NCBI GenBank assembly: GCA_004555405.1
Contig: SFIE01000003.1
Location: forward strand, 1,049-65,048
Origin: Subdoligranulum sp.
Lineage (GTDB): Bacteria > Bacillota > Clostridia > Oscillospirales > Ruminococcaceae
DNA length: 64,000 bases
Direction: 5' to 3'
Part shown: in pieces, positions 1-64,000 of the stretch
How the letters are laid out: each line of letters begins with the position of its first letter
Position numbering within the stretch: the first letter of the stretch is position 1
Position numbers and translations under genes: made by a program
The notes under the pieces: model-generated
The model's database searches: none
Told to the model about the DNA's origin: nothing
Seen by the model: only the letters and a program-made list of their open reading frames with translations

Positions 1-286
1 ATTTTGTGGCCCCCATGCGCAGCAGTGTTTGCGGCTTTTCGTGCAGCCTTTGCACCAGCTTTTCTTCGTTGTAGCGCAGCGACACTGCATATTGCTCCAA
101 CAGCTCGCCCGCGCGGGTCTTGTGCAGGCGGCGGGCCGTGTAGGTGAACAGCTGCACGCCGTATTCGGTTTCCAGCGCCTTGATGTGCTTGCTTACGGCC
201 GGTTGCGAAAGGTTTAAAAGCTCGGCTGCGCGCCCATAGTGCATGGTTTGGCACAGAGCCAGAAAGGTTTCGAGTTTTTGTTCCAT
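1..286 (-). CDS. LysR-family transcriptional regulator, N-terminal HTH part (truncated by window edge)
   Basis: Own translation of the minus strand from ATG at 286: MEQKLETFLALCQTMHYGRAAELLNLSQPAVSKHIKALETEYGVQLFTYTARRLHKTRAGE. This is a typical LysR wHTH. It is divergent from a YeiH-family gene. It is not in the ORF track because there is no stop in the window. Confidence 0.8.
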   Translation of the reverse strand, partial: MEQKLETFLALCQTMHYGRAAELLNLSQPAVSKHIKALETEYGVQLFTYTARRLHKTRAGELLEQYAVSLRYNEEKLVQRLHEKPQTLLRMGATK

Positions 287-300
287 AGAGTCCTCCACCT

Positions 301-315
301 ATTACAAAACGGAAT
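301..315. promoter_or_regulatory. Candidate LysR-type T-N11-A box (ATTACAAAACGGAAT) in the divergent LysR/YeiH spacer
   Basis: ATT-N9-AAT dyad read directly, 15 nt from the LysR start codon. Only the generic T-N11-A rule supports it. Confidence 0.25.
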
Positions 316-399
316 TGATCCATTCTCTTTTATGCCTTTATTTTATCATGTAAGAGTCGTAAAATAAACAGGCACCGCAAATTTTGGGAGGAACGGAAT

Positions 400-1443
400 A
401 TGATGAAGAATCTTACGAAATTTTTGCCCGGTATGGCGCTGTCTATTGTGATCGCAGCCATTGCCAAAAGCCTTGAAATGCTGGAAGAAAGCGCCGGGCT
501 GCACTTTATTGGCGCATCGGTGATCGCCATGTTTATCGGCATGTTTGTAAACGCCGTAAAAAAGCCCACGCCCCTCACGGCGCCCGGCATTAAATTCACC
601 TCGAAAAAGATTTTGAAATTCGCCATTATTCTGCTGGGTGCCAGCCTGAATATTCACACCGTGCTCACCGTGGGGCGTTTTTCGCTTACCGTAATGGTGT
701 TTACACTGGCCACCTGCTTTGGCCTTGGCGCGCTGATCGGCAGGGCCATGGGCCTGAACTGGAAAACCAGCAGCCTGATCAACGCAGGCACCGGCATTTG
801 CGGCGGCTCGGCCATTGCCGCCATTGCCCCCGTGATCGAAGCCACCGATATGGATATTGCCTACGGGCTTTCGGCCACCTTTTTGTTTGACACTGTGATG
901 ATCGTGGTTTTCCCCATTCTGGGGCGCTGGCTGGGCCTTTCGGATGCCGCCTTCGGCCTGTGGGCCGGTACCGCCGTAAACGATACCTCCAGCGTGGTGG
1001 CCACCGGCTATGCCTTCAGCGAAGCCGCCGGTGACTTTGCCACCATGGTCAAGCTGACCCGCACGCTGTCCATTATCCCCGCCGTGCTGGCCTTTGCCGC
1101 CATCAACCTGCACCTGAAAAAGAAAAAGAGCCTGCAGTCCGGTGAGGGCGTAAAGGTGAGCATACGCTCGATCTTTCCCTGGTTCATTCTGGGCTTTCTG
1201 GCCATGTCGGCACTCACCAGTCTGGGGCTGATCCCTGCTGTGGTGGCCGCCCAGCTGAAAGCCGTGAGCAAGTTTTTGATGGTGGCCGCTCTGGCTGCCA
1301 TTGGCCTGAACACAGATTTTAAGGCACTGTGCCGCAGCGGTGCGCGCCCCATGATCCACGGCTTTATCATTTCGCTGCTGGTGGTGCTGGTGGCCATCGG
1401 CGTGGAATATATGATCGGCGTGGCCCCCACCGGCACGCTGTAA
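400..1443 (+). CDS. YeiH/UPF0324-family integral membrane protein (putative sulfate exporter family)
   Basis: 347 aa, polytopic and hydrophobic. The N-terminus LPGMALSIVIAAIAKSL and overall pattern fit the YeiH family. It has the classic divergent pairing with a LysR regulator (yeiE-yeiH logic). RBS GGGAGGA lies upstream. Confidence 0.7.
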   Translation: MMKNLTKFLPGMALSIVIAAIAKSLEMLEESAGLHFIGASVIAMFIGMFVNAVKKPTPLTAPGIKFTSKKILKFAIILLGASLNIHTVLTVGRFSLTVMVFTLATCFGLGALIGRAMGLNWKTSSLINAGTGICGGSAIAAIAPVIEATDMDIAYGLSATFLFDTVMIVVFPILGRWLGLSDAAFGLWAGTAVNDTSSVVATGYAFSEAAGDFATMVKLTRTLSIIPAVLAFAAINLHLKKKKSLQSGEGVKVSIRSIFPWFILGFLAMSALTSLGLIPAVVAAQLKAVSKFLMVAALAAIGLNTDFKALCRSGARPMIHGFIISLLVVLVAIGVEYMIGVAPTGTL

Positions 1444-1503
1444 GCGCCGCAGCTGTTGCCCCTTGCGGCTTGGTTTTCGTTAAAACACGAAGGGTCTTCG
1501 TTC

Positions 1504-1551
1504 AAGCGCCCCGACTGGCAGCACAATGCTGCCGACCGGGGCGCTTTTTAC
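1504..1551 (+). terminator. Rho-independent terminator after the YeiH-family gene
   Basis: 10-bp stem AAGCGCCCCG / CGGGGCGCTT with inner GGCAGC/GCTGCC pairing, followed by TTTTT. Confidence 0.75.
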
Positions 1552-1668
1552 TTTTGCGGTTTTATCGGTTTTCCCTGTTTTAAAAATTTTTCTCGAAAAG
1601 CTGCATTTTTACAAAAAATCTGTTATAATTAATTATATTTATGCCTTTTAGCACGAAGGGAGGGGTGT

Positions 1669-3123
1669 GTGGTGAAAACACTGATCAAATACGAGCTTGT
1701 CATCAACCGGGCGCTGCGTTCGGCGCTGATGTATGATACCGCCGAGCAGCAGATCAACGAGTTTATCAGCTTTCTGGGCAGGCAGATCGGGTCTGACCGC
1801 ATTTATATTTTTGAGGACAACGAGAAAACCCGCACCACCTCCAACACCTATGAGTGGTGCGCCGACGGCGTAAGCACCGAGATGGGCAATCTGAAGGCCA
1901 TTCCCATGCAGACCATTCGCTGGTGGTATGATCGGTTCGATGAGGGCAAAAGCGTGATCCTGCACGATGCTGAAACCATCCGGCAGGAGCATCCCCACAC
2001 CTATGCGCTTCTGAAGGCGCAGAATGTTCACAGCCTTGTGGTGTGCCCTTTCCGCTACAACAGCGAGATCCGCGGTTTTTTTGGGGTAGATAATCCCCCC
2101 GAAAGCGATTTTCTGGGGCTGACCACTTTTTTGGATATGATCGCCACGGTGATCATATCGTTTTACAAAATTCGCAACACGCAAATCAGATCTGCCCGCG
2201 CGGCACGGTTCAGCGGGTATTCGGCGCTGGCAAAAATTTATATTTCCATGCACTATATCAATGTGCAGACTCACTCTTTTCATATTATAAAGGCCAGCGA
2301 TAGCGTGCAGCGAATGGTTGGTAAAATAGCCTCGTTGGATAGCCGTTACACCGCCGAGGAGGATTTCTGCGCACACGCCGATGCGGTGCTGCACGCCTTC
2401 TGCCGGGAAGACCATTTGGAGGATCAGCTGAAATTTGTGGATCTCCGCACGCTGGAGCAGCGCCTGCAGGGGCAGGATTCCATTGTGAATGTGTTTTACA
2501 GCAAGCTCTCCGGCTGGTGCCGTGACCGCTTTATCGCCGTGGACTATGATGCCCACGGGCACCTGCACCATGTGCTGTACTGCGTGGAGTGCATCGAGCA
2601 GCAGAAAGAGCGCGAGGACAGGCTGCTGAACATGGCCCGCAAAGACCAGATGACCGGCCTTTACAATCGCGGCAGCGGCGAAAAGCTGATCGAAACTGCC
2701 CTGCAAAACAAGGTGAGCGGTCTTTTGTGCCTGATCGACTGCGACAAATTCAAATCCATCAACGACACCTTTGGCCACGCGGTGGGCGATGCCGTGATTG
2801 TTGCCATTGCCGCTACCCTGCAAAATTCCTGCCGCAGCGATGACATTGTAATGCGCCTTGGCGGCGATGAATTCGCCATTTTTGTGCCCACCGTTACCGA
2901 AAAGGCCAGCGCTGAATCCTTTTTTGCGCGCCTGTTTGACAACATCAAAAGCATTCAGATCCCCGAGCTTGGCCCAAGGCCGATCATAGTCAGCCTTGGC
3001 GCGTGCCTGTATGACGGCAAGGAGACCGCAAACTTTGATATGCTGTATCGCCGGGCCGACCATGCCATGTACCAAAGCAAAAAGCAGCCGGGCCTTACTG
3101 CCACCATTTACGGCGAGATATAA
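1669..3123 (+). CDS. Diguanylate cyclase, GAF-like N-terminal sensor plus GGDEF domain
   Basis: 484 aa, GTG start after GAAGGGAGGGG. Active-site RLGGDEFAIF is present, with an RSDD (RxxD I-site) five residues upstream. The N-terminal 160 aa are GAF-like. Confidence 0.85.
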   Translation: MVKTLIKYELVINRALRSALMYDTAEQQINEFISFLGRQIGSDRIYIFEDNEKTRTTSNTYEWCADGVSTEMGNLKAIPMQTIRWWYDRFDEGKSVILHDAETIRQEHPHTYALLKAQNVHSLVVCPFRYNSEIRGFFGVDNPPESDFLGLTTFLDMIATVIISFYKIRNTQIRSARAARFSGYSALAKIYISMHYINVQTHSFHIIKASDSVQRMVGKIASLDSRYTAEEDFCAHADAVLHAFCREDHLEDQLKFVDLRTLEQRLQGQDSIVNVFYSKLSGWCRDRFIAVDYDAHGHLHHVLYCVECIEQQKEREDRLLNMARKDQMTGLYNRGSGEKLIETALQNKVSGLLCLIDCDKFKSINDTFGHAVGDAVIVAIAATLQNSCRSDDIVMRLGGDEFAIFVPTVTEKASAESFFARLFDNIKSIQIPELGPRPIIVSLGACLYDGKETANFDMLYRRADHAMYQSKKQPGLTATIYGEI

Positions 3124-3132
3124 AAACGCAAA

Positions 3133-3182
3133 CAGCCCTTTTGCCGCCTGTTTTCAGGAAAGCAAAAGGGCTGTGTTTCTTA
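3133..3182 (+). terminator. Rho-independent terminator after the GGDEF gene
   Basis: 12-bp perfect stem CAGCCCTTTTGC / GCAAAAGGGCTG followed by TGTTTCTT. Confidence 0.75.
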
Positions 3183-3197
3183 TGCCAGGCCCAAAGC

Positions 3198-3245
3198 AAA
3201 ACCCCCGGCCCTTCGGTGCTTGCACGCCGAAAAGCCGGGGGTTTT
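3198..3245. terminator. Second, bidirectional hairpin between convergent genes
   Basis: AAAACCCCCGGC / GCCGGGGGTTTT 12-bp arms flanked by A-run and T-run. It can serve the minus-strand gene ending at 3306. Confidence 0.6.
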
Positions 3246-3305
3246 AAAGGAGAATAAAAAATTATGAAAAAGATCAATGAAAAAAGATAACGCCCTGTTT
3301 TTGCC

Positions 3306-4439
3306 TTACAGCAGATAATCGCCCAGGCTGCCGTTTACCAGCTCGTCATAGCCGGGAATGCCGCTTACCACGATCTGCTTATCCTCAGAGCTGTTGTTGT
3401 TGAACGCATTGATGTATGCGTTGATACCGGCCAGATGGCGGCCAACACGCAGCTCGATGGGGAAATCGCCGCTGCTGTAATCCACATACAGCAGGCCCAG
3501 ATCATAAGCGATCACATAGCAGGGGTCCTTGCCGGTTTTCACCAGAGTTTCGTCGGTGTAGCCGCGCAGACGGCCCTGGCTGGGATTGCCGGTTTCCATC
3601 AGCAGAGCGTAGGTGTTGGTGAAATCGCCCAGCTCGCGGTGGGTCAGGCCGTGCAGGGTAGTGGGAGAAGGCTCCAGGCTCATGGAAATGCCTTCCAACT
3701 GCAGATCCAGCACGCCCTCGGCGGCAATGGTAGCAGCGCGCTCGTGTGCAACGGTAGCGTTGTTCACAGCGTATTCGGGGCTGGACTCGTGCAGGTCGAT
3801 CTCCATGTCAATTTCCAGAGTGTTGATCATGTTGGTCACGGCGTAAGCCACCTGCTCGGACAGCGTGCCGTCCTCAACGCCGGGGTAGCAGCGGTTCAGG
3901 TTGCGGGTTTCCGAGCCGGACAGAGTCTGGCCGGAGGACTTGTGGGTGTAAATGTCGGGGTCGGGCCACTGGTCAATGGGGTTGGTGGCACGAGAGCCGT
4001 ACTGGAAGGTGCGGGTCTCACCGTTTTTGTTGGTGAAGTGCATATACTGGGGCGAACCATCCAGCGGGTCGTTATGGGTCAGGGCCGAGTTGTTGATGTT
4101 GGGGATCACATAAATGGTGCCCACATCCACATTGGCGTTTTCCTCCAGCAGAATGCCTGCCATGTGGCCCGAGGGCTCGTTGGCATGGGTGCTGCCCAGC
4201 ACTACCAGAGAGCCGCCCTCTTTTTCGCCTTTCAGCACATACACATCCGAGTCGCCAATGGTGCCTTCCAGATTGGGGTTGTACTTGCTCAGCTTAAAGA
4301 CTTCGGTCACATTGGGGCCGGTAACGATATCTTCCTGGAAGTGGCGCTTGGTGTAAAAGCTCATGCCGGCAATGCTGCCCACAATGCCTGCAACTACCAG
4401 GATAGCGGCGGCGGACAGATAAGTTTTCTTCATATTCAT
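3306..4439 (-). CDS. Membrane-anchored M14-like zinc hydrolase of the succinylglutamate desuccinylase/aspartoacylase (AstE/AspA) type
   Basis: 377 aa with an N-terminal TM anchor (YLSAAAILVVAGIVGSIAGMSF). Zinc motif HxxE in GSTHANEPSG and a later IDLHES His are present. It is the last gene of the minus-strand string. Confidence 0.65.
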   Translation of the reverse strand: MNMKKTYLSAAAILVVAGIVGSIAGMSFYTKRHFQEDIVTGPNVTEVFKLSKYNPNLEGTIGDSDVYVLKGEKEGGSLVVLGSTHANEPSGHMAGILLEENANVDVGTIYVIPNINNSALTHNDPLDGSPQYMHFTNKNGETRTFQYGSRATNPIDQWPDPDIYTHKSSGQTLSGSETRNLNRCYPGVEDGTLSEQVAYAVTNMINTLEIDMEIDLHESSPEYAVNNATVAHERAATIAAEGVLDLQLEGISMSLEPSPTTLHGLTHRELGDFTNTYALLMETGNPSQGRLRGYTDETLVKTGKDPCYVIAYDLGLLYVDYSSGDFPIELRVGRHLAGINAYINAFNNNSSEDKQIVVSGIPGYDELVNGSLGDYLL

Positions 4440-4454
4440 TCTATTCGCCCTCCT

Positions 4455-4610
4455 TTACTTGATCAGCAAGATGCGCAGCAGCAGCGGGATCAGGATCATG
4501 GCTGCGTTGATCTGGTCAACAATGCGCTCTTCTTTGAAAATCAGATTGTACAGTGTGCTTACAAAAACCAGAAGGGCAATGGCCAGGTAAATGATGGTAA
4601 TGATACTCAT
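4455..4610 (-). CDS. Unlisted 51-aa hydrophobic micro-protein between the DctM-like permease and the M14-like hydrolase
   Basis: Own translation: MSIITIIYLAIALLVFVSTLYNLIFKEERIVDQINAAMILIPLLLRILLIK. A strong RBS AAGGAGGGG lies 8 nt upstream. It fills the gap exactly (permease stop at 4626, next ATG at 4439). It has two hydrophobic segments. Confidence 0.6.
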   Translation of the reverse strand: MSIITIIYLAIALLVFVSTLYNLIFKEERIVDQINAAMILIPLLLRILLIK

Positions 4611-4625
4611 AATATTGCCCCTCCT

Positions 4626-5912
4626 TTAAAACAGCCCGGCAATCAGCTTGGAATTTGCCAGGAAGAAGCTGGCGTAAACCAGCAGAATGATGATGGGCAC
4701 AATGCAGCGCTTCAGGATCTTGGTGTACTGCTTCACACCGGTCACCTGTGCGGCAAACAAGCCGGCCAGAGCCGTGGGAGGCATCATGTCGCCCACTGCG
4801 GCGATCAGGCTGATGGCAGCCAGAACCACCACCGAGTTGCCGCCCAGCAGGGAGGCATAAATGTAAGCGAAGGGCACGCCCAGCACCGAGCAGGCACCGT
4901 AGGAAGAAACAGCACCGAACAGGGGGATGCTGATAGCGCAGGCCAGCAGCCACAGAACGCTGGGCAGGCGCAGGCAGCTGATAACGATCAGGCCGCGAAC
5001 ACCGGTGGCAGTCATCACTTCGATGAACATACCAACGCCCATCAGAATGCCCATAACGGGAGCAGCGGTGCGGATAGCAGCGGGAACGGCAGTCAGCACA
5101 TTGATTTTCTTGCCGGTGAACAGACCAACAGCAGCGCTGATGAGGAACATCAGAGGCATACCGATGTCTTCGCCCAGCTTGAGGACCTTAAACACGATCA
5201 TGAGCACCACCAGAACCAGCAAAGGCAGGTAGATACGGGCGCCGAACTGCTTGCGAACGGCATCCTGCTTTTCCAAAGCGGGCTTCAGCTCTTCGTAGTT
5301 CATGTGGCGGGCCTGCTTGTAGCCGAGCAACAGCACAAACAGCACAGCCAGGGGGAAGGTGATCAGGGCCAGAGGGCCTTCAAAGCCCACATAGGGCACG
5401 TCGATACCGGCGCAGATGATCAGAGCGGCGGTGTTGACGGGGGGTGCGATCATGCCCAGCAGAGCGCCCATGGCAATGATGGAACCGGCGGTAACGGCAT
5501 CGATGCCCATCAGTGCCAGCACGGGTGCCATGATGGAACCGGCCGACAGAACAGCAGCGGTGGAAGAACCGGTGATCATGCCGGGGAACATGATGATGAG
5601 CATGATGAGGATTAAAAGAACAGCGGGGAAACGATGGAATTTCTCAATGATCAGGCTGCTCAAAGCATCCAGCGCACCGGATTCTTCGATAACTTTCATA
5701 AAGATCATGGCGCAGCCGATAGTCAGAATGGTATCCACATAACCGAACTCGCCTTCCACCATCATACGGATGGTTTCAGTGCCAAGGCCGCCCTCCAAAG
5801 CTCCGCAGAGCGCTGCTGCCAGCATGGAAACGCCGACAGGCAGCTTGAGAGCAAAGCAGCCGATCATGAAGACACCGACCATCACAAAAAAAGTGATCAC
5901 ATAAGGTGTCAT
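4626..5912 (-). CDS. DctM-like (TRAP large-subunit family) permease
   Basis: 428 aa with about 12 TM segments. Composition and length are typical of DctM-family proteins. No DctQ or DctP homologue is adjacent. Confidence 0.65.
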   Translation of the reverse strand: MTPYVITFFVMVGVFMIGCFALKLPVGVSMLAAALCGALEGGLGTETIRMMVEGEFGYVDTILTIGCAMIFMKVIEESGALDALSSLIIEKFHRFPAVLLILIMLIIMFPGMITGSSTAAVLSAGSIMAPVLALMGIDAVTAGSIIAMGALLGMIAPPVNTAALIICAGIDVPYVGFEGPLALITFPLAVLFVLLLGYKQARHMNYEELKPALEKQDAVRKQFGARIYLPLLVLVVLMIVFKVLKLGEDIGMPLMFLISAAVGLFTGKKINVLTAVPAAIRTAAPVMGILMGVGMFIEVMTATGVRGLIVISCLRLPSVLWLLACAISIPLFGAVSSYGACSVLGVPFAYIYASLLGGNSVVVLAAISLIAAVGDMMPPTALAGLFAAQVTGVKQYTKILKRCIVPIIILLVYASFFLANSKLIAGLF

Positions 5913-6002
5913 AATGATGTTCTCCTTATTCTGTTCACAGCGGCCCGGTCTGCGGGCCGCTGTGGGTATTCTCAGTTACAACAGAGTGAAACGGCTGTTG
6001 TC

Positions 6003-6653
6003 TTATTTGCCAAAAGCGGTCTGCAGAGCGCCCAGAGCGCCGGCAGTGTTCTCAACGTAGGTGGCGGGGGTGCTGTTCTTAGCCAGAATGCCGGACATCA
6101 GGCCGTCAGCATCGCCCTCAGAAACAACGATAGCAGCATCGCAGCCCTCGAAAGCGGGGTTGATAAAGCTGTCAGACAGGGTGCCGCGGCGAGCGGAACC
6201 ACCGGTGTGCATAGCCAGAATGGTAATGCCCTTATCCTTAGCAGCAGCGATCAGAGCGTCGGTACGAGCCAGCTCCTGATCAGCGTCGATACCGGCAGCG
6301 CCCAGACCCTTGGAGGAACCGCCCACAGCCAGGATCAGAGTCTTGCAGTCATCGGGCAGCTCGTCGCCGGTGATGTTCTTGTTCATGGTCACTTCAATGC
6401 CGGCCTTGCTGCACAGGGTGTTGGCAATGTCCACGTCAGCGCTCTGGCCAATGCTGGTCAGGATAGCGGGAGTCTGGCACATACCGGCGCTGATCTCAGT
6501 CAGATCCGTTGCAGCGGCAGAAGCAGCAGTGGAAGCTGTGGAAGCAGCGGGAGCAGAGGCAGCAGGGGCTGCGCTGGAAGCGCTGGAGCCGCCGCAGGCA
6601 ACCAGAGAGAGGGCCAGAGCACCGGCCATAGCGATAGTAGCAATTTTCTTCAT
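6003..6653 (-). CDS. Lipoprotein of unknown family (about 170-aa alpha/beta-looking mature domain)
   Basis: 216 aa with lipobox LSLVAC-GG, an Ala/Ser-rich linker, then LILAVGGSSKGLGAAG...ILAMHTGGSARRG. I see no resemblance to DctP, TAXI or TctC binding proteins. Confidence 0.6.
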   Translation of the reverse strand: MKKIATIAMAGALALSLVACGGSSASSAAPAASAPAASTASTAASAAATDLTEISAGMCQTPAILTSIGQSADVDIANTLCSKAGIEVTMNKNITGDELPDDCKTLILAVGGSSKGLGAAGIDADQELARTDALIAAAKDKGITILAMHTGGSARRGTLSDSFINPAFEGCDAAIVVSEGDADGLMSGILAKNSTPATYVENTAGALGALQTAFGK

Positions 6654-6784
6654 GATAAAAATCTCCTTTTCGTTGTTTTCTCAAAATACCATAATATCCG
6701 TTTTTGAAAAAAGGCCGCCCGCTCGGTGAGGATAGAACGGGCGGCCCCTGTTACAAAAGATTCTTTTTTACAGTGGTTTTTCGA

Positions 6785-8632
6785 TCAGTAGGCCAGAGCC
6801 TTGCCGTCACGGCGGGGGTCAGCGCCGCCGCGCAGGGTGCCGTCCTGAGCAATGGAGATGCCCTGAACGCCGCCAAAGAACAGCTGCCATTCGCCCTTAT
6901 CGGTCACTTCGTGGCCGCGCTCCTGCAGTTCTGCTGCAACCTCGGCAGTAATGGGGTTCACACCGCCGGACTCGTAGCAGATGTTTTCGGAAGCGTTGTC
7001 ATAGATACGGGCGCAGTCGATGGCATCCTGAATGTCCATATCATAGTCGATCATGCGCTCGATCACCTGTGCGATGGTGGGGAAGATACGGGTTGCTCCG
7101 GGGCTGCCGATGGTCATGTAGGGAGAGCCGTCGGGGTACAGAACGATGGAGGGGCTCATGCTGGACAGGGGGCGCTTGCCGCCTTCTGCGCAGTTCACGC
7201 TCTCGGGATCAGCCGAGAAGTCGTCCATTTCGTCGTTCATAATAAAGCCGTAGCCGGGCACGCCCACCTTAGAGCCAAAGCCATAGTTGATGGTCTTGGT
7301 GCAGGCAACCATGTTGCCCCACTGGTCAACCACAGAGAAGCTGGTGGTGGCGTAATGCTCGAGTTCTTCGGGCTCAACAGCCACATAGCTGCCGCTCTTT
7401 TCGGTGATCTCGCTGTAGCGCTCGGCAGCGTATTCCTTGCTGGTCAGCTGAGCCAGAGGCACTTCGGCAAAATCGGTATCGGCCATGTACTGAGCACGGT
7501 CAGCAAAGGCGATCTTGAATGCTTCGGAGAAGCGGTGTACATACTCGGCGCTGTTCACACCGATGGTGTCCATATCGTCGTAGTTTTCCAGAATGTTCAG
7601 GATCTCTACCAGATGGGTGCCGCCGGAGGATGCCGGGGGCAGAGAGTAGATGGTGTAGTCCTTATAGTGGCCCACCACAGGCTCGCGAACCTTGACTTCG
7701 TAGTTGGCCAGATCTTCCATGGTCATGTTGCCGCCCCAGTCTGCAACGGCATCCACCATAGCCTGTGCCATGTCGCCGGTGTAGAAGGCGTCCTTGCCGC
7801 CGTCAGCGATCAGCTGCAGGGTCTTGGCCAGATCGGGGTTGGTGATCACATCGCCCACTTCATAGGGCAGGCCAGCCTCGTTCAGGTAAATGTTGCTCAG
7901 GGTCTCGTTGGCAGCCAGGCCGCTGTATTCGCTTTCCAGCTCTTCCTTGAAGGTAACGCCCACCACAAAGCCGTTGTTGGCAGTGTCGATAGCGGGCTGG
8001 AAGATCTGCTGGCGGGTAACAGCATCCGAGCCGTAGTGCTCCAGCAGATACTCAAAGCCGGCCACTTCGCCGGGCACAGCCACCGACAAACCGCCGATGG
8101 AGCTCATGGTGCCCAGGTTGTTGGTGCCATCCAGGCTGAACTGCTTCATTTCGCCGTTCTCGTCCAGCCACATCTGGGCGTTGGCAGCAGCAGGAGCAGT
8201 TTCACGGAAGTCGATCACGCTTACCTTGTCTTCGTCGGCGCTGTAGATGGTCATGAAGCCGCCGCCGCCCAGGCCCGAGAAGTAGGGCTCGGCCACACCC
8301 AGGGTGTAGGCCACAGCTGCAGCTGCATCAAAGGCGTTGCCGCCCTCTTTCAGAATGTCCAGGCCGGCCTTGCTGGCGTACCAGTTGCAGGAAGCCACTG
8401 CGCCGGTTTTGCCGGTGGCATCGCGCTCATCGCGCTTTTTCTCGAAGTTTTCATCATAGGGCAGCCAGACTTCGTCCTCAGAAGCCTCGGCGCCGGAGGC
8501 TGCTTCGCTGGGAGCGGCGCTGCTGGCCACTGCGCTGGAAGCGGCAGTGCTGCTGCAGGCAGTCAGAGCGGCAGCCAAGCCGAGTGCGATCGCGCTCTTG
8601 GCGATCGAACGGTTAGAGCTTGTCTTTCTCAT
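6785..8632 (-). CDS. ggt: Gamma-glutamyltransferase-family lipoprotein (GGT/CapD-type), copy 1
   Basis: 615 aa when started at MRKTSSNRS (ATG 8632, RBS AAGGAGG). Lipobox LTAC-SS. Autoprocessing nucleophile context HYATTSFSVVD. C-terminal GGADPRRDGKALAY matches copy 2. Confidence 0.85.
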   Translation of the reverse strand: MRKTSSNRSIAKSAIALGLAAALTACSSTAASSAVASSAAPSEAASGAEASEDEVWLPYDENFEKKRDERDATGKTGAVASCNWYASKAGLDILKEGGNAFDAAAAVAYTLGVAEPYFSGLGGGGFMTIYSADEDKVSVIDFRETAPAAANAQMWLDENGEMKQFSLDGTNNLGTMSSIGGLSVAVPGEVAGFEYLLEHYGSDAVTRQQIFQPAIDTANNGFVVGVTFKEELESEYSGLAANETLSNIYLNEAGLPYEVGDVITNPDLAKTLQLIADGGKDAFYTGDMAQAMVDAVADWGGNMTMEDLANYEVKVREPVVGHYKDYTIYSLPPASSGGTHLVEILNILENYDDMDTIGVNSAEYVHRFSEAFKIAFADRAQYMADTDFAEVPLAQLTSKEYAAERYSEITEKSGSYVAVEPEELEHYATTSFSVVDQWGNMVACTKTINYGFGSKVGVPGYGFIMNDEMDDFSADPESVNCAEGGKRPLSSMSPSIVLYPDGSPYMTIGSPGATRIFPTIAQVIERMIDYDMDIQDAIDCARIYDNASENICYESGGVNPITAEVAAELQERGHEVTDKGEWQLFFGGVQGISIAQDGTLRGGADPRRDGKALAY

Positions 8633-8762
8633 TTTTTCCTCCTTAATTTTGTCGGTGCGGCAAATGCGCGCCGCACCGCTTTCAGGATCTCCTTCTTCAG
8701 AACCTTTTGTACATTGCAAAACGGCAGGAGCAATCATTCTCCCACCTTTGCGGTATGTGTAA

Positions 8763-8791
8763 ATTATATGAAAATTCTCTGAAATTTTCTA
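8763..8791 (-). promoter_or_regulatory. Candidate sigma-A promoter of ggt copy 1 (TAGAAA-17-TATAAT on the minus strand)
   Basis: Hexamers read directly. This gives a leader of about 124 nt containing a 9-bp GC hairpin (8653-8678). Confidence 0.4.
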
Positions 8792-8795
8792 TTTG

Positions 8796-8827
8796 TTCTC
8801 ATATTTTTCTCAGAATAAATATGAGAA
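8796..8827. promoter_or_regulatory. Perfect 11-bp inverted repeat TTCTCATATTT-N10-AAATATGAGAA just upstream of the -35 of ggt copy 1
   Basis: Read directly. One half-site recurs at the equivalent position upstream of ggt copy 2 (11105-11115). Confidence 0.5.
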
Positions 8828-9065
8828 ATATAAAGTTTGGCCCCTTTTGATCATTTCAAAACTTAATTAAATAAAGCCTTTCTTTGTGCATAACAGCCAA
8901 ATATTAAAAGAATAGTGCAGCATATTGCACTGTTAAAACATTTTTAATGCAAAAATTTCATTAAATTATTCTAAAATTTCATCAGTCAAAAAATCAAATC
9001 TCTTTGTACAAAATGTACATAAGTCCCCTGTTATTTTGGTAAATGTGCCCTTTCCACCGGTTTTT

Positions 9066-9106
9066 GCTGCAAACAAAGGGCGCAGTGCCGCCCGGCACTG
9101 CGCCCT
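9066..9106 (-). terminator. Rho-independent terminator after ggt copy 2
   Basis: 13-bp perfect stem AGGGCGCAGTGCC / GGCACTGCGCCCT, followed on the minus strand by TTTGTTTGC. Confidence 0.7.
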
Positions 9107-9142
9107 GTATTTCCGCTTTTTGTTTGGCTGCCTTACAAAAGA

Positions 9143-10951
9143 TCAGTAAGCCAGTGCCTTGCCGTCACGACGGGGATCAGCGCCGCCGTCCAGCGTGCCG
9201 TCCTCTGCATAGCGCACAGCGTTCACCGAGCCGAAGGCGCGGTTAAAGTCATCGCTGGCGTTCATGGTCCAGCCCTTAGCCTCCATCTCAGAGATGGTTT
9301 CCTCCGAGAAGCGGCCCTCGTAGTCCAGCGTGGTGTCACGGAAGCCCTTGATACGGGGTGCATCGATGGCTTCCTGCATGGTCATGCCATGGTCGATCAG
9401 GTTGGAGCAGAGCTGAGAAACGGTGGCAATGATGGTGGTGCCGCCGGGAGAGCCCAGAGCTGCCACGGGCTTGCCGTCCTTTTCGATCACGGTGGGGCTC
9501 ATGCTGGACAGAGGAGTCTTGCCGCCTGCGATGGAGTTGGGGTGGCCTGCGCCCACATTGAAGTCGCCCATTTCGTTGTTCATCACAAAGCCGTAGCCAT
9601 CCACAGCCACAGAAGCGCCGAAGTAGCCGTTTACCGTGCAGGTAACTGCCACCATGTTGCCGTCCTTATCCGCCACAGAGTAGTGGGTGGTGTCCTGATG
9701 CTCAAACATCCAGGGATCGTCGGGCAGAACATTGGTCATAGCGGTGTCCATGTCGATCTTGTCGGCCAGCTTCTTGGCGTAATCCTTGTTCAGCAGGCCC
9801 TCGATAGGCACATCCACAAACTTGGTGTCGCCCATGTACTCGCCGCGGTCGGCATAAGCCATGGCAAAGGCAGAGCCGATCAGGTGCTGTGCCTCGGCAG
9901 AATCCTGCTCCATGCTGGGCAGATCAAAGTTTTCGAGAATGTTCAGGATCTCCAGCACGATGGTGCCGCCCGAGGAGGGAGAGGGAGAAGAATAGATGTC
10001 ATAGCCGCGGTAGGTGCCGTGTACGGGCTCCATGACCTCAACTTCGTAGTTGGCCAGATCTTCCTTGGTCATCAGTCCGCCGTACTTCTGGGTGGCTGCC
10101 ACCATGGCATCGGCGATCTCGCCCTTGTAGAAGACTTCTGCGCCCTGATCGGCGATCAGCTTCAGAGTTTTGGCGTAATCGGGGTTTTTGAAGGTGTCGC
10201 CGATATTGTAGGGCATCAGCATACCGTCAACATCCTTCAGGAACAGCTTGCCGCTCTCGGAGTAGAGCATCAGCTTGTCGTAGCTGTTGTTCATATCGTT
10301 GGCCAGCGTGGGGGTAACGGTAAAGCCCTTTTCGGCCAGCTCAATGATGGGAGCCATGATCTGCTCACGGGTCATGGTGCCGTAGTTGTCCAGTGCATAC
10401 AGCAGGCCTGCCACATAGCCGGGCACGCCCACGGCCTTGCCGCCGTTCATGTTCTGGCCGCCGATCACATTGCCCTCGGAGTCCACCTGCCACATATCGG
10501 GGGTGGCAGCAGCGGGGGCGCACTCACGGAAGTTGACAAACTCCACCTCGCCGGTTTCGGCCGAGCGCAGAGTCATAAAGCCGCCGCCGCCCAAACCGGT
10601 GGCGTTGGGCTCCACAAGGCCCAGCGTAAAGCCAACGGCCACAGCAGCATCCACAGCGTTGCCGCCCTGCTCAATGATGGTGCGGCCGATCTTGGAGGCT
10701 TCGTACTTGCCCGAGGAAACCACGCCGTTTTCGCCCGCAGCGTCACGGCCGGTGGTGGTGAGGGTGCCATCCTCGTTCCACAGCACAAAATCATCCAACG
10801 AGGTGTAGCCGGCCTCGGCAGAATCGCCGGTTTCGGCCGGGGCGGAGGCTGCAGACTGCGAAGAAGCAGCGCCCTGAGCGCCGCAGCCCGTCAGCATGGC
10901 TGCTGCCAAACCCAGCGCAGCCACGCGCTTGGTGACTTGCATTTTTTTCAT
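9143..10951 (-). CDS. ggt: Gamma-glutamyltransferase-family lipoprotein (GGT/CapD-type), copy 2
   Basis: 602 aa when started at MKKMQVTK (ATG 10951, RBS AAAGGAGGAAA). Lipobox LTGC-GA. Nucleophile context HQDTTHYSVAD. Paralogue of copy 1 along the full length. Confidence 0.85.
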   Translation of the reverse strand: MKKMQVTKRVAALGLAAAMLTGCGAQGAASSQSAASAPAETGDSAEAGYTSLDDFVLWNEDGTLTTTGRDAAGENGVVSSGKYEASKIGRTIIEQGGNAVDAAVAVGFTLGLVEPNATGLGGGGFMTLRSAETGEVEFVNFRECAPAAATPDMWQVDSEGNVIGGQNMNGGKAVGVPGYVAGLLYALDNYGTMTREQIMAPIIELAEKGFTVTPTLANDMNNSYDKLMLYSESGKLFLKDVDGMLMPYNIGDTFKNPDYAKTLKLIADQGAEVFYKGEIADAMVAATQKYGGLMTKEDLANYEVEVMEPVHGTYRGYDIYSSPSPSSGGTIVLEILNILENFDLPSMEQDSAEAQHLIGSAFAMAYADRGEYMGDTKFVDVPIEGLLNKDYAKKLADKIDMDTAMTNVLPDDPWMFEHQDTTHYSVADKDGNMVAVTCTVNGYFGASVAVDGYGFVMNNEMGDFNVGAGHPNSIAGGKTPLSSMSPTVIEKDGKPVAALGSPGGTTIIATVSQLCSNLIDHGMTMQEAIDAPRIKGFRDTTLDYEGRFSEETISEMEAKGWTMNASDDFNRAFGSVNAVRYAEDGTLDGGADPRRDGKALAY

Positions 10952-11070
10952 TGTATTTCCTCCTTTGTTTTGGGGGTCTTTACCCGTGCGCCGCACGGGA
11001 ATGCCGAACTTTCATAACCCGGAGAAAAGCGGAACTCCATTTGTGAAAATTCTGTGTACATTACTCTCAA

Positions 11071-11099
11071 ATTATAATAACTGTTTATTGCCTGTGTAA
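11071..11099 (-). promoter_or_regulatory. Candidate sigma-A promoter of ggt copy 2 (TTACAC-17-TATAAT on the minus strand)
   Basis: Hexamers read directly. The TTCTCATATTT half-site lies 5 nt upstream of the -35. Confidence 0.45.
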
Positions 11100-11237
11100 A
11101 GTTTTTCTCATATTTCTCTCAAAAAATGCCTAAAAATATAAAGTCCCCGGCCGGTTTTCCGGCCAAGGGCTTTACATTATAAAGCGTTTGCATTGTAATA
11201 TTGCACAAGGAATTATTTATCCTCTTGGCTAATATGC

Positions 11238-11858
11238 TTAATTTCCCGGTGTGCGGCGAAACAGCTGGCGCGGGCGGCCCACCTTGCCGTAAATGCTCAC
11301 CATCTCCACCTTTTTATTCTGGATCAGATACTGCAAATAGCGATACACCGTTTGGTAAGCAAGGCCGCTGCTTTTGGCCACCTCGTTCACCGTCATGTAA
11401 TCTTCGCCCTCCTTCAGCGAATCCAGCACCAGCTGCAGCGTGGCTTCGCTCAGGCCCTTGCTCAGCGGCTGGGCAGGCTGCTCGCGTTCCAGCAGGCGCA
11501 GGTGCAGCTTGATGCGGCTGATGATATCCGGGGCCTTGATGGGCTTCAGGGCAAAATCGCTGGCACCGGCCTGCAAAAACTGATCGGCCACCTCCTGGCT
11601 TTCATCGATGGTAAACACAATGATGGGCACCGTGCGGGAAAGCTTGCGCAGCAGGCGCACACCCTCCACCCCGTTGATGCCCGGCATATGATAATCGATC
11701 AGCACAATGTCCGGGCGGTGCAGCCGAAACTGCTCGATGCCCTTTTCCACTGTGGGTGCGCAGCAGGCTTCCCAGCCCTGAAAGCGAAACAATTCGCCCA
11801 AGGCAAAGCGGATATTTTCCTCATCGTCAATGGAAAGAATCGTTATTTTGCGTTCCAT
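11238..11858 (-). CDS. Response regulator, REC plus C-terminal HTH (CitB/DcuR-like architecture)
   Basis: 206 aa. Receiver domain with IVLIDYHMPGINGVEG (phospho-Asp context). The C-terminal MTVNEVAKSSGLAYQTVYRYLQYL HTH is typical of the CitB/DcuR class. Its start overlaps the kinase gene by 32 nt. Confidence 0.8.
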   Translation of the reverse strand: MERKITILSIDDEENIRFALGELFRFQGWEACCAPTVEKGIEQFRLHRPDIVLIDYHMPGINGVEGVRLLRKLSRTVPIIVFTIDESQEVADQFLQAGASDFALKPIKAPDIISRIKLHLRLLEREQPAQPLSKGLSEATLQLVLDSLKEGEDYMTVNEVAKSSGLAYQTVYRYLQYLIQNKKVEMVSIYGKVGRPRQLFRRTPGN

Positions 11859-13272
11859 AGTCCAGTACCTCCGGTAAAAATATCAAAAAGCGCGTTCCCT
11901 TGCCCGGGCAGCTTTCGGAAACCACCGAGCCGTCCATGGCTTCTACGGTCTTTTTCACAAACGCAAGGCCCAGCCCGCTGGAGCCCTTGCCCGAAATGCC
12001 CTGTTCCCACATGGCGGCCTGCTCCTGCTCGGTCATGCCGCGGCCATTGTCCGTCACCGAAAAAGTAACATAGGGCACGCCCTCCACCAATCTGGCCCGC
12101 ACCCGCAGCCAGATCTCCAGCGGGCGGCTGCTCACGGCGGCCTGTGCGGCATTGCGGATCAGGTTGACCAGCACCCGCGTGAACAGAATGCTGTTCACAC
12201 TCACGCAGGTTTCCGGCACTTCGTTGTCAATGTGTACGCAGGCGGCGTAGCTTTCCACCGACACCTGCGCCAGCGCCATATCCAGAAGGCGCGCGGTTTC
12301 GGTGCGGCTGCAGCGGTTTTCGTACAGAATTTCCGAGATCATGCCGCTCATGCGGTCCATCTGGTTTTCAATGCGGCTCAGGTACTCCAGCTCTTTTTCG
12401 TTGCCGTTTCTTTCGCTTTGCATTTTCAAAACGCCCACCAGCGTTTGGGTGCTGGTAAGGGGCGATTTCAGATCATGCACCAGATATTTTATTTCCTGAT
12501 AGGTGCGGTTTTTCATTTCCAGCAGCATAGCGCGGCCCTGGGCGGCCTGTGTTTTTTCGCGCTCCTTTGCCAGGCGCTGAAAGTTGTTTTCGTCCCGCAG
12601 CTGCAGCAGAATGATAACCGCAAACAGCGCCACCACCAGAATGCCCACCGCGCCCACGGCGTTCAAAAGCGGGTTGGCCTCCAGCACTTCGGCGATCAGC
12701 TTGATATCCATGCTGGTTTCGCCGCGGCCCACCGGCAGCGAGCTCATCAGCGGCATGATATCCAAAAACTGAAACGCCACTGTAAAAATCAGCAGCATCA
12801 GTGTTTTTTTGGTGCGGGAGATATACTGATAGTCCATGCGGCGAAACAGCGCCACGCACAAACTGAGCAAAAGCGCGGGCAGACCAAAGTCATACCGGAT
12901 GCCGCTTACGATGTAGATTGCTTCGTATACCAGCGGCAGGATCAGCAGAATCATGCAGGCATTGGGCACCCAGCATTTGCGCCCGCGCCAGTAGATCTGC
13001 ACGGATTCCGCAATAAAATATGCGCCAATGTAGTGCGGGGCGGCGCGCAGGGCGTTGAGCATCACAAGGCGCAGCGCCGCGATCATCAGGTCGGTCTTTT
13101 CCTGATATTCCAGCGCCAGATACATATATTCCTGCACCCGGAAGCTTTGCACGGTAAACAGGATCGGCATCAGAAAGCTCAGCCCGATCAACGCCGCGCC
13201 GATGTGCATTTCTTTCTGGTCGGTTTTCTGGATCTCAAAATCCGAAATGTGAATTTCAGGCAGTTTCAACAA
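11827..13272 (-). CDS. Multi-TM sensor histidine kinase
   Basis: 481 aa with about 6 N-terminal TM segments. H-box YLVHDLKSPLTS, N-box LVNLIRNAAQA, G-boxes DNGRGM and GKGSSGLGLAF. The start is TTG (13272 or 13269), overlapping the upstream gene stop. Confidence 0.85.
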   Translation of the reverse strand: MLKLPEIHISDFEIQKTDQKEMHIGAALIGLSFLMPILFTVQSFRVQEYMYLALEYQEKTDLMIAALRLVMLNALRAAPHYIGAYFIAESVQIYWRGRKCWVPNACMILLILPLVYEAIYIVSGIRYDFGLPALLLSLCVALFRRMDYQYISRTKKTLMLLIFTVAFQFLDIMPLMSSLPVGRGETSMDIKLIAEVLEANPLLNAVGAVGILVVALFAVIILLQLRDENNFQRLAKEREKTQAAQGRAMLLEMKNRTYQEIKYLVHDLKSPLTSTQTLVGVLKMQSERNGNEKELEYLSRIENQMDRMSGMISEILYENRCSRTETARLLDMALAQVSVESYAACVHIDNEVPETCVSVNSILFTRVLVNLIRNAAQAAVSSRPLEIWLRVRARLVEGVPYVTFSVTDNGRGMTEQEQAAMWEQGISGKGSSGLGLAFVKKTVEAMDGSVVSESCPGKGTRFLIFLPEVLDYGTQNNDSFH

Positions 13273-14345
13273 GTTTCTCCTTTTTGGTCACGTGGCTTTT
13301 TGCAGGCAAACAGCAAAAGCACCGCCGCCCCCAGCACACCGGCCGCCGCCAGCGCCCGGGGGTATTCCGTGCAGAAATACACGGCGCTTTGCCCCGGGGG
13401 CAAAATGATCTCGGGGTCAAACGGAAGGCTGTATTGCGCCGCCAGCTGTTTGATGTTTAAAATATGCAGCACCGGCAGGCCGCGGGCATTGTAATATTGC
13501 AGAAGGCCATCGTCCGGGCGCACCGCCGTTACGGTGTAGGGGGCCAGCACGCCGGGCTTCATGGTGTCTTCCTGCATGCCAATGGTGGTAATGTTGCCTC
13601 CCACGCCCACAAAGCAGCTGATGGGCCCCTGTGCGGCATACAGCGCCTCGCGGGCTTTCAGATTGGCCGCAAAGTCTTTTTCCCGCATGATCTCGGCCAC
13701 GCCGTAGCTTGCAATGCGCGCCAGTGCGGCCTCACGGTCCTCTTCAAACATTTCTCCGCCGCAGTCGTAATCGCCGCCGGGGGTGATGAGCGCCGGGGGC
13801 GTTTGCAGCTTGCCCTCCAGATACAGGCGGCACACCATGTCCGGAAAAGTAAATTCCGGCTGGTTGGCGCCAAAGGTGCTTGCCCCCAGCGAAGCGATAT
13901 AGATCACTTTTACCTGCATGGCCTCGCAGGCGGCCAGCAGGGCCAGATTCATGGTGGGGAACGAGCCGGAAAAGCCTGCGCCGATGGTATCCCCCGTTTC
14001 CACCCCGGCCTCGGTGAGCATTTGCACCAGCAGCGCCGCCATATCGGCATTGGCCGTGGTGCGCTTGGCTTCCTCGGAGCCAAGGCTTGTGGTGATGGGG
14101 GTATACTCATCGCCGATCATGCCGGTCTGATGGGTGTCATACGGGGTGATGGCCAGCCCGGCTTCCAGCTTATAGCGCTTCACATCGTCCATCCAGCCCT
14201 GCAGCGTTTGCGCGGCCTGCAGCTTTACGGCATAGTCCTCGGCCGGTCGTTTTTGGCCCCGGGCCAGCGTGAGCAGCAGGCAGGCTGCCAGCCACGCCAC
14301 AGCCAGCACCAGCGCCCCTGTGCGGCGCTTTTGCAAAGCATTCAT
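13266..14345 (-). CDS. Bitopic (N- and C-terminal TM) protein, candidate third component of the poly-gamma-glutamate system (not a PgsA/CapA metallophosphatase)
   Basis: 359 aa from ATG 14345 (RBS AAAGGGGG). An alternative GTG at 14366 overlaps the pgsC stop. TM helices sit at both ends with a large central domain. It lies immediately after pgsB-pgsC. I recall a TIGRFAM-type family named poly-gamma-glutamate system protein with this gene position, but cannot verify that here. Confidence 0.5.
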   Translation of the reverse strand: MNALQKRRTGALVLAVAWLAACLLLTLARGQKRPAEDYAVKLQAAQTLQGWMDDVKRYKLEAGLAITPYDTHQTGMIGDEYTPITTSLGSEEAKRTTANADMAALLVQMLTEAGVETGDTIGAGFSGSFPTMNLALLAACEAMQVKVIYIASLGASTFGANQPEFTFPDMVCRLYLEGKLQTPPALITPGGDYDCGGEMFEEDREAALARIASYGVAEIMREKDFAANLKAREALYAAQGPISCFVGVGGNITTIGMQEDTMKPGVLAPYTVTAVRPDDGLLQYYNARGLPVLHILNIKQLAAQYSLPFDPEIILPPGQSAVYFCTEYPRALAAAGVLGAAVLLLFACKKPRDQKGETC

Positions 14346-14362
14346 ATGCAAAAAGCCCCCTT

Positions 14363-14788
14363 TCACACACCGGGCAGCTTTTGGCCGATGGCCAGCAGCA
14401 CCAGCGCTGTCAGCAGGGTGGCGGCGGCAATGGCCAAAAGGGCATCGCGAAAGCCCTGACGATCGATCTCACGCGCCAGAATGCCGGGCATCAGCACACC
14501 GATCACACTGAAGGGCAAAAGCCTGCAGGCGCTCAGTGCCCAGCTTAACAAAAAGGTGAGCAGGATCAGAAAGGCAAATCGGCGGCGGCCGTATAAGATC
14601 AGCCAGCGGGAGGCAAGGCGGCACAAAAGCACCGCTGCAGCGGCCACCGCCAGCGTAACGGCAATGCGCCCCGGGCTGTGCAGCGCCAGCACCAGATATC
14701 CCGGCACGATCAAGCCCGCCGAAAGGCCGGTGAGCTCGGTAAAGATCATGCTGACTATCACGCCCAAAAGAATGATCTGGTTATACAT
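14363..14788 (-). CDS. pgsC: Poly-gamma-glutamate biosynthesis membrane protein PgsC/CapC
   Basis: 141 aa from MYNQIILLG (RBS GAGGAGGGAAG). It aligns by eye with B. subtilis PgsC: GLIVPGYLVL vs GLVVPGYLAL, ILYGRRRFAFL vs ILYGRRKFAAM, VLMPGILAREIDRQG vs VIVPGLIANTIQRQG. Confidence 0.85.
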   Translation of the reverse strand: MYNQIILLGVIVSMIFTELTGLSAGLIVPGYLVLALHSPGRIAVTLAVAAAAVLLCRLASRWLILYGRRRFAFLILLTFLLSWALSACRLLPFSVIGVLMPGILAREIDRQGFRDALLAIAAATLLTALVLLAIGQKLPGV

Positions 14789-15908
14789 ATTCGCTTCCCT
14801 CCTCACGCGCCCGGGCGATCAGCTCGCGCCCTGCGCCGTACAGATTCCCCACTGCCAGCAGCACCGTGCCCCTGGGCGTTTGCCCCAGGGGCATCTGGGC
14901 GGCACGCGCAAAGCTGCGCACGCAGCACCCGGGCAGCAGGCGATGCAGCCGGGCCTTCATATAGTTTTTGTGCGAGCCCGCCAGCCAGATCTCCGCCGGG
15001 GCCAGGCGGGTACACACCGTAAGCATATCCCGGGTGCGGCTGCCGCGGTCGGCACGGTTGCACACGATCAGCACCAGACGCCCGGCCTTGGCCCCCAGCT
15101 TTGCCTGCAGCTGCTGCCACACGATATAAGTAGAATCCGGGTCGTTCACCGAAACAGCGTTCACAAATATGCCGTTTCCGGCGGTGTACAGGGCCAGCGC
15201 GTAGGGGTCACGCTTATAGTGCGCCATGCCCTGCAGGGCGGTTTGGCGCGCAACGCCCAGCTGCTGGCACACGGCCAGTGCCAGTGCGATATTCTCGGCA
15301 AAATCAAAATCCGGCTCGCTGCCGTTTGGGCGGGCCAGCGTGAATCGGCTGTGCATTTTTTCGGCATAGGCCTGCAGGCGCGGGGCCATGGCCTCATCGG
15401 CGGTAAACAAAATGCCGTTTTGGGGCACTGTATTGCAAAGGGTATCCGCAATTTCAGGCAAAGTATCCCCCATCACATCCGCATGGTCGTGCCGCACATT
15501 GGTGATCACGCCCACATCTGCCTGCAGAATGCGGTGCTGGGCGCAGCGCTGGTATTCCGGCTGCAGCGCCATGCATTCGATCACCAGCACCTGGGCATTT
15601 TCGGCGGCAGCACGGCGCAGTATGCCCACCTGCTCTTTGATATTGGCCTTGCCCCGGCGGCGCAGCGGTTCCTCGACACCGGCCACATTGATGGTCATGG
15701 GGTCGGTGCCGGTGGTTTTGCAGAACACACGCACCCCGCCGGCCCGCAGCCCGGCCTCGATCAGGCGGCACACGGTGGATTTTCCCCGCGTGCCGTTTAC
15801 ATGCACCACATGGCGCAGTGCGGCGCGGCTGCGGGCAGCGGCGCGGCTTTCCAGCCAAAGCCCGGCCGCCCAAAACATTCCGGCCAGCAAAATAACGGTT
15901 TTCAGCAT
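14781..15908 (-). CDS. pgsB: Poly-gamma-glutamate synthase PgsB/CapB (Mur-ligase-fold amide ligase)
   Basis: 375 aa from MLKTVILLAG. It shares VNGTRGKSTV (P-loop), KTTGTD, ECMALQPEYQ and ITNVRHDHADVMGDTLPEIA with B. subtilis PgsB motifs INGIRGKSTV, KTTGTD, ECMAVNPDYQ and VNVLEDHMDVMGPTLDEIA. Confidence 0.88.
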   Translation of the reverse strand: MLKTVILLAGMFWAAGLWLESRAAARSRAALRHVVHVNGTRGKSTVCRLIEAGLRAGGVRVFCKTTGTDPMTINVAGVEEPLRRRGKANIKEQVGILRRAAAENAQVLVIECMALQPEYQRCAQHRILQADVGVITNVRHDHADVMGDTLPEIADTLCNTVPQNGILFTADEAMAPRLQAYAEKMHSRFTLARPNGSEPDFDFAENIALALAVCQQLGVARQTALQGMAHYKRDPYALALYTAGNGIFVNAVSVNDPDSTYIVWQQLQAKLGAKAGRLVLIVCNRADRGSRTRDMLTVCTRLAPAEIWLAGSHKNYMKARLHRLLPGCCVRSFARAAQMPLGQTPRGTVLLAVGNLYGAGRELIARAREEGSEYV

Positions 15909-16166
15909 AAAAGCCCCCTGCTGTTTTTCCCGGATACCAGGCCGGGGCCGGTATCCCTTTGATGGCTTATTTTTACAGCGGCACACCCTGCCCGGCAGGG
16001 CATACTGCAGCTATTCTATAAAAATAATAAGGCATTTTGTGACAAATGACCATAGATAAATATGAAAAAAACAAATTTTCGCGGCTTTTCCCCGCCGGGC
16101 GGCTGCCTTTTTTCCGTGCCGTTTTTCTCTGTGCCCTGTGCCGGAATGTAAAATATCTGTCAAGTC

Positions 16167-16196
16167 ATATCATTCCGCTTCACAGAATGATATAAT
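16167..16196 (+). promoter_or_regulatory. Perfect 9-bp inverted repeat ATATCATTC-N9-GAATGATAT overlapping a TATAAT box upstream of ktrB
   Basis: Read directly. TATAAT is at 16191-16196, about 60 nt upstream of the ktrB ATG. Confidence 0.4.
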
Positions 16197-16256
16197 ATCC
16201 ATGCGCTGATTTTTGCAAACGCATCACGCCTTTGTTTTAGGCCGAAAGGAATTGTT

Positions 16257-17591
16257 ATGCTTCGTTTTCCCCTGCCAAAAAAACGGCTCTCCTCGTTTCA
16301 GGTGATCATTGCGGGGTTTGCCGCTGTTGATTTTTTGGGCGCACTGCTTCTGGTGCTGCCCATTTCTGCCCGGGCGCGCTGCCTTACGCCGTTTTCCGAG
16401 GCACTGTTCACCTCCACCTCGGCCCTGTGCGTGACCGGCCTTGCCGTGCAGGACACCGGCAGCTACTGGTCTGCCTTTGGGCAGTGCGTGATCCTGCTGC
16501 TGATCCAGATCGGCGGCTTGGGCGTGATCACCATTGCCGCCGCCTTTGCACTTTTGTCCGGCCGAAAGATCTCGCTGATGCAGCGCAGCACCCTGCAGGA
16601 AGCCTCCGGCGCGCCGCAGGTGGGCGGCATTGTGCGCCTTACCGGCTTTATCCTGCGCGCCACCCTGTTTTTTGAGCTGGCGGGCGCAGTGCTGCTTTTG
16701 CCGGTGTTCTGTGCCGACTTTGGGCCAAAAGGCATTTTTTACGCCGTGTTTCACTCGATTTCAGCTTTCTGCAACGCCGGGTTTGATCTGCTGGGCACCG
16801 CCGATGCCCGCTTTGTTTCGCTTACCCGGTATGCCCATCACCCCTATGTGGTGCTGGTGATCACGGCGCTGATCATCTGCGGTTCGCTGGGCTTTCTCAC
16901 CTGGGAGGATATCCGGGTGCATCGGCTGCATCTGCACCGCTACCGGATGCAAAGCAAGGTGATTCTGGCGGTCAACGCGCTGCTGCTGGTGCTGCCCGCT
17001 TTGTACTTTTTCTGCTTTGAATTTACGGCGGGCCCCGTGCAAAGCCGCGCGCTGCTTTCCTGGTTTCAGGCGGTAACGCCCCGCACCGCCGGGTTCAACA
17101 CTGCCGATCTTGCCGCCATGCGCTCGCCATCCCAGGCGCTGATGGTGGCGCTGATGCTTTTGGGCGGTGCGCCGGGCTCCACGGCAGGCGGCATGAAGAT
17201 CACCACGCTGGCGGTTCTTTTAGCCAATATGCTGGCCACCTTCCGCCGCCGCAAGGATGCCGAATTCTTTGGGCGGCGCATGGACACTTCCGCCGTGAAA
17301 AACGCCGCCACCATTGCCGAAATGTATATGCTGGTGTTCTTTTTAGGCTCTCTTGCCATTGCCACCGCCGAGGGGCTGCCCATGTCGGTGTGTATGTTTG
17401 AAACCGCTTCTGCCGTGGCCACGGTGGGCCTTACCTTGGGCATCACGCCGCAGCTGGGGCTGTTTTCGCAGTGCATTCTGATCGTATTGATGTTCTGGGG
17501 GCGCGTGGGCGCACTCACGCTGATTTACGCCGCCTTTGGCCGCACTCCGGCCCATTCGCGCCTGCCGCAGGAAAAAATCGCCGTTGGGTAA
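16257..17591 (+). CDS. ktrB: TrkH/KtrB-family potassium transporter membrane subunit
   Basis: 444 aa, polytopic, with repeated pore-loop-like IGGLGV and GGAPGSTAGGMK segments typical of TrkH/KtrB. Confidence 0.85.
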   Translation: MLRFPLPKKRLSSFQVIIAGFAAVDFLGALLLVLPISARARCLTPFSEALFTSTSALCVTGLAVQDTGSYWSAFGQCVILLLIQIGGLGVITIAAAFALLSGRKISLMQRSTLQEASGAPQVGGIVRLTGFILRATLFFELAGAVLLLPVFCADFGPKGIFYAVFHSISAFCNAGFDLLGTADARFVSLTRYAHHPYVVLVITALIICGSLGFLTWEDIRVHRLHLHRYRMQSKVILAVNALLLVLPALYFFCFEFTAGPVQSRALLSWFQAVTPRTAGFNTADLAAMRSPSQALMVALMLLGGAPGSTAGGMKITTLAVLLANMLATFRRRKDAEFFGRRMDTSAVKNAATIAEMYMLVFFLGSLAIATAEGLPMSVCMFETASAVATVGLTLGITPQLGLFSQCILIVLMFWGRVGALTLIYAAFGRTPAHSRLPQEKIAVG

Positions 17592-17661
17592 AGCCATGGG
17601 GCCGCCCGGCTGCAAGTTTTGTTTTGGCCTGTTTTTTACCTATATAAAAAAGGAGCTTTCC

Positions 17662-18309
17662 ATGAAATCTGTTCTTTTGATCGGTTTGGGCCGCTTTGGC
17701 CGCCACATTGCACAGCAGCTGAACGAGCTGGGCCATCAGGTGATGGCCGTTGACTCCAACGAGGAGCGGGTGAATCAGGTGCTTTCGTTTGTCACCAACG
17801 CCCAGATCGGCGACAGCACCAACGCCGACTTTCTGCGCTCTCTCGGCATTCGCAATTTTGATGTGTGCCTCGTTACCATCGGCAGCAATTTTCAGAACTC
17901 TCTGGAGACTACCTCGCTTCTCAAAGAACTGGGGGCCAAATTTGTGGTTTCCCGCGCCGAGCGCGATGTGCAGGCCAAATTTTTGCTGCGCAACGGGGCC
18001 GACGAGGTGGTGTATCCCGAAAAGCAGCTGGCCAGGTGGGCTGCCATCCGCTACAGCTCGGAGCATATTCTGGACTATATTGAGCTGCAGGACGATCACG
18101 CCATTATGGAGGTGACCATTCCGCCCGAATGGGCCGGGCGCAGCATCAGTGAGCTGAACATCCGCAAGCGCTATCACATCAACATTCTGGCGCTCAAGCG
18201 CGGCGGCAAGCTGGATATGAGCATCACGCCCGACACTGTGCTGAGCAGCGAGGAAACCATGCTGGTGCTGGGCGAATATGCCTCGATCCGAAAATGCTTT
18301 TGGCTGTAA
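17662..18309 (+). CDS. ktrA: TrkA/KtrA-family RCK (NAD-binding) regulatory subunit
   Basis: 215 aa from MKSVLLIGLGRFGRH (GxGxxG Rossmann motif) with RBS AAAGGAG. It follows ktrB. Confidence 0.85.
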   Translation: MKSVLLIGLGRFGRHIAQQLNELGHQVMAVDSNEERVNQVLSFVTNAQIGDSTNADFLRSLGIRNFDVCLVTIGSNFQNSLETTSLLKELGAKFVVSRAERDVQAKFLLRNGADEVVYPEKQLARWAAIRYSSEHILDYIELQDDHAIMEVTIPPEWAGRSISELNIRKRYHINILALKRGGKLDMSITPDTVLSSEETMLVLGEYASIRKCFWL

Positions 18310-18335
18310 TGGGCCGTAAAATATCGTTTTATCTT

Positions 18336-18372
18336 CCGTGCAGGGTGTTATTTTCCCTGCACGGTTTTTTAT
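18336..18372 (+). terminator. Rho-independent terminator after ktrA
   Basis: 10-bp stem CCGTGCAGGG / CCCTGCACGG followed by TTTTTTATTT. Confidence 0.8.
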
Positions 18373-18493
18373 TTGGCCCCTGCCGCGCGCCGGGTTTTTC
18401 CAGTTTTTTCCACATATCTTACACAAGTTCTTCAGCAGCTTTTCAATTTTTGTTCTTAGAATCTTCTTTGTAATTGAGGAGGTGCGAAAAAGC

Positions 18494-19465
18494 ATGATCG
18501 CAGTTGAACATTTAACCAAGCGATACGGCTCTTTCACAGCGGTAGACGATATTTCGTTCACCCTTGAGCAGGGCCATATCTATGGTTTTCTGGGCCCCAA
18601 CGGCGCAGGCAAATCCACGACCATGAACATGATGACGGGCTGCCTTGCCGCCACCGCGGGCAGCGTGACCATTGACGGGCTGGATATCTTTGAGCAGGCC
18701 CGCGAGGCCAAAAAGCTGCTGGGGTATCTGCCCGAGATCCCGCCGCTGTATCCCGAGCAAACGCCCGAGGAATACCTGCGCTTTGTGGCTGAGGCCAAGG
18801 GCCTGCCCAAGGCGCAGATCGATGCACAGGTGGCCAAGGCCCTGGCCGAGACCCGCCTTGAGCCCATGGCGAACCGCCTGATCCGCCATCTTTCCAAGGG
18901 CTACCGCCAGCGTGTGGGCATTGCCCAGGCCCTTTTGGGTGACCCCCACTACATTATTTTAGACGAGCCCACCGTGGGCCTGGACCCTTTGCAGATCATT
19001 GAGATCCGCGATCTGATCCACGAGCTGGGGCAAACCCACACGGTCATTTTAAGCTCGCACATTCTCAGCGAGGTGCAGGCCATCTGCGAAAGCGTGCTGA
19101 TCATTGCGCACGGCAAGCTGGTGGCCTTTGACACCCCGCAGAATCTGGAAAACCGCCTTACCAGCGGCGGCCGCCTGACCCTGAGCGCCGATTGCTCTGC
19201 CGAGGCGCTGCACCGCATTCTGGCCGCCGTGCCCGCTGTTTGCGATTGCAGGCTTCTGACAGCCGAGGAGGGCCGCTGCAAGGCACAGCTGGAGATCACC
19301 GGCGATGCCGCTGAGGCCTGCAGGGCGCTGTTTTTTGCGTTTGCCAAGGCCGAAACCGCCATTTTGCAGCTTACGCCCGAAAAGGCCGATCTGGAAAATA
19401 TCTTTATCGAACTGACCGATGCCCAGCCCGATGGAAAGGAGCCCCGCCATGAAAGCGATCTTTAA
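18494..19465 (+). CDS. ABC transporter ATP-binding protein (ABC-2 type exporter ATPase)
   Basis: 323 aa from MIAVEHLTKRYG (RBS GAGGAGG). Walker A GPNGAGKST, signature LSKGYRQR, Walker B IILDEPT. Confidence 0.85.
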   Translation: MIAVEHLTKRYGSFTAVDDISFTLEQGHIYGFLGPNGAGKSTTMNMMTGCLAATAGSVTIDGLDIFEQAREAKKLLGYLPEIPPLYPEQTPEEYLRFVAEAKGLPKAQIDAQVAKALAETRLEPMANRLIRHLSKGYRQRVGIAQALLGDPHYIILDEPTVGLDPLQIIEIRDLIHELGQTHTVILSSHILSEVQAICESVLIIAHGKLVAFDTPQNLENRLTSGGRLTLSADCSAEALHRILAAVPAVCDCRLLTAEEGRCKAQLEITGDAAEACRALFFAFAKAETAILQLTPEKADLENIFIELTDAQPDGKEPRHESDL

Positions 19466-20312
19466 GCATGAGCTCAGCCTGTATTCACACGGCCTTCTGG
19501 CCTATGTGTTCGGGGCATTTTTGCTGGAGTTCATCGGCCTTGGCGCCATGCTGTACAACATCAACCGCGCCGTGGCCAATTTTGAATATGCGCTGGGCAG
19601 CTTTTGCATCGGCTTTATTGCGCTGGTGCCCCTGCTCACCATGCGTGTGGTGGCCGAGGAGAAAAAGCAAAAAACCGACCAGCTGCTTTCGCTGCTGCCC
19701 ATCACCAGCACCGACATTGTGCTGGGCAAATATTTTGCCATGGCCCTTGTGTTTATTGCGCCCATGCTGGTGGCCTGCGTGTATCCGTTTATCTTTTCGC
19801 TGTACGGCGATGTATATCTTCCCAGCGCCTACGGTGCGCTGATCGCGTTTGTCTTTTTAGGGCTGGCGCTCATTTCCATTGGTATGTTCATTTCCTCGCT
19901 CACCGAGTCGCAGGGCATGGCCGCCGGGCTTTGCGTGGCCGCCATGCTGCTGTGCTACTACGCTTCCTCGCTGGCCGATCAGATCTCGGGCAAATTTGTG
20001 AATGTAGTGGTGCTTTTGGTGCTGGGGGGCCTTTTGGCCCTGCTGGCGAACAAGCTCACAGCCTCGGGCCTTGCGGGCGGCACGGTTTTTGCGCTGTGCG
20101 CCGCCGCTGTGGCCGCTGTGGGCATGGCAAAGCCCAGCCTTCTGGAAAGCGCCGTGCCCACTCTGATGAAAACACTTTCCCCCTTTGAGCGCTTTTACAC
20201 CTTTGTGAACGGCGTGTTCGATGTTACCGGCATTGTGTATTATATCAGCGTTGCCGTGTTCTTTTTGTTCTTGTGTGTGCAGTGCTGGGAGAAAAAGAGG
20301 TATAACGGATGA
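19449..20312 (+). CDS. ABC-2 family permease
   Basis: 287 aa with 6-7 TM segments. Its start overlaps the ATPase stop. Confidence 0.7.
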   Translation: MKAIFKHELSLYSHGLLAYVFGAFLLEFIGLGAMLYNINRAVANFEYALGSFCIGFIALVPLLTMRVVAEEKKQKTDQLLSLLPITSTDIVLGKYFAMALVFIAPMLVACVYPFIFSLYGDVYLPSAYGALIAFVFLGLALISIGMFISSLTESQGMAAGLCVAAMLLCYYASSLADQISGKFVNVVVLLVLGGLLALLANKLTASGLAGGTVFALCAAAVAAVGMAKPSLLESAVPTLMKTLSPFERFYTFVNGVFDVTGIVYYISVAVFFLFLCVQCWEKKRYNG

Positions 20313-21763
20313 AAAACTTACAAACCAAATGGCGGCAGCTGCTGGCAGGCAGCCGCCAGGCGCTTACCACCCGCACAGCCCGGGTGGGCGGCTACAGTTT
20401 TTTGCTGGGGCTGATCGTTCTGGCCATTTTAGTGGCCGTGAATGTGCTGGCGGGGGCGTTGCCCAGCCGGTTTACGCAGTTTGATATTTCCGCTGCGCAG
20501 CTGTATTCGCTTACCAGCGACACCAAGGTGGTGGCCACCAATCTGGATGAGGATGTGACCATTTACTGGATCTCCCAGGCAGGCAAAGAGGATACCGTGA
20601 TCCAGAAGCTGCTGGATCGTTATTCCGATCTGACCGATCATATCACGGTGGTGAAAAAAGACCCCGACACCTACCCCACCTTTGCCAAGCAGTATACCGA
20701 GGAGACCGTGCAGAACAACTCTCTGGTGGTGGAGTGCGGCTCCAAAAGCCGCTATATCGGCTATGATTCCATTTATAATACGGACATGAGCGCCTATTAC
20801 TCCACCGGCTCGGTTTCGCGCAGCTTTGACGGCGAGGGGCAGATCACCTCGGCCATCGACTATGTGACCACCGAAACGCTGCCCCAGGTGTATTTGCTGA
20901 GCGGCCACGGCGAGGCCGCGCTTTCGGATGCCTTTTCCGGCCAGCTGGAGCGCGCCAACTATGAAACCGTGAGCGATTTTTCGCTTTTGAATGTGGACGC
21001 CGTGCCCGAGGATTGCTCGGCGCTGATCATCAACGCCCCCACCAGCGATATTTCTGACGAAGAGTTTTCGCTGCTGCGCAGCTATATTTCCGGCGGCGGC
21101 AAGGTGCTGGTGTTCTCGGGCCCGCAGCAAAACGGCACACTGACCAATTTAACGGCCCTGCTTTCGGATTACGGTGTGAGCGCCGCCGAGGGCATTGTGG
21201 TGGACCCTGACCGGGAGCATTACGCCTTTACTGAGCCGTATGTGCTGATGCCGGACATTGGCGAGAGCGACATCACCGCCCCCCTCACCGAGGGGGCCTA
21301 TCATGTGATCGTGCCCATTGCCGCCGGCCTTACGCTGAGCGAGGGCAGCACGGCCACCGCCCTGCTTACCACCTCGGATTCCGCCTTCTCCAAGCTTTCC
21401 GGCTACGCCATGACCAGTTACGACCGCGAGGATGACGACCCTGCCGGCCCCTTCACGCTGGCGGTTTCGGCCGAAAGCGCCCAGGGCGGCAAGCTGGTGT
21501 GGGTGGCCAGCGATTACCTGCTGGACGATCTGTACAACTCGTATTCCTCGGGGGCCAACATGGATCTTGCCATGAACAGCCTTTCCTGGATGATCGGCCA
21601 GGCCGATTCCGTAAGCATTCGCTCCAAATCGCTGAACAGCACCTATCTTACCATCAGCTCTTCTTCCGCTGCCTGGCTGAAGGTGTGCATGATCGGCATT
21701 GTGCCCCTTGCCTTCTTGCTGCTGGGCATTGACGAAGTGATCCGCAGGAGGAAAATGGTATGA
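20309..21763 (+). CDS. GldG-like ABC-transporter auxiliary protein (terminal TM helices, large extracytoplasmic domain)
   Basis: 484 aa with N- and C-terminal TM helices. The 4-nt overlap with the permease gene and the gene order match the ATPase/ABC-2/GldG/DUF4340 operon as I remember it. Confidence 0.55.
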   Translation: MKNLQTKWRQLLAGSRQALTTRTARVGGYSFLLGLIVLAILVAVNVLAGALPSRFTQFDISAAQLYSLTSDTKVVATNLDEDVTIYWISQAGKEDTVIQKLLDRYSDLTDHITVVKKDPDTYPTFAKQYTEETVQNNSLVVECGSKSRYIGYDSIYNTDMSAYYSTGSVSRSFDGEGQITSAIDYVTTETLPQVYLLSGHGEAALSDAFSGQLERANYETVSDFSLLNVDAVPEDCSALIINAPTSDISDEEFSLLRSYISGGGKVLVFSGPQQNGTLTNLTALLSDYGVSAAEGIVVDPDREHYAFTEPYVLMPDIGESDITAPLTEGAYHVIVPIAAGLTLSEGSTATALLTTSDSAFSKLSGYAMTSYDREDDDPAGPFTLAVSAESAQGGKLVWVASDYLLDDLYNSYSSGANMDLAMNSLSWMIGQADSVSIRSKSLNSTYLTISSSSAAWLKVCMIGIVPLAFLLLGIDEVIRRRKMV

Positions 21764-23115
21764 AACGACAAAAAAATCTTTTGATCCTGGTGGGGGTGCT
21801 GGCCGCCCTGTGCGCGGGCATTGCCGCCGTCAAGGGCGTGCAGAAGCATATTGACAAGGTTTCCACCGTGAGTGAGGATATCCTCAGCATCGACCCTGAC
21901 ACCCTCACCTCCATCCGCTGGACGGTGGGCGGAAAATCCCTCACCTTCGCAAATTCGGATTCCGGCTGGCAGCAGCAGGATGACGATGCCTTCCCGGTGG
22001 ATCAGGATAAAATCAGCGATTTGCTGGATCATTTTGCCCCGCTTACCGCCAGCTTTGTGATCCACGATGTGACCGACTACAGCCAGTACGGGCTGGATAA
22101 GCCCACCGGCACCGTGACATTTTCCACTGCAGACGGCGACACCACCCTGAGCATGGGCAGCTTTTCTTCCATGGATGAAAAGCGCTATGTGATGCTGGAA
22201 AAAGGCACCGTGTATCTGGTGGACGACGATGTGGAGCAGGCGCTTTCCACCGACCACGATACTTTTCTGAAAACCGACAGCGTGCCGGAATATACAAAGA
22301 TCACCAAGATCAGCCGCACGGGCGAAAACGCCTTCTCGGCGGATTATCTGCCCGGGGAAACACATTCCTACACCACGGACTACCATTATTACACCGACGA
22401 CGGCAGCTACACGGCACTTTCGGATGATAAGATCGACACCTTTGTGACCCGCTTAAAAAATCTGGACTGGAGCGACTACGCCACCTACACGGCCTCTGAC
22501 TCCTCGCTGGGCGACTACGGCCTTTCCAGCCCCGAGGCCAGCTTTGCCATCGACTATGAAACCGATGACGGCAGCGGCAGCTTTACCGTGAGCTTCGGCA
22601 AGGCAGGCGAGGATGGCTATTATTGCCGCATGAACGATTCCGCCATTGTGTGCAGAGTTTCCGAGTCGGACTACACCAGTCTGGCCGGAACCAACGCCAA
22701 CACCCTGCGCCCGGCGGCCCTGCTTTCGCTGGATTGGGACAAGGTGACCGCGCTGGACTTCTCTGTGGACGATGTAACCTGCGCCGTTTCCCACAAGGGC
22801 AGCAAGTTCCTGTATAACGATGAGGAAACGGATTTTGATGCGGTAAAGAACGCCGTAAACGCCCTGAATGTGAGCAGCTACAACAGCGAAGCCCCCACCC
22901 AGAAGCAGGAGATGGAATTCACCATCTCGCTGGATAACACCAACTATCCCACTCTCACCGTTTCGGTGTACCGCTATGACGGCGAAAGCTGTCTGGTGCA
23001 GCTGAACGGCGAAACCCAGGGCCTTGTTTCCCGCAGCCAGATCAGCACCCTGCGCGAGACTGTAACGGCCATTGCCCTTGGCAAGGCCGACAGCGCCGAC
23101 AGCGCTGCCCAGTAA
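21760..23115 (+). CDS. DUF4340-like secreted or anchored protein
   Basis: 451 aa with an N-terminal TM helix and a Asp/Ser/Thr-rich beta-looking body. It has a 4-nt overlap with the GldG-like gene. Confidence 0.45.
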   Translation: MKRQKNLLILVGVLAALCAGIAAVKGVQKHIDKVSTVSEDILSIDPDTLTSIRWTVGGKSLTFANSDSGWQQQDDDAFPVDQDKISDLLDHFAPLTASFVIHDVTDYSQYGLDKPTGTVTFSTADGDTTLSMGSFSSMDEKRYVMLEKGTVYLVDDDVEQALSTDHDTFLKTDSVPEYTKITKISRTGENAFSADYLPGETHSYTTDYHYYTDDGSYTALSDDKIDTFVTRLKNLDWSDYATYTASDSSLGDYGLSSPEASFAIDYETDDGSGSFTVSFGKAGEDGYYCRMNDSAIVCRVSESDYTSLAGTNANTLRPAALLSLDWDKVTALDFSVDDVTCAVSHKGSKFLYNDEETDFDAVKNAVNALNVSSYNSEAPTQKQEMEFTISLDNTNYPTLTVSVYRYDGESCLVQLNGETQGLVSRSQISTLRETVTAIALGKADSADSAAQ

Positions 23116-23146
23116 GCGCCGCGCCAAAAGCCCTGATCAAAAACAA

Positions 23147-23203
23147 AAAGCCCCCGGATGCTTTTTCTGCCGCAAGGCAGATGGCAAAGCACCCGGGGGC
23201 TTT
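23147..23203. terminator. Bidirectional terminator between the DUF4340-like gene and the rhomboid gene
   Basis: AAAGCCCCCGG / CCGGGGGCTTT arms flanked by A-run and T-run. Confidence 0.65.
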
Positions 23204-23232
23204 GTATATAAGTTTAAAAACGATCTGCTGCC

Positions 23233-23799
23233 TTAGTGTTTTTTCAGCCGGAAGCCGAACACCGTGCCGCACACGCCGCCGATGATGTGCATAAAGTTGG
23301 CCACATTGTCCTGCACAAACAGCATGCCCACCACCTGCTGGCTCAGATACAGCAGCCCCACCAGGATCATGGTAAGGGGAATGCGCCCCGCCTGCATGCC
23401 CGAAAGGCTGGCCAGCATGAGCAGCATAAACACAATGCCGCTTGCGCCCAGAAGTGCCGTGCCCGGAAAGATCGCGCATTGCAAAACCCCCGAGATCAGC
23501 GCCGTGATGGCAATGGCCCCCAGCAGGGTTTTGCTGCCGTATTTTTCTTCCATGGGCGGGGCCACCACCAAAAACAGCAGCATATTGCCGATAAAATGGT
23601 CCCACCCGGCGTGCCCCAGCACATGTGTGAACAGCCGCACAAAAAACAGCGGCGAGGTGATCGGTGCGCGGTACACGCTGAACAGCAGCCGATTGCTGAC
23701 CCCGTTGGTACACACATCCAGCACCAATGCCGCCAGCGATGCAAAAAAGAATGTAAGCGTTACCGGTGCGTTGTATTGCAGCCTTTTAGAAAATTTCAT
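23233..23799 (-). CDS. Rhomboid-family intramembrane serine protease
   Basis: 188 aa with 6 TM segments. Catalytic GASGIVF (GxSG) and HIIGGVCG His motif are present. Confidence 0.8.
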   Translation of the reverse strand: MKFSKRLQYNAPVTLTFFFASLAALVLDVCTNGVSNRLLFSVYRAPITSPLFFVRLFTHVLGHAGWDHFIGNMLLFLVVAPPMEEKYGSKTLLGAIAITALISGVLQCAIFPGTALLGASGIVFMLLMLASLSGMQAGRIPLTMILVGLLYLSQQVVGMLFVQDNVANFMHIIGGVCGTVFGFRLKKH

Positions 23800-23938
23800 T
23801 TCCCTTTCCCCCTTTTCCCTATATCATTATTATATAGAGAGAAAAAACTTGGCGCAAGAGGGATTGCACACACCGCCGATCCCGGGTATGATACATACAA
23901 AGTGAAATGCTGCCAAGCAGCCACAGGGAGGATGCACT

Positions 23939-24343
23939 ATGAACGAACAGGAAAAAAAGCTTTATGAGCAGGGCAACCCGTTTTTGGACTATAACCACAT
24001 TAAAGTGGTTTCGGCCAGCCCCGACCGCGCCGAAATGGCCGTGGAGCTGGTGCCCGAGTCGCGCAATCTTTACGGCTTTATGCACGGCGGGCTGATCTAC
24101 ACCCTGCTGGAATGCACGGCGGGCCTTGCCGCCCGGCAGGATGGCCGCCGCTATGTGACCCAGAGCAGCCATATCAATTTTTTAACCAACTGCAGGCAGG
24201 GCACCGTGCGCGCCGTGGCACAGGCCGTGCGCCGCGGGCGGCAGCTGGCGGTGTTCCGCGTGCAGGTGCTGGCCGAGGACGGCAAGCTGATGGCCGACGG
24301 CACCGTGGATATGTTCTGCACGGGGGACGCCGCGCATGAATGA
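23939..24343 (+). CDS. PaaI-family hotdog-fold thioesterase
   Basis: 134 aa with the YGFMHGGLIYTLLE motif. Confidence 0.75.
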   Translation: MNEQEKKLYEQGNPFLDYNHIKVVSASPDRAEMAVELVPESRNLYGFMHGGLIYTLLECTAGLAARQDGRRYVTQSSHINFLTNCRQGTVRAVAQAVRRGRQLAVFRVQVLAEDGKLMADGTVDMFCTGDAAHE

Positions 24344-24551
24344 GATCCGCCCCGGGCTTTACCGGCATTTCAAGGGCAAGGAATACCGGGTTTTATACAC
24401 CGCCACCCATTCGGAAACTCTGGAACCCATGGTGGTGTATCAGGCACTGTACGGCCAGCGCGGCATTTGGGTGCGCCCGGCCGCCATGTGGAACGAAACC
24501 GTAACGCGCGAGGGAAAAACCCTGCCGCGCTTTACCTATATAGGAGAATAA
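24336..24551 (+). CDS. DUF1653-like small protein
   Basis: 71 aa. YRHFKGKEYRVL...YQALYG...WVRP pattern as I remember it for DUF1653. It overlaps the upstream gene by 8 nt. Confidence 0.55.
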   Translation: MNEIRPGLYRHFKGKEYRVLYTATHSETLEPMVVYQALYGQRGIWVRPAAMWNETVTREGKTLPRFTYIGE

Positions 24552-24555
24552 CGCC

Positions 24556-24966
24556 ATGGTACAGCCCATTATTCGCGATGTGATCTTTCTGGGGCAAAAA
24601 AGTGCCCCCGCCACCGAAGCCGACCTGCAAACCGCGCAGGATCTTCTGGACACCCTGAACGCCCACGCCGATGAGTGCGTGGGGCTGGCCGCCAACATGA
24701 TCGGCGTGGCCAAATGCATCATTGCCTTTGATGACGGCGGCCTGCCGCAGCTGATGCTGAACCCCGAAATTCTGAAAGCCGGCGGCCCCTACCAAACCAC
24801 CGAGGCCTGCCTTTCGCTGCAGGGCCGCCGCCCCACCACCCGCTACCGCACCATCAAGGTGCGCTGGCAAAACGAAAAAATGCAGACCCGCATCAAAAGC
24901 TTTTCGGGCTGGACGGCGCAGATCATTCAGCACGAGATCGACCACTGCAACGGCATTATCATTTAA
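24556..24966 (+). CDS. def: Peptide deformylase-like protein (short, atypical motif 1)
   Basis: 136 aa. Motif 3 QHEIDH and motif 2 EACLS are present. Motif 1 reads GLAANMIG instead of GxGxAAxQ. Confidence 0.7.
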   Translation: MVQPIIRDVIFLGQKSAPATEADLQTAQDLLDTLNAHADECVGLAANMIGVAKCIIAFDDGGLPQLMLNPEILKAGGPYQTTEACLSLQGRRPTTRYRTIKVRWQNEKMQTRIKSFSGWTAQIIQHEIDHCNGIII

Positions 24967-25074
24967 GGCAGCTGCGGGCCATGGTTTTTTCGGATTCCCG
25001 GGCGGCGAATGCGCGCATTTTTATTGCGTGCCGCCCGGGATTATGCTACTATGATAAATGGTGATCCATTTGCA

Positions 25075-25260
25075 AACGGTGCCGCCGCCAAAACCCGCCG
25101 AACAAGGCGTGAGGCTGCGGATAATAGGGAAACGGGGGAAGATCCCGTGCGATCTCGTCACTGTAAGCGGGGAGCGTTTTGCCCATGATGCCACTGGAGC
25201 TTTCCGGGAAGGCGGGCCAAACGCATTGAGCCGCAAGCCAGGAAACCTGCCGCTTTGCCG
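25075..25260 (+). promoter_or_regulatory. Cobalamin (AdoCbl) riboswitch
   Basis: Read directly: AATAGGGAA (25123-25131), GGGGGAAGATCCC, CACTGTAA, GCCACTG (25190-25196) and B12 box AAGCCAGGAAACCTGCC (25235-25251). It lies about 110 nt upstream of the CbiK-like ATG. Confidence 0.8.
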
Positions 25261-25361
25261 CCGGGCCGCTTTTGCGGCGCGGTGATGCTTTGCCGCCCGA
25301 ATCGGGGCAATGCCCCGCCATCCAGACAAGGCAGCGATGTACTGCCAAAAAGGAGAAAAAC

Positions 25362-26561
25362 ATGAAAAAACTCACTGCTGCTGTTCTCAGCACCGCCGTG
25401 GCTGCCAGCCTGCTGGTTGGCTGCGGCTCCACCGCCGCTTCCGGCGCGGCTGCCCCTGCTTCGGCTGTTTCTGCCGCCGAAAGCGTGGATGCCGATCAGG
25501 CTGCGGCCGATCATGTGGCCGAATTGATCGATGCCATTTATGTGCAGACCCGCAACGAAAACACCGATGCCCAGTGCGCCGAGGCCAAGGCCGCATGGGA
25601 CGCCCTGACCGATGCCCAGAAGGCACTGGTGGAGGGCGACGAGGCCGACCCCGATTACTTTGGCCGTGACACCGGCGATGCCTCGCTGGACGATGCCCGC
25701 AATCAGGATGAGATCGGCGAAAACGAAATTCTGGTGGTAAGCTTCGGCACCTCCTTCAACGACAGCCGCGCCAAGGACATTAAGGCCATTGAGGATGCTT
25801 TGCAGGCGGCCTACCCTGACTACAGCGTGCGCCGCGCTTTCACCGCACAGATCATCATCAACCATGTGCAGGCCCGCGACAATGAATGCATCGACAATAT
25901 GCAGCAGGCTTTGGACCGCGCTGTGGCAAACGGCGTAAAGCATTTGGTGGTGCAGCCCACACACCTGATGCACGGCGCTGAGTATGACGAAATGACCGAG
26001 GCTGTAAACAGTTACGCCGACAAGTTTGAATCCGTTGCCATTGCCGAGCCCCTGCTGGGCGAAGTGGGCAGCGATGCCGCCGTGATCAACGCCGACAAAA
26101 AGGCTGTGGCCGAGGCTGTGGTGGCCGCCGCTGTGGAATCTTCGGATTACGATTCCCTGCAGGCTGCCGCCGATGACGGCACGGCCTTTGTGCTGATGGG
26201 CCACGGCACCTCCCACACGGCCAAGGTGAGCTATTCTCAGATGCAGACCCAGATGAACGAGCTGGGTTACAGCAATGTGTTTATCGGCACCGTGGAGGGC
26301 GAGCCCGAGGAAACCAGCTGCGAGGCTGTGATCGAGGCTCTGCAGGCCGCCGGTTACACCAAGGTGATCCTGCGCCCGCTGATGGTGGTGGCCGGTGACC
26401 ACGCCAACAACGATATGGCCGGGGATGACGAGGATTCCTGGAAGAGCATGATGGAAGCTGCCGACTTTGAAAGCGTTGCCTGCCAGATCGAGGGTCTGGG
26501 CCGCATTGAGGCCGTGCAGGATCTGTACATTGCTCACACTGCCGCTGCCCTGCAGGGCTGA
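25362..26561 (+). CDS. Lipoprotein homologue of sirohydrochlorin cobaltochelatase CbiK (exported)
   Basis: 399 aa from MKKLTAAVL with lipobox LLVGC-GS, an Ala-rich linker and a helical segment. A full CbiK-like domain follows (ILVVSFGTSF, VVQPTHLMHGAEYDE, FVLMGHGTSH), with both metal-ligand His contexts retained. Confidence 0.75.
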   Translation: MKKLTAAVLSTAVAASLLVGCGSTAASGAAAPASAVSAAESVDADQAAADHVAELIDAIYVQTRNENTDAQCAEAKAAWDALTDAQKALVEGDEADPDYFGRDTGDASLDDARNQDEIGENEILVVSFGTSFNDSRAKDIKAIEDALQAAYPDYSVRRAFTAQIIINHVQARDNECIDNMQQALDRAVANGVKHLVVQPTHLMHGAEYDEMTEAVNSYADKFESVAIAEPLLGEVGSDAAVINADKKAVAEAVVAAAVESSDYDSLQAAADDGTAFVLMGHGTSHTAKVSYSQMQTQMNELGYSNVFIGTVEGEPEETSCEAVIEALQAAGYTKVILRPLMVVAGDHANNDMAGDDEDSWKSMMEAADFESVACQIEGLGRIEAVQDLYIAHTAAALQG

Positions 26562-26607
26562 TCGGCTGTGATGCCCCTGCGGTAAAACCGCTTATATCCG
26601 CTTTTTC

Positions 26608-26646
26608 AAACGGCTCTTTCGGCTTTTCGGGAGAGCCGTTTTTTAA
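26608..26646 (+). terminator. Rho-independent terminator between the CbiK-like gene and the next lipoprotein gene
   Basis: 10-bp perfect stem AAACGGCTCT / AGAGCCGTTT followed by TTTTT. Confidence 0.7.
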
Positions 26647-26706
26647 GGCAGCGCCGCTGCCCTTGCGATCGTTTTGCTTATTCTGCCCATCACTAAAGGA
26701 GTTCCC

Positions 26707-27549
26707 ATGAAAAAGTTTCTTTCCATTGTGTGCGCCGGTGTTCTGGCCGCCGCACTCACTGCCTGCACCGCCGCCCCTGCCGCTTCGCAAAGCGCCCCGG
26801 CTTCTTCCGCTGCTTCCGTGCAGGCCCAAAGCGCCCCCGCCCTGGCCGACGGCGTGTATCAAGCCAGCTTTTCCACCGACAGCAGTATGTTCCACGCCAA
26901 CGAAGCCTGTGACGGCAAGGGCGTGCTGACCGTGCAGAACGGCCAGATGAGCATTTATGTAACGCTGGCCGGAAAAGGCATTGTAAACCTGTTTCCCGGC
27001 ACCGCCGAGGATGCCCGGAAGCCGGGTGCCGAATGGCTGCAGCCCACGCTGGAAACCGTGCATTACAGCGACGGCACCACCGACGAGGCCAACGCTTTTC
27101 TGATTCCGGTGCCCTATCTGGACGAGGAATTCGATGTGGCCCTTGTGGGCAAAAAGGGCACCTGGTATGACCATAAGGTGAGCGTGAGCGACCCCCAGCC
27201 TTTGGCCGATGACACCGCCGAAAGCGAAGTTCCGGCTGACGGCAGCTATACCGTGGAAGCCGTGCTGCAGGGGGGCAGCGGCAAGGCCAGCGTGCAGAGC
27301 CCGGCCCGGCTGACTGTGGAAAACGGCGCTATGACCGCCACGGTGATCTGGAGCAGCAAAAACTATGACCGGATGATCGTAAACGGCCAGGAGTACACCC
27401 CCACCTACGAAAACGGGCTTTCCTGCTTCACCATTCCCGTGAGCGCACTGGGCACTCCCCTGCCCGTGCAGGCCGAAACCACCGCCATGAGCCAGCCGCA
27501 CATGATCGACTACACCCTCACCTTCTCCAACCCGGAGGCCGTGCAGTGA
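26707..27549 (+). CDS. Lipoprotein with an internally duplicated roughly 100-115-aa domain, unknown family
   Basis: 280 aa from MKKFLSIV with lipobox LTAC-TA. Repeat 1 covers aa 47-163 and repeat 2 covers aa 177-276. They share ADG(V/S)Y, LTV(Q/E)NG(Q/A)M and F(L/T)IPV(P/S). Confidence 0.6.
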   Translation: MKKFLSIVCAGVLAAALTACTAAPAASQSAPASSAASVQAQSAPALADGVYQASFSTDSSMFHANEACDGKGVLTVQNGQMSIYVTLAGKGIVNLFPGTAEDARKPGAEWLQPTLETVHYSDGTTDEANAFLIPVPYLDEEFDVALVGKKGTWYDHKVSVSDPQPLADDTAESEVPADGSYTVEAVLQGGSGKASVQSPARLTVENGAMTATVIWSSKNYDRMIVNGQEYTPTYENGLSCFTIPVSALGTPLPVQAETTAMSQPHMIDYTLTFSNPEAVQ

Positions 27550-28691
27550 GAGCGGCCAAACGCATCGCTCTTGGGGCTGCCTGTGCGCTGATGCTTACCG
27601 GCTGCGCTGCCCAGGGCGCGCAGGAAATCGCTGCCCAGGGCGCCCCCGGCCCCAGCTGGGATTCCCTTTCCCCCACCGGTAAGCTTGTGCCCGAATATGC
27701 CGATGAATTTTCGGCCACACAGTACGAGGGCGGCTACACGCTTTTGCAGATCGGCGAGGCGCAGTATGTTTTGTGCCCCCGCGGCGAGCAACCCCCCACC
27801 GGCCTGCCCGAGGGTGCGGCGGTGATCGAAACGCCCATTGAAAACGCCTATCTCACGGCCACCAGCGCCATGGACTATTTTATTTCGCTGGACAGCCTGA
27901 ACGCCCTGGCTTTTTCGGGCACGAATGCCGACGGCTGGTATCTGCCCGAGGCCCGGCAGGCCCTGCAGACCGGGGCCATTGCCTATGCGGGCAAATACAG
28001 CGCCCCCGATTACGAAATGCTTTTGCAGGGCGGCTGCGGCGTGAGCATACAGTCCACCATGATCCTGCATTCCCCCGATGTGAAAGAGCAGCTGGAGCGC
28101 CTTGGCATTCCGGTGCTGGTGGAGCGCTCAAGCTATGAATCCGACCCCCTGGCCCGCATGGAGTGGATCAAGGTTTACGGCCTTTTGCTGGATAAGCTGC
28201 CCCAGGCCGAGGCGATCTTCGCCCAAAAGGTGGCCGAGCTGCAGCCCGTTTTGCAGCAGCCTGCCGCAGGCGGCACGGCGGCGTTTTTTTACATCACCTC
28301 CTCCGGGGCGGTGAATGTGCGGCGGCCCAACGATTACATTGCCCGCATGATCGGCATGGCCGGGGGCGAGTATCTGGCCCCCGATGACGGCGCCGAAACC
28401 GCCCGCTCTACCGAAACCATTCAGATGGAGCAGTTTTACGAAACCGCGCACGATGCCGATTATCTGATCTACAACAGCACCATTGACGGCGAAGTGCGCA
28501 CCGTGCAGGAGCTTTTGCAGAAAAGCACGGTGCTGGCCGACTTTGCCGCCGTAAAGACCGGGCGGGTATACTGCACCTCGAAAAACTTTTTTCAGGAGCC
28601 CATGAGCATGGCCGATTTTCTCTTGGATGTACACGCCATGCTCACCGACCCCGATTTTACCGCCGGAAAGTATTTATATAAGCTTTCCTGA
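27546..28691 (+). CDS. Lipoprotein substrate-binding protein of a BtuF/FhuD-type (class 8) ABC importer
   Basis: 381 aa with a GTG start overlapping the upstream stop (GTGA) and lipobox LTGC-AA. Size and context sit next to a FecCD permease. Confidence 0.6.
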   Translation: MRAAKRIALGAACALMLTGCAAQGAQEIAAQGAPGPSWDSLSPTGKLVPEYADEFSATQYEGGYTLLQIGEAQYVLCPRGEQPPTGLPEGAAVIETPIENAYLTATSAMDYFISLDSLNALAFSGTNADGWYLPEARQALQTGAIAYAGKYSAPDYEMLLQGGCGVSIQSTMILHSPDVKEQLERLGIPVLVERSSYESDPLARMEWIKVYGLLLDKLPQAEAIFAQKVAELQPVLQQPAAGGTAAFFYITSSGAVNVRRPNDYIARMIGMAGGEYLAPDDGAETARSTETIQMEQFYETAHDADYLIYNSTIDGEVRTVQELLQKSTVLADFAAVKTGRVYCTSKNFFQEPMSMADFLLDVHAMLTDPDFTAGKYLYKLS

Positions 28692-28721
28692 AGCCCTCAG
28701 CTTTGAAAGGAGGCATTTGGC

Positions 28722-29738
28722 ATGAAGCACCCTGCTGTTCGCTGGGGCGTTTGTTTTGTTCTTCTTTTTCTGGCCGTGCTGGCGCTGCTGGCCGCCGCCG
28801 TGGCTGCGGGCAGTGCGGGCCTTACGCTGCCGCAGGTGTGCCGGGCGCTGCTGGCCCCGGGCCAAAACCCTCTGGCCGAGGGCATTGTGCGCACCATACG
28901 CCTGCCCAGGGCCCTTTCGGCGCTGCTGCTGGGCGGCTGCCTTGCCGTGAGCGGCTACCTGCTGCAAACCTATTTTTCCAACCCCATTGCCGGGCCGTTT
29001 GTGCTGGGCATCTCCTCCGGCGCCAAGCTGGCGGTGGCCATGGCCATGATCTTTGTGCTGGGCCGCGGGCGCTCGCTTTCTTCGCTGGGCATGATCGGCG
29101 CGGCCTTTGCGGGCGCACTGGCCGCCACCGGGTTTATCCTGCTGCTTTCTTTGCGCATTCGCCGCATGAGCCAGCTGATCGTGGGCGGCGTGATGGTGGG
29201 CTATATCTGCTCGGCCATCACGGATTTTGCCGTCACCTTTGCCGAGGATTCCAACATTGTAAACCTGCACAACTGGTCGCTGGGCAGCTTTTCCGGCACA
29301 AGCTGGGGCAGCGTGCGGGTAATGGCGCTGGTAACGCTGCTGGGGCTGGCGGCCTGTGGGGCGCTGGCCAAGCCCATGAACGCCTACCGGCTGGGCGAAA
29401 GCGCCGCGCAAAGCCTGGGGGTGAATGTGCGCTTGTTCCGCACGGCGCTGATCCTGGTCAGCAGCCTGCTTTCGGCCTGCGTAACGGCCTTTGCCGGGCC
29501 CATCAGCTTTGTGGGCATTGCGGTGCCGCAGCTGATGCGCGCTTTGTTTGGCACCGGCCAGCCCTTGGTGCTGCTGCCCGCCTGCTTTTTGGGGGGCAGC
29601 GCAGCCTGCCTTGGGTGCGATCTGATCGCACGCACGCTGTTTGCCCCCACCGAGCTGAGCGTGAGCTCGGTCACAGCCGTGTTCGGCGCGCCCATCGTGC
29701 TTTGGATGATGCTGCGCCGCAGCGCAGCGGAGGGTTGA
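28722..29738 (+). CDS. FecCD/BtuC-family ABC importer permease
   Basis: 338 aa with about 9-10 TM segments. The conserved GPISFVGIAVPQLMRAL segment is typical of FecCD permeases. Confidence 0.85.
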   Translation: MKHPAVRWGVCFVLLFLAVLALLAAAVAAGSAGLTLPQVCRALLAPGQNPLAEGIVRTIRLPRALSALLLGGCLAVSGYLLQTYFSNPIAGPFVLGISSGAKLAVAMAMIFVLGRGRSLSSLGMIGAAFAGALAATGFILLLSLRIRRMSQLIVGGVMVGYICSAITDFAVTFAEDSNIVNLHNWSLGSFSGTSWGSVRVMALVTLLGLAACGALAKPMNAYRLGESAAQSLGVNVRLFRTALILVSSLLSACVTAFAGPISFVGIAVPQLMRALFGTGQPLVLLPACFLGGSAACLGCDLIARTLFAPTELSVSSVTAVFGAPIVLWMMLRRSAAEG

Positions 29739-29742
29739 TGCC

Positions 29743-30852
29743 ATGGAAAAACGCTGGTTTTTTACGGAAAAAATGTGCGTGGGCTACGGCAAAAAGCCCA
29801 TTTTGCAGAATGTGGATTTTTCCCTTTCACAGGGCGAGATTTTAACCATCATCGGCCCCAACGGCGCAGGCAAAACCACGCTTTTAAAAAGCATTGCGCG
29901 CCAGATTGCCCCTTTGGGCGGGCGGGCCGTACTTTCCGGGCAGGAGCTTGCTTCACTCAGCGCCCCACAGGCCGCCCGCCGCATGGCCGTGCTGCTCACC
30001 GAGCGCAGCCGCCCCGGGCTGATCACCTGCTTTGAGGTGGCCGCCGCCGGGCGCTACCCCTACACCGGGCGGCTGGGGCTTTTGACCGCTGCCGACCGAA
30101 AAAAGGTGCACAACGCCTTGGCGCGCGTACACGCCGCCGATCTGGCCGAGCGGCAGTTCAGCCAGATCAGTGACGGGCAAAAGCAGCGTGTGCTGCTGGC
30201 CCGCGCGCTGTGCCAGGAGCCCGAGCTTTTGATTTTGGATGAACCCACTTCGTTTTTGGATATTCACCACAAGCTGGAGCTGCTGGCCATTTTAAAGCAG
30301 CTGGTGCGTGAGCAGCAGCTGGCGGTGATCCTTACGCTGCATGAATTGGATCTGGCGCAAAAGGTTTCGGACAAGATTCTTTGCGCAGCCCATGGGCATA
30401 TCGACCGCTTCGGCGCCCCCGATGAAATTTTTGTGCCCCAGTATATCGAGGCCCTGTACGGCGTGCAGCGGGGCAGCTACAACGCGCTGTTTGGCAGCCT
30501 GGAATTGCAGCCCCCTGACGGCCCGGCGCAGGTGTTTGTGATCGGCGGCGGCGGGGCGGGCATTCCGGTGTACCGCGCACTGCAGCGCCGGGGCATTGCC
30601 TTTGCCGCCGGTATTCTGGCCGAAAACGATCTGGATACCCCGGTGGCCAAGGCGCTGGCACACAGGGTGTTCACCGTGCCCGCCTTTGAGCCTGTTGCCC
30701 CGCAGGATGCCGCCGCCGCCCTGCCCGTGCTGCGCAGCTGCCGCGCCGTGGTGTGTGCCCAGCCCGCCTTTGGCACACTCAACCGCGAAAACCGCCTGCT
30801 GGTGCAGGAGGCCGAGGCACTGGGGCTCCTGCAGCCGCTTTCTGAGATTTAG
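29743..30852 (+). CDS. BtuD/FepC-type ABC ATPase with a roughly 114-aa C-terminal extra domain
   Basis: 369 aa. Walker A GPNGAGKTT, signature ISDGQKQR, Walker B LILDEPT. The ABC core ends near aa 255, followed by VFVIGGGGAGIPVYRALQRRG and further extension. Confidence 0.8.
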   Translation: MEKRWFFTEKMCVGYGKKPILQNVDFSLSQGEILTIIGPNGAGKTTLLKSIARQIAPLGGRAVLSGQELASLSAPQAARRMAVLLTERSRPGLITCFEVAAAGRYPYTGRLGLLTAADRKKVHNALARVHAADLAERQFSQISDGQKQRVLLARALCQEPELLILDEPTSFLDIHHKLELLAILKQLVREQQLAVILTLHELDLAQKVSDKILCAAHGHIDRFGAPDEIFVPQYIEALYGVQRGSYNALFGSLELQPPDGPAQVFVIGGGGAGIPVYRALQRRGIAFAAGILAENDLDTPVAKALAHRVFTVPAFEPVAPQDAAAALPVLRSCRAVVCAQPAFGTLNRENRLLVQEAEALGLLQPLSEI

Positions 30853-30933
30853 CGCACGGCGCCGCACCGGCTTTTTGCCCGGGCCGCGCCATGCGCTTTA
30901 TCGCGTTATTATACGAAATTCATTTAAAAAGCA

Positions 30934-30978
30934 AAGCAAGTCTGTCCTCGTGTCGTGGACAGACTTGCTTTTTATTAT
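30934..30978 (+). terminator. Rho-independent terminator after the importer operon
   Basis: 14-bp perfect stem AAGCAAGTCTGTCC / GGACAGACTTGCTT followed by TTTATTAT. Confidence 0.8.
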
Positions 30979-31200
30979 GGATTCTCCACTCATAAATTTA
31001 AAAAATTTATTCAAACCGCTTTACTTTGCCGCTTTAGTTCACTATAATATTGGTATGTTACTTTTATGCTCTGGTGCAAAGGTAACCGAGCGCTGATTTT
31101 TTACTGTTTCGGCGCTCCGAAAACGGAAAATACCTTGCAAGCCTGTTCGCCGCCAGCACACAGGCTATACGGCATTTTCCGCAAAGAGAGGAGAATTGTT

Positions 31201-32754
31201 ATGGAAGAAAAAACCACCGCCAAAAAAACGATGCTGGATAGAATCCTTGACAGCATCGAGCGTGCCGGCAACAAGCTGCCGGACCCCATCACGCTGTTTT
31301 TAGGCCTGTCTGTTATCGTTGTGCTCATCAGCGCACTGTGCAGCGCTTTGGGCGTTTCGGCTGTCAACCCGGCCGACGGCTCTACCATTGAGGTGTTCAA
31401 CCTGCTGTCTGCGGATGGTCTGCGCTATCTGTGGAGCAATGTGATCACCAACTTCTCGGGCTTTGCGCCCCTGGGCATGGTGCTGGTAGCCGTGATCGGT
31501 TCCTCCGTTGCGGAAAAGAGTGGCTTTCTGGTTGCTTTGATGCAGCGCTTTCTGGGCAAATCCAAGGGCTGGATCGTTTCCATGGTCGTGATTTTCCTGG
31601 GCATCAACCTGAACATTGCCGGTGATGCCGGCTTCATCGTGCTGCCCCCTCTGGCCGCCATTTTGTACATGAGCATTGGCCGCAGCCCCCTTTTGGGCCT
31701 GTATGTTGCTTTTGCTTCTGTGGCTGCCGGCTTCTGCGGCAACATCATGCTGGGCCTGTCGGACGCACTGGCCTACGGCTTTACCGAAGCCGCTGCCCAG
31801 CTGATCGACCCCAACTACAGCCAGTCCATGGCCATCAACTGGTATTTCCTGCTGGTTTCCTGCCTGATACTTACGGTCGTGGGCACCATTCTCACTGAAA
31901 AAGTGCTGGTACATCGTTTCCCCATGACCCCCGAAAAGCTGAAGGAATATGACTTTGACGAAAACGCCAACGACCTGAGCCCCAAGGAAAAGAAGGCTTT
32001 GGGCGTTGCCGGTGTTGCATTCCTGATCTTCGTGATCGTGCTGGTTCTGATGAGTGTTCCTCTGGTGGGCGGCCGTGCCCTGCTGGCCGATGAAACCGGC
32101 TCCATCACCGCAGGCGGCGCTCCGTTTACCAAGGGCATTGTGTTCACGGTTACTCTGGGCCTGTTTGTTCCCGGCCTTGCCTACGGCATTGCCACCGGCA
32201 AGTACAAGAACGACAAAGATGTTTGGGCTGATATCAGCCAGGGCTTCTCTGAAATGGGCAACTATGTGTTCATGTGCTTCTTTATTTCCATCTTCACCAA
32301 CTTCTTCAGCGTTTCCAAGCTGGGCACCGTGCTGGCCATTTCGGGTGCTGACGGCCTGAAGAACATTGGCTTTACCGGCATTCCTTTGATGATTGGCCTG
32401 CTGCTGGTGGCTTGCTTTGTCAACCTGTTCATCGGCTCGGCTTCGGCCAAGTGGGCAATTCTGGCCCCCGTGTTCGTGCCCATGATGATGCTGATGGGCT
32501 ACGACCCTGCCGTCACGCAGGTGGTGTATCGTATCGGCGACTCCATCACCAACCCCCTGAGCCCCCTGTTCACCTATATGCCTGTTATTCTGGGCTTTGC
32601 CCGCAAGTATGACAAAAAGGTCGGCCTTGGCACCATCATTGCCAATATGCTGCCCTTCTCGGTCAGCTTTGCCATTGCCTGGATCATTCAGGTGATCATC
32701 TGGGTTTCCCTCAACCTGCCTCTGGGCCCCGGCGGCAACATCTATCTTGCATAA
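31201..32754 (+). CDS. abgT: AbgT-family transporter (p-aminobenzoyl-glutamate / dipeptide-type)
   Basis: 517 aa from MEEKTTAKKTMLDRILDSIERAGNKLPDPITLF, a characteristic AbgT N-terminus. Polytopic. RBS AGAGAGGAG. Confidence 0.8.
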   Translation: MEEKTTAKKTMLDRILDSIERAGNKLPDPITLFLGLSVIVVLISALCSALGVSAVNPADGSTIEVFNLLSADGLRYLWSNVITNFSGFAPLGMVLVAVIGSSVAEKSGFLVALMQRFLGKSKGWIVSMVVIFLGINLNIAGDAGFIVLPPLAAILYMSIGRSPLLGLYVAFASVAAGFCGNIMLGLSDALAYGFTEAAAQLIDPNYSQSMAINWYFLLVSCLILTVVGTILTEKVLVHRFPMTPEKLKEYDFDENANDLSPKEKKALGVAGVAFLIFVIVLVLMSVPLVGGRALLADETGSITAGGAPFTKGIVFTVTLGLFVPGLAYGIATGKYKNDKDVWADISQGFSEMGNYVFMCFFISIFTNFFSVSKLGTVLAISGADGLKNIGFTGIPLMIGLLLVACFVNLFIGSASAKWAILAPVFVPMMMLMGYDPAVTQVVYRIGDSITNPLSPLFTYMPVILGFARKYDKKVGLGTIIANMLPFSVSFAIAWIIQVIIWVSLNLPLGPGGNIYLA

Positions 32755-32791
32755 GAAGCTTTCCGGTGACCGCTGATCCGGATCTATGAAA

Positions 32792-32826
32792 AAGAACGGT
32801 CTGGCGTGCCAGGCCGTTCTTTGGTG
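32792..32826 (+). terminator. Hairpin/terminator-like element between abgT and the M20 pair
   Basis: 13-bp stem AAGAACGGTCTGG / CCAGGCCGTTCTT (one G-T pair) followed by TTGGTGT. The T-run is weak. Confidence 0.45.
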
Positions 32827-32861
32827 TATGCACTGTCATCAACAAAACAGGAGATGGTTTT

Positions 32862-34052
32862 ATGAATTTCAAACAGCCTGCCCGTGCCCTTGAGGCCGAG
32901 ATCGCCCAGCATCGCCACTGGCTGCACCGCCATGCCGAGCTGAGCTTTCAGGAAGCCGAAACCACGCAATATCTGATCGCCGAGCTGGAAAAGCTGGGCA
33001 TTCCCGTGACTGCTTTTTCGGATTACCACGGTTGCATTGGCCATATCAAGGGCGCAAAGCCCGGCAAAACCGTGCTGCTGCGCGCCGACATTGACGCCCT
33101 GCCCACCGTAGAAAACAGCGGTGTGGACTATGCCAGCGAGCACCCCGGCGTAATGCACGCCTGCGGGCATGACTGCCACACCGCCATGCTGCTGGGCGCT
33201 GCCAAGCTGCTGAAAAATGCCGAAAGCGAGCTTTGCGGCAATGTGGAGCTTTTGTTCCAGTCGGCCGAGGAAGCCTTTACCGGCAGCCACTATTATATGG
33301 ACAAGGGCTATCTGAACGGCGTGGATGCCGCCTACGGTATGCACGTGTGGCCCGGCATTCCCGAGGGTTCCATCGATGCCACCAATGGCCGCCGCATGGC
33401 CAGCTGCGACAATTTTGTGCTGACCGTACACGGCGTTTCGGCCCACGGCAGCACCCCGCAGTATTCCAAGGATGCCATTGTGGCCGCTTCCAGCATTATT
33501 ATGAACCTGCAAACGCTGGTCAGCCGCTTTAACGACCCCCGCAACCCGCTGGTGATCACGGTGGGCACCATCAAGGCCGGCACGCAGTTTAATATCATCA
33601 CCGACACCGCCGTGATGGAGGGCACCATTCGCACCTTTGATCAGGGCATCCGCAAAACGCTGGAGCCCGCCATGCGCAAGCTGGTTACCGAAACAGCCGA
33701 GGCACTGGGCTGCACCGCCGAGCTGGAGTATCACTGGCTGGAGGAGCCCGTCATCAATGCCTACCCCGAGCTGACCGAGATTGCCCGCAGCGCCGCCGCC
33801 AAGGTGGTGGGCGAGGACGGCCTTGTGGAGACTCCCTCCGGCATGGGCAGCGAGGATTTTGGCTATATTATGGACCATATTCCCTCGGTGTTTGCCTTTA
33901 TGGGGGTGGAGAATCCGGAATACGGTGCTACCTGGAGCCTGCACTCGGATAAATTCCGCGTAAGCGACACTGCGCTGCCCATTGGCGCGGCGCAGTATGC
34001 ACAGTTTGCCTGTGACTATCTGGAACACACCGCAAAGGAGGGCGCACAATGA
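32862..34052 (+). CDS. M20D-family amidohydrolase (AbgA/HipO/N-acyl-amino-acid amidohydrolase type), copy 1
   Basis: 396 aa with MHACGHDCHTAMLLGAAK and other M20D landmarks. Confidence 0.8.
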   Translation: MNFKQPARALEAEIAQHRHWLHRHAELSFQEAETTQYLIAELEKLGIPVTAFSDYHGCIGHIKGAKPGKTVLLRADIDALPTVENSGVDYASEHPGVMHACGHDCHTAMLLGAAKLLKNAESELCGNVELLFQSAEEAFTGSHYYMDKGYLNGVDAAYGMHVWPGIPEGSIDATNGRRMASCDNFVLTVHGVSAHGSTPQYSKDAIVAASSIIMNLQTLVSRFNDPRNPLVITVGTIKAGTQFNIITDTAVMEGTIRTFDQGIRKTLEPAMRKLVTETAEALGCTAELEYHWLEEPVINAYPELTEIARSAAAKVVGEDGLVETPSGMGSEDFGYIMDHIPSVFAFMGVENPEYGATWSLHSDKFRVSDTALPIGAAQYAQFACDYLEHTAKEGAQ

Positions 34053-35227
34053 CCATTCAGGAACTGACTGCCCAGCAGAAGGACTATGTGATCGAGACCC
34101 GGCGCTGGCTGCACGCCCACCCCGAGCTGGGCTGCGAGGAGATCGAAACCACAAAATTCATTTGCGCCGAGCTGGAAAAAATCGGCGTGGAGGTGCAGAC
34201 CTTTGAGGGCATTACCGGGTGCGTGGGCACCATTCACGGCGCAAAGCCCGGCAAAACCGTGATGCTGCGCGCCGATATCGACGCTTTGCCCATGCAGGAA
34301 AAAAACCAGGTGCCCTACGCCAGCGTAAACCCCGGCGTAATGCATTCCTGCGGGCACGACTGCCACACCGCCATGCTGCTGGGCGCGGCCCGTATGCTGA
34401 TGCAGAAGCGCGATGAGCTTTGCGGCACCGTGAAGCTGATTTTCCAGATGGCCGAGGAGATCGGCCGCAAGAGCGAAGAATATGTAAAGCGCGGCGCGCT
34501 GGACAACATCGACGCCATTTTCGGTATGCACGTATGGGTGCATTTGCCCGTGGGCAAGTGCAACTTTGAGGCCGGCCCCCGCATGGCCTGCAGCGACCGC
34601 TTTACCATTCAGATCCATGGCGAAGCCAGCCACGGCAGCACCCCGTTTTTGGGCAAGGATGCCATGGTGGCTGCCGCCAGCGCCGTGATGGCCATTCAGG
34701 GCATCGTGAGCCGCATCAACGACCCGCGCAACCCGCTGGTGCTCACCGTGGGCGCCATGAACGGCGGCCAGCGCATGAATATTCTGGCCGACCATGTGGA
34801 GATCGTGGGCACCTGCCGCGCGTTTGACCGTGAGCAGCGCCGCCAGATCCCCGGCTTGATCGAAAACGCCGTAAAGAGCGCCGCCGCTGTGTACGGCTGC
34901 ACCGCTGACTGCGACTATTACTTTGGCCCCGACCCCTTGATCAACGATGACCGCGAGCTGGTATCGCTGGCCCAAAAGGCCGCCAAGGAGCAGCTTGGCA
35001 GCGACTGCCTGCTGCCGCTGGAAAAAATGACAGGCGCTGAGGATTTCTCGGTGTATCTGACCAAGGCCCCCGGCATTTATGGCTATCTGGGGGTTCGCAA
35101 CGAGGAAAAGGGCATCACGGCAGACCATCACAATCCGCTGTTTGATGTGGATGAATCCGCCCTGCCGGAGGGCGCAGGCATTTATGCCCGCTTTGCGCTG
35201 GACTATCTGAGCGCCCACGCAAAGTAA
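34049..35227 (+). CDS. M20D-family amidohydrolase, copy 2 (paralogue, translationally coupled)
   Basis: 392 aa with MHSCGHDCHTAMLLGAAR. It has an ATGA overlap with copy 1. Confidence 0.8.
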   Translation: MTIQELTAQQKDYVIETRRWLHAHPELGCEEIETTKFICAELEKIGVEVQTFEGITGCVGTIHGAKPGKTVMLRADIDALPMQEKNQVPYASVNPGVMHSCGHDCHTAMLLGAARMLMQKRDELCGTVKLIFQMAEEIGRKSEEYVKRGALDNIDAIFGMHVWVHLPVGKCNFEAGPRMACSDRFTIQIHGEASHGSTPFLGKDAMVAAASAVMAIQGIVSRINDPRNPLVLTVGAMNGGQRMNILADHVEIVGTCRAFDREQRRQIPGLIENAVKSAAAVYGCTADCDYYFGPDPLINDDRELVSLAQKAAKEQLGSDCLLPLEKMTGAEDFSVYLTKAPGIYGYLGVRNEEKGITADHHNPLFDVDESALPEGAGIYARFALDYLSAHAK

Positions 35228-35278
35228 AACAGCCCTTACGCAAAAGCATTTATATTAAAATTATATGTGACATCCTAC

Positions 35279-35318
35279 AAAAAGCGGGTTCCATACACCG
35301 GTATGGAACCCGCTTTTT
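35279..35318. terminator. Bidirectional terminator between convergent M20 genes
   Basis: 18-bp perfect stem AAAAAGCGGGTTCCATAC / GTATGGAACCCGCTTTTT with a 4-nt loop. Confidence 0.85.
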
Positions 35319-35337
35319 TGGTTTTCAGTTTTTCTGA

Positions 35338-36531
35338 TCAGAAATCTTTTTTGTCTATTGCAAGAACGGTGCGGTACAGCACCTCGGCGCCCATATCCAC
35401 ATGGCGCTCGTCCGTCCACTCCTTGCCGTGGTGGCTGATGCCCGCCACGCTGGGCACAAAGATCATGCCGATGGGAACGCCGCTATGCGCCATAGCGTTT
35501 GCATCGTGTCCGGCGCCGCTGGGCATCACCACATGGGATGCGCCCACTTCCCCGGCCACTGCGTCGATGGTTTTGATCAGCTCCGGGTCGCAGGGTGTGG
35601 CATACTGGGCACAGTTGTCGGTAAAGGTGAATTCGCATTCTTTGATCTCGGCAGCCATTGCCTGAATGGCTGCAAAGAATTCATCGGTGACCGCCTTGTC
35701 CATGTGGCGGAATTCAAAGGTTGCCTCACACTCGCCGGGGATCACATTTTCTGCACCCGGCAGCACCGAGATCTTGCCCACCGTGAACACAAGCGTATCC
35801 GAAATTTCCCGGGCCTTCTTTTCCGAGGCAAGGATCAGCCTGCACATGGCGATCAGAGCATCCCGCCGGTTGGCCATCATGGTGGTTCCAGCGTGATTGC
35901 TGCTGCCAAAGGCCCGAACCGTATAGCGCACAATGCCCACAATACCGCTTACCGCGCCGATATCCAGCTTGTGGCTATCCAGATAATCTCCCTGCTCAAT
36001 GTGGTATTCCAGATAGCAGCCAAACTTGGAGATGTCGCGCTTGGCAGCGGCCACATCCCGCAGATTCCAACCATAGCTTTGCAGATTTTTTTCAAAATCC
36101 TCGGTGCTTGTATCCACCATGCCCGTTACGCACCAGCTGCCAAAGGTGCCGCCAAGAGGGCTGGATTCCTCCAGATCAAAGCCGAACACCTCCACCGGGT
36201 GGCGCAGCACGGTTTTGCTTTCGCGAAGGCGGCGAACCACTTCCATGCCGCCGATAACCCCCAGCATGCCGTCAAACATGCCGCCGCTGATCACAGTGTC
36301 CAGATGCGAGCCGATGACAATGGATTTTGCATCCTTGTCGCTGCCGGGAAGATACCCGTGCAGGTTTCCCACGGCATCCACATCCGTTTGCATTCCCAGC
36401 TTGTCCATCTCGGCGCGCAGAGCCTGCACCACCTCGTAATAAATCGGTGTGCCGCCTGTTCTTGTGATGGAGCCATCAGAGTTTTTTCCGTAGCTTCCAT
36501 ATTTGTGAAGCCACTCGTTCACGATACTCAT
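35338..36531 (-). CDS. M20-family Zn hydrolase of the allantoate amidohydrolase / N-carbamoyl-amino-acid hydrolase type
   Basis: 397 aa. IVIGSHLDTVISGGMFDGMLGVIGGMEV is typical of the hydantoinase/carbamoylase amidase family. Confidence 0.7.
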   Translation of the reverse strand: MSIVNEWLHKYGSYGKNSDGSITRTGGTPIYYEVVQALRAEMDKLGMQTDVDAVGNLHGYLPGSDKDAKSIVIGSHLDTVISGGMFDGMLGVIGGMEVVRRLRESKTVLRHPVEVFGFDLEESSPLGGTFGSWCVTGMVDTSTEDFEKNLQSYGWNLRDVAAAKRDISKFGCYLEYHIEQGDYLDSHKLDIGAVSGIVGIVRYTVRAFGSSNHAGTTMMANRRDALIAMCRLILASEKKAREISDTLVFTVGKISVLPGAENVIPGECEATFEFRHMDKAVTDEFFAAIQAMAAEIKECEFTFTDNCAQYATPCDPELIKTIDAVAGEVGASHVVMPSGAGHDANAMAHSGVPIGMIFVPSVAGISHHGKEWTDERHVDMGAEVLYRTVLAIDKKDF

Positions 36532-36567
36532 GTTTTTCTCCTATGCAGGTTTTTGTGCGCAGGGCTT

Positions 36568-37884
36568 TTATTCGCCCTTGTGCATTTCCTCGGCGTAGCA
36601 AAGATATTCCTGCTTTGTCATGGCAGGCTTTTCCTCGGCCAGGATCTTTTTGGCCTCGGCTGCGCCGTTTTTCAGCAGATGATACGCCGTGAGCGCCATC
36701 ATCTGGGCGGGCATAATGTTGGCAATGTAGGGATTGGTGACGGCAAATTCCTTGCTGTGCAGCGCACCGGCCGTGCCGCCAAAGGTAAAGTTGAGCACCG
36801 GCATAATGGCCTGCAGATCCCCCACATCGGTGGAGGCCGTGTTCTGCAGCCCCTGAGGGATCGCCGCTGCCACCACGCCCCGGTCCATCAGCGGGCGGGC
36901 CGCCTGCCACAGCACATCGCCGGGGGCGGTTTCCTTTACGGGCAGATAGCCCTGCGCATCCACGATATCGCAGTGTGCGCCAATGGCCATGGCTGCGCCG
37001 CGGAAGGCACGGTCCACTTTCTGGCTGGCCTCGTTCATGGCGGGCAGGCTGGCGGCGCGCACCATCATATCCACGATCACCTCGCTGGGCACCACATTGA
37101 TGGCATCGCCGCCCTTGCGAATGTAGGGGTGTACGCGCACATAATCTTTTTCCTGAAAGGTCTCGCGGATCATGCCCAGCGCAGCCATGCCCAGGCTGGC
37201 AGCGTTCAGCGCATTCACACCCTCGTGCGGGGCGGCGGCTGCGTGAGCGGCCTTGCCGTGTATGTACACGGTTTTGCCCACAAAGCCGCTGCAGGCGCTG
37301 TTGCCCAGCATCAGATCCACACCGCTGTCGCGCCCGGCCATCAGGCTGTGATCGGTCACGGCCATATCGATATCATCCCATGCGCCCAGGCGGATCAGCT
37401 CGCTTTTGCCGCCGGAATAGCGCACGCCATGACTGTTTTTTACTTCCTCGCGCACCGAGGCATCCAAAAATTCCTCGGCAGGCACCGCAAAGATGGTGGC
37501 CGTGCCGCCCAGCGAAGCCTTCACCTCGGGGTCTGAAAGCGCCAGCGCCGCGCCCAGGATCGAGATCAGCTGCGCGTAGTGGCCGCAGGCGTGGGCGAAA
37601 CCGGCTTCGGTGGCGTTGGGGTGGCTGGGGCAACTGAGGCCGTCCAGCTCGCCCACCAGCGCCACATTGGGGCCGCCCTGCCCGATGCGGGCCTTTACAC
37701 CGGTAACGGCCAGCCCTTCTTCGGGGGCAAGGCCCAGCTCACGCAGGTAATCGGCGGCCAGCTTGGCGGTGCGGTATTCGTGAAAGCCCTGCTCGGCGTG
37801 GGTGAAAATATCCTCGGCCATGGCCTGCAGGCGCGGCGCGTTTTGATCAATGATCTGAATGATTCTTTCTTCTATACGGTCCAT
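36568..37884 (-). CDS. M20-family amidohydrolase/peptidase
   Basis: 438 aa from MDRIEERIIQ (RBS AAGAGGGGGAAAA) with a FAHACGHYAQ metal-binding segment. Confidence 0.7.
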   Translation of the reverse strand: MDRIEERIIQIIDQNAPRLQAMAEDIFTHAEQGFHEYRTAKLAADYLRELGLAPEEGLAVTGVKARIGQGGPNVALVGELDGLSCPSHPNATEAGFAHACGHYAQLISILGAALALSDPEVKASLGGTATIFAVPAEEFLDASVREEVKNSHGVRYSGGKSELIRLGAWDDIDMAVTDHSLMAGRDSGVDLMLGNSACSGFVGKTVYIHGKAAHAAAAPHEGVNALNAASLGMAALGMIRETFQEKDYVRVHPYIRKGGDAINVVPSEVIVDMMVRAASLPAMNEASQKVDRAFRGAAMAIGAHCDIVDAQGYLPVKETAPGDVLWQAARPLMDRGVVAAAIPQGLQNTASTDVGDLQAIMPVLNFTFGGTAGALHSKEFAVTNPYIANIMPAQMMALTAYHLLKNGAAEAKKILAEEKPAMTKQEYLCYAEEMHKGE

Positions 37885-37996
37885 TGTTTTTCCCCCTCTT
37901 TTTGAAAACCGTGCGGCGGCCCTTTGCTTTGCCGCACAGCACGGCTTTTGCGTTTTTCCTATTATAGCACACCCCGCCGGGCTGCACACATTTTTT

Positions 37997-38695
37997 TCAG
38001 CCCAGCAGTGAAGTCCACAGCAGGCTGAGGGGCATCACCAGAATCAGGGCGGGCATCATATCCACAATGGGGGCATCTATGATCTTTGCCACGCGCAGCC
38101 CCGCCCCCAGCGTGAGCACACCGCCGCAGCCCGAAAGATCGGCGATCATTTCCGGGGTCAGAAACGGCGCAATGAATTTGGAAATACCGAACACGGCCAG
38201 AAAAATAAAAATCTGCGGCAGCGGGATCGCACACAGGCTTACACCCAGCCCCGTGGCAAACACGGCGGCGGTGAAAAAATCCAGCACAGCCTTGCTCATC
38301 AAAAGCGAGGCATCGCCCGTGATGCCCTCGTTCATAGCCCCGTACCAGCCAAAGCCGCTGCAGCAGAACAGCGCCACCATGGTGATGTACACGCCCATAT
38401 CCACTTCCTTGCCGCCCAGGTGCAGCGTTTCCACAAGCCATGCAAAAAAGCGGGTGGTTTTTTCGTGCAGGTGAAACACCTGCCCCACGCTGAAGCCCAC
38501 CAGCACCGCCAGCACCACCGCCGACATATTGTGCGCTTTTACCAGCGAATTCACCGCAATGCCAATGCTGCAAAGGCCAAACATAAACGGCAGATTTTGC
38601 TTGAGATACCAGGGCGTGATTTTTCTCAGTACGGTTCCGCCCAAAAGGCCGCCCAAAAACACGGCCATACAGTTTGTGATGACTCCGATCGGCAT
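37997..38695 (-). CDS. DUF554-family membrane protein (YdfK/YqgA-like)
   Basis: 232 aa from MPIGVITNCMAVFLGGLLGG. Polytopic, with the family pattern as remembered. Confidence 0.6.
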   Translation of the reverse strand: MPIGVITNCMAVFLGGLLGGTVLRKITPWYLKQNLPFMFGLCSIGIAVNSLVKAHNMSAVVLAVLVGFSVGQVFHLHEKTTRFFAWLVETLHLGGKEVDMGVYITMVALFCCSGFGWYGAMNEGITGDASLLMSKAVLDFFTAAVFATGLGVSLCAIPLPQIFIFLAVFGISKFIAPFLTPEMIADLSGCGGVLTLGAGLRVAKIIDAPIVDMMPALILVMPLSLLWTSLLG

Positions 38696-38775
38696 AATGT
38701 TACTCTCTCTTTCCTCTTGGTTGCCTCTTTGCGTTACTCTCTTTTTGTTCTCTTCTCTTTTTTCAGTGCCGCGAT

Positions 38776-39447
38776 TTATTTCCAGCCGCGGCGGGCAGGG
38801 TCCAGCGTGTCGGCTGCGGTGTACAGCAGCGCATTGCCGATGGCCGCCGCCACGCTGGAGCCGCCCTTGCGCCCCATGGCCGCAATGCAGGGCACCCCCA
38901 GCGCCTGACAGGCTGCAAAGATCTGCTGCTTGCTTTCCACCACATTCACAAAGCCCACCGGCACCGCCACCACCAGCGCAGGGCGCGCGCCCTGCTGCAT
39001 CAGCTCGGTCAGGCGCACCAGCGCCGTGGGCGCATTGCCCACGGCCACCACGGCGCCGGGGTGTTCCTGCATGGCGCGCTCCATGCTTACGGCGGCGCGG
39101 GTGGTGGCGCGGCGATCGGCTTCGGCCGCCACGGCGGCATCGGCCATATAGCACACAGCCTGCGCCCCCAGCTTTGCCAGGCTGGGCTTGCTCAGCCCGG
39201 CCAGCGCCATGTTGGTATCGGTTACCATGGCTGCACCCCTTTGCAGCGCCGCCACACCGGCCTGCACCGCACCGGGCGTAAACGCCAGATTGTCGGCATA
39301 GTCAAAATCTGCGCTGGCGTGTATGGCGCGCAGCACCACGGCGCGGTTTTCGGGCGGGATCTCTATGCCCTTTTGTGCCAGCTCGGCGGCAATGATCTGC
39401 ATGCTTGCACGCTCAATACCCGCCGGGGCCGAATGTTCCAGTTTCAA
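38776..39447 (-). CDS. cbiC: Cobalt-precorrin-8 methylmutase CbiC
   Basis: 223 aa with HASADFDY, VTDTNM, GNAPTAL and VGFVNV motifs. Confidence 0.88.
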   Translation of the reverse strand: MKLEHSAPAGIERASMQIIAAELAQKGIEIPPENRAVVLRAIHASADFDYADNLAFTPGAVQAGVAALQRGAAMVTDTNMALAGLSKPSLAKLGAQAVCYMADAAVAAEADRRATTRAAVSMERAMQEHPGAVVAVGNAPTALVRLTELMQQGARPALVVAVPVGFVNVVESKQQIFAACQALGVPCIAAMGRKGGSSVAAAIGNALLYTAADTLDPARRGWK

Positions 39448-39956
39448 TACTCCACTCCCTCTCTGGCCGCGATGCCCTTTTCATAGGGGTGTCGGCGGCA
39501 TTGCATTTCGGTGCAGTAATCGGCGGCGGCCAGCATCCAATCGGCAGGCTCGCGCCCGGTCAGCACCACTTCCAGCTGGGCCGGTTTTTGCAAAACGGCT
39601 TTTTTCAGCACGGTTTCGTCCACCAGCCCCAGCCGGCAGGCGGCGCAGGCTTCGTCCAGGATCAAAAGATCACACGGCAGCGCCAGCGCCTTTTGCAGAT
39701 TTTCGGTTTGCAGGGCGCGGGTTTCGGCTTTTTCGGCTTCATTCATCTGAAAGGCAAATTTCTGCCCGGCCTTGCCCCGCAGGATCACCGCCCCCAGCTT
39801 GCGCAGCCCTGCCAGCTCGCCGGTTTCGCCGCCCTTTAAAAACTGCACGATCACCACGGCCTCGCCGTGGCCCAGCGCGCGAAGCGCAAGGCCCATGGCC
39901 GCCGTGGTTTTGCCTTTTCCCTCGCCGCAGTAAAGATGCACCAGGCCCTGCTTCAT
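39444..39956 (-). CDS. cobO: Cob(I)yrinic acid a,c-diamide adenosyltransferase (CobO/BtuR type)
   Basis: 170 aa with the GEGKGKTTAAMG P-loop and FLKGG. Confidence 0.85.
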   Translation of the reverse strand: MKQGLVHLYCGEGKGKTTAAMGLALRALGHGEAVVIVQFLKGGETGELAGLRKLGAVILRGKAGQKFAFQMNEAEKAETRALQTENLQKALALPCDLLILDEACAACRLGLVDETVLKKAVLQKPAQLEVVLTGREPADWMLAAADYCTEMQCRRHPYEKGIAAREGVEY

Positions 39957-39959
39957 GCC

Positions 39960-41435
39960 TTATCCCTCCAGAATTTTATAGATGCGCTGCATATCCAGCG
40001 CCTTGCGAACCCCATCGGCCAAAAGATCATACTGGCTTTGCCGCCACTCGGCACGGGGCATGGCGCGTGCCTGCGGCTCAATGCCCTTGGCGCGGCACAG
40101 GCCCTCGGCCAGCGTGTCAAGGGCTTCGTCAGAGTCAAACAGCCCATGCAGATAGGTGCCCGCACACCGGCCGGACACACAGCCGTCGTACTCGCCGCTG
40201 TCAAACTGCAAAAACGGGCTTCCGTTCACCACGGTGCGGCCCTGATGGATCTCGTATCCGGTCATCTTCGCCCCCTGCAGCAGCCCGGCCAGCACACGGC
40301 CCGATTTGCGGGTGCGGGTTTTATCGGCGGTGAACACGGTTTTGCAGTCCAGCAGATCCATGCCCCGCACCTCGGGGGTGTCGCCCTCGTAGCCGTGGGG
40401 ATCGTGCAGGGTTTTGCCCATCATCTGATAGCCGCCGCACACCCCCAGCACCGGCACCCCCAGCCCGGCCAGGCGCAGAATGGCTGCCTCCAGCCCGCTT
40501 TCCCGCAGCCAAAGCAGATCGGCGGTGGTGCTTTTGGTGCCGGGCAGAATCACAAGATCCGGCTCGCCCAGCTGGGCAGGTGCGCCCACATAGCGCACCG
40601 AAAGCGCCGGGTGAGTGGCCAGCGGCGCAAAATCCGTGAAATTGCTGATATGCGGCAGGCGCACCACGGCAATATCCACTGCGCCGCAGCCGCTTCGACC
40701 CTGCAGGCCGGGGGCCAGCGAATCCTCATCGTCCACATCCACCTTGAGCATGGGCACCACGCCTGCTACCGGAATGCCCGTAAGCTGTTCCAGCTGGGCA
40801 AGGCCGGGCTGCAAAAGGCCCACATCGCCGCGGAATTTATTGATGATCAGCCCTTTTACCCGCTGCCTTTCGCTGGGCGCCAGCAGTGCCGTGGTGCCGT
40901 ACAGCTGGGCAAACACGCCGCCGCGGTCAATATCTCCGGCCAACAGCACCGGGGCATCCACCAATTCGGCAAGGCCCATGTTCACAATATCATCCTGCCG
41001 CAGATTGATCTCGGCCGGGCTGCCCGCGCCCTCGATCACGATCACATCGTTTTCGGCGGCAAGGCTTTCATAGGCGGCCAATATTTCGGGGATCAGCTGC
41101 TTTTTATAGGCAAAATATTCCTTGGCGCTCATCTGCGCCCGGATCTCGCCGTTCACGATCACCTGACTGCCCGTATCGCTGCAGGGCTTGAGCAGCACCG
41201 GGTTCATGCGCACATCCGGCTCGATGCCGGCGGCCTCGGCCTGCATATACTGCGCCCGGCCCATTTCCAGCCCATCCTTCGTTACGGCGCTGTTCAGCGC
41301 CATGTTCTGGCTTTTAAACGGTGCGGCACGCAGGCCGTCCTGTGCAAAAATGCGGCACAGCGCCGCGCACAAAAGGCTTTTGCCCGCCCCCGACATGGTG
41401 CCCTGCACCATGATGCATCTGGCTTTTTTTGCCAT
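39960..41435 (-). CDS. cobQ: Cobyric acid synthase CobQ/CbiP
   Basis: 491 aa. MVQGTMSGAGKS N-terminus and a C-terminal glutamine amidotransferase part (GVCGGYQMMG). Confidence 0.88.
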   Translation of the reverse strand: MAKKARCIMVQGTMSGAGKSLLCAALCRIFAQDGLRAAPFKSQNMALNSAVTKDGLEMGRAQYMQAEAAGIEPDVRMNPVLLKPCSDTGSQVIVNGEIRAQMSAKEYFAYKKQLIPEILAAYESLAAENDVIVIEGAGSPAEINLRQDDIVNMGLAELVDAPVLLAGDIDRGGVFAQLYGTTALLAPSERQRVKGLIINKFRGDVGLLQPGLAQLEQLTGIPVAGVVPMLKVDVDDEDSLAPGLQGRSGCGAVDIAVVRLPHISNFTDFAPLATHPALSVRYVGAPAQLGEPDLVILPGTKSTTADLLWLRESGLEAAILRLAGLGVPVLGVCGGYQMMGKTLHDPHGYEGDTPEVRGMDLLDCKTVFTADKTRTRKSGRVLAGLLQGAKMTGYEIHQGRTVVNGSPFLQFDSGEYDGCVSGRCAGTYLHGLFDSDEALDTLAEGLCRAKGIEPQARAMPRAEWRQSQYDLLADGVRKALDMQRIYKILEG

Positions 41436-41450
41436 AGACCTTCTCCCTTT

Positions 41451-42527
41451 TTACTCTTGCGGATCTTCGTTTTGCCCCTTCAGCACCTTTGCCAGCGCTG
41501 CCAGCAGGGCATCGTTTTCGGGCCCGGTGCGCACTGCGGTGCGATACCACCCCGGGCCAAGGCCGGGATAGTTTTCGCAGCTGCGGATCGACACCCCCAG
41601 CGCCTGCAGCCCCTCTGAAAGCGGCTGCCTGCAATAAAACAGCAGATAGTTTGCCTGCCCCGGCACCACCCGCATTCCCAGCGCCTGCAAAGCGGCGGCC
41701 ATGCGCGGGCGCTGGGTGCGCAGCAAAGCCCGCACCCTTTGGGGATATTCTTCATCCTGCAGCGCCGCTATGCCCGCCGCCTGCGCCGGGCCGTTCACGC
41801 TCCAGGGCTGGGCGGCAGCCTGCAGCCTTTGCAAAAGCGCGGTGTCGCTGCAAAGGCACCAGCCCAGCCGCAGCCCGGCCATGGCCCACAGCTTGGTAAA
41901 CGCCCCCAAAATCACCAGCTCGGGCCAGTCGGCCAGCAGGCTGCAGCTGCTCACGCTTTCCCTGTCCGGCAAAAATCCTGTAAAGCATTCGTCCACCACC
42001 AGCTTTGCACCCACAGCGCGGCATTGCTGCAGCGCTGCCAAAATCACCTGGCGGCTCACGGTGCGGCCCGTTGGGTTGCCGGGCTGGCACAAAAACACCA
42101 GCCCCACCCCCGGCTTTATGCGCTGTGCAAATTCCGGCGGAACCGTGAAATCGGTTTTTTCGCTCAGAACAAAGCGCTCGGTGCGGCAGCCCGCAAACTG
42201 CAGGGCGGCCTCGTATTCCGCAAAGCTGGGTGCGGTGACCAACCCCTTTTGCGGGCGCAGCACCAGCGCCAGCCGCCAGATCAGATCGGCTGCGCCGTTG
42301 CCGCACAGCACCCACTGGGCAGGCAGCGAAAAATACTGCCCCAGCGCCGCGCGAAGGCTGCGGCACAGCGGATCGGGGTAGCGCTGGGCCGCAACGGGAT
42401 CGGCCAAAGCGGCCCTTACCCCCGGCGGCAGCCCCAGCGGCGAAACATTGGCCGAAAAATCCAAGGGCTCGGCCCCGTACCGGGCTTTAAACCCGGCCCA
42501 GTCGCCCCCGTGTACCAGCTTTTCCAC
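41451..42527 (-). CDS. cobD: Threonine-phosphate decarboxylase CobD (class I/II aminotransferase fold)
   Basis: 358 aa with a GTG start after GGAGGGAAAA. HGGD... N-terminus and operon context. Confidence 0.8.
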   Translation of the reverse strand: MEKLVHGGDWAGFKARYGAEPLDFSANVSPLGLPPGVRAALADPVAAQRYPDPLCRSLRAALGQYFSLPAQWVLCGNGAADLIWRLALVLRPQKGLVTAPSFAEYEAALQFAGCRTERFVLSEKTDFTVPPEFAQRIKPGVGLVFLCQPGNPTGRTVSRQVILAALQQCRAVGAKLVVDECFTGFLPDRESVSSCSLLADWPELVILGAFTKLWAMAGLRLGWCLCSDTALLQRLQAAAQPWSVNGPAQAAGIAALQDEEYPQRVRALLRTQRPRMAAALQALGMRVVPGQANYLLFYCRQPLSEGLQALGVSIRSCENYPGLGPGWYRTAVRTGPENDALLAALAKVLKGQNEDPQE

Positions 42528-42542
42528 GGTTTTCCCTCCTAT

Positions 42543-42697
42543 TTGTTGAAAGTTTTAAAAAAATGTTGAAAACTTAAATTTTCTTTCGTGTTATCATTAT
42601 TTCAAGGCATTTTACAGTGTGTAAAACAGGCGGAAAACTGCCGATTTTTGCAAGTTTTCAACATAAGTTCCCCGGTTTCGCAGCAGGTTTTCAACAC
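42543..42697. repeat. Nested inverted repeats built from four TGTTGAAA(A/G)(C/T) units around a central 7-bp-arm palindrome
   Basis: Outer arms are 42543-42556 and 42686-42696 (imperfect). Inner arms ATGTTGAAAACTT (42563-42575) and AAGTTTTCAACAT (42652-42664) are perfect over 13 bp. The central palindrome TTTTACA-GTG-TGTAAAA is at 42610-42626. Confidence 0.8.
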
Positions 42698-43647
42698 CCC
42701 AACCCTGTGCGAGCCAAAAAGCCCAGCGCCACCGCCAGCACGCTGCCCGCCAGCATTACCCGATTGGTGCGGGCAATATCCCGGGGCTCCACCGGGCGGT
42801 GTGCATCGCCAATGGTTTTTTTGTTGTAATACTCGCCGAAATACCATGCCGGGCCTGCCAGCTGCACCCCCAGCGCCCCCGCACAGGCCGATTCGGTTTG
42901 CGCGGAATTGGGGCTGGCATGGCAGCGGCGGTCACGCCGCCAAATGCGCCACGCGCCCTGCATACTTTGGCCGCACAGCCCTGCGCACAGGATCCACAGC
43001 AGCGCCGCCAAGCGGCTGGGCAGCCAGTTGGCAATATCATCCAAATGGGCGGCAGCGCGCCCGAAATACAGATACTTTTCGTTTTTATAGCCCACCATGC
43101 TGTCCATGGTGTTGATGCTTTTATAGCACAGCGCCAGCGGTGCGCCGCCCAGCAGCATATACAGCAAGGGGGCGATGACGCCGTCGGAAAAATTTTCGGC
43201 CACGGTTTCCACAGCGGCCTTGGCCACCCCCTCCGGGGTAAGGGCGGCGGTATCGCGCCCCACAATGCGGCTCACCGCCCGGCGCGCCGCAGGCAGGTCC
43301 TGTTTTTCCAGCTGCCGCTGCACGGCGGTGCTTTCGGTATACAAGCCCTTGGCGGCCAGCGCTTGCCAGCACCACACGGTTTGCACCAAAAGCCCCAGCG
43401 CCGGATGCAGCGCCTGCGCAGCCCGGCACACAAGGCCCGTGAGCAAAAGCGTGCCCAGGGGCAGCACCGCCGCCAGCACGCGCCCTGCGTGCAAAAGCCC
43501 GGCCTCGCTTGGCCCAAAGGCGCGGCGCAGGGGCTTTTCCAGCGCCGAAATGGCCCTGCCCATCAGCACCACCGGGTGGGGCATCCAGGCAGGATCCCCC
43601 AGCAAAAGATCCAGCCCAAAGCCCAGCAAAACGGCCTGCGTTACCAT
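42691..43647 (-). CDS. cbiB: Adenosylcobinamide-phosphate synthase CbiB
   Basis: 318 aa from MVTQAVLLGFGLDLLLGDPAWMPHPV (characteristic), membrane protein. Confidence 0.88.
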   Translation of the reverse strand: MVTQAVLLGFGLDLLLGDPAWMPHPVVLMGRAISALEKPLRRAFGPSEAGLLHAGRVLAAVLPLGTLLLTGLVCRAAQALHPALGLLVQTVWCWQALAAKGLYTESTAVQRQLEKQDLPAARRAVSRIVGRDTAALTPEGVAKAAVETVAENFSDGVIAPLLYMLLGGAPLALCYKSINTMDSMVGYKNEKYLYFGRAAAHLDDIANWLPSRLAALLWILCAGLCGQSMQGAWRIWRRDRRCHASPNSAQTESACAGALGVQLAGPAWYFGEYYNKKTIGDAHRPVEPRDIARTNRVMLAGSVLAVALGFLARTGLGC

Positions 43648-44252
43648 GTGTGCGCCTGTTTTGTGCAGCAGATCTTTTCCGCCAGCGTTAAGATATGCTC
43701 GCCCGCCGCCCACTTTTCGGGGTCCACAGTCAGGCGGTAGCCGCAGCCGTTGGGCGCGCACCAGCTGTAATAATCTTCCGCCGGGCGGCCCATGGCTTCC
43801 ATGGCGGCCATCTGGGTGCCGCCGTGCGCCACGATCACCAGCGGCTTTTCGGGGGTTTTCAGGCCGATCTCCACCAGCTGCTGCATGGCCTGCACCACGC
43901 GCTGGGTAAACTCGGTTTTGCTTTCGCCGCCGGGGCAGCGGCCCTTGGCATCACGGCTGATCCAATCCACATACACGGGGTCGTGCTCCATATCCTCGTA
44001 GCTTTGCCCCTCAAACTTGCCGAAGCACATTTCCATGATGCCGGGCACCGGGATCTGCTTTACCCCCGGAAACAGGATCTCGGCGGTTTCGCGGGCGCGG
44101 CCCAGCGGCGAAACATACACCTGATCGGGCACAAAGCCCGCCGGGCGCAGGGCCTCGCGGCCTTCGGGCGAAAGCGGGATCTCCTGCTGGCCCTGATACT
44201 TTTTCAGCTTGTTGTACACGGTTTCCCCGTGGCGGATCAAATATACATCCAT
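43641..44252 (-). CDS. cobC: Alpha-ribazole phosphatase CobC (histidine phosphatase family)
   Basis: 203 aa with the LIRHGET catalytic motif, in cob context. Confidence 0.8.
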   Translation of the reverse strand: MDVYLIRHGETVYNKLKKYQGQQEIPLSPEGREALRPAGFVPDQVYVSPLGRARETAEILFPGVKQIPVPGIMEMCFGKFEGQSYEDMEHDPVYVDWISRDAKGRCPGGESKTEFTQRVVQAMQQLVEIGLKTPEKPLVIVAHGGTQMAAMEAMGRPAEDYYSWCAPNGCGYRLTVDPEKWAAGEHILTLAEKICCTKQAHTW

Positions 44253-44284
44253 GATATTCTCCTATTATTTATACAAATTGTATT

Positions 44285-44617
44285 TTATTTTATCCGGGTT
44301 GGAATGCCGCAGAACACGCGCACCACTTCCTGAGCCTGCTGCGCCAGCAAGATAGCCAGGCGGCCGGCGGCCTCGCGCTGGGCGCGCTGGGCTTTATCGA
44401 TGGGCACCACGCCGCTGCCCACCTCGGCGGCGGTCACGGCGGTTTTCTGCGCCAGCTGTGCGGCCAGCGCTTCCAGCTGCGCAGGGGTTTCGGCCCCGGT
44501 CACAAGCTGCTGCACATCCGCAGCGGCCAGCCGGGCCAGCTGGGCATCGTTCCAGCCGAAACGGGTTTTCACATAGGTTTTCTTGCCGCTGTACAGCGGC
44601 CCTGTTACAAAAATCAT
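44285..44617 (-). CDS. Truncated CobU-like protein (P-loop plus C-terminal segment only)
   Basis: 110 aa from MIFVTGPLYSGKKTY. The C-terminus EVGSGVVPIDKAQRAQREAAGRLAILLAQQAQEVVRVFCGIPTRIK aligns by eye with the CobU C-terminus. The middle region carrying the guanylyl-His is absent. It has an ATGA overlap with cobS. Confidence 0.6.
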   Translation of the reverse strand: MIFVTGPLYSGKKTYVKTRFGWNDAQLARLAAADVQQLVTGAETPAQLEALAAQLAQKTAVTAAEVGSGVVPIDKAQRAQREAAGRLAILLAQQAQEVVRVFCGIPTRIK

Positions 44618-45393
44618 CGCAAAACGCTTTCTGCCATTTGGCACACCACGGCGGCGGCAAGCTGCCAAAGCTCGCACCGCGTTAAAAACCACCCGGCCAG
44701 ATCGCCGCTGATACCGCCGAACTGCTTTTGCGCCACAGCCCGGTAACGCCAAAGGCACAAAAGCGCCGCCAGCGCCGCGCCAACGCCCGGCCCCCGGGCG
44801 CACACAGCCTGCGCGGCCATGCACACCCCGGCCAGCACAGCCAAAAACCGCCCGGCGAAGGCCCTGTCAGCCGCGGTGGCAAAGGTGTGGGCAAGGCCGG
44901 TGTTTTTTGCCAGCGGAAAACGCGCCACGGCATAGCCCGAAAGGGCGCGGCTCAGCACCTGGCCAATGGCAAGGGCCATCAGCGCGCGGCCATCGGGCAG
45001 CTGGGTCCACAGTGCAAAGCAGGCCAAAAACCAGCTGCACAGGCGGATCACCGCAAAAGCGCCGCAGTGCGGGTCGGCCAGGATCTGCTGTTTTTTTTCA
45101 GGCAAGGCACAGCTGGCCAGCGCGTCGCAGGTGTCGGCAAAGCCGTCCAGATGAATGCCGCCCGTTACCAGCACCGGCAAAAGGCACAGCCCCGCCGCCC
45201 GCAGCACGCTACCCGCCCCCAGCGCCCGGCACAGCGCCGCAAAGCCCAAAAGCCCCGCGCCGCTCACCAGCCCCACTGCCGGAAACGCGCACAGCGCATA
45301 GCGCATATTCTGTTTGTTCCATACGGGCTGGGGCAGCGGCACGGCTGAAAACATACCGAACGCCACCGCCAGCGTTTGCAAAAATATCTTCAT
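44614..45393 (-). CDS. cobS: Adenosylcobinamide-GDP ribazoletransferase (cobalamin synthase) CobS
   Basis: 259 aa, polytopic, with the FSAVPLP N-terminal motif and GGIHLDGFADTCDA. Confidence 0.88.
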   Translation of the reverse strand: MKIFLQTLAVAFGMFSAVPLPQPVWNKQNMRYALCAFPAVGLVSGAGLLGFAALCRALGAGSVLRAAGLCLLPVLVTGGIHLDGFADTCDALASCALPEKKQQILADPHCGAFAVIRLCSWFLACFALWTQLPDGRALMALAIGQVLSRALSGYAVARFPLAKNTGLAHTFATAADRAFAGRFLAVLAGVCMAAQAVCARGPGVGAALAALLCLWRYRAVAQKQFGGISGDLAGWFLTRCELWQLAAAVVCQMAESVLR

Positions 45394-45426
45394 GGTTTTT
45401 CCTGCGGCAGCCCCAAAACGGCTGCC

Positions 45427-45945
45427 TTATTTGTGTTGTATCTGCAGGCCGCCCACGGCCTCGTACACGCAGTCGGCCATGGCGGCAGCGGCGTTGTTCA
45501 GCTTGGCCAGCGTGTACACATATGCCGGGGTGTCGCCCGCATAGTCAAGCCCGCCGCCCGCCACATCGCCGCTTACCATCACCAGCAGGGCGCATTTTTC
45601 GGCCAGCGCTTTCACCCCGGCCAAAATGGCTTTTTCTGTGTTTTCGCCCGCGCCCTGCGGCGAAAACATTTCGCCCGCGCAAAGATTGGTCAGATCCTCC
45701 AGCAGCACGGCGCTGCCCGGGGGCACGCTTTCGGCTGCCGCCAAAAGCCCCAGCGGCACTTCCAGCGTGGAAAACTGTTTTTCCGCGCGCATGGCGCGGT
45801 GCTTTTGCACACGGCGCTCGCTTTCGCTGTCCCACACCTGCATGGTGGCAATATACACCCGGGGACGGGCGGTGCTTTGCAGGATCAGCTGCTCGGCCAG
45901 CTGGCTTTTGCCGCTGGCGGCGCCCCCCACCACAAGGGCGGTCAT
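45427..45945 (-). CDS. cobU: Adenosylcobinamide kinase / adenosylcobinamide-phosphate guanylyltransferase CobU
   Basis: 172 aa from MTALVVGGAASGKSQLAE (P-loop), with VQKHRAMR (His region) and a full-length C-terminus. Confidence 0.85.
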   Translation of the reverse strand: MTALVVGGAASGKSQLAEQLILQSTARPRVYIATMQVWDSESERRVQKHRAMRAEKQFSTLEVPLGLLAAAESVPPGSAVLLEDLTNLCAGEMFSPQGAGENTEKAILAGVKALAEKCALLVMVSGDVAGGGLDYAGDTPAYVYTLAKLNNAAAAMADCVYEAVGGLQIQHK

Positions 45946-47021
45946 GTGCTGCCTCCCAGCGGCTGATAGGGCTGCAGCCCTGCCGAGGCAAAGGTGTAGC
46001 CCTCGCGGTACACCGCCAGCGCCATATCCAAAAGCGGCATGGCAGCCACTGCGCCCGTGCCCTCGCCCAGGCGCATTTCGGCGGTAATCAGCGGCTTTTT
46101 GCCCAGCGCTGCCAGCGCCAGCGCACCGGCAGGCTCGGCCGAAACATGGCTGGCCAGAATGGCCTTTTCGCTTTGCGGGCACAGCCGCACGGCCAAAAGG
46201 GCCGCTGCCGCGCTGATCACACCGTCGGCCAGCACCGGCACACCGGCCAGTGCGCCGCCCAAAAACGCACCGCACATGCCCGCAATATCCAGGCCGCCCA
46301 CCGCCGCCAGCACGCCCAACGGGTCGGCCAGACTCTCGTGGTTGATCTGCAGTGCCCTGCGCACTGCGGCCTTTTTGCGCGCAAGGCCTTCATCCGAAAG
46401 GCCCGCGCCGCGCCCCACGATGGCTTCGGGCCGGGCGTTGAGCAGCGCACACAGCACACACGCCGCCGTGGTGGTGTTGCCAATGCCCATTTCCCCGGTG
46501 GCGATCAGCTTTACGCCCTCGCCCGCCAGCCCCTGCACCAGCCGGATGCCCGCCAGAATGCCCTGGGCCGCCTGCTCGCGGCTCATGGCCGGGCCCAGCG
46601 TGCAGTCTTTGGTGCCGTTTGCGATGCGGCGGTTCAAAACGCCCGGCTCGCCTGCATAGTTTTCCACGCCCATATCCACGGGCAGCACCGGGCAGCCCGC
46701 CACCTGCCCCATGCGGCACACAGCCGTTACGCCCAGCGCCAGATTGTGCGCCACGGCGGCTGTTACGCTGGCGGGGCTTTGCGAAATACCCTGGGCCACC
46801 ACGCCGTTGTCGGCGCAGAACACCAGCGCCCGCCGGGGCGTGAGCTGTACATTTTCGCTGCCCGTAAGCCCGGCGATCTGCTCGATGGCCTGTTCCAGAA
46901 GGCCCAGACTGCCCAAGGGCTTGGCGCAGGCATTCCAGTGTTCTCTGGCTTTTTGTGCGGCAGCGGCGCTGGGCGGGGTGATGCCCGCCAGAAGGCCGCT
47001 GAGTGTTTGTTCTGCCGTCAT
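45942..47021 (-). CDS. cobT: Nicotinate-nucleotide--dimethylbenzimidazole phosphoribosyltransferase CobT
   Basis: 359 aa from MTAEQTLSG, with KPLGSLGLLE, GEMGIGNTT and MRLGEGTGA motifs. Confidence 0.88.
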   Translation of the reverse strand: MTAEQTLSGLLAGITPPSAAAAQKAREHWNACAKPLGSLGLLEQAIEQIAGLTGSENVQLTPRRALVFCADNGVVAQGISQSPASVTAAVAHNLALGVTAVCRMGQVAGCPVLPVDMGVENYAGEPGVLNRRIANGTKDCTLGPAMSREQAAQGILAGIRLVQGLAGEGVKLIATGEMGIGNTTTAACVLCALLNARPEAIVGRGAGLSDEGLARKKAAVRRALQINHESLADPLGVLAAVGGLDIAGMCGAFLGGALAGVPVLADGVISAAAALLAVRLCPQSEKAILASHVSAEPAGALALAALGKKPLITAEMRLGEGTGAVAAMPLLDMALAVYREGYTFASAGLQPYQPLGGST

Positions 47022-48355
47022 GGTTCTTGCTCCCTCCATTGGATCGCCGCCCGGGCAAAGCGCCGGGCCAACTGCGGCCTGCCCGCAAAATACAAATGCG
47101 GAAAGCCCGCATACAGGCTTTCGCTCACAAAGCCGCAGCGCCAGCTTTTGCCGCTCACGGGCTTTTCGGCACACAGCGCCGTGCCGTTATGGGTGGAATC
47201 CCAGTGATGAAATTCGTGTATGGGCACGGTTTCGCCCTGCCGGAACAGCATACTGTTCTGCATGGGCGAAAGGGCCGCATAGCCAAAGCGTACCAGCTTG
47301 GGGGTTTGAAAGCCCCGGCCCGGCAGCGCCCCTGCCATGGGCCACACCCGGCCCTGCACATCCTGGAGGCTTTGCCCCAAATACAAAAATCCGCCGCACT
47401 CGGCCACGGTGGGCAGCCCTGCCGCCACCGCGCTGCGTATGGCATCCCGCAGGGCCGCATTCCGGCTCAGCGCCTCGGCGTGCAGCTCGGGGTAGCCCCC
47501 GGGCAGATACAGCCCGCCGATCTGCTTTGGCAGCGCGGCATCCGCCATGGGGCTGAAGAACACCGGCTCCAGCCCGGCCTCGGCAAAAGCTTCTAAGGTT
47601 TCGCGGTAGCAAAAGCAAAAGGCCTCATCCGCCGCCACGGCCAGCCGCACCCGCCGCACCGGCGGCGCGCCGGGCACCGGCGCAGCGGGCGCGGGCACTG
47701 CGAACAGCCGCGCAAACAGCGGCCAGTCAAAATTTTGTTCCAGCCTTTCGGCCAGCACCTGCGCCCGGGCCGCAAGGCCCGGCAGCTCCCCTGCCATGCA
47801 CAGGCCTAGATGCCGGGCCGGAAATTCGGCCTCGGGCATTTCGGGCAGCCAGCCCACCACCGGCAGGCCGCACAGCGCCTGCACCTTTTGCGCCAGCGCT
47901 GCCGCCGCCCCGGCAGGGCAGCGGTTCAGCAAAACCGCCGCTGCGCCATGGGGCGTATGCTGTGCCAGAAGCCCCGGCAGGCTTTCCAGCTGCTGGGGAG
48001 ATACCACCAGCAGCGCAGGCAGGCCCAGCGTTTGCCCCACCTGCCATGCGCTGGCCCGGGGCGTGCCCCCCACACCGTCGTAATACCCCATGGCCCCCTC
48101 GGCCACCACGGCACCGCAGCCGCAGCAGCCCCGGGCAAACAGCGCCTTCACGGTTTCGGGCTCGCTCAGATACAGATCCAGATTCCGGCATTCCACCCCC
48201 AGCACGGCGCGGTGAAAGCCGGGGTCGATGTAATCCGGGCCGCACTTAAAGGCGCACGGGTGCAGCCCCCGGCGCTGCAAAAGCGCCAGCAGCGCCACAG
48301 CCAGCGTGGTTTTGCCGCTGCCAGAGCGGGGCGCGGCCAGCACCAGCCCGATCAT
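47018..48355 (-). CDS. cbiA: Cobyrinate a,c-diamide synthase CbiA
   Basis: 445 aa from MIGLVLAAPRSGSGKTT, with GPDYIDPGFH and a C-terminal GATase part (AECGGFLYL). Confidence 0.88.
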   Translation of the reverse strand: MIGLVLAAPRSGSGKTTLAVALLALLQRRGLHPCAFKCGPDYIDPGFHRAVLGVECRNLDLYLSEPETVKALFARGCCGCGAVVAEGAMGYYDGVGGTPRASAWQVGQTLGLPALLVVSPQQLESLPGLLAQHTPHGAAAVLLNRCPAGAAAALAQKVQALCGLPVVGWLPEMPEAEFPARHLGLCMAGELPGLAARAQVLAERLEQNFDWPLFARLFAVPAPAAPVPGAPPVRRVRLAVAADEAFCFCYRETLEAFAEAGLEPVFFSPMADAALPKQIGGLYLPGGYPELHAEALSRNAALRDAIRSAVAAGLPTVAECGGFLYLGQSLQDVQGRVWPMAGALPGRGFQTPKLVRFGYAALSPMQNSMLFRQGETVPIHEFHHWDSTHNGTALCAEKPVSGKSWRCGFVSESLYAGFPHLYFAGRPQLARRFARAAIQWREQEP

Positions 48356-49545
48356 GCTTTTTGCCCGGTGATCAGCCACACCGGGTTTTGCGCTGTCATC
48401 ATGTGCAGCCCGCCCACGGCCCTTGCATCGCTTACGGCGATCTGGCTCACGGTGGGCTGCAGCCCCAGCTGCTGCATGGCGGCACAGGCCGCGCCCAGGG
48501 TTTCGAGGGTGACAGCGCTGACACACACCCGCGCTGCGGGATTGGCCGCCAGCACGGTTTCCAGAATTTCTTTCATTGTCCCCTTGCTGCCGCCGACAAA
48601 CACTTTATCGGGGGCAGGCAGGCCCTGCAGCGCCGCCGGGGCGCTGCCGCACAGGGCCGTGAGGTTCCACGCGCCCAGCTTTTCGCGGTTTTGTGCGATC
48701 AGGCCGCAGGCCTCGGGCGAGGCTTCCACCGTGTACACCCGGGCCGCCGCCCGGCTGAGGGCAATGGCCACGCTGCCGGTGCCGCCGCCCACATCCCAGC
48801 ACACATCGCCGGGCACGGGGTGAAGCTGCTGCAGCACGGCAGCGCGCACCAGTTGCTTGGTCATGGGCGTTTTGCCGCGAATAAAAACATCGTCCGGCAG
48901 CCACGGGCCGTATTGGGCCAGGGGCTGCGGCGCAGGCCCGGCCAGCAGCACGGTCAGCGGGTCAAACTGCCTTTGGGCCAGCTGGGCCGCCGTGCCGTGC
49001 AGAATGCTTTCCTGCGGCGTGCCAAGGCTTTGCCCGGCACAGCATGGCAGCGCCCCCAAACCGGCCGCTGCCAGCTTTTGGCACAGCACAGCCGCCGTGT
49101 TTTCGCCGCCGGTCAAAAACAGCACGCTTTTGCCCTGCATTACATAGGGCACCGGATCACACGCGCGGCCATGCGCACTGGCCAAAAGCCAGTTTTGCCA
49201 TGCACAGCCAAGGCGGGCGGCCAGCAGCTGCAGGCTGGAAACCCCCGGATACCACCGGCACTGTGCGCCGCTTTGTGCAAGGCGCTGGGCCAAAAGCCCG
49301 GCCCCCGAATAAAAGCCCACATCGCCGCTGAACACCGCTGCAACCTGCTTTTGGCCGCTTTGCAGAATGCACCGGGCCAGTTCCTCGGTGCGCACGGCAG
49401 CCACACGGTTGGGGGTAACGCCCGGGGGCAGCAGCTGCAAAAGGCGCTGGGCCCCCACAACAAGCCCGGCCCCCTGCAAAGCCTGGGCGGCTTCGGCCGT
49501 CAGCGTTTGTGCGCCTGCGCCCAGCGCGATGAGCGATACCGTCAT
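48352..49545 (-). CDS. cbiET: Fused cobalt-precorrin-7 C5-methyltransferase / cobalt-precorrin-6B C15-methyltransferase (decarboxylating), CbiE-CbiT
   Basis: 397 aa. The N-terminal half is a tetrapyrrole methylase. The C-terminal half is a class I SAM methyltransferase with VCWDVGGGTGSVAIAL. Confidence 0.8.
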   Translation of the reverse strand: MTVSLIALGAGAQTLTAEAAQALQGAGLVVGAQRLLQLLPPGVTPNRVAAVRTEELARCILQSGQKQVAAVFSGDVGFYSGAGLLAQRLAQSGAQCRWYPGVSSLQLLAARLGCAWQNWLLASAHGRACDPVPYVMQGKSVLFLTGGENTAAVLCQKLAAAGLGALPCCAGQSLGTPQESILHGTAAQLAQRQFDPLTVLLAGPAPQPLAQYGPWLPDDVFIRGKTPMTKQLVRAAVLQQLHPVPGDVCWDVGGGTGSVAIALSRAAARVYTVEASPEACGLIAQNREKLGAWNLTALCGSAPAALQGLPAPDKVFVGGSKGTMKEILETVLAANPAARVCVSAVTLETLGAACAAMQQLGLQPTVSQIAVSDARAVGGLHMMTAQNPVWLITGQKA

Positions 49546-50282
49546 GGTGTTTTTCCCCCTTGTGTGATCTCGTGTAAAATTTCCTCGGCGCTTTGCCCCA
49601 GTTCCTGCGGGCGGGCGATCACAATCACCCCTGCGCCGCACTCGGCCGCTGCCTGCAGCTTTTCGGCAAAGCCGCCGGGGCCGCCGCCGTTTTTGGTCAC
49701 CATCCAGCGAATGCCGTATTGCCGCAGAATGGCACAGTTCAGCTCTTTGCCAAAGGGCCCCTGCATGGCAATGATATTCTTTTTGGGAATGCCTGCCGCC
49801 TCACACGCGGCCAGGCTTTCCATGCCGGGCAGCACGCGCGCCACCAGCCGCTCGCCGCCCAGCGGGGCAAACGCCCCCAGCTCTTTGGCGCCGGTGGTGA
49901 GCAGTATTTTGCCGCTGCGCTTTGCCAGCAGGGCGGCGGCAGCCGCCGCGCCGGGCACGACCTCGGCGCCGCCCTGCGCCCCCGCCGGGCGCAGCAGCCG
50001 CCGATAGGGCACGCCGCACGCCGCACACGCCGCGCGAATGTTTTCGCTGGCCTGCACGGCATAGGGGTGGGTGGCATCTATGCAAAGCTGCGCCCCCGAA
50101 AGCACCGGCGGCATTTGCTGCGCCGTAAGCCTGCCGCACAGCACCGAGACCCCCGGGCAAGCCCCCTGTGTTTCGGCCCCGTAGGCCGTGGCAACGCTCA
50201 CGGTAACGGCATGGCCCAGCGCCGCCAGCTGATGGGAAAGCGTGCGGCCCTCGGTGGTGCCGCCGAAAATAAAAATGTTCAT
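49542..50282 (-). CDS. cbiJ: Cobalt-precorrin-6A reductase CbiJ
   Basis: 246 aa with the MNIFIFGGTTEGR N-terminus, in operon context. Confidence 0.8.
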   Translation of the reverse strand: MNIFIFGGTTEGRTLSHQLAALGHAVTVSVATAYGAETQGACPGVSVLCGRLTAQQMPPVLSGAQLCIDATHPYAVQASENIRAACAACGVPYRRLLRPAGAQGGAEVVPGAAAAAALLAKRSGKILLTTGAKELGAFAPLGGERLVARVLPGMESLAACEAAGIPKKNIIAMQGPFGKELNCAILRQYGIRWMVTKNGGGPGGFAEKLQAAAECGAGVIVIARPQELGQSAEEILHEITQGGKTP

Positions 50283-51019
50283 TGTGTGTTGTAGCCTCGC
50301 GCCGTTACCATACGGCCCGCACAGTTTTGGGTGAATGCATTGCCGATGAACACCGTGGTAAACATATCCACGGTTTCATTTTGCAGCTGAGCCAGCGTGA
50401 GCAGGCGGTGCTTTTGCCCTTTTCGGCCAATGTTCTGCACCCAGCCGCACACCGTATCGGCGGGCTTGCCCGCCGCCAGCAGGATTTCGCACGCACGGCG
50501 CAGATGCCCCGGCCGCTGGCGGCTCATGGGGTTATACAGGCACAGCGCAAAATCCCCCATGGCCGCCGCCTGCAGCCGCTTTTCGATCACGCTCCAGGGC
50601 GTTAAATGATCCGACAGCGAAACCACGCACCAGTCGTTCATCAGCGGTGCGCCCAGCACGGCCGCCCCCGAAAGGGCCGCGGTGAGCCCGGGGATCACCT
50701 CTACCTGCACGCCGGGATAGGCAGGCGCAAGCTCTAAAATAGGCCCGGCCATGCCGTATACCCCGGCATCGCCGCTGCACACCATGGCCACGCGGCGGCC
50801 CGCTTGGGCCAGCTGCAGCGCCGCACGGCAGCGCTCTACCTCACGGGTCATGGGAGTTGTGAAAATTTCTTTTTCCGGGAAAAGTGCCCTCACCTGATCG
50901 GTGTACACGCTGTAGCCCACAGCCACATCGCACCATTTCAGCGCTGCCAGGGCCGCCGGGGCCAGCAGCGCTTCGCTGCCCGGGCCAAGGCCCACCACTT
51001 TCAGCATTTGTTCACTCAT
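50279..51019 (-). CDS. cbiH: Cobalt-precorrin-3B (cobalt-factor III) C17-methyltransferase CbiH
   Basis: 246 aa from MSEQMLKVVGLGPG, with VCSGDAGVYGMAG. Confidence 0.85.
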   Translation of the reverse strand: MSEQMLKVVGLGPGSEALLAPAALAALKWCDVAVGYSVYTDQVRALFPEKEIFTTPMTREVERCRAALQLAQAGRRVAMVCSGDAGVYGMAGPILELAPAYPGVQVEVIPGLTAALSGAAVLGAPLMNDWCVVSLSDHLTPWSVIEKRLQAAAMGDFALCLYNPMSRQRPGHLRRACEILLAAGKPADTVCGWVQNIGRKGQKHRLLTLAQLQNETVDMFTTVFIGNAFTQNCAGRMVTARGYNTQ

Positions 51020-51999
51020 TCGTTTGCACCCCAGTTCCAATCGATTCGGCAGGCCGCTGCCAAAGTCACGCCGCCGCCCGCCTGCCGGGGCAAAGCGGGC
51101 ATGGCCCCCTCGCCTGCCGCCAAAAGCGCTGCGCGCTCGCACACATTGTCCACGCCCACGGTTTTCTGCACAAAGGCCGAGGCGGTAAACTGCCCCGGCA
51201 CCGCCGCAAGCTGCCCGGCAGAATAAAAGCCGATGGGCCAGCCGCGGCCCCGGCAGAACGCCAGAAGCCCGGCTTCGTTTTGTTTTACATCAATGCTTGC
51301 CGCCCCCACCACGCATTCGGCGGGTAGGCCGCTTTGGGCAAAGGCGGCTTCCAGCGCCTCGCACCCGATGTTTTTTCGGCACCCGATGCCAAGAAACAGC
51401 GGCGGGCACAGCCAGAGCGCCGCCTTGCTTTGCGGCGGCACGGCATCCACCACCATCGCCGCCTGTTCCCGGCTTTCGGCGGCGGCCAGCCCCTTGGGGG
51501 GCGTGCCCGGTATGGGCCAGCGGCTCCAATACAGCACGGTTTTGCCTGCCAGCAGCGCTGCCGACACAGTTTTGATCGCACCGGCATTCATCACCCGCAG
51601 GCCAAGGCCCTTGGCCCACACATCGGCGGCAAACAGATTTCGCCCGTCGGTGGCGGTGGTGATCACCGCCTGGGCCCCGGTCAGGTTGGCAATGGCCCGG
51701 GCCAGCCGGTTGGCACCGCCCAGATGCCCCGACAAAATGGGAATGGCGTAGCGTGCGTTTTCATCCACCACCACCACGGCAGGGTCAACGGTTTTGCGCT
51801 TCATATACGGCGCAATGGCCCGCACCGCAATACCGGCCGCGCCCACAAACACCAGCGCATCGCCTGAAAAATGCGCCTCGGTCCATTCGTTTAAGCCCAC
51901 GGCCTTGCCGCCGCGCACGGCCTTGCCCCCCAGCGCCCCGGCCAGTTTTTGGGCCAGCGCATAGCCGCGGTCTGTAAAAGCGATCAGGTTCAGCTCCAT
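51016..51999 (-). CDS. cbiG: Cobalt-precorrin-5A hydrolase CbiG
   Basis: 327 aa with a two-domain CbiG pattern (LFLGIGCRK in the C-terminal half), in operon context. Confidence 0.8.
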   Translation of the reverse strand: MELNLIAFTDRGYALAQKLAGALGGKAVRGGKAVGLNEWTEAHFSGDALVFVGAAGIAVRAIAPYMKRKTVDPAVVVVDENARYAIPILSGHLGGANRLARAIANLTGAQAVITTATDGRNLFAADVWAKGLGLRVMNAGAIKTVSAALLAGKTVLYWSRWPIPGTPPKGLAAAESREQAAMVVDAVPPQSKAALWLCPPLFLGIGCRKNIGCEALEAAFAQSGLPAECVVGAASIDVKQNEAGLLAFCRGRGWPIGFYSAGQLAAVPGQFTASAFVQKTVGVDNVCERAALLAAGEGAMPALPRQAGGGVTLAAACRIDWNWGANE

Positions 52000-52003
52000 G
52001 GTT

Positions 52004-52771
52004 TTATGCCTCTTGTGATGCCTGCCGGTAGCCCGTGGTAAAGCTGGGGCTGTACAGGCAGCTTTTTTCGTAGCCGGTGCCTGCCAGAAAATCCCCCGCC
52101 AGCACCAGCGCCGTGCGGCTGATCCCAGCCCGGCTGCCCGCCTGTGCCAGCTCGCCCAGGCGGCAATGCACGATTTTTTCCTCGGGCCATGTGGCCTTAT
52201 ACACCAGCGCCGCCGGAGTGTCGGCTGTGTAAGCGCCCCCCGCCAGCAAGGCCTGCTGCACGCCGGGCAGCATACCGCTGCTCAGAAAGATCGCCATGCT
52301 GGCCCCGTGGGCCGCCAGCTTTTGCAGCGCCTCTCTCTCGGGCACCGGGGTTCGCCCCGCCAGCCGGGTGATGATCACGGTTTGGCTGATGCCGGGCAGC
52401 GTGTATTCGGCCCCCAGCGCCGCCGCCGCACCGCAAAAGCTGCTCACGCCGGGGGTATCGTCCCACTCGATTCCAAGGGAGTCCAGCGCGTCCATCTGCT
52501 CACGCACGGCGCCGTAAATGCTTTGGTCGCCCGTGTGCAGGCGCACGGTTTCCAGCCCGTCACCCTCGGCCTGCTGCATGGCCTGCAGCACCTCGGGCAG
52601 GCTCATTTCGGCGCTGTTGTAAATGCGGCACCCCTCTGGGGCAAGGCCCAGCAGCGCCGGGTTGACCAGGCTGCCCGCATAGATCACACAGCCCGCCCTT
52701 TGCAAAAGCGCCGCGCCGCGCTGCGTAATAAGATCGGGGGCTCCGGGCCCCGCGCCCACAAAATGTATCAT
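52004..52771 (-). CDS. cbiF: Cobalt-precorrin-4 C11-methyltransferase CbiF
   Basis: 255 aa from MIHFVGAGPGAPDLIT, with VRLHTGDQSIYGA. RBS AAAGGAGAAAA. Confidence 0.88.
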   Translation of the reverse strand: MIHFVGAGPGAPDLITQRGAALLQRAGCVIYAGSLVNPALLGLAPEGCRIYNSAEMSLPEVLQAMQQAEGDGLETVRLHTGDQSIYGAVREQMDALDSLGIEWDDTPGVSSFCGAAAALGAEYTLPGISQTVIITRLAGRTPVPEREALQKLAAHGASMAIFLSSGMLPGVQQALLAGGAYTADTPAALVYKATWPEEKIVHCRLGELAQAGSRAGISRTALVLAGDFLAGTGYEKSCLYSPSFTTGYRQASQEA

Positions 52772-52791
52772 GCCATTTTCTCCTTTGCGTA

Positions 52792-53487
52792 TCACTCTTT
52801 CACGATCACCAGGGCAAAATAGCCGGTTTCGCCCTGGGCGGGCTGCTGGTTTGCCAAATTGGGCCACACCCGCTCGGCGGCAAGCCCGCAGTCGCACACA
52901 AGGGCGCTTTTTTCCAAAAGCTGCCGCTGCGCCAGCAGCTGCAGCACCCCAGGCAGGCTGCGCCCGGTTTTCATCAGGATCTTGGTACCCGGCCAGTCGA
53001 GAGCCTGGGCCAGATTGGCCTCGCCCGGCACCAGGTGCACCGGGCTTTGCATATCCGTAAGGCTGATGCCCAGCCGCGCCGCCGCTGCGCAAAAGCTGGG
53101 GATGCCCGGCACCATCACGGCGGCATAGCCCTTTTGGCGAATGCGCTCCAGCAGATACTGCCCGCTGGCGTAAATGCTCACATCCCCCAGATTGACCAGC
53201 GCGATGTCCTGCCCGGCATCCAGCACGGCGCACAGCGCCCTCTCGGCGGCGGCATAGGCGCTTTCCCGCTCGGCCTCGCCGCGTTTCATGGCAAAATCCA
53301 GCGGCAGCACGGTTTTATCGGCAAGGGGCACGGCTTTTTGTGCAATTTCCAGCGCCAGCATATGCCCGCCCCCCGTTCGCGGCGCAGCGATCACCGGGCA
53401 GGCGCGCAGGGTTTCGGCTGCCAGAAGCGTGAGATGCCCGGCTTTGCCCGGGCCCACGCCCACGGCATACAGAGTGCCGCGTTTCAT
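52792..53487 (-). CDS. cbiL: Cobalt-factor II (cobalt-precorrin-2) C20-methyltransferase CbiL
   Basis: 231 aa from MKRGTLYAVGVGPG, with NLGDVSIYASG. It has an ATGA overlap with cbiD. Confidence 0.85.
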   Translation of the reverse strand: MKRGTLYAVGVGPGKAGHLTLLAAETLRACPVIAAPRTGGGHMLALEIAQKAVPLADKTVLPLDFAMKRGEAERESAYAAAERALCAVLDAGQDIALVNLGDVSIYASGQYLLERIRQKGYAAVMVPGIPSFCAAAARLGISLTDMQSPVHLVPGEANLAQALDWPGTKILMKTGRSLPGVLQLLAQRQLLEKSALVCDCGLAAERVWPNLANQQPAQGETGYFALVIVKE

Positions 53488-54617
53488 GTTGTTTTCCACT
53501 GGTTCAAAAGCTCCTTTGCGGTTTCGGTTTCGCCCAAAAGGCCATACACACGGCTGAAAACCACCAAACCGGTTTTTCTTTCTTCGCCCGCGCGGCGCGC
53601 GGCATGGGCCCCGGCCCTTTGGGTGATGGCCTGCAGCACCGGCGCGCTCAGCCCGGCCTGCTGCAGAATTTCAATGCAGGCATCGCTGGTGGCGGCCTGC
53701 ATCAGCCTGCGGCACAGTGGGGCATCGGCCCCGGCCAGCGCAGCCTGCGCCGTGAAAATTTCGGCACGGCCATCGGCCATGCGGGAGTGTGTGTTCATAA
53801 TGCCCGCCGAAAGCTTGCACAGCTTGCCCATGTGGCCCACCAGCAATATTTCGGCAAAATCCAGCACAGCGGCCTGATCCAGCGCTTCGCCCACATAGTT
53901 GCTGCACTTGACCACCGGCACGCCCAAAGCGTTCCAGCCCTGCTGGGCCAAAAAATCCGTGCCGTAGTTGCCGGGGGTCAGAATCAGGCGCGGGCTTTGC
54001 GCCCGGGCCTGCCGCAGCTCAAGCTCCATGCTTTCGATCAGCGCTGCCTCGCTCATGGGCTCTACCATGCCGCTGGTGCCCAAAATCGAGAGCCCGCCCA
54101 CAATGCCCAGCTGCGGGTTGAAGGTTTTTTGCGCCAGCGCCTCGCCGCCGGGCGCGGAAATGATGATCTGCAGCCCGCCGGAGTATCCAAAGGCTGCGCT
54201 GATCTTCCGGGCGCTTTCCCGGATCATGCGGCGCGGGGTGGAATTGATGGCCCATTCCCCCACCGGCTGGTCCAGCCCGGGCTTGGTTACCCGGCCAATG
54301 CCCTCGCCCCCGCACACGGCAAAGCCCGCCGCGGTTTTTTGGGCGCGGGCATAAATGAGAAGGCCGTTGGTGATGTCGGGATCATCGCCGGCATCCTTTT
54401 GCACCGCGCATTCGGCCCAGCCCGGCCCGGCCCGCACAGCCGCCGGCTGCACCTGCACCTGCCAGCCCCCGGGCGTGGGCATAGAAAGCGTGGCCGGGGC
54501 CTGCCCGCCCAGCAAAAGCTGCACGGCCCCGGCCGCCGCCAGCGCCGCGCAGGTGCCCGTGGTGTAGCCGCACCGCAGCTGCTTTTGCCCGCAGCGGATA
54601 TACCGTTCAAACGCCAT
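53484..54617 (-). CDS. cbiD: Cobalt-precorrin-5B C1-methyltransferase CbiD
   Basis: 377 aa with LRCGYTTGTCAALAA (characteristic), GGEGIGRVT and LSILGTSG. Confidence 0.88.
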   Translation of the reverse strand: MAFERYIRCGQKQLRCGYTTGTCAALAAAGAVQLLLGGQAPATLSMPTPGGWQVQVQPAAVRAGPGWAECAVQKDAGDDPDITNGLLIYARAQKTAAGFAVCGGEGIGRVTKPGLDQPVGEWAINSTPRRMIRESARKISAAFGYSGGLQIIISAPGGEALAQKTFNPQLGIVGGLSILGTSGMVEPMSEAALIESMELELRQARAQSPRLILTPGNYGTDFLAQQGWNALGVPVVKCSNYVGEALDQAAVLDFAEILLVGHMGKLCKLSAGIMNTHSRMADGRAEIFTAQAALAGADAPLCRRLMQAATSDACIEILQQAGLSAPVLQAITQRAGAHAARRAGEERKTGLVVFSRVYGLLGETETAKELLNQWKTT

Positions 54618-54713
54618 GCCCTTTGCCCCCTTTTCTTATGCGCCCGTGCGCTTTTTGTCCATTCCTGCCTGGCCCTGCGCCCGGCGGCAGGGCCCTATAT
54701 AATTACCTCTAAT

Positions 54714-54742
54714 ATTATAACGGCTTATGCCCTGTATCGCAA
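54714..54742 (-). promoter_or_regulatory. Candidate sigma-A promoter of the cbi/cob operon (TTGCGA-17-TATAAT on the minus strand)
   Basis: Hexamers and 17-nt spacing read directly. This gives a leader of about 90 nt with a GC hairpin (GGCCCTGC/GCAGGGCC). Confidence 0.55.
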
Positions 54743-54829
54743 GCCGTGAAACGCCGCTGTAAAATTGGTTTTTCTATGCATTCTACACAAAAGTTTACAC
54801 ACTGGTAACATTTCGGTTGGGCAGTAATC

Positions 54830-54858
54830 TTGCATTCATGCTGCAAATATTCTATAAT
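54830..54858 (+). promoter_or_regulatory. Candidate sigma-A promoter of the TetR-family gene (TTGCAT-17-TATAAT)
   Basis: Hexamers and 17-nt spacing read directly, 59 nt upstream of the ATG at 54917. Confidence 0.55.
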
Positions 54859-54916
54859 GATGGTAATAAACGAGAAAATCTGTAAGCATTATTGATAAAA
54901 GAAGGAGATTTCCATC

Positions 54917-55444
54917 ATGGCCCATTCCACCAGAAATGATCTGGCCGATGCCCTGCGGCAGCTTCTTTCGGATCGCTCTTTGGATAAGATCACCGTGCAG
55001 AATATTGCCGATGCCGCCAATGTAAGCCGAAAAACCTTTTATTATCATTTTCAGGATGTTTATGATCTGCTGGAATGGATGCTGGAGCAGCACCGCACCA
55101 ATCTGGAGCCTCAGGTGAGTGACCGCAACGCCTGGCGCACGGCCGTGGCCAACCTGCTGGATTTCTGCCTGGAAAACCGCGCCATGATCCAAAATCTTTT
55201 CCGTTCCATCAGCCGTGACTCGCTGGACCGCTATACATACTCGATCCTGCTGAAAAGCCTGACGGATTACACCCGCAATCAGGCCACGCAGTACAGCCTT
55301 TCCGAAAAGCAATACAAGGCGCTTTTGCAGTTTACGGCGCACGGCCTGCAGGGCCTGCTGCTGACATGGATCGACGGCGGTATGCGCGTGCCGCGTGACG
55401 AATTGATTGAAACCGTTGACACTATTTTCTCGCTGCGCTCGTAA
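54917..55444 (+). CDS. TetR/AcrR-family transcriptional regulator, DhaS-like subgroup
   Basis: 175 aa. ITVQNIADAANVSRKTFYYHFQDVYDLLEWML matches the TFYYHF-D-YDL-W signature I associate with DhaS-type TetR proteins. Confidence 0.75.
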   Translation: MAHSTRNDLADALRQLLSDRSLDKITVQNIADAANVSRKTFYYHFQDVYDLLEWMLEQHRTNLEPQVSDRNAWRTAVANLLDFCLENRAMIQNLFRSISRDSLDRYTYSILLKSLTDYTRNQATQYSLSEKQYKALLQFTAHGLQGLLLTWIDGGMRVPRDELIETVDTIFSLRS

Positions 55445-55537
55445 GGCAGCCTGATCAAAATTATCCCCCCGGAAGCTGTTTTCATAACCGATGCACACCG
55501 GCTATGAAAGCAGCTTTCCGCACCAAAAGGAGTTTTT

Positions 55538-56404
55538 ATGCACTATTCCGGAGATGTTTTCCGCCCGCCCAGTGAAGCCTACAGCCTGATTTTGCAGGTA
55601 ACGCTGGGCTGCAGCCACAACCGCTGCGCCTTTTGCTATATGTACAAGGCCAAAAAGTTCTCGATCCGCCCTCTGCGCGAGGTGTTTGAGGATATCGAGG
55701 AGGCTGCCCCCTATCGCTTCCGCCGCGTGTTTCTGGCGGACGGCGACGCCCTGATCCTGCCCACCGAAACGCTGGTGCAGATCCTTACGCGCATTCGCAA
55801 GCGCATTCCCACCTGCCAGCGCGTGGGCGTGTATGGCTCGCCCAACAGCATTCTGCGCAAAACCCCCGAAGAACTGGAGACCCTGCGCAAGCTGGGGCTG
55901 GGCATTGTGTATATGGGGCTGGAAAGCGGCAACGATGCCGTGCTGAAAAAGTTTGACAAGGGCTTTGATGCCGCCAGCATCATTCAGGCCGGGCAGCGTG
56001 TAAAACAGGCCGGGCTGCTGCTGAGCGTGACCGCCATCAACGGCCTTGGCGGCCAGGAAATGAGCGAGGCACACGCGCTGGACACTGCCAAGGCTTTCAC
56101 CGCCATGAAGCCGGACTATGTGGGCATGCTCACGCTGCGGGTTTACGGCAACACCCCGCTGGCAGGCTGGGTGCAGCGCGGCGAATTTAAGCTGCTGGAC
56201 GGGCCCTTGGCGCTGGCCCGGGAAAACCGCCTGCTGATTGAGCATATGGACTGCGAGGGCACGGTGTTCCGCTCGAACCATGCCAGCAACTATCTGGCAC
56301 TGGCCGGCACACTGAACAAGGATAAAGACCGCCTGCTGGCGCAGCTGGATGCCGCGCTGGAGGGCAAACGGCGCTTCCGCAGCGAAGTGCAGCTTGGTTT
56401 TTAA
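55538..56404 (+). CDS. Radical SAM protein with CX4CX2C cluster motif
   Basis: 288 aa. GCSHNRCAFCYMY was verified at the nucleotide level (tgc agc cac aac cgc tgc gcc ttt tgc). The TIM-barrel-like remainder has YMGLESGND. Confidence 0.75.
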   Translation: MHYSGDVFRPPSEAYSLILQVTLGCSHNRCAFCYMYKAKKFSIRPLREVFEDIEEAAPYRFRRVFLADGDALILPTETLVQILTRIRKRIPTCQRVGVYGSPNSILRKTPEELETLRKLGLGIVYMGLESGNDAVLKKFDKGFDAASIIQAGQRVKQAGLLLSVTAINGLGGQEMSEAHALDTAKAFTAMKPDYVGMLTLRVYGNTPLAGWVQRGEFKLLDGPLALARENRLLIEHMDCEGTVFRSNHASNYLALAGTLNKDKDRLLAQLDAALEGKRRFRSEVQLGF

Positions 56405-56483
56405 TAAACACTTTCCGGCAGCGCTGCACCCCGCAGGGTGCCGGTGCTGCCTTTTGTAAATTTTACCGATCGAGGCATTTTTC

Positions 56484-56888
56484 ATGGATTACGAACCTTT
56501 GCGGGAGTGGGCCAACAAGGCCAGCCCGTTTATGATGCACAACGGCATTCTGATCACGGATGTGGCCGACGGCTGCGCCACGGCTTCGGCTGATCTGGGG
56601 CAGCTTTCGCTGAACCCCTACGGTGCGGCGCACGGCGGTTTTTTGTTCACCATGGCCGACTGTGCCACCGGCGTGGCCGTACACACCGACGGCCGCCATT
56701 ATGTTACGCTGAATTCCAGCCTGAATTTTATACGCATGGCCAAGGACGGCACGGTTACCGCCGATGCCCGCGTGGTAAAGCGCGGGCAAAGCGTTTCGGT
56801 GGCCGACGTGGTGATTACCTGCTGCGGGCAGGAAGTTGCCACCGGCACCTTTACCTACTTTTGCCTGGACGCGCAAGCCGAACAGTAA
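56484..56888 (+). CDS. PaaI-family hotdog-fold thioesterase (second copy in window)
   Basis: 134 aa with the YGAAHGGFLFTMAD motif. Confidence 0.75.
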   Translation: MDYEPLREWANKASPFMMHNGILITDVADGCATASADLGQLSLNPYGAAHGGFLFTMADCATGVAVHTDGRHYVTLNSSLNFIRMAKDGTVTADARVVKRGQSVSVADVVITCCGQEVATGTFTYFCLDAQAEQ

Positions 56889-56920
56889 CTTTTTAGTAGC
56901 AAATTTCGCAATCAACAGAA

Positions 56921-56972
56921 AAAGCCATTGCAATTCGCCGTTTTTATGCGTTTTGCAATGGCTTTCTTTGTG
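56921..56972. terminator. Bidirectional terminator between the PaaI and GNAT genes
   Basis: 13-bp perfect stem AAAGCCATTGCAA / TTGCAATGGCTTT followed by CTTTGTG. Confidence 0.65.
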
Positions 56973-57009
56973 TAACTTTTTACTTGTAATTTGCTAATTC
57001 CATAAACGA

Positions 57010-57513
57010 TCACTCGCGGATCTTATCATAGGCAAGGCGGGGATCGTTATCCTCCTGCACATGGATCACGCCGCGCTGCGTAAAGCCCAGCTTTTTGAGC
57101 AGGTTTTGCATGGGAATGTTATCGCCGTGGGTATCGATGCGCAGATAGCGGCAGCGCGCAAGCGCCCAGTCCAGGCACGCCTTGCCCATGCCGGGCACCG
57201 TGCCGCCGGAGGCCAGCCGATGCACCACGCCATATTCGCCATCGCGGCCCCACGCGCCGTTTTCAATGCTGGCGTAGGTGGGGTCGATCTCCACCCCCTG
57301 CAGATACACAAACGCGGCGGCGATCTGCGCCCCCTGCACCGCCACAAACAATCGGCCGGTGCGGATATCCTCTTTCACCAGCGCTTCGGGCGGCCATGCG
57401 GTGTTCCACTGGCGGGGGTTGCCATGCTCGGCCATAAAACGGCGCGCATGGGCATAAATGGCCAGCACCGCGGGAAGATCCTGCATAACAGCCGGGCGAA
57501 TGGAAATGCTCAT
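57010..57513 (-). CDS. GNAT-family N-acetyltransferase
   Basis: 167 aa with a typical GNAT core (VHRLASGGTVPGMGKACLDWA). Confidence 0.75.
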   Translation of the reverse strand: MSISIRPAVMQDLPAVLAIYAHARRFMAEHGNPRQWNTAWPPEALVKEDIRTGRLFVAVQGAQIAAAFVYLQGVEIDPTYASIENGAWGRDGEYGVVHRLASGGTVPGMGKACLDWALARCRYLRIDTHGDNIPMQNLLKKLGFTQRGVIHVQEDNDPRLAYDKIRE

Positions 57514-57537
57514 ACGGTTTGCTCCCCTTTCTCTTTT

Positions 57538-58485
57538 TTAAAACAGCCCTTCCGGCAGGGCAATATCCTGCCGGGGGATCTTATTCCAGTCAAAGCCGTT
57601 CAGCAGCTCGGTGGGCGTGCGCGGGGCCGGGGTGTCCTGCAGGCCCAAGGCATACGCCATGCGCCCCACCAGCTGTTCGGGGGTGTAGCGCTGCTGCAGA
57701 TTTTCCAGGCTTTGGTCACCGTCACGCTTGCTCAGGCGGCGGCCATCGGCGGCCAGCAGCAGCGGCATATGATAAAACCGGGGTGCTTTCAGGCCCAGCT
57801 CACGATACAGCCACAGCTGGCGCGGCGTGCTGGACAGCAGATCGGCCCCGCGCACCACCTGCGTGACCCCCATGAGGGCATCGTCCACCACCACGGCCAG
57901 CTGATAGGCAAACACGCCGTCGGCCCGGCGCAGATAAAAATCGCCGCAGTCCTTTGCCAGATTTTCGGCATAGGGGCCCATGTGGCCATCGGTAAAGCAA
58001 AGGGTTTCGTCCGGCACGATCACACGCCATGCGGGGCTTTTGTGCTTTTGCTTTTCGGCGATCTCGCCGGGCGTCAGCCCGCGGCAGGTGCCCGCATAGA
58101 TCACCTGCCCGTCGCTGCGGTGGGGCGCGCTGGCTGCGTGAAGCTGGCTGCGGCTGCAAAAGCAGGGATACACCAGCCCCTTTGCCGCCAAGCGGTTATA
58201 AAACTGCTGATAAATTTCGCTGCGCTCGCTCTGGTAATAGCTGCCCGCCGGGCCGCCCTTGGCCCCGCCTTCATCGGCGGAAAGGCCCAGCCATGCAAGG
58301 TCGGCCTCTAAAAGATCCGCAAACGAGCGCGGGCAGCGCACGGGATCAAGATCCTCAATGCGCAGCACCACCCTGCCCCCGGCGCTTTTGGCCGAAAGCC
58401 ATGCCAGCAGGCAGCAGCTCAGATTGCCCAGATGCATTCGCCCGCTGGGGCTGGGCGCATAGCGCCCCACTTCGATCGCCGCCAT
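57538..58485 (-). CDS. gluQ: tRNA glutamyl-Q(34) synthetase GluQRS (truncated GluRS paralogue)
   Basis: 315 aa from MAAIEVGRYAPSPSGRMHLGN (HIGH-type). RLSKRDG (KMSKS-type) and a Cys-rich zinc segment CFCSRS...GTC are present. There is no anticodon-binding domain. Confidence 0.8.
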   Translation of the reverse strand: MAAIEVGRYAPSPSGRMHLGNLSCCLLAWLSAKSAGGRVVLRIEDLDPVRCPRSFADLLEADLAWLGLSADEGGAKGGPAGSYYQSERSEIYQQFYNRLAAKGLVYPCFCSRSQLHAASAPHRSDGQVIYAGTCRGLTPGEIAEKQKHKSPAWRVIVPDETLCFTDGHMGPYAENLAKDCGDFYLRRADGVFAYQLAVVVDDALMGVTQVVRGADLLSSTPRQLWLYRELGLKAPRFYHMPLLLAADGRRLSKRDGDQSLENLQQRYTPEQLVGRMAYALGLQDTPAPRTPTELLNGFDWNKIPRQDIALPEGLF

Positions 58486-58631
58486 GGCGGTTCCCCCTTT
58501 TTTGTTCAATGGATATGCTACCATTATAATACCTGCCGGTTTTTGCAGCAAGCCCCGGCACACACTGCGGGCGTTGCGCATAGCATGGGCTGGCAGGTTT
58601 TTACCGCAAGCATAAAGAAGGGGGTTTCACC

Positions 58632-59201
58632 ATGAAGCATTCTGCACTTTTGGCCGGGCTGGGGCTGGGGGCCTTGCTGGGCGCGGCGGCATACGGTGCG
58701 CGGCACCGGCGGGACAGGGCGGCAGCCGCACCGGATTCCGCGAGCGATTTGTCCATGCAGAAGCCGCCGCAGGATACCGCCGGGGCGCTGGCCGATTCCC
58801 TGCAGGGGACTGTGAGCTATGGGCAGGGCACGGCGGGCTGCACCCTGCAGCACCACAAGGCCGCCGCCGATGTGCTGGACTGGGTGGACAGTGATGCCGG
58901 GCACGCCGCCCTGGCTGACCCGGATTCCATCACCCTCACGCAGGCATTGCAGGACTGGTGGGCCACCCTCACCCCTGCCCAGCAGGAACGCTTTTACGAA
59001 AACTGGCCCGAGGTGGATCAGCGCGCCCACGCCATCACCCGCCAGCCCGATGACCACAAAGAGCATTTGGATGTGGCCGGGGCAGATCGCATCGACTACA
59101 GTAATTTTAAGGGCGACTACCCCACTTTCTCGCGCTATATGGCAGAGCTATACACCGCCAAATACGGCCACGCGCCCCAACACCCGGCAGGTGCAGGCTG
59201 A
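58632..59201 (+). CDS. Hypothetical protein with N-terminal TM helix
   Basis: 189 aa. A good RBS (AAGAAGGGGG) and GC-rich third codon positions like neighbouring genes. No family recognised. Confidence 0.5.
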   Translation: MKHSALLAGLGLGALLGAAAYGARHRRDRAAAAPDSASDLSMQKPPQDTAGALADSLQGTVSYGQGTAGCTLQHHKAAADVLDWVDSDAGHAALADPDSITLTQALQDWWATLTPAQQERFYENWPEVDQRAHAITRQPDDHKEHLDVAGADRIDYSNFKGDYPTFSRYMAELYTAKYGHAPQHPAGAG

Positions 59202-59215
59202 TTTTTGTGCCAAAA

Positions 59216-59251
59216 ACGCCCCGAATACCGCTTTTGTGGTATCCGGGGCGT
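59216..59251. terminator. Hairpin between convergent genes
   Basis: ACGCCCCGAATACC / GGTATCCGGGGCGT, 14-bp arms with one mismatch, followed by ATATTTTGT. Confidence 0.55.
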
Positions 59252-59296
59252 ATATTTTGTATCCGTTATACTATTCGTTTTGTTTTGTAGGGCGTA

Positions 59297-60421
59297 TTAC
59301 TTCATTTCCAGCAGCTCGTATTCACGGGTGCCGAGGCCGATTTTTTCGCCGTGCTCCAGCTGCTCGCGCCAGGCCGAGCCGGGCGTGGTGTTGCTGAAGG
59401 GATCGCCCAGATCCTTAAAGCCGGGCTTGCGGAAATTATCCGTGATCTGCGAATCCGGCAGCGGCGCTGCATTCAGGCAGGCATCCACACAGGCCTGGTC
59501 CAGCGCAACAGGATCAAAGCTGGCAAACATACCAATATCAGGCAGAATGGGTGCATCGTTGCAGCCGTGGCAGTCGCACAGGGGGCTGATGTCACGCACA
59601 ATGCTCACATGGAAGCACGGGCGGCCATCGCACACGGCCTTGGCATACTCGGCCATTTTGCAGTCCAGCAATTCGTTGGCGCTGTCGTTGGGGGCATAAA
59701 TGGCATCAAAATTACATCCGCCAATGCAGCGGCCGCAGCCCACACACTGATCCTCGTGAATGTGCGCCTTGCCGCCCTCATAGCTGATGGCATCGCTGCC
59801 GCATTCGCGGGCACACAGCTTGCAGCCCCGGCACATACGCTCGGACACCTTGGGCTTGCCTGCCTTATGCTGATCCATTTTTCCGGCACGGCTGCCGCAG
59901 CCCATGCCGATATTTTTGATCGCACCGCCAAAGCCGGTGGACTCATGCCCTTTAAAGTGGCTCAGGCTGATGAAAATATCCGCATCCATCACCGCACGGC
60001 CAATGCGCGCCACCTTGCAATATTCTGCACCCGCCACAGGCACCTCCACTTCGTCGGTGCCCTTGAGGCCATCGCCAATGATCACCTGACAGCCGGTGGT
60101 GGTGGGGTTAAAGCCATTGATGGCCGCACATTCCAGATGGTCCAGCGCATTTTTGCGGCTGCCCGGATACAGGGTGTTGCAGTCCACCAAAAAGGGCTTG
60201 CCGCCCAGGCGCTTTACTTCGTCGGCCACGGCGCGGGCATAGGCCGGGCGCAGATAGCTTAAATTGCCCAGCTCGCCGAAATGCAGCTTGATGGCCACAA
60301 ACTTGCCCTCGAAATCGATTTGATCCATTCCGGCGCGGCGAAGCAGCTTTTTCAGCTTATCGGTGATGGACATTTCCCCCGGGGTGCGGAAGCTTGTAAA
60401 ATATACCTTTGCTTTTTCCAT
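59297..60421 (-). CDS. DUF362-domain protein with two 4Fe-4S ferredoxin motifs
   Basis: 374 aa. The N-terminal DUF362-like region (VAIKLHFGE...) and CRGCKLCARECG and CVGCGRCIGGCN clusters are present. Confidence 0.7.
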   Translation of the reverse strand: MEKAKVYFTSFRTPGEMSITDKLKKLLRRAGMDQIDFEGKFVAIKLHFGELGNLSYLRPAYARAVADEVKRLGGKPFLVDCNTLYPGSRKNALDHLECAAINGFNPTTTGCQVIIGDGLKGTDEVEVPVAGAEYCKVARIGRAVMDADIFISLSHFKGHESTGFGGAIKNIGMGCGSRAGKMDQHKAGKPKVSERMCRGCKLCARECGSDAISYEGGKAHIHEDQCVGCGRCIGGCNFDAIYAPNDSANELLDCKMAEYAKAVCDGRPCFHVSIVRDISPLCDCHGCNDAPILPDIGMFASFDPVALDQACVDACLNAAPLPDSQITDNFRKPGFKDLGDPFSNTTPGSAWREQLEHGEKIGLGTREYELLEMK

Positions 60422-60475
60422 GTTCGGTTTCTCCTTTTCCTGTATTTAGGTTTCCTGGGTTTCAGCGCTGCGGGC

Positions 60476-61318
60476 TTAAATGAACCCCACAATGGAGGCC
60501 GCCAGCACCACCACGCCCAAGGCGATGCGGTAAAAGCCGAACACCTTAAAATCGTGGCTGCGCACATAGTTCATCAAAAAGCGAATGGCCGCCAGCGAGG
60601 TGACAAATGCCACCACGCAGCCCGTGGCCAGCACCAGCATTTCGCCGCCGCCGAACACGCCGCCGCCTGCTAAAAATTTGATCACCTTCAGCCCCGAAGC
60701 GCCTGCCATAACGGGAATGGCCAAAAAGAAGGTAAATCGGCTGGCCACGCTGCGGCTCATGCCCAGCAGCAGGCCGCCAATGATGGTTGCGCCGCTGCGG
60801 CTTGTGCCCGGCACCAGCGCCAGCACCTGCCACACGCCCACAATCAGGGCATCGCGATAGGTGATGTGCCCCAGTTTTTCCACCTGCGGGGCGGCACGGC
60901 GGTTTTCCACCACCAGAAACACCACGCCGTAAAAGATCAGCATGATGCCCACCACCAGCGGGGTGTAGAGATGGGCATCCATCCAATCGTCCAACAAAAG
61001 GCCCAGCACGGCGGCGGGCAGGCTGGCCACAAGGATCTTGCACCACAAGCGTAAGATGGGCCACTTGATATATCGTGCCGCACCGGTGTTTTTGTGGTTG
61101 TTCCGGGTAAACGGCCACAGCTGTTTCCAATACAATACCACCACGGCCAGAATGGCGCCCAGCTGGATCACCACACGGAACATGGAAAGAAATTCATCGC
61201 TCAGGTCAAACTGCAGAAACTGTTCGGCCAAAATCATGTGCCCGGTGCTGGAAATGGGCAGCCACTCGGTGATGCCCTCGATGACACCGTATAAGACAGC
61301 CTTGATAAAGTTAAGCAT
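60476..61318 (-). CDS. uppP: Undecaprenyl-diphosphate phosphatase UppP (BacA)
   Basis: 280 aa from MLNFIKAVLYGVIEGITEWLPISSTGH (hallmark) with PGTSRSGATI. Confidence 0.88.
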   Translation of the reverse strand: MLNFIKAVLYGVIEGITEWLPISSTGHMILAEQFLQFDLSDEFLSMFRVVIQLGAILAVVVLYWKQLWPFTRNNHKNTGAARYIKWPILRLWCKILVASLPAAVLGLLLDDWMDAHLYTPLVVGIMLIFYGVVFLVVENRRAAPQVEKLGHITYRDALIVGVWQVLALVPGTSRSGATIIGGLLLGMSRSVASRFTFFLAIPVMAGASGLKVIKFLAGGGVFGGGEMLVLATGCVVAFVTSLAAIRFLMNYVRSHDFKVFGFYRIALGVVVLAASIVGFI

Positions 61319-61504
61319 AGCATCGCTCCTTTTCAGCGAGTGCGCCGCCATCTTGCACAGGGGCGCACAATTTTCTATTATCAGTATAGCACCATCGCGC
61401 CGGGTGCGCAATCGGGGCATTCCGATTGCCCTTTTCCTATAAATAGGATATACTATAGGCATCGCCACTTGAATGCCTATCACTGAAAAAAAAGGAGCCC
61501 CGCC

Positions 61505-61921
61505 ATGCAGCAGCCGATCTGTGAATTTCCCTTTCCATGCCGCAAAAGCGGCCTTTTTGTGCTGGCTGGGTGGGGCGCGCTGGCCGTTACGCTAACTGCC
61601 GCACTGTTCTGGTTTGGCGCAGGGCTTTTGCTGGTGTTTGCCGGGGCGTACGCCCTGCTGGCCGCCGGGCTTTGGCTGGCCTTTGGCAATTTGCGGGTAG
61701 AATTTTCTGCCGGGCGTGTTCTGATTCGCCGCGGCACGCTTTTTCCGGTACACATTGCCTGCCCGGCACGCTCGATTTTGGCGGTAAGCGCTTTTTCCAC
61801 GCCTCTGCTGCGCCGCCTTGGCTGCCCTGTGGTGCTGCTTACCCTCAGCGGGCGCACCGTGCTGCTGCCTGCGGTTCCGGCGGCGGGCTATCGGGCGCTG
61901 TGCGCCCTGAGCGGGAGGTGA
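61505..61921 (+). CDS. YdbS-like membrane protein with bacterial PH domain
   Basis: 138 aa with two N-terminal TM helices and a short soluble domain. It is paired with a YdbT-like gene. Confidence 0.45.
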   Translation: MQQPICEFPFPCRKSGLFVLAGWGALAVTLTAALFWFGAGLLLVFAGAYALLAAGLWLAFGNLRVEFSAGRVLIRRGTLFPVHIACPARSILAVSAFSTPLLRRLGCPVVLLTLSGRTVLLPAVPAAGYRALCALSGR

Positions 61922-61927
61922 CGGCCC

Positions 61928-63325
61928 TTGCGCAATCCACTGCAGCATAAATTTCACCCGGTATACTCCCTGGCCATTTTGCGCAAGCCCGCCATTTTGT
62001 GCGTGGTACCCCTGCTGGCAGCGCTTACCCGGCTGGATCTTCCGGCGCTGCTCACCGCCCTTTGGCAGGAGCTTGCGCTGATCTCGGCCCTGCTGGTGAT
62101 GGGCCTTGTTTTGTGGCACGGCGCAGGCTGGCAGCTGCAAAACGGGCGGCTCACCTTTCGGCGCACGCTGTTTACCCTGCAATGGCAGGAAAGCTTTTCC
62201 GCCGAGGATCTTGCCTTTGTGGCGGTGCGGCGCTGCTGGTATTTGCGGCCCATCGGTGCGGTGCGGCTGGAATTTTCCACCGAGCGCGGCGCAACACGGC
62301 ATTTGTATCTTTCACGCAGCGCCGCCGAAGCCCTGGCTGACCGGCTGCTTCCGGCCGAAGCCACCGTGCGGGATCTCACGCCCTCACCCGCCGACAGACT
62401 GGTGCTGGCGCTTTTGAACTGCGATCTGTTTGCCACGGTGGTGCTGCTGGCGGTAAGCCTGCGCAACATCAGCGATTTTATGGGCCGCCGCTGGACGCAG
62501 GAAATGGCCCAGACCGGCCTGCACACCATCGAGGGCGTTTTGGGGCACTGGCTGCCCCTTGGCCTGAGCGGCCTTGCTTCGGTTTTGCTGCTGCTCACAG
62601 CCTTTACGCTGCTGCTGGCTTTTTCGCGCACCAGCGGCTATCATGTGTTTTTGGGGCGCACCACGGTGCGCTGCACGGGTGGGCTGCTCAGCCCCACCCG
62701 CTGGGTGCTGCGCCGCGAGTGCATCACCTGTGCCGACTTGCGCCGCACCCCCATGGCGCGCCTTGTCAAGCGGTATCCGCTGTTTTTAAGCGTGGGCGGC
62801 TACACCGGCAACGCCGTGCTTTTGTGCAGCGGCCTGCAAGACCCCACGCTGCCCTGCCTGTTTCCGGACGCCGTGTTTCCCCAGCCCGCCAAACACCCCG
62901 GCAAGCGCCGCAGCCCCGTGCCGTTTTTGTGGGCGCCGGTGCTTTTGCTGGCTGTGTGCGCAGCGCTGCTGCTTGCGGGCGCCCACCGGCCCGGAATTTT
63001 ACCCTATGCAGGCCGCCTTTTGTGGCTGCCCATGGCCGCCGGTGTGGTGTGGCTGTGGATTGCGCTGGAGGGCTGGCGGGGTGACTGCCTGGTGCAAACC
63101 GCCTGTGGGCTGCCCGCCGTGTGCACCACTCACCGCCTGACCCACCACCACATTTGCATTTTGCGCCGCCCTGCGGCGGTGCGCTGGCAAAATCCGTTTT
63201 CCCGCCGTGTTGGGCGCTGTGAGCTTCGGCTCGGCCTGCCCGGGCGGCGTGCGATATCCCTGCACAGTTTGCGGCTGGCAGACTGTGACTGCCTGTTTGA
63301 TTCCAGCCAGGAAGAAGTGAATTGA
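61928..63325 (+). CDS. YdbT-like membrane protein (repeated bacterial PH-like modules)
   Basis: 465 aa with a TTG start. TM pairs alternate with soluble modules. The family call is from gene pairing and architecture only. Confidence 0.4.
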   Translation: MRNPLQHKFHPVYSLAILRKPAILCVVPLLAALTRLDLPALLTALWQELALISALLVMGLVLWHGAGWQLQNGRLTFRRTLFTLQWQESFSAEDLAFVAVRRCWYLRPIGAVRLEFSTERGATRHLYLSRSAAEALADRLLPAEATVRDLTPSPADRLVLALLNCDLFATVVLLAVSLRNISDFMGRRWTQEMAQTGLHTIEGVLGHWLPLGLSGLASVLLLLTAFTLLLAFSRTSGYHVFLGRTTVRCTGGLLSPTRWVLRRECITCADLRRTPMARLVKRYPLFLSVGGYTGNAVLLCSGLQDPTLPCLFPDAVFPQPAKHPGKRRSPVPFLWAPVLLLAVCAALLLAGAHRPGILPYAGRLLWLPMAAGVVWLWIALEGWRGDCLVQTACGLPAVCTTHRLTHHHICILRRPAAVRWQNPFSRRVGRCELRLGLPGRRAISLHSLRLADCDCLFDSSQEEVN

Positions 63326-63329
63326 TCTT

Positions 63330-63983
63330 ATGTTTGCATCTGTAGTTTTTGATCTGGACGGTACCCTGCTCAACACCATTGACGATCTGGCCGACAGCAG
63401 CAACTGGGTGTGCAGCCGCATGGGCTGGCCCACCCACACTGTGCAGGAATACCGCTATTTTGTGGGCAACGGCATTCCCAAGCTGGTGGAGCGCTTTACC
63501 CCCGAGGCCTGCCGCACCCCCGAAACGCTGGCCCGCGCCCTGGCTTTGTTTGACGAACGCTATGCCGCCCACAAGGCCGACAAAACCGCCCCTTACCCGG
63601 GCATTGCCCAACTGCTGCAGCATTTGCAGGCAGCCGGTGTGCGGTATGGCGTGGTGACCAACAAAGACCATGCCGCCGCCGTGGGCGTTTTGCAGCACTA
63701 TTTCGGCAGCCTTGTGCCCCATGTGCAGGGCCGCATTGATGCCCTGCCGCCCAAGCCCGCCCCCGACACCACGCATCTTTTGATGAAAACGCTGGGCGCT
63801 GCCCCGGAAACCACGCTGTTTGTGGGTGACAGCAATGTGGATATTGCCACCGCCAAGGCGGCCGGGCTGGCCAGCTGCGGCGTGTTGTGGGGCTTTCGCA
63901 CGCTGGGCGAGCTGCAGCAGGCCGGGGCCGACCATATTGCCGAAACCCCCGCTGCGCTGCAGGCGCTGATTTTGGGCCAGTGA
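63330..63983 (+). CDS. HAD-superfamily phosphatase (phosphoglycolate phosphatase-like)
   Basis: 217 aa with motif I VVFDLDGTL, VTNK and GDSNVDIATAKAAG. Confidence 0.8.
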   Translation: MFASVVFDLDGTLLNTIDDLADSSNWVCSRMGWPTHTVQEYRYFVGNGIPKLVERFTPEACRTPETLARALALFDERYAAHKADKTAPYPGIAQLLQHLQAAGVRYGVVTNKDHAAAVGVLQHYFGSLVPHVQGRIDALPPKPAPDTTHLLMKTLGAAPETTLFVGDSNVDIATAKAAGLASCGVLWGFRTLGELQQAGADHIAETPAALQALILGQ

Positions 63984-64000
63984 TGCCCCCGGCGCATACA

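Follow-up and report, generated by a model that had tools for sequence, protein, structure and literature searches.

Poly-γ-glutamate (PGA) synthesis in Bacillus requires PgsA and PgsE. Knowledge of the polymer is confined largely to Bacillus, Staphylococcus epidermidis, Fusobacterium, and haloarchaea, where PgsBCA-type genes have been described with it in every case (PMC3815933). Polymeric PGA is accepted by γ-glutamyltransferases (GGTs) without a lid loop, and the capsule is anchored by CapD, an enzyme of the GGT family whose gene belongs to the cap operon (PMC8062742); the carboxypeptidase-A-like fold of PghP can cleave γ-glutamyl bonds (PMC4497714). Here we analyzed a window of 64,000 nucleotides from Subdoligranulum sp. 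(assembly GCA_004555405.1, contig SFIE01000003.1, positions 1,049–65,048 of the forward strand), which carries a locus that, in our judgment, is probably a PgsA-independent PGA system with its own turnover machinery and regulator. A literature search returned no paper on this locus.

As listed in Table 1, eleven genes run in the same direction on the minus strand at 3306–15908, at the coordinates given in a preliminary description of the window, and the array is real in that independent gene calling on ten contigs of this species from metagenomes gave the same eleven genes. The short spacers or overlaps claimed in that description exist from pgsB through pgsC, the TIGR04332 gene, and the histidine kinase gene to the response regulator gene (−8, +17, −4, and −32 nt) and from the DUF6305 gene through the permease gene and the 51-aa ORF to the M14 gene (90, 15, and 15 nt), but not between the response regulator and GGT2 (286 nt), GGT2 and GGT1 (510 nt), or GGT1 and DUF6305 (131 nt). 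Each of these three larger spacers holds a strong hairpin (z −5.1 to −6.4) and two of the three hold a promoter. The three hairpins and the two near-consensus promoters inside the array rule out a single operon, and the head-to-tail chain originally proposed splits into several transcription units, three or four in number, that form one probable regulon.

Table 1. Genes and regulatory features of the locus (window positions)
Feature	Position	Strand	Evidence
pgsB, ATP-dependent amide ligase of PGA synthetase	14781..15908	-	TIGR04012 315.9 bits (cut-off 222.7); Mur_ligase_M
pgsC, polytopic membrane subunit; 8-nt overlap with pgsB	14363..14788	-	TIGR04011 97.8 bits (cut-off 96.45); PF14102 2e-25
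Third gene, TIGR04332 "poly-gamma-glutamate system protein"	13266..14345	-	349 bits (cut-off 100)
Sensor histidine kinase; 4-nt overlap with stop of TIGR04332 gene	11827..13269	-	HisKA + HATPase_c
Response regulator, receiver domain + IclR/DpiA-like HTH; 32-nt overlap with kinase gene	11238..11858	-	Domain search
GGT2, lipoprotein GGT; lipobox LTGC, catalytic Thr in TTHYSV	9143..10951	-	TIGR00066 526 bits, above cut-off
GGT1, lipoprotein GGT; lipobox LTAC, catalytic Thr in TTSFSV	6785..8632	-	TIGR00066 507 bits, above cut-off
DUF6305 lipoprotein; lipobox LVAC	6003..6653	-	PF19823 157 bits
Distant DctM-like (ion-transporter superfamily) permease	4626..5912	-	PF06808 54 bits, full length
51-aa two-TM hairpin protein	4455..4610	-	Conserved in >40 loci, down to ~40% identity
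AstE/AspA-type (M14-like) zinc amidohydrolase, membrane-anchored	3306..4439	-	PF24827 22.4 bits, under cut-off 25
Degenerate inverted box copy TAGATAAATATGAAAA, abutting −35 of predicted pgsB promoter	16053..16068	+	Promoter TGGTCA-17-TATTAT, 16052-16024, minus strand
Regulatory box GAGAGAAATATGAGAA, 4 nt upstream of GGT2 −35	11105..11120	-	GGT2 promoter TTTACA-18-TATAAT, 11100-11071
Regulatory box GAGAAAAATATGAGAA, 4 nt upstream of GGT1 −35	8796..8811	-	GGT1 promoter TAGAAA-17-TATAAT, 8791-8763
Hairpin 3' of response regulator gene, terminator candidate, weak T tail	11145..11168	-	−27.3 kcal/mol, z −6.4
Intrinsic terminator 3' of GGT2	9077..9106	-	13-bp stem, 10 GC pairs; −34.2 kcal/mol, z −5.9
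Hairpin then U6 run 3' of GGT1, terminator/attenuator before DUF6305 unit	6707..6749	-	−28.5 kcal/mol, z −5.1

The identities of PgsB and PgsC were borne out, as both proteins score above the NCBI curated cut-offs, PgsC only marginally (by 1.4 bits). PgsB, which has an N-terminal membrane anchor (residues 1–19 in a TM scan) and the P-loop GTRGKS, exceeds its equivalog cut-off by 93 bits, and the next-best model, FolC, reaches just 41 bits; PgsB thus does not score as a non-PGA enzyme of the Mur-ligase fold, an outcome that would have refuted the original assignment. The third gene product, previously called a bitopic partner, has two TM helices, one N-terminal and one C-terminal, with an α/β domain between them that is predicted to be extracytoplasmic, but it is not nameless: it belongs to the curated family TIGR04332 and is not a PgsA. 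No PgsA/CapA model matched any of the 11 proteins (genes elsewhere in the genome lay outside this search), and the PgsA/CapA (PGA_cap) and PgsE/CapE subunits are absent from the locus, where the TIGR04332 protein takes the place of PgsA. Its gene adjoins pgsBC wherever the contig extends to pgsBC (75 of 80 genome loci), and we observed TIGR04332 fusions to PgsC, to a histidine kinase, and, in three 50%-identity clusters as well as P0113, to an AstE-like domain. The AF2 model of the protein (pLDDT 88.5) found no fold match in the PDB, including no metallophosphatase-like fold. Because neither the TIGR04332 protein nor the DUF6305 protein has structural relatives, the roles we give them are guesses.

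PGA production is likewise inferred, and the product need not be a long homopolymer: PgsB, PgsC, and the TIGR04332 protein might make short γ-glutamyl oligomers or glutamylate another envelope molecule, which the downstream genes would remodel or salvage. Such a product would sit well with the lack of PgsA and PgsE, with a TIGR04332 fold that has no known relative, and with a PgsC barely above its cut-off; further, our literature search yielded no biochemical evidence of PGA from Oscillospiraceae relatives and no report of the polymer from these taxa. The wide margin by which PgsB passes its equivalog model, with FolC so far behind, is hard to square with it, however, as are GGTs of the lid-loop-less class associated with polymeric substrates, and we regard this explanation as improbable.

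The two lipoproteins first labeled “GGT/CapD-type” are indeed GGTs, but the CapD half of the label did not survive comparison. GGT2 matched E. coli GGT at 1e-122 and CapD at 4e-41, GGT1 matched B. licheniformis GGT at 4e-103 and CapD at 4e-42, and for both proteins the E. coli and Bacillus GGTs lie at 1e-101 to 1e-122 as opposed to about 4e-41 for CapD; by similarity, neither protein is of the CapD capsule-transpeptidase type. The small subunit of GGT1, which has Thr at its aligned start, shows no gaps against B. subtilis and B. licheniformis GGT through DF...KRPLSSM, the lid-loop site, and GGT2 has no indel relative to GGT1 at this position. Judged by these alignments, both enzymes are canonical GGTs that lack the 12-residue lid loop, like the PGA-degrading GGTs of Bacillus; their substrate is inferred.

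One or both GGTs could still act as CapD does in B. anthracis, transferring PGA to peptidoglycan to give a fixed capsule, with the M14 enzyme setting chain length and the permease importing glutamate that feeds synthesis instead of recovering it. The precedent of a capsule-anchoring GGT-family enzyme encoded among capsule genes lends this some weight, as do the 0 to 4 GGT copies adjoining the cassette across loci, a range expected if paralogues split roles, and the short AstE-like gene that many relatives have either among the synthesis genes or fused to them. We nevertheless consider anchoring unlikely: both proteins are far nearer the hydrolytic GGTs than CapD, and GGT accompanies the DUF6305 module even at loci that have no pgsBC within 10 kb (L133 and L142). 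Hydrolase and transpeptidase activity are not separable by sequence alone.

The product of the last gene had been described as a membrane-anchored M14/AstE-like hydrolase, and this was confirmed by the match of its family profile (A2) to the AstE-family structure 2qj8 (3e-11), by an invariant zinc site, and by a TM helix at residues 8–26 (TM scan). The same profile matched 3cdx and the DoeB structure 6twm (both 1e-7), and the invariant residues are His-85, Glu-88, Arg-179, Asn-180, Arg-183, His-217, Glu-218, and Glu-282. Membership of the AstE/AspA group rests on the family profile together with the invariant zinc ligands and catalytic Glu (His-85, Glu-88, His-217, and Glu-282), the single sequence falling below the Pfam cut-off; residues of the substrate-binding site are invariant as well. 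We predict that the enzyme frees C-terminal glutamate from γ-glutamyl chains, its substrate being inferred.

The lipoprotein left as “unknown” in the preliminary description belongs to a named family, DUF6305, in which Ser-71, Lys-115, His-149, Arg-155, Arg-156, Asp-161, and Asp-183 are invariant (alignments A3 and A4) and whose flavodoxin-like α/β domain (AF2 pLDDT above 90) gave only weak PDB matches. Of the 80 loci anchored on DUF6305, 69 show the permease gene after it and the remaining 11 end too early to tell; the DUF6305 protein may partner the permease in binding or processing. The resemblance of the latter to DctM holds as a remote one, but “TRAP-like” proved loose: the protein scored 19.6 bits against TIGR00786 (TRAP DctM; cut-off 268), and neither DctQ nor DctP is in the locus, on which grounds a TRAP transporter was rejected. 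In addition, the permease profile (A5) reached only E 0.45 against the TRAP DctMQ structure 9pym, and DUF6305 is unlike DctP in sequence and fold. We presume that the permease imports glutamate or γ-glutamyl compounds, a substrate inferred rather than observed. The 51-aa protein, which matched no family, carries the motifs T.IY and IPL.LR.LMIK, is always encoded between the permease and the M14 gene, and is likely to be a small permease subunit.

The histidine kinase lacks a large outside domain and has five TM helices within its N-terminal ~225 residues (TM scan), and its gene comes after the TIGR04332 gene in most Clostridia loci. A 16-nt box, GAGARAAATATGAGAA, occurs 4 nt upstream of the −35 element at both GGT promoters, so that the window contains two exact copies with the same −35 spacing, against an expected count of 0.21 at ≤3 mismatches. 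The copy before pgsB is inverted and has three mismatches; an orthologous inverted box, CAGATAAATATGAGAA, lies 70–104 nt upstream of pgsB in ~80%-identical relatives (L011, L012, L071, and L094–L107). The DUF6305 unit in the window has no box of its own. Related loci contain 84 box sites, compared with 4.2 expected, and, with identical contexts collapsed, 63 of 77 lie no more than 400 nt upstream of a pgsB, GGT, or DUF6305 gene, a zone making up 7.5% of the sequence. Further, the box is present in 35 of 44 loci with a co-encoded response regulator and in 3 of 27 without one (Fisher p = 1.4e-8; no correction for phylogeny, and the loci include several of the same species). A common regulon should have a shared operator before its units that co-varies with the regulator, and this is what we observed; binding itself is inferred. 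The response regulator is the probable binder of the box, a pairing inferred without binding data, as is the signal of the kinase. As far as sequence can tell, the shared box and several domain fusions connect the genes of synthesis, sensing, and processing, and what is new here is the box, its recurrence before pgsB, GGT, and DUF6305 genes, and its tracking of the co-encoded regulator.

We considered whether the GGT, permease, and M14 genes form a general scavenging unit for γ-glutamyl peptides or glutathione that merely neighbors pgsBC, as the few DUF6305 loci without pgsBC within 10 kb (L101, L133, and L142) might suggest. Among 28 TIGR04332-anchored loci with at least 8 kb on both flanks, the full module (DUF6305, DctM-like, and M14 genes within 10 kb) was found in 22, GGT in 21, and the two-component system in 16–17. 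All 12 DUF6305-anchored metagenome loci with flanks of at least 8 kb encode the permease, M14 enzyme, and GGT, and 9 have pgsBC-TIGR04332 within 10 kb. The linkage was seen in Oscillospiraceae, Christensenellaceae, Fusibacter, Tissierella, Lutispora, Peptoniphilaceae, Lachnospiraceae, and Aminicenantes, and two abundant gut species carry the same ten or eleven genes in differing genomic surroundings. Loci vary in the order and orientation of their genes, the module lying downstream, upstream, or divergent by lineage; conservation of the 11-gene order did not hold up, but linkage did; the lack of synteny with pgsBC that would have refuted the original proposal was not observed. Linkage that outlasts rearrangement from Oscillospiraceae to Aminicenantes, the same promoter box before pgsB, GGT, and DUF6305 genes, and TIGR04332 fused to an AstE-like domain leave fortuitous neighbors, already disfavored, very improbable. 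We conclude that the adjacency of the synthesis and the processing and uptake genes is not chance.

Under our preferred reading of a PgsA-independent PGA system, the cytoplasmic ligase PgsB, PgsC, and the TIGR04332 protein would together be the membrane synthetase, making the polymer and extruding it. On the extracellular side, the two GGT lipoproteins would take glutamate off the amino end of the chain, and the anchored zinc enzyme would take it off the carboxyl end, because the last PGA residue is an N-acyl-glutamate, the substrate type of the AstE/M14-like family. The DUF6305 lipoprotein, the permease, and the 51-aa protein would bring the products back in. The kinase and regulator, co-transcribed with the synthesis genes, would be the sensing arm, the regulator binding GAGAnAAATAwGAGAA as two GAGA(A) half-sites 11 bp apart just upstream of −35 and controlling both GGT genes as well as the pgsB operon and, in relatives, that of DUF6305. 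The circuit of making, sensing, processing, and re-importing first proposed is thus supported by linkage, box, and fusions, but its processing and re-import roles remain inferences, and no polymer has been demonstrated.

More tentatively, it is possible, though we would not yet count on it, that an extracellular glutamate-polymer economy has gone unrecognized in many anaerobic Clostridia, some of them very abundant in the human gut, with a PgsA-independent synthetase around the orphan-fold TIGR04332 protein, a two-component regulon with its own operator, exo-degradation at both ends, and a new tripartite importer, the polymer serving as a regulated capsule and a nitrogen and carbon bank in the gut. 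Should this reading of the locus be right, PGA capsules or slime would occur widely among Oscillospiraceae of the gut and other anaerobes, which would matter for immune evasion, resistance to phages, metal binding, and cross-feeding of glutamate; TIGR04332, DUF6305, and the 51-aa protein, all orphan families, would gain functions, and a new transporter architecture would be defined. The box and response regulator offer a ready-made operator-regulator pair for testing, and the action of GGT and the AstE-like enzyme at opposite polymer ends is a prediction directly testable in vitro.

With regard to known systems, the uptake module resembles TRAP DctPQM in its three-part layout, in which a large DctM-like permease goes with an extracytoplasmic lipoprotein and a small membrane protein, and in the carboxylate-type substrate expected, but its small protein has two TM helices rather than the four of DctQ, DUF6305 (~150 aa, flavodoxin-like) is unlike DctP, and the large subunit fails the DctM model. 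The M14 enzyme shares with AstE, AspA, DoeB, and PghP, carboxypeptidase-A-like zinc enzymes, the HxxE...H zinc site and the Arg/Asn carboxylate-binding residues; unlike them, it is membrane-anchored, outward-facing by prediction, and longer by about 100 residues, and it has a conserved insert at residues ~120–175; it did not match the PghP family in Pfam. The first three genes are a textbook member of the NCBIfam PgsB-PgsC-TIGR04332 cassettes, a family that falls into 1,102 clusters when public data are grouped at 50% identity and that rests on curated annotation, no characterized member having been found in the literature. The preliminary description held that this was not a described operon type, which is correct for the extended architecture, as the two-component system, box, GGTs, and DUF6305 module are not part of the family definition, but not for the PgsA-less cassette, already curated as TIGR04332. 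B. anthracis capBCADE also has a GGT-family gene adjoining the synthetase genes and dedicated regulation, but the GGTs of our locus are canonical rather than CapD-like, CapA and CapE are missing, and the transporter and M14 module is extra. With B. subtilis (pgsBCAE, pgdS, and ggt), which makes PGA and then consumes it in stationary phase, the locus has in common orthologues of PgsB and PgsC, a GGT that is extracellular, lacks the lid loop, and can trim PGA from the amino end (PMC8062742), and a make-then-eat logic (PMC8062742, PMC3815933). It differs in having TIGR04332 in place of PgsA and PgsE, an AstE/M14-like ectoenzyme instead of the NlpC/P60 enzyme PgdS, GGT and uptake genes physically linked to the synthesis genes, and control by a co-encoded two-component system with its own box rather than by ComPA, DegSU, and SwrA.

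The array in the window, described beforehand as eleven co-directional minus-strand genes, was recovered in full, with identical gene boundaries, in ten long metagenomic contigs of the same species on which genes had been called independently. Profile searches upheld the identity of the first two products: PgsB scored 315.9 bits with TIGR04012 (cut-off, 222.7), the second-best model being FolC at 40.8 bits, and PgsC scored 97.8 bits with TIGR04011 (cut-off, 96.45) and also matched PF14102. The proteins introduced as a "bitopic third partner" and an "unknown lipoprotein" in fact belong to named families, TIGR04332 (from here on, T4332) and DUF6305, respectively, but both remain uncharacterised. 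The 51-aa micro-ORF is a real gene, encoding a two-transmembrane hairpin whose T.IY and IPL.LR.LMIK motifs are conserved across >40 loci at identities as low as ~40%; we rejected it as a PgsE/CapE analogue because it always accompanies the permease and the M14/AstE-like zinc hydrolase (M14), not pgsBC. In the metagenome collection, the permease sequence is identical in 138 indexed blocks, and a second very abundant gut species (518 blocks, ~80% identical) carries a ten-gene version in another genomic context. A GTG-start version of T4332 had no exact match in the collection, in which the ATG-start gene and the other locus genes are present.

Features of the array and of the surrounding window, with supporting scores
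Feature	Position (nt)	Strand	Score or remark
Eleven-gene array	3306-15908	-
T4332, TIGR04332 "poly-gamma-glutamate system protein"			349 bits, cut-off 100
Histidine kinase		-	HisKA/HATPase_c domains
Response regulator		-	Receiver + HTH
GGT1 and GGT2, gamma-glutamyltransferases		-	Both exceed TIGR00066 cut-off
DUF6305 lipoprotein		-	PF19823, 157 bits
Permease, distantly DctM-like		-	PF06808, 54 bits
AstE/AspA-like protein (M14)		-	PF24827, 22.4 bits, slightly under cut-off
Hairpin after response regulator			-27.3 kcal/mol, z -6.4
Hairpin after GGT2			-34.2 kcal/mol, z -5.9
Hairpin after GGT1, then U6			-28.5 kcal/mol, z -5.1
Exact box	11105-11120
Exact box	8796-8811
Inverted box, three mismatches	16053-16068
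Box match, two mismatches	8626-8641	-	GGT1 ribosome-binding site + start codon
Box match, two mismatches	25353-25368	+	Just past cobalamin riboswitch; resembles ribosome-binding site + ATG
Box match, two mismatches	36525-36540	-
GGDEF diguanylate cyclase	1669-3123	+	Converges on M14 gene
Sub-threshold sRNA match (Rfam)	3133-3243		Just beyond M14 gene end
Cobalamin riboswitch RF00174	25060-25269	+	98 bits, gathering score 31.5
G+C-rich segment	46001-52000		G+C 0.65-0.68; 0.54-0.58 in first 12 kb

The called length of the GGDEF protein differs among strains of the species, being mostly 484 aa, with 272 aa in L001 (12790-13608) and 351 aa in L010 (12790-13845; L-numbers denote related loci from genomes or metagenome contigs). 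Further, a Fic/PhdYeFM toxin-antitoxin-like pair lies downstream of a LysR gene, at ~16.2-17.2 kb, in L001, L002, L004, L006, L008, and L009 and is missing at the same position in L003, L005, L007, and L010, and thus represents a small strain-variable insertion. No tRNA genes were found in the 64-kb window.

The adjacency of the GGT and transporter genes to pgsBC could be fortuitous, in which case it would not be kept in related genomes. Using a TIGR04332 alignment as the anchor against one genome per species (GTDB), we collected 80 loci, each with flanks of at most 10 kb, and screened the ORFs of all six reading frames with the window proteins. In 75 of these loci, pgsB, pgsC, and T4332 lay directly next to one another, and the remaining five were short contigs that end before pgsB. 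Where both flanks reached at least 8 kb (n = 28), the complete DUF6305/permease/M14 module was present in 22 loci, a GGT in 21, and a kinase or regulator in 16-17. In position, the module varies: it can be downstream (the arrangement in the window), upstream (e.g. L038, L045, L060, L062, L069, and L083), or in divergent or convergent orientation (L032-L035 and L080), which implies that the linkage has outlived rearrangement. It is found in Oscillospiraceae, Christensenellaceae, Fusibacter, Tissierella, Lutispora, Peptoniphilaceae, Lachnospiraceae, and Aminicenantes. In the reciprocal scan of metagenome contigs, with a DUF6305 alignment as the anchor (80 loci), the DctM-like permease followed DUF6305 in 69, the other 11 contigs ending too early, and the 51-aa gene and then M14 came next wherever the contigs extended that far; among the long-flank loci, 12/12 had a GGT and 9/12 had pgsBC-T4332. 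DUF6305 loci without pgsBC within 10 kb were also seen (L101, L133, and L142), and L142 comprises the kinase, regulator, DUF6305, permease, 51-aa gene, M14, and GGT. Synteny is thus kept, though rearranged, and the objection of fortuitous adjacency, which the preliminary description had named as a refutation, fails.

Several other features of these loci were noted. A paralogous second permease (27-31% identical to that of the window) and M14 (36-41%) lie beside the main module in L032, L034, L035, L040, L060-L062, and L083, which suggests substrate diversification. Loci without the DUF6305 module have serpin genes nearby (two in L074 and one in L084); L074 also has an M28 peptidase gene immediately upstream of pgsB, and a 1176-aa amidohydrolase-domain protein is encoded among the neighbours in L084 (regions noted: 11160-14013 and 5586-7292 in L074, 5785-7137 in L084). 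Some Lachnospiraceae (L074, L078, L079, and L088) have two tandem T4332 paralogues. The labels of the nearest genome bins disagree (Prevotella, Gemmiger, Alistipes, and Copromonas), and the bin names of contigs with a Clostridia-type locus, Prevotella sp. CAG:279 (L011), Alistipes onderdonkii (L019), and Gemmiger sp. (L012), probably reflect binning contamination or mislabelling.

The TIGR04332 family comprises 1,102 clusters at 50% identity (E ≤1e-10) among 1.84 billion representatives. Homologues (P-numbers denote individual proteins) are fused to an AstE_AspA catalytic domain (P0113, P0361, P0364, and P0402), to PgsC/CapC (P0497), and to a HisKA/HATPase kinase (P0378), the last of which may be a frameshift artefact, given the 4-nt overlap of both genes. 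Through these fusions, T4332 is physically joined to the synthetase, and the pathway gains a link with an M14-type enzyme. Another, shorter AstE-like gene (~25% identical to the window M14) directly follows T4332 inside the synthesis operon in L016, L020, L022, L030, L031, and L042-L059; it is absent from the lineage of the window and is fused to the T4332 C terminus in several relatives. The AF2 model of T4332, a confident one (pLDDT 88.5, pTM 0.88), shows an alpha/beta domain flanked by two terminal TM helices. Against solved structures, a sequence search returned only noise, and a fold search gave no assignment (best E 5e-3, TM ≤0.23), indicating that T4332 is not a disguised PgsA. PgsB likewise had no solved structural relative by sequence search.

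The short spacers or overlaps initially described hold within pgsB-pgsC-T4332-kinase-regulator (-8, +17, -4, and -32 nt) and DUF6305-permease-51-aa-M14 (90, 15, and 15 nt) but not at the remaining three spacers, which measure 286, 510, and 131 nt and each contain a strong hairpin. Since GGT2 and GGT1 also have near-consensus sigma-70-type promoters (TTTACA-18-TATAAT and TAGAAA-17-TATAAT, respectively), we conclude that the array is split into three or four units and does not form a single operon. An Rfam search detected no riboswitch in the locus and, over the same stretch, a single sub-threshold sRNA match; the cobalamin riboswitch is the sole above-threshold family in the 64-kb window.

Both GGT upstream regions contain the 16-mer GAGARAAATATGAGAA, a putative operator (box), exactly and 4 nt upstream of the -35 element, and the inverted copy adjoins the -35 element of the predicted pgsB promoter. 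With up to three mismatches, six matches occur in the window compared with 0.21 expected; with up to two, 84 sites occur in 160 related loci compared with 4.2 in composition-preserving block shuffles. Once sites in identical contexts had been merged, 77 remained, of which 63 lay no more than 400 nt upstream of pgsB (20), GGT (33), or DUF6305 (9), a zone that makes up 7.5% of the sequence. The layout of box, 4 nt, TTGAC or TAGAC, ~17 nt, and TATAAT recurs in taxa ranging from Lawsonibacter-like bins to Fusibacter, as well as in pgsBC-less loci of the L142 type. Further, of 44 loci that encode an orthologue of the regulator, 35 have the box, compared with 3 of 27 loci that do not encode one (Fisher p 1.4e-8, uncorrected for phylogeny or same-species redundancy). 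An interval of 11 bp, i.e. one helical turn, separates its two GAGA(A) half-sites and suits a tandem response-regulator site. We infer, in the absence of binding data, that the co-encoded regulator binds the box and that the synthesis, GGT, and uptake units form one regulon. For the DUF6305 unit of the window, only a half-site was seen in place of a box of its own, and this unit may rely on read-through from the GGT1 promoter. The two-mismatch matches elsewhere in the window (Table) are probably not operator sites.

Lipoboxes (LTAC in GGT1 and LTGC in GGT2) identify both GGTs as lipoproteins, and both have the autoprocessing Thr. Of their label "GGT/CapD-type", only the first half stands, as their E-values are 1e-101 to 1e-122 against E. 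coli and Bacillus GGT but ~4e-41 against CapD. The GGT1 small subunit aligns without gaps to B. subtilis and B. licheniformis GGT at the site of the 12-residue lid loop of E. coli, and GGT2 (44% identical to GGT1) has no indel at this position. Without the lid loop, the cleft of a GGT is open and polymeric poly-gamma-glutamate (PGA) is accepted as a substrate; in stationary phase, PGA is degraded by the GGT of B. subtilis (PMC8062742).

M14 has an N-terminal membrane anchor (TM scan), and a profile of 19 orthologues matches AstE/AspA/DoeB structures (2qj8, 3e-11; 6twm, 1e-7), with H85, E88, R179, N180, R183, H217, E218, and E282 invariant. Members of this family are hydrolases of N-acyl-Glu, N-acyl-Asp, and related compounds, and PGA ends at its carboxyl terminus in an N-(gamma-glutamyl)-glutamate, from which C-terminal exo-cleavage is inferred. 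M14 would thus trim PGA from the C terminus and complement GGT at the N terminus, although the substrates have not been shown. PGA can be cut by a carboxypeptidase-A-like zinc fold, that of PghP (PMC4497714).

DUF6305 is modelled as a flavodoxin-like domain (domain pLDDT >90) for which searches of solved structures, by sequence and by fold, found no more than weak similarity to SGNH-esterase and ThiM-like flavodoxin folds. Its invariant residues (Ser, Lys, His, Arg-Arg, and Asp) would fit an anion-binding or a hydrolytic role alike; we considered a Ser/His/Asp hydrolase as one possible reading. Some DUF6305 proteins of 290-390 aa with very high scores (P0241, 394 aa, and P0242-P0245) suggest a tandem domain duplication. 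The permease is only remotely DctM-like (TIGR00786, 19.6 bits vs. 268), and its earlier designation as TRAP-like fits the three-part layout but not TRAP membership; the top PDB hit was the TRAP DctMQ structure 9pym (E 0.45), and a sequence search found no solved relative.

Overall, the reading of the locus as a circuit to make, sense, process, and re-import a gamma-glutamyl polymer passes all the computational tests that were available and is strengthened by the conserved but rearranged synteny, the domain fusions, and a shared operator that tracks the regulator. The polymer, the substrates of the enzymes and transporter, binding of the regulator to the box, and the kinase signal have not been shown. 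We found nothing relevant in the literature on DUF6305, TIGR04332, or pgsB/pgsC in Oscillospiraceae or anaerobes, but most subscription-journal papers were outside the search, and this absence is not proof. The described PGA operons (B. subtilis, B. anthracis, B. megaterium, S. epidermidis, and F. nucleatum) are all reported to be homologous to pgsBCA (PMC3815933). Like that of Bacillus, the present locus has a PGA synthesis core with linked turnover; unlike it, it has a different third synthetase subunit, an inferred dedicated regulon, and a new uptake/trimming module.

Follow-up and report, generated by a model that had tools for sequence, protein, structure and literature searches.

A cobalamin riboswitch-headed operon encoding an exported CbiK-fold lipoprotein, a tandem NEAT lipoprotein and a BtuFCD-like importer: a candidate B12-family uptake relay of Gram-positive gut bacteria

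In the DNA of Subdoligranulum sp. analysed here (a stretch of 64 kb, hereafter the window), a cobalamin riboswitch heads an operon for an exported CbiK-like lipoprotein, a lipoprotein with two NEAT-fold domains and an importer. The aptamer (RF00174; 25060-25269, plus strand) was located by Rfam covariance search (cmscan) with a score of 98.0 bits (gathering threshold 31.5), an E value of 3.1e-23 and a match over the complete model (1-189 of 189), and was the sole Rfam match within the window. A well-formed riboswitch had been claimed in a first-pass annotation of this DNA, and the strings quoted there, the B12 box AAGCCAGGAAACCTGCC, GCCACTG and AGGGAA, were all found in the riboswitch sequence. 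The leader or expression platform, as read from the sequence (25270-25361, plus strand), carried several predicted hairpins and an AAGGAG ribosome-binding site at 25351-25356, ahead of the start of the CbiK gene; neither a canonical terminator nor an obvious helix sequestering the ribosome-binding site was found between aptamer and start codon. Every one of the 74 related loci with sufficient upstream sequence had the riboswitch at the head of the operon, directly 5' of the CbiK gene in 73 and 5' of a reordered operon, the only one among the 74, in L060, and Rfam confirmed it in the seven of seven loci sampled. In L010 and L051 it headed two-gene cassettes of CbiK and NEAT domain 1, remote from any transporter.

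The first gene (25362-26561, plus strand) starts with ATG at 25362, has its stop codon at 26559-26561 and encodes a protein of 399 residues, assigned as an exported CbiK-like lipoprotein by Pfam, predicted fold and lipobox. The N-terminus, MKKLTAAVLSTAVAASLLVGC, comprises MKK, a hydrophobic core and the lipobox LVGC, the signal peptide ending at Cys21 (25362-25424, plus strand); the lipoprotein call was made by pattern only ([LVI][ASTVI][GAS]C), and lipidation is predicted. There follow an Ala/Ser-rich linker, a helical N-domain made up of three predicted helices (approximately residues 36-91), an invariant acidic segment (residues 93-120) and the CbiK domain proper (approximately residues 121-399), which bears His281, Glu312 and His347. 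The signal peptide, linker and helical segment thus agree with what the first-pass annotation had described, and so does its full CbiK-like domain, since Pfam CbiK (PF06180) scored 247.9 bits over a nearly complete model (gathering score 26.2; E 1.4e-73). The NCBIfam equivalog model for sirohydrochlorin cobaltochelatase (NF047852) gave 197.4 bits, under its cutoff of 400. By tblastn this was, as annotated, the only CbiK homologue in the window. A lipobox was present in 65 of 80 CbiK homologues, and the remaining complete N-termini had a Sec-type signal. The window protein combines a secretion signal with a CbiK fold, and its gene shares an operon with a transporter of the tetrapyrrole class.

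The AlphaFold model of this protein superimposed with a TM score of 0.91 on 1QGO, 0.88 on 2XVX and 2XVZ, and 0.84 on 9B86. The catalytic and metal residues His145, Glu175 and His207 of Salmonella CbiK aligned with His281, Glu312 and His347, respectively. Of the two histidine motifs that the first-pass annotation had taken for metal ligands, LMGHGTSH indeed holds the equivalent of His145, but QPTHLMHG aligns with the QSLH.. strand; the second histidine ligand, His207, aligns with VVAGDHANND and Glu175 with GTVEG, both being retained. The three residues were invariant in 81 of 81 sequences, and so were C72 and C320. Moreover, the CbiK lipoprotein was the slowest-evolving product of the operon, with 78-80% identity versus 47-57% for the transporter parts. 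Horizontal transfer is unlikely to be the sole cause of the 70-80% identity that the CbiK protein shows across families, because neighbours in the same operons show only 47-57%. The window protein was 32-33% identical to the exported CbiK^P and IhtB/FetB (33% for the latter), 33% to Salmonella CbiK and 42-46% (tblastn) to signal-less CbiKs of Firmicutes. Considering that the identity to the exported proteins is not above that to Salmonella CbiK and is below that to the signal-less ones, export has possibly arisen more than once.

Between the CbiK gene and the importer lies a gene overlooked in the first-pass annotation (26707-27549, plus strand), which encodes a lipoprotein of 280 residues with the lipobox LTAC and, by Pfam and AlphaFold/Foldseek, a tandem NEAT fold. 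Domain 1 spans about residues 48-165 (26848-27201, plus strand) and domain 2 about residues 178-280 (27238-27546, plus strand). The NCBI label of this protein is 'iron transporter'. The Pfam NEAT model (PF05031) scored 25.3 bits on the window protein, below the gathering score of 32.8; of 29 diverse homologues, 25 matched the model with E values of 0.01 or lower, the best being 9.7e-9. In the AlphaFold model there were two all-beta domains with a core pLDDT of 80-95, which display the eight-stranded Ig-like beta-sandwich of NEAT domains, and Foldseek matched the model to IsdH-N2N3, IsdB, IsdX1, IsdX2-N5 and Hbp2 with a probability of 1.0, the TM scores of single domains against Isd and Hbp2 structures being 0.65-0.70. 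No PDB sequence match was found for the protein or for its 84-sequence profile. The heme-ligating YxxxY of strand 8 is not kept: domain 2 has an invariant H265xxxY269 and domain 1 has W153-Y154-D155-H156, motifs that we take as equivalent from the register of the domains and not from structural superposition. A pattern scan also disclosed a terminator-like hairpin followed by a T-run between the CbiK and NEAT genes (26620-26644, plus strand). A comparable hairpin was present in 8 of 29 related intergenic regions; it is lineage-specific rather than a conserved feature, and its role is uncertain.

The adjacency to a BtuFCD-like importer, also noted in the first-pass annotation, was confirmed, with the NEAT gene in between. 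The importer consists of a BtuF/IsdE-class substrate-binding lipoprotein with the lipobox LTGC (27546-28691; Peripla_BP_2, 84.3 bits), a BtuC/FecCD-type permease (28722-29738; FecCD, 255.9 bits) and an ABC ATPase with a C-terminal extension (29743-30852; ABC_tran, 109.9 bits), all on the plus strand. The start of the binding-protein gene overlaps the stop of the NEAT gene by 4 nt, and the genes overlap or abut, as in a type II ABC importer encoded by one operon. Among NCBIfam models the ATPase scored best against NF007082 (corrinoid ABC transporter ATPase), with 228.7 bits, which is below the equivalog cutoff of 537. The binding protein had only a weak match in the PDB; because it has no close solved relative, its specificity is read from context only.

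The gene order was conserved, NEAT domain 1 coming after CbiK in 80 of 80 loci and being accompanied by the BtuF-like gene in 59. The boundaries between the components varied. The arrangement of the window, with separate CbiK, domain 1 plus domain 2, and BtuF, was found in 42 loci, while CbiK fused to domain 1 was followed by domain 2 fused to BtuF in seven and by separate domain 2 and BtuF in two; four loci had all four components separate, and two had CbiK fused to both domains. The N-terminus of the BtuF-like protein carried NEAT domain 2 in eight related loci. On the basis of these fusions domain 1 pairs with CbiK and domain 2 with BtuF, which suggests that the components may act in the order CbiK, NEAT1, NEAT2, BtuF, permease. 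More distant relatives of the CbiK unit were found inside proteins of 500-1600 residues with SLH domains, choline-binding repeats or Ig/fn3 domains. A genome scan returned at least 569 stretches encoding a relative among the 600 listed, and the figure for protein clusters exceeded 8000, one cluster having 8524 member sequences. Among the carriers are Faecalibacterium, Gemmiger/Subdoligranulum, Roseburia, Blautia and Dorea. Paralogues also occur: in at least one that shares the N-domain (P0435) neither catalytic histidine is left, a signal-less one lies in a B12-unrelated context and has no riboswitch (P0508), and two other signal-less ones are isolated genes, again with no riboswitch (P0511 and P0512).

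The window also contains, on the minus strand, a 17-gene cobamide biosynthesis operon identified by Pfam scans (38776-54617), which encodes CbiD, CbiL, CbiF, CbiG, CbiH, CbiJ, CbiET, CbiA, CobT, CobU, CobS, CobC, CbiB, CobD, CbiP, BtuR and CbiC. No Rfam element was matched upstream of cbiD, so that this operon has no riboswitch of its own. As the first-pass annotation had stated, it holds no chelatase: neither CbiK nor CbiX was found in 38776-54617, and the same was true of CobA, hem genes and a cobalt transporter. CobA and hem genes were not found anywhere in the window, nor was a cytoplasmic chelatase, and on longer contigs of the same species none of these, nor a cobalt transporter, was found within 10 kb beyond either end. 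Since signal-less CbiK homologues in Firmicutes-like contigs (42-46% identity by tblastn) stand as isolated genes outside cbi operons, the lack of a chelatase in the operon means little. In other genera the uptake genes are physically joined to cobamide genes. In Faecalibacterium and Gemmiger, CbiD-CbiL-CbiF-CbiG-CbiH-CbiJ-CbiET lies directly 3' of the uptake genes and in the same orientation, so that the exported CbiK opens an operon running on into CbiD-CbiL-...; CbiP-CobT-...-CbiB comes after the uptake operon in many Lachnospiraceae, and in Roseburia loci the exported CbiK comes directly after cbiA.

The locus was compared with known systems. In CbiK^P of Desulfovibrio vulgaris, the subject of a structure paper of 2011, heme is reportedly held by His96, at the subunit interface; this residue aligned with the invariant Asp209 of the window protein. 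CbiK^P (2XVX, 2XVY, 2XVZ) resembles the latter in being an exported CbiK with an intact cobalt site, but it is soluble, periplasmic and not a lipoprotein, and it has no NEAT partner. Salmonella enterica CbiK (1QGO) has the same fold and the same His/Glu/His residues but is a cytoplasmic protein of 264 residues encoded inside the cbi operon, whereas the window protein is exported and has an N-terminal extension of about 120 residues and an insertion of about 18. With the Isd systems of Staphylococcus aureus and Bacillus anthracis (IsdH/B/A/C, IsdX1/2, IsdE, IsdF) the locus shares the succession of NEAT proteins, Peripla_BP_2 lipoprotein and FecCD-type permease, along which Isd hands on a tetrapyrrole from the surface. 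However, Isd is under Fur control and the window locus is headed by a cobalamin riboswitch; Isd proteins are anchored by sortase through LPXTG and the window proteins by a predicted lipid anchor (lipobox); the Isd NEAT domains have YxxxY, while those of the window have HxxxY and WYDH and no sequence match to solved NEAT domains; and only in the window locus does a chelatase-fold protein head the chain. In Bacteroides thetaiotaomicron, BtuJ, BtuH, BtuK and BtuG with BtuB likewise constitute a riboswitch-controlled, lipid-anchored apparatus of cobamide capture and hand-off (PMC13616437), but this relay is built of beta-propellers, DUF4465 and an Ig-like plus a novel domain, works in an outer-membrane setting and includes nothing CbiK- or NEAT-like.

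The Porphyromonas gingivalis protein IhtB/FetB is also an exported CbiK-fold lipoprotein (9B86), encoded in ihtABCDE beside a BtuFCD-like transporter (PMC12094164). It differs from the window protein in being a Gram-negative outer-membrane lipoprotein with a TonB-dependent receptor as partner, without NEAT protein and without helical N-domain. In the literature it has been treated as a heme/iron or Mn-porphyrin protein (PMC12094164), and in a paper of 2026 FetB was shown to catalyse the insertion of Co and Mn into a porphyrin in vitro and to be required for extracellular Mn-PPIX (PMC13065792). We found that the ihtA-fetB locus (L081) itself carries a cobalamin riboswitch (RF00174, 75.9 bits, at 5181-5420), which is followed by the TonB-dependent receptor gene and then by fetB. 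No connection of IhtB/FetB with B12 control was found in the literature searched, including PMC12094164. Similarly, the Sec-signal CbiK genes of metagenome loci L084, L100 and L111 lie directly behind cobalamin riboswitches, and among exported-looking metagenomic CbiK relatives 31 of 66 had a riboswitch no more than 400 nt upstream.

Taken together, the riboswitch, the CbiK lipoprotein, the NEAT lipoprotein and the importer look like an undescribed uptake relay for the B12 family that is widespread in Gram-positive gut bacteria. A full-text search of the literature found no description of a riboswitch-headed CbiK/NEAT/BtuFCD-like system, and according to a review of 2026 the capture of cobamides outside the cell by Gram-positive Firmicutes 'remains entirely uncharacterized' (PMC13616437). 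Our preferred explanation, to which we assign a probability of roughly 0.8, is a B12-regulated system for the uptake of cobalt tetrapyrroles. Uptake by a relay is supported by the riboswitch in 74 of 74 loci, the export signals, the gene order, the fusions and the NEAT fold, and the presence of the tandem NEAT lipoprotein makes the locus Isd-like in character. That the ligand is a corrinoid is suggested by the riboswitch control, by the linkage to cobamide genes and by the best match of the ATPase, a corrinoid ABC ATPase. What had been proposed in the first-pass annotation, recruitment of an exported CbiK for corrinoid or tetrapyrrole acquisition, agrees with all of these findings and gains from the conserved riboswitch, from the CbiK-NEAT and NEAT-BtuF fusions and from the fusions of relatives of the CbiK unit to cell-wall anchors; it had to be amended in the one misassigned metal motif, in the omission of the tandem NEAT lipoprotein and in its assumption that substrates for a chelatase are lacking outside the cell, which the activity of FetB and the need for it for extracellular Mn-PPIX contradict (PMC13065792).

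The relay would be B12-repressed, act at the surface and import corrinoids into the Gram-positive cell, in a build like that of the staphylococcal Isd heme relay. At low cobamide levels within the cell the riboswitch would permit expression of the operon, and three membrane-anchored lipoproteins would then be displayed, namely the CbiK-fold protein on its flexible linker, the protein with two NEAT domains and the BtuF-class binding protein. The first of these may be the outermost receptor and hold the cobalt tetrapyrrole in what was once the cleft of a chelatase; such a cleft is by nature complementary to a cobalt-tetrapyrrole product, and the His/Glu/His residues would face the metal of the ligand. 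The ligand would pass from CbiK to NEAT domain 1, to NEAT domain 2 and to the binding protein, a direction that the fusions point to, and the binding protein would dock on the BtuCD-type permease and ATPase for ATP-driven import. Binding by the CbiK domain would on this account be non-catalytic, and that the protein is mainly a receptor and hand-off protein, rather than an enzyme, we propose tentatively, at slightly less than even odds. Indeed, a pure binder has no obvious need for an invariant triad or for the slowest evolution in the operon, and the known exported homologues are heme or porphyrin binders that have kept their activity as chelatases (PMC13065792; CbiK^P structures 2XVX-2XVZ). 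Against a corrinoid as ligand stands the size of a complete cobamide, which with its nucleotide loop is bulkier than the planar metalloporphyrins for which NEAT pockets are known.

Because FetB is active and the triad is invariant in the clade of the window protein, extracellular catalysis must be reckoned with (PMC13065792). As the main rival to the receptor model, the CbiK protein could be an active extracytoplasmic cobalt chelatase that inserts Co2+ at the surface into an early, still metal-free tetrapyrrole salvaged from other microbes (for example sirohydrochlorin, factor II or precorrin-2) prior to import by the NEAT proteins and the BtuFCD-type transporter, CbiL and the later enzymes then finishing the cobamide. 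Tetrapyrrole and cobalt would be gained in one step, and this would explain cbi clusters devoid of chelatase and early genes, such as the 17-gene operon of the window and its surroundings. In line with this, CbiK is the most conserved protein of the operon, it heads the CbiD-CbiL-... operons of Faecalibacterium and Gemmiger and follows cbiA in Roseburia, and NEAT domains are known to bind planar metalloporphyrins, among them Co-PPIX (PDB 3QZP). In P. gingivalis the synthesis of precorrin-2 is missing while the later pathway is present (PMC6461909), and FetB, whose gene stands behind a cobalamin riboswitch, is the best chelatase match in its genome (PMC13065792). Nevertheless, isolated signal-less CbiKs exist in Firmicutes-like contigs, many Lachnospiraceae link the uptake genes to the late or salvage functions CbiP, CobT and CbiB and not to ring synthesis, free sirohydrochlorin and precorrin-2 are no established gut metabolites, and at least one paralogue that shares the N-domain (P0435) is without both catalytic histidines; we regard a salvage chelatase as unlikely, and to a similar degree doubt that P. 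gingivalis FetB shares this role with the gut Clostridia by way of a TonB/BtuFCD route. If true, there would be a biosynthetic pathway spanning compartments, with no cytoplasmic chelatase or early genes, and the old question of what use P. gingivalis makes of a partial corrin pathway would be answered.

The NEAT fold, which matches heme-relay proteins, could also be taken to indicate a true Isd-like iron system for heme or porphyrin, in which the link to B12 is secondary. Such a system would fit the NCBI name of the NEAT protein, and heme binding has been described for CbiK^P of D. vulgaris and for IhtB/FetB of P. gingivalis (PMC12094164; PDB titles). We consider this improbable in view of the cobalamin riboswitch at the head of the operon in every locus with enough upstream sequence, the invariant Asp209 in place of the heme-ligating His96, the replacement of the canonical YxxxY and the physical union with cobamide genes in many species; besides, the iht transcript of P. 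gingivalis was unresponsive to iron or heme starvation (PMC12094164). About as improbable to us is the capture of cobalt ions, whereby the His/His/Glu site of the chelatase would bind surface Co2+ for B12 synthesis, as riboswitch-controlled cobalt uptake systems do. In its favour, the protein retains the metal site, a crystal structure of CbiK^P contains cobalt (2XVZ), the mature N-termini of many periplasmic relatives are rich in His (GGHGHK), and the operons of the window include no CbiMNQO-type cobalt transporter; however, the partners, NEAT and a Peripla_BP_2/FecCD-type importer, are of a class that carries chelated metals or tetrapyrroles and not free ions, and the fusions to NEAT domains point to a tetrapyrrole as ligand.

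Cofactors of the B12 family are competed for in the gut, and their capture is known in detail in Bacteroides; the locus provides a concrete, widespread and testable candidate for cobamide capture in Gram-positive Firmicutes. The riboswitches found ahead of ihtA-fetB and of many periplasmic CbiK genes suggest, in addition, that the B12 regulon takes in an entire class of 'heme/iron' proteins. If the uptake relay is confirmed, NEAT domains and a chelatase fold would have been re-used for corrinoids, genome-based calls of B12 'producers' that count an exported CbiK as the chelatase of the pathway would need correcting, and the relay would be a target for understanding and manipulating the competition for B12 among butyrate producers.

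A complete cobalamin riboswitch aptamer was recovered by Rfam at 25060-25269 on the forward strand (98 bits, E 3e-23) as the single Rfam match in the whole 64 kb window, and the B12-box strings quoted in the first-pass annotation are indeed present in the sequence. Its end is separated by 92 bases, which include the ribosome-binding site AAGGAG, from the ATG of the 399-codon CbiK lipoprotein gene (25362-26561, forward strand). Four genes follow downstream in the same orientation, with overlaps or only small gaps between them: a 280-aa lipoprotein gene that went unmentioned in that annotation (26707-27549), a Peripla_BP_2 lipoprotein gene, here BtuF (27546-28691), a FecCD permease gene (28722-29738) and an ABC ATPase gene (29743-30852), whose product has a corrinoid ABC ATPase as top NCBIfam match, under the model cutoff. 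A terminator-like hairpin with a T-run (26620-26644) between the CbiK and 280-aa genes might keep the CbiK transcript in excess of that of the transporter genes; a comparable intergenic hairpin was seen in only 8 of 29 related loci.

The claim of a full CbiK domain behind a lipobox signal was borne out as well (Pfam CbiK, 247.9 bits). The N-terminus MKKLTAAVLSTAVAASLLVGC is a textbook lipoprotein signal with Cys21, signal peptides being assigned by sequence pattern alone, and is followed by an Ala/Ser-rich linker and three predicted helices (residues 36-91, approximately). The AlphaFold models had moderate overall pLDDT (73-75), good in domain cores and poor in linkers, and that of the window protein matched Salmonella CbiK, D. 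vulgaris periplasmic CbiK^P and P. gingivalis FetB (IhtB) with TM values of 0.91, 0.88 and 0.84, respectively. All 81 sequences share the catalytic His281, Glu312 and His347, together with His201, His204, His285, Asp209, Cys72 and Cys320. Cys72, in the helical domain, and Cys320, in the CbiK domain, are not present in cytoplasmic CbiKs; these and Cys68 of the first NEAT domain of the 26707-27549 product, invariant across 84 sequences, could serve in a disulfide, ligand binding or partner contact. The top conservation within the protein (mean column conservation 0.92) falls in the acidic segment ADPDYFGRDTGDAS.DD.RNQD (residues 93-120; 25638-25721, forward strand), which AlphaFold left unplaced (pLDDT <50) and which may fold only upon meeting a ligand or partner. 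The heme of CbiK^P is reportedly held by His96 according to its 2011 structure paper, a placement also based on position in the PDB chain.

The window comes from an Oscillospiraceae organism similar to Subdoligranulum, and NCBI entries of Subdoligranulum MAGs, named 'iron transporter', have the same sequence as the 280-aa protein. Pfam NEAT scored it at 25.3 bits, under the gathering score of 32.8, and matched 25 of 29 diverse homologues (best E 9.7e-9). Sequence-level searches against solved proteins (PDB) found no match; the AlphaFold model, built from 84 sequences, displayed two confident all-beta domains, and its top PDB matches were the tandem NEAT proteins IsdH-N2N3 and IsdB and the single NEAT domains of IsdX1, IsdX2 and Hbp2 (TM 0.65-0.70). 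The modelled fold thus identifies a predicted tandem NEAT protein. Invariant residues are SMFH and WYDH in domain 1 (d1) and GGSG, W..S..YDYM and MS.PH...Y in domain 2 (d2), where HxxxY stands in place of the canonical heme-ligating YxxxY.

Close homologues of the CbiK lipoprotein, of 400-414 aa, number thousands in gut metagenomes. A scan with one genome per species gave at least 600 stretches and at least 569 confirmed relatives, the best 80 of which include Lachnospiraceae (Blautia, Roseburia, Dorea, Butyrivibrio, Fusicatenibacter) and Oscillospiraceae (Faecalibacterium, Gemmiger, Pseudoflavonifractor). NEAT d1 comes next after the CbiK gene in every one of these 80 loci, 59 of which also carry a BtuF-like gene. 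Of the 74 loci whose upstream stretch was long enough, 73 had a riboswitch 5' of the CbiK gene according to a profile made from Rfam-verified riboswitches; in the remaining one (L060) gene order is changed and the riboswitch precedes the first gene. Rfam confirmed it in 7/7 sampled loci (90-107 bits). In Fusicatenibacter and Dorea, riboswitch, CbiK and NEAT-1 form a two-gene cassette amid unrelated genes, and the pair is therefore predicted to be B12-regulated in its own right. A lipobox was present in 65 of the 80 homologues and a Sec-type signal in the remaining complete N-termini, both pattern-based. Distant relatives of the helical-domain and CbiK unit lie within proteins of 500-1600 aa that bear SLH, choline-binding repeats, Ig/fn3 or a second CbiK domain, all of them hallmarks of Gram-positive wall-anchored proteins. 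Two loci labelled Odoribacter splanchnicus (L003) and Bacteroidaceae (L077) carry a typical Lachnospiraceae-type operon, L003 being close to L004 from Waltera hominis, and the labels probably reflect bin contamination, not transfer into Bacteroidota.

The window type of architecture (CbiK, then d1+d2, then BtuF) was found in 42 loci. Seven presented a CbiK+d1 fusion followed by a d2+BtuF fusion, four had CbiK, d1, d2 and BtuF as separate parts, two a CbiK+d1 fusion, then d2, then BtuF, two a CbiK+d1+d2 fusion, and 16 CbiK with d1 only. Hence d1 travels with CbiK and d2 with the binding protein, and this domain shuffling suggests the physical order CbiK, d1, d2, BtuF. Median identity to the window over 54 loci was 80% for the helical domain, 78% for the CbiK domain, 64% for d1, 53% for d2, 47% for BtuF, 57% for the permease and 52% for the ATPase.

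Exported CbiKs elsewhere were searched for in metagenomes with the FetB/IhtB sequence taken from the PDB alignment. A contig with 100% identity to P. gingivalis fetB (L081:5181-8801) displayed a cobalamin riboswitch (5181-5420, Rfam 75.9 bits), directly followed by a TonB-dependent receptor gene and then the fetB/ihtB lipoprotein gene, so that this 'iron-heme transport' locus is predicted to be B12-regulated. Work on P. gingivalis places Iht/FetB in heme, iron or Mn-porphyrin handling (PMC12094164, PMC13065792), iht transcripts were unresponsive to iron or heme starvation (PMC12094164), and no link with B12 was found in the searchable heme literature. A riboswitch also lies directly 5' of Sec-signal CbiK^P-like genes in three loci (L084, L100, L111) and, in L102, heads a Firmicute operon of lipoprotein-CbiK (without the helical domain), NEAT, BtuF, permease and ATPase. 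A simple heuristic for signal peptides classed 74 of 80 metagenomic relatives as exported-looking, and at least 31 of the 66 whose upstream stretch was long enough had a riboswitch within 400 nt upstream, a lower bound obtained with nhmmer and a gene-start heuristic. Since the window protein is only 32-33% identical to FetB, CbiK^P or Salmonella CbiK but 42-46% to signal-less Firmicute CbiKs (tblastn), export of CbiK may have evolved on more than one occasion. In many Sec-signal CbiK^P-like environmental proteins (L084, L092, L095, L100, L113, L115-L124 and others) a His-rich motif (AGGHGHKAPKK) opens the mature part, a composition that hints at periplasmic metal handling.

The cobamide biosynthesis operon of the window (17 genes, 38776-54617, reverse strand) lacks its own cobalamin riboswitch, the upstream 54618-54916 included, and is divergent from a TetR-family gene (54917-55444). 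In five Faecalibacterium/Gemmiger loci (L008, L038, L058, L070, L076) the same cbi genes lie directly 3' of the uptake genes, all behind one riboswitch, and it seems that in the window organism the two sets were split apart and riboswitch control of biosynthesis was lost. In L082 (4048-16750) a single operon has the order riboswitch, NEAT d2-like protein, BtuF, permease, ATPase and a 763-aa two-CbiK lipoprotein, with CbiD, CbiG, CbiH, CbiJ, CbiET and CbiA 3' of it; the exported tandem CbiK occupies the place expected for the biosynthetic chelatase. Besides the annotated CobU-like gene, a small P-loop ORF of roughly 110 aa (start MIFVTGPLYSGKK; 44285-44617, reverse strand) lies between cobC and cobS of the window and may represent a cobinamide kinase that has been truncated or split. 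The uptake and cbi operons are separated (31066-37989) by a gene for an AbgT-family transporter and four genes for M20-family peptidases, two per strand, a set that resembles an abg-type cluster for utilisation of aminobenzoyl-glutamate, a folate breakdown product. Two longer contigs of the same species (L164, L165) carry serS and parA/parB within 10 kb beyond window coordinate 64000, and the region is probably near the replication origin.

We believe that a B12-repressed, Isd-like surface relay for corrinoids is the best-supported explanation of the locus. The riboswitch would supply the regulatory logic, lipid anchors and linkers would put three putative binding proteins outside the membrane, the fusions would give the hand-off order, the first putative binding site would be a chelatase cleft shaped for a cobalt-tetrapyrrole product, and a BtuCD-type importer would complete uptake. 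Heme uptake and free-cobalt capture are weaker readings of the same genes. The principal alternative is a CbiK domain that has kept its chelatase function and exerts it outside the cell: its catalytic triad is invariant, the protein is under the strongest constraint in the operon, FetB is active as a Co and Mn chelatase (PMC13065792), and P. gingivalis keeps the later pathway without precorrin-2 synthesis (PMC6461909). Moreover, cbi clusters without another chelatase, CobA or hem genes lie beside exported CbiKs in the window, the five Faecalibacterium/Gemmiger loci (same operon), two Roseburia loci and L082. However, isolated signal-less Firmicute CbiK genes exist away from cbi operons, the uptake genes are linked to late or salvage genes in many Lachnospiraceae, and both catalytic histidines are missing from one paralogue. 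This is P0435 (404 aa), whose lipoprotein signal and helical domain are intact and which has VGEENTA for MGHGTSH and AGETASLL for AGDHANND; like P0441 and P0449, where the Glu is substituted, it is a pseudo-chelatase variant.

Each fold taken singly, exported CbiKs and NEAT relays are already known; what is new is the combination of an exported CbiK and a NEAT relay under a cobalamin riboswitch, widespread in Gram-positives, of which we found no description in the searchable literature. In a September 2026 review, the way Gram-positives capture cobamides extracellularly is named as uncharacterised (PMC13616437). The locus makes this question directly open to experiment, and the results suggest a reinterpretation of Iht/FetB and CbiK^P as B12-regulon members.
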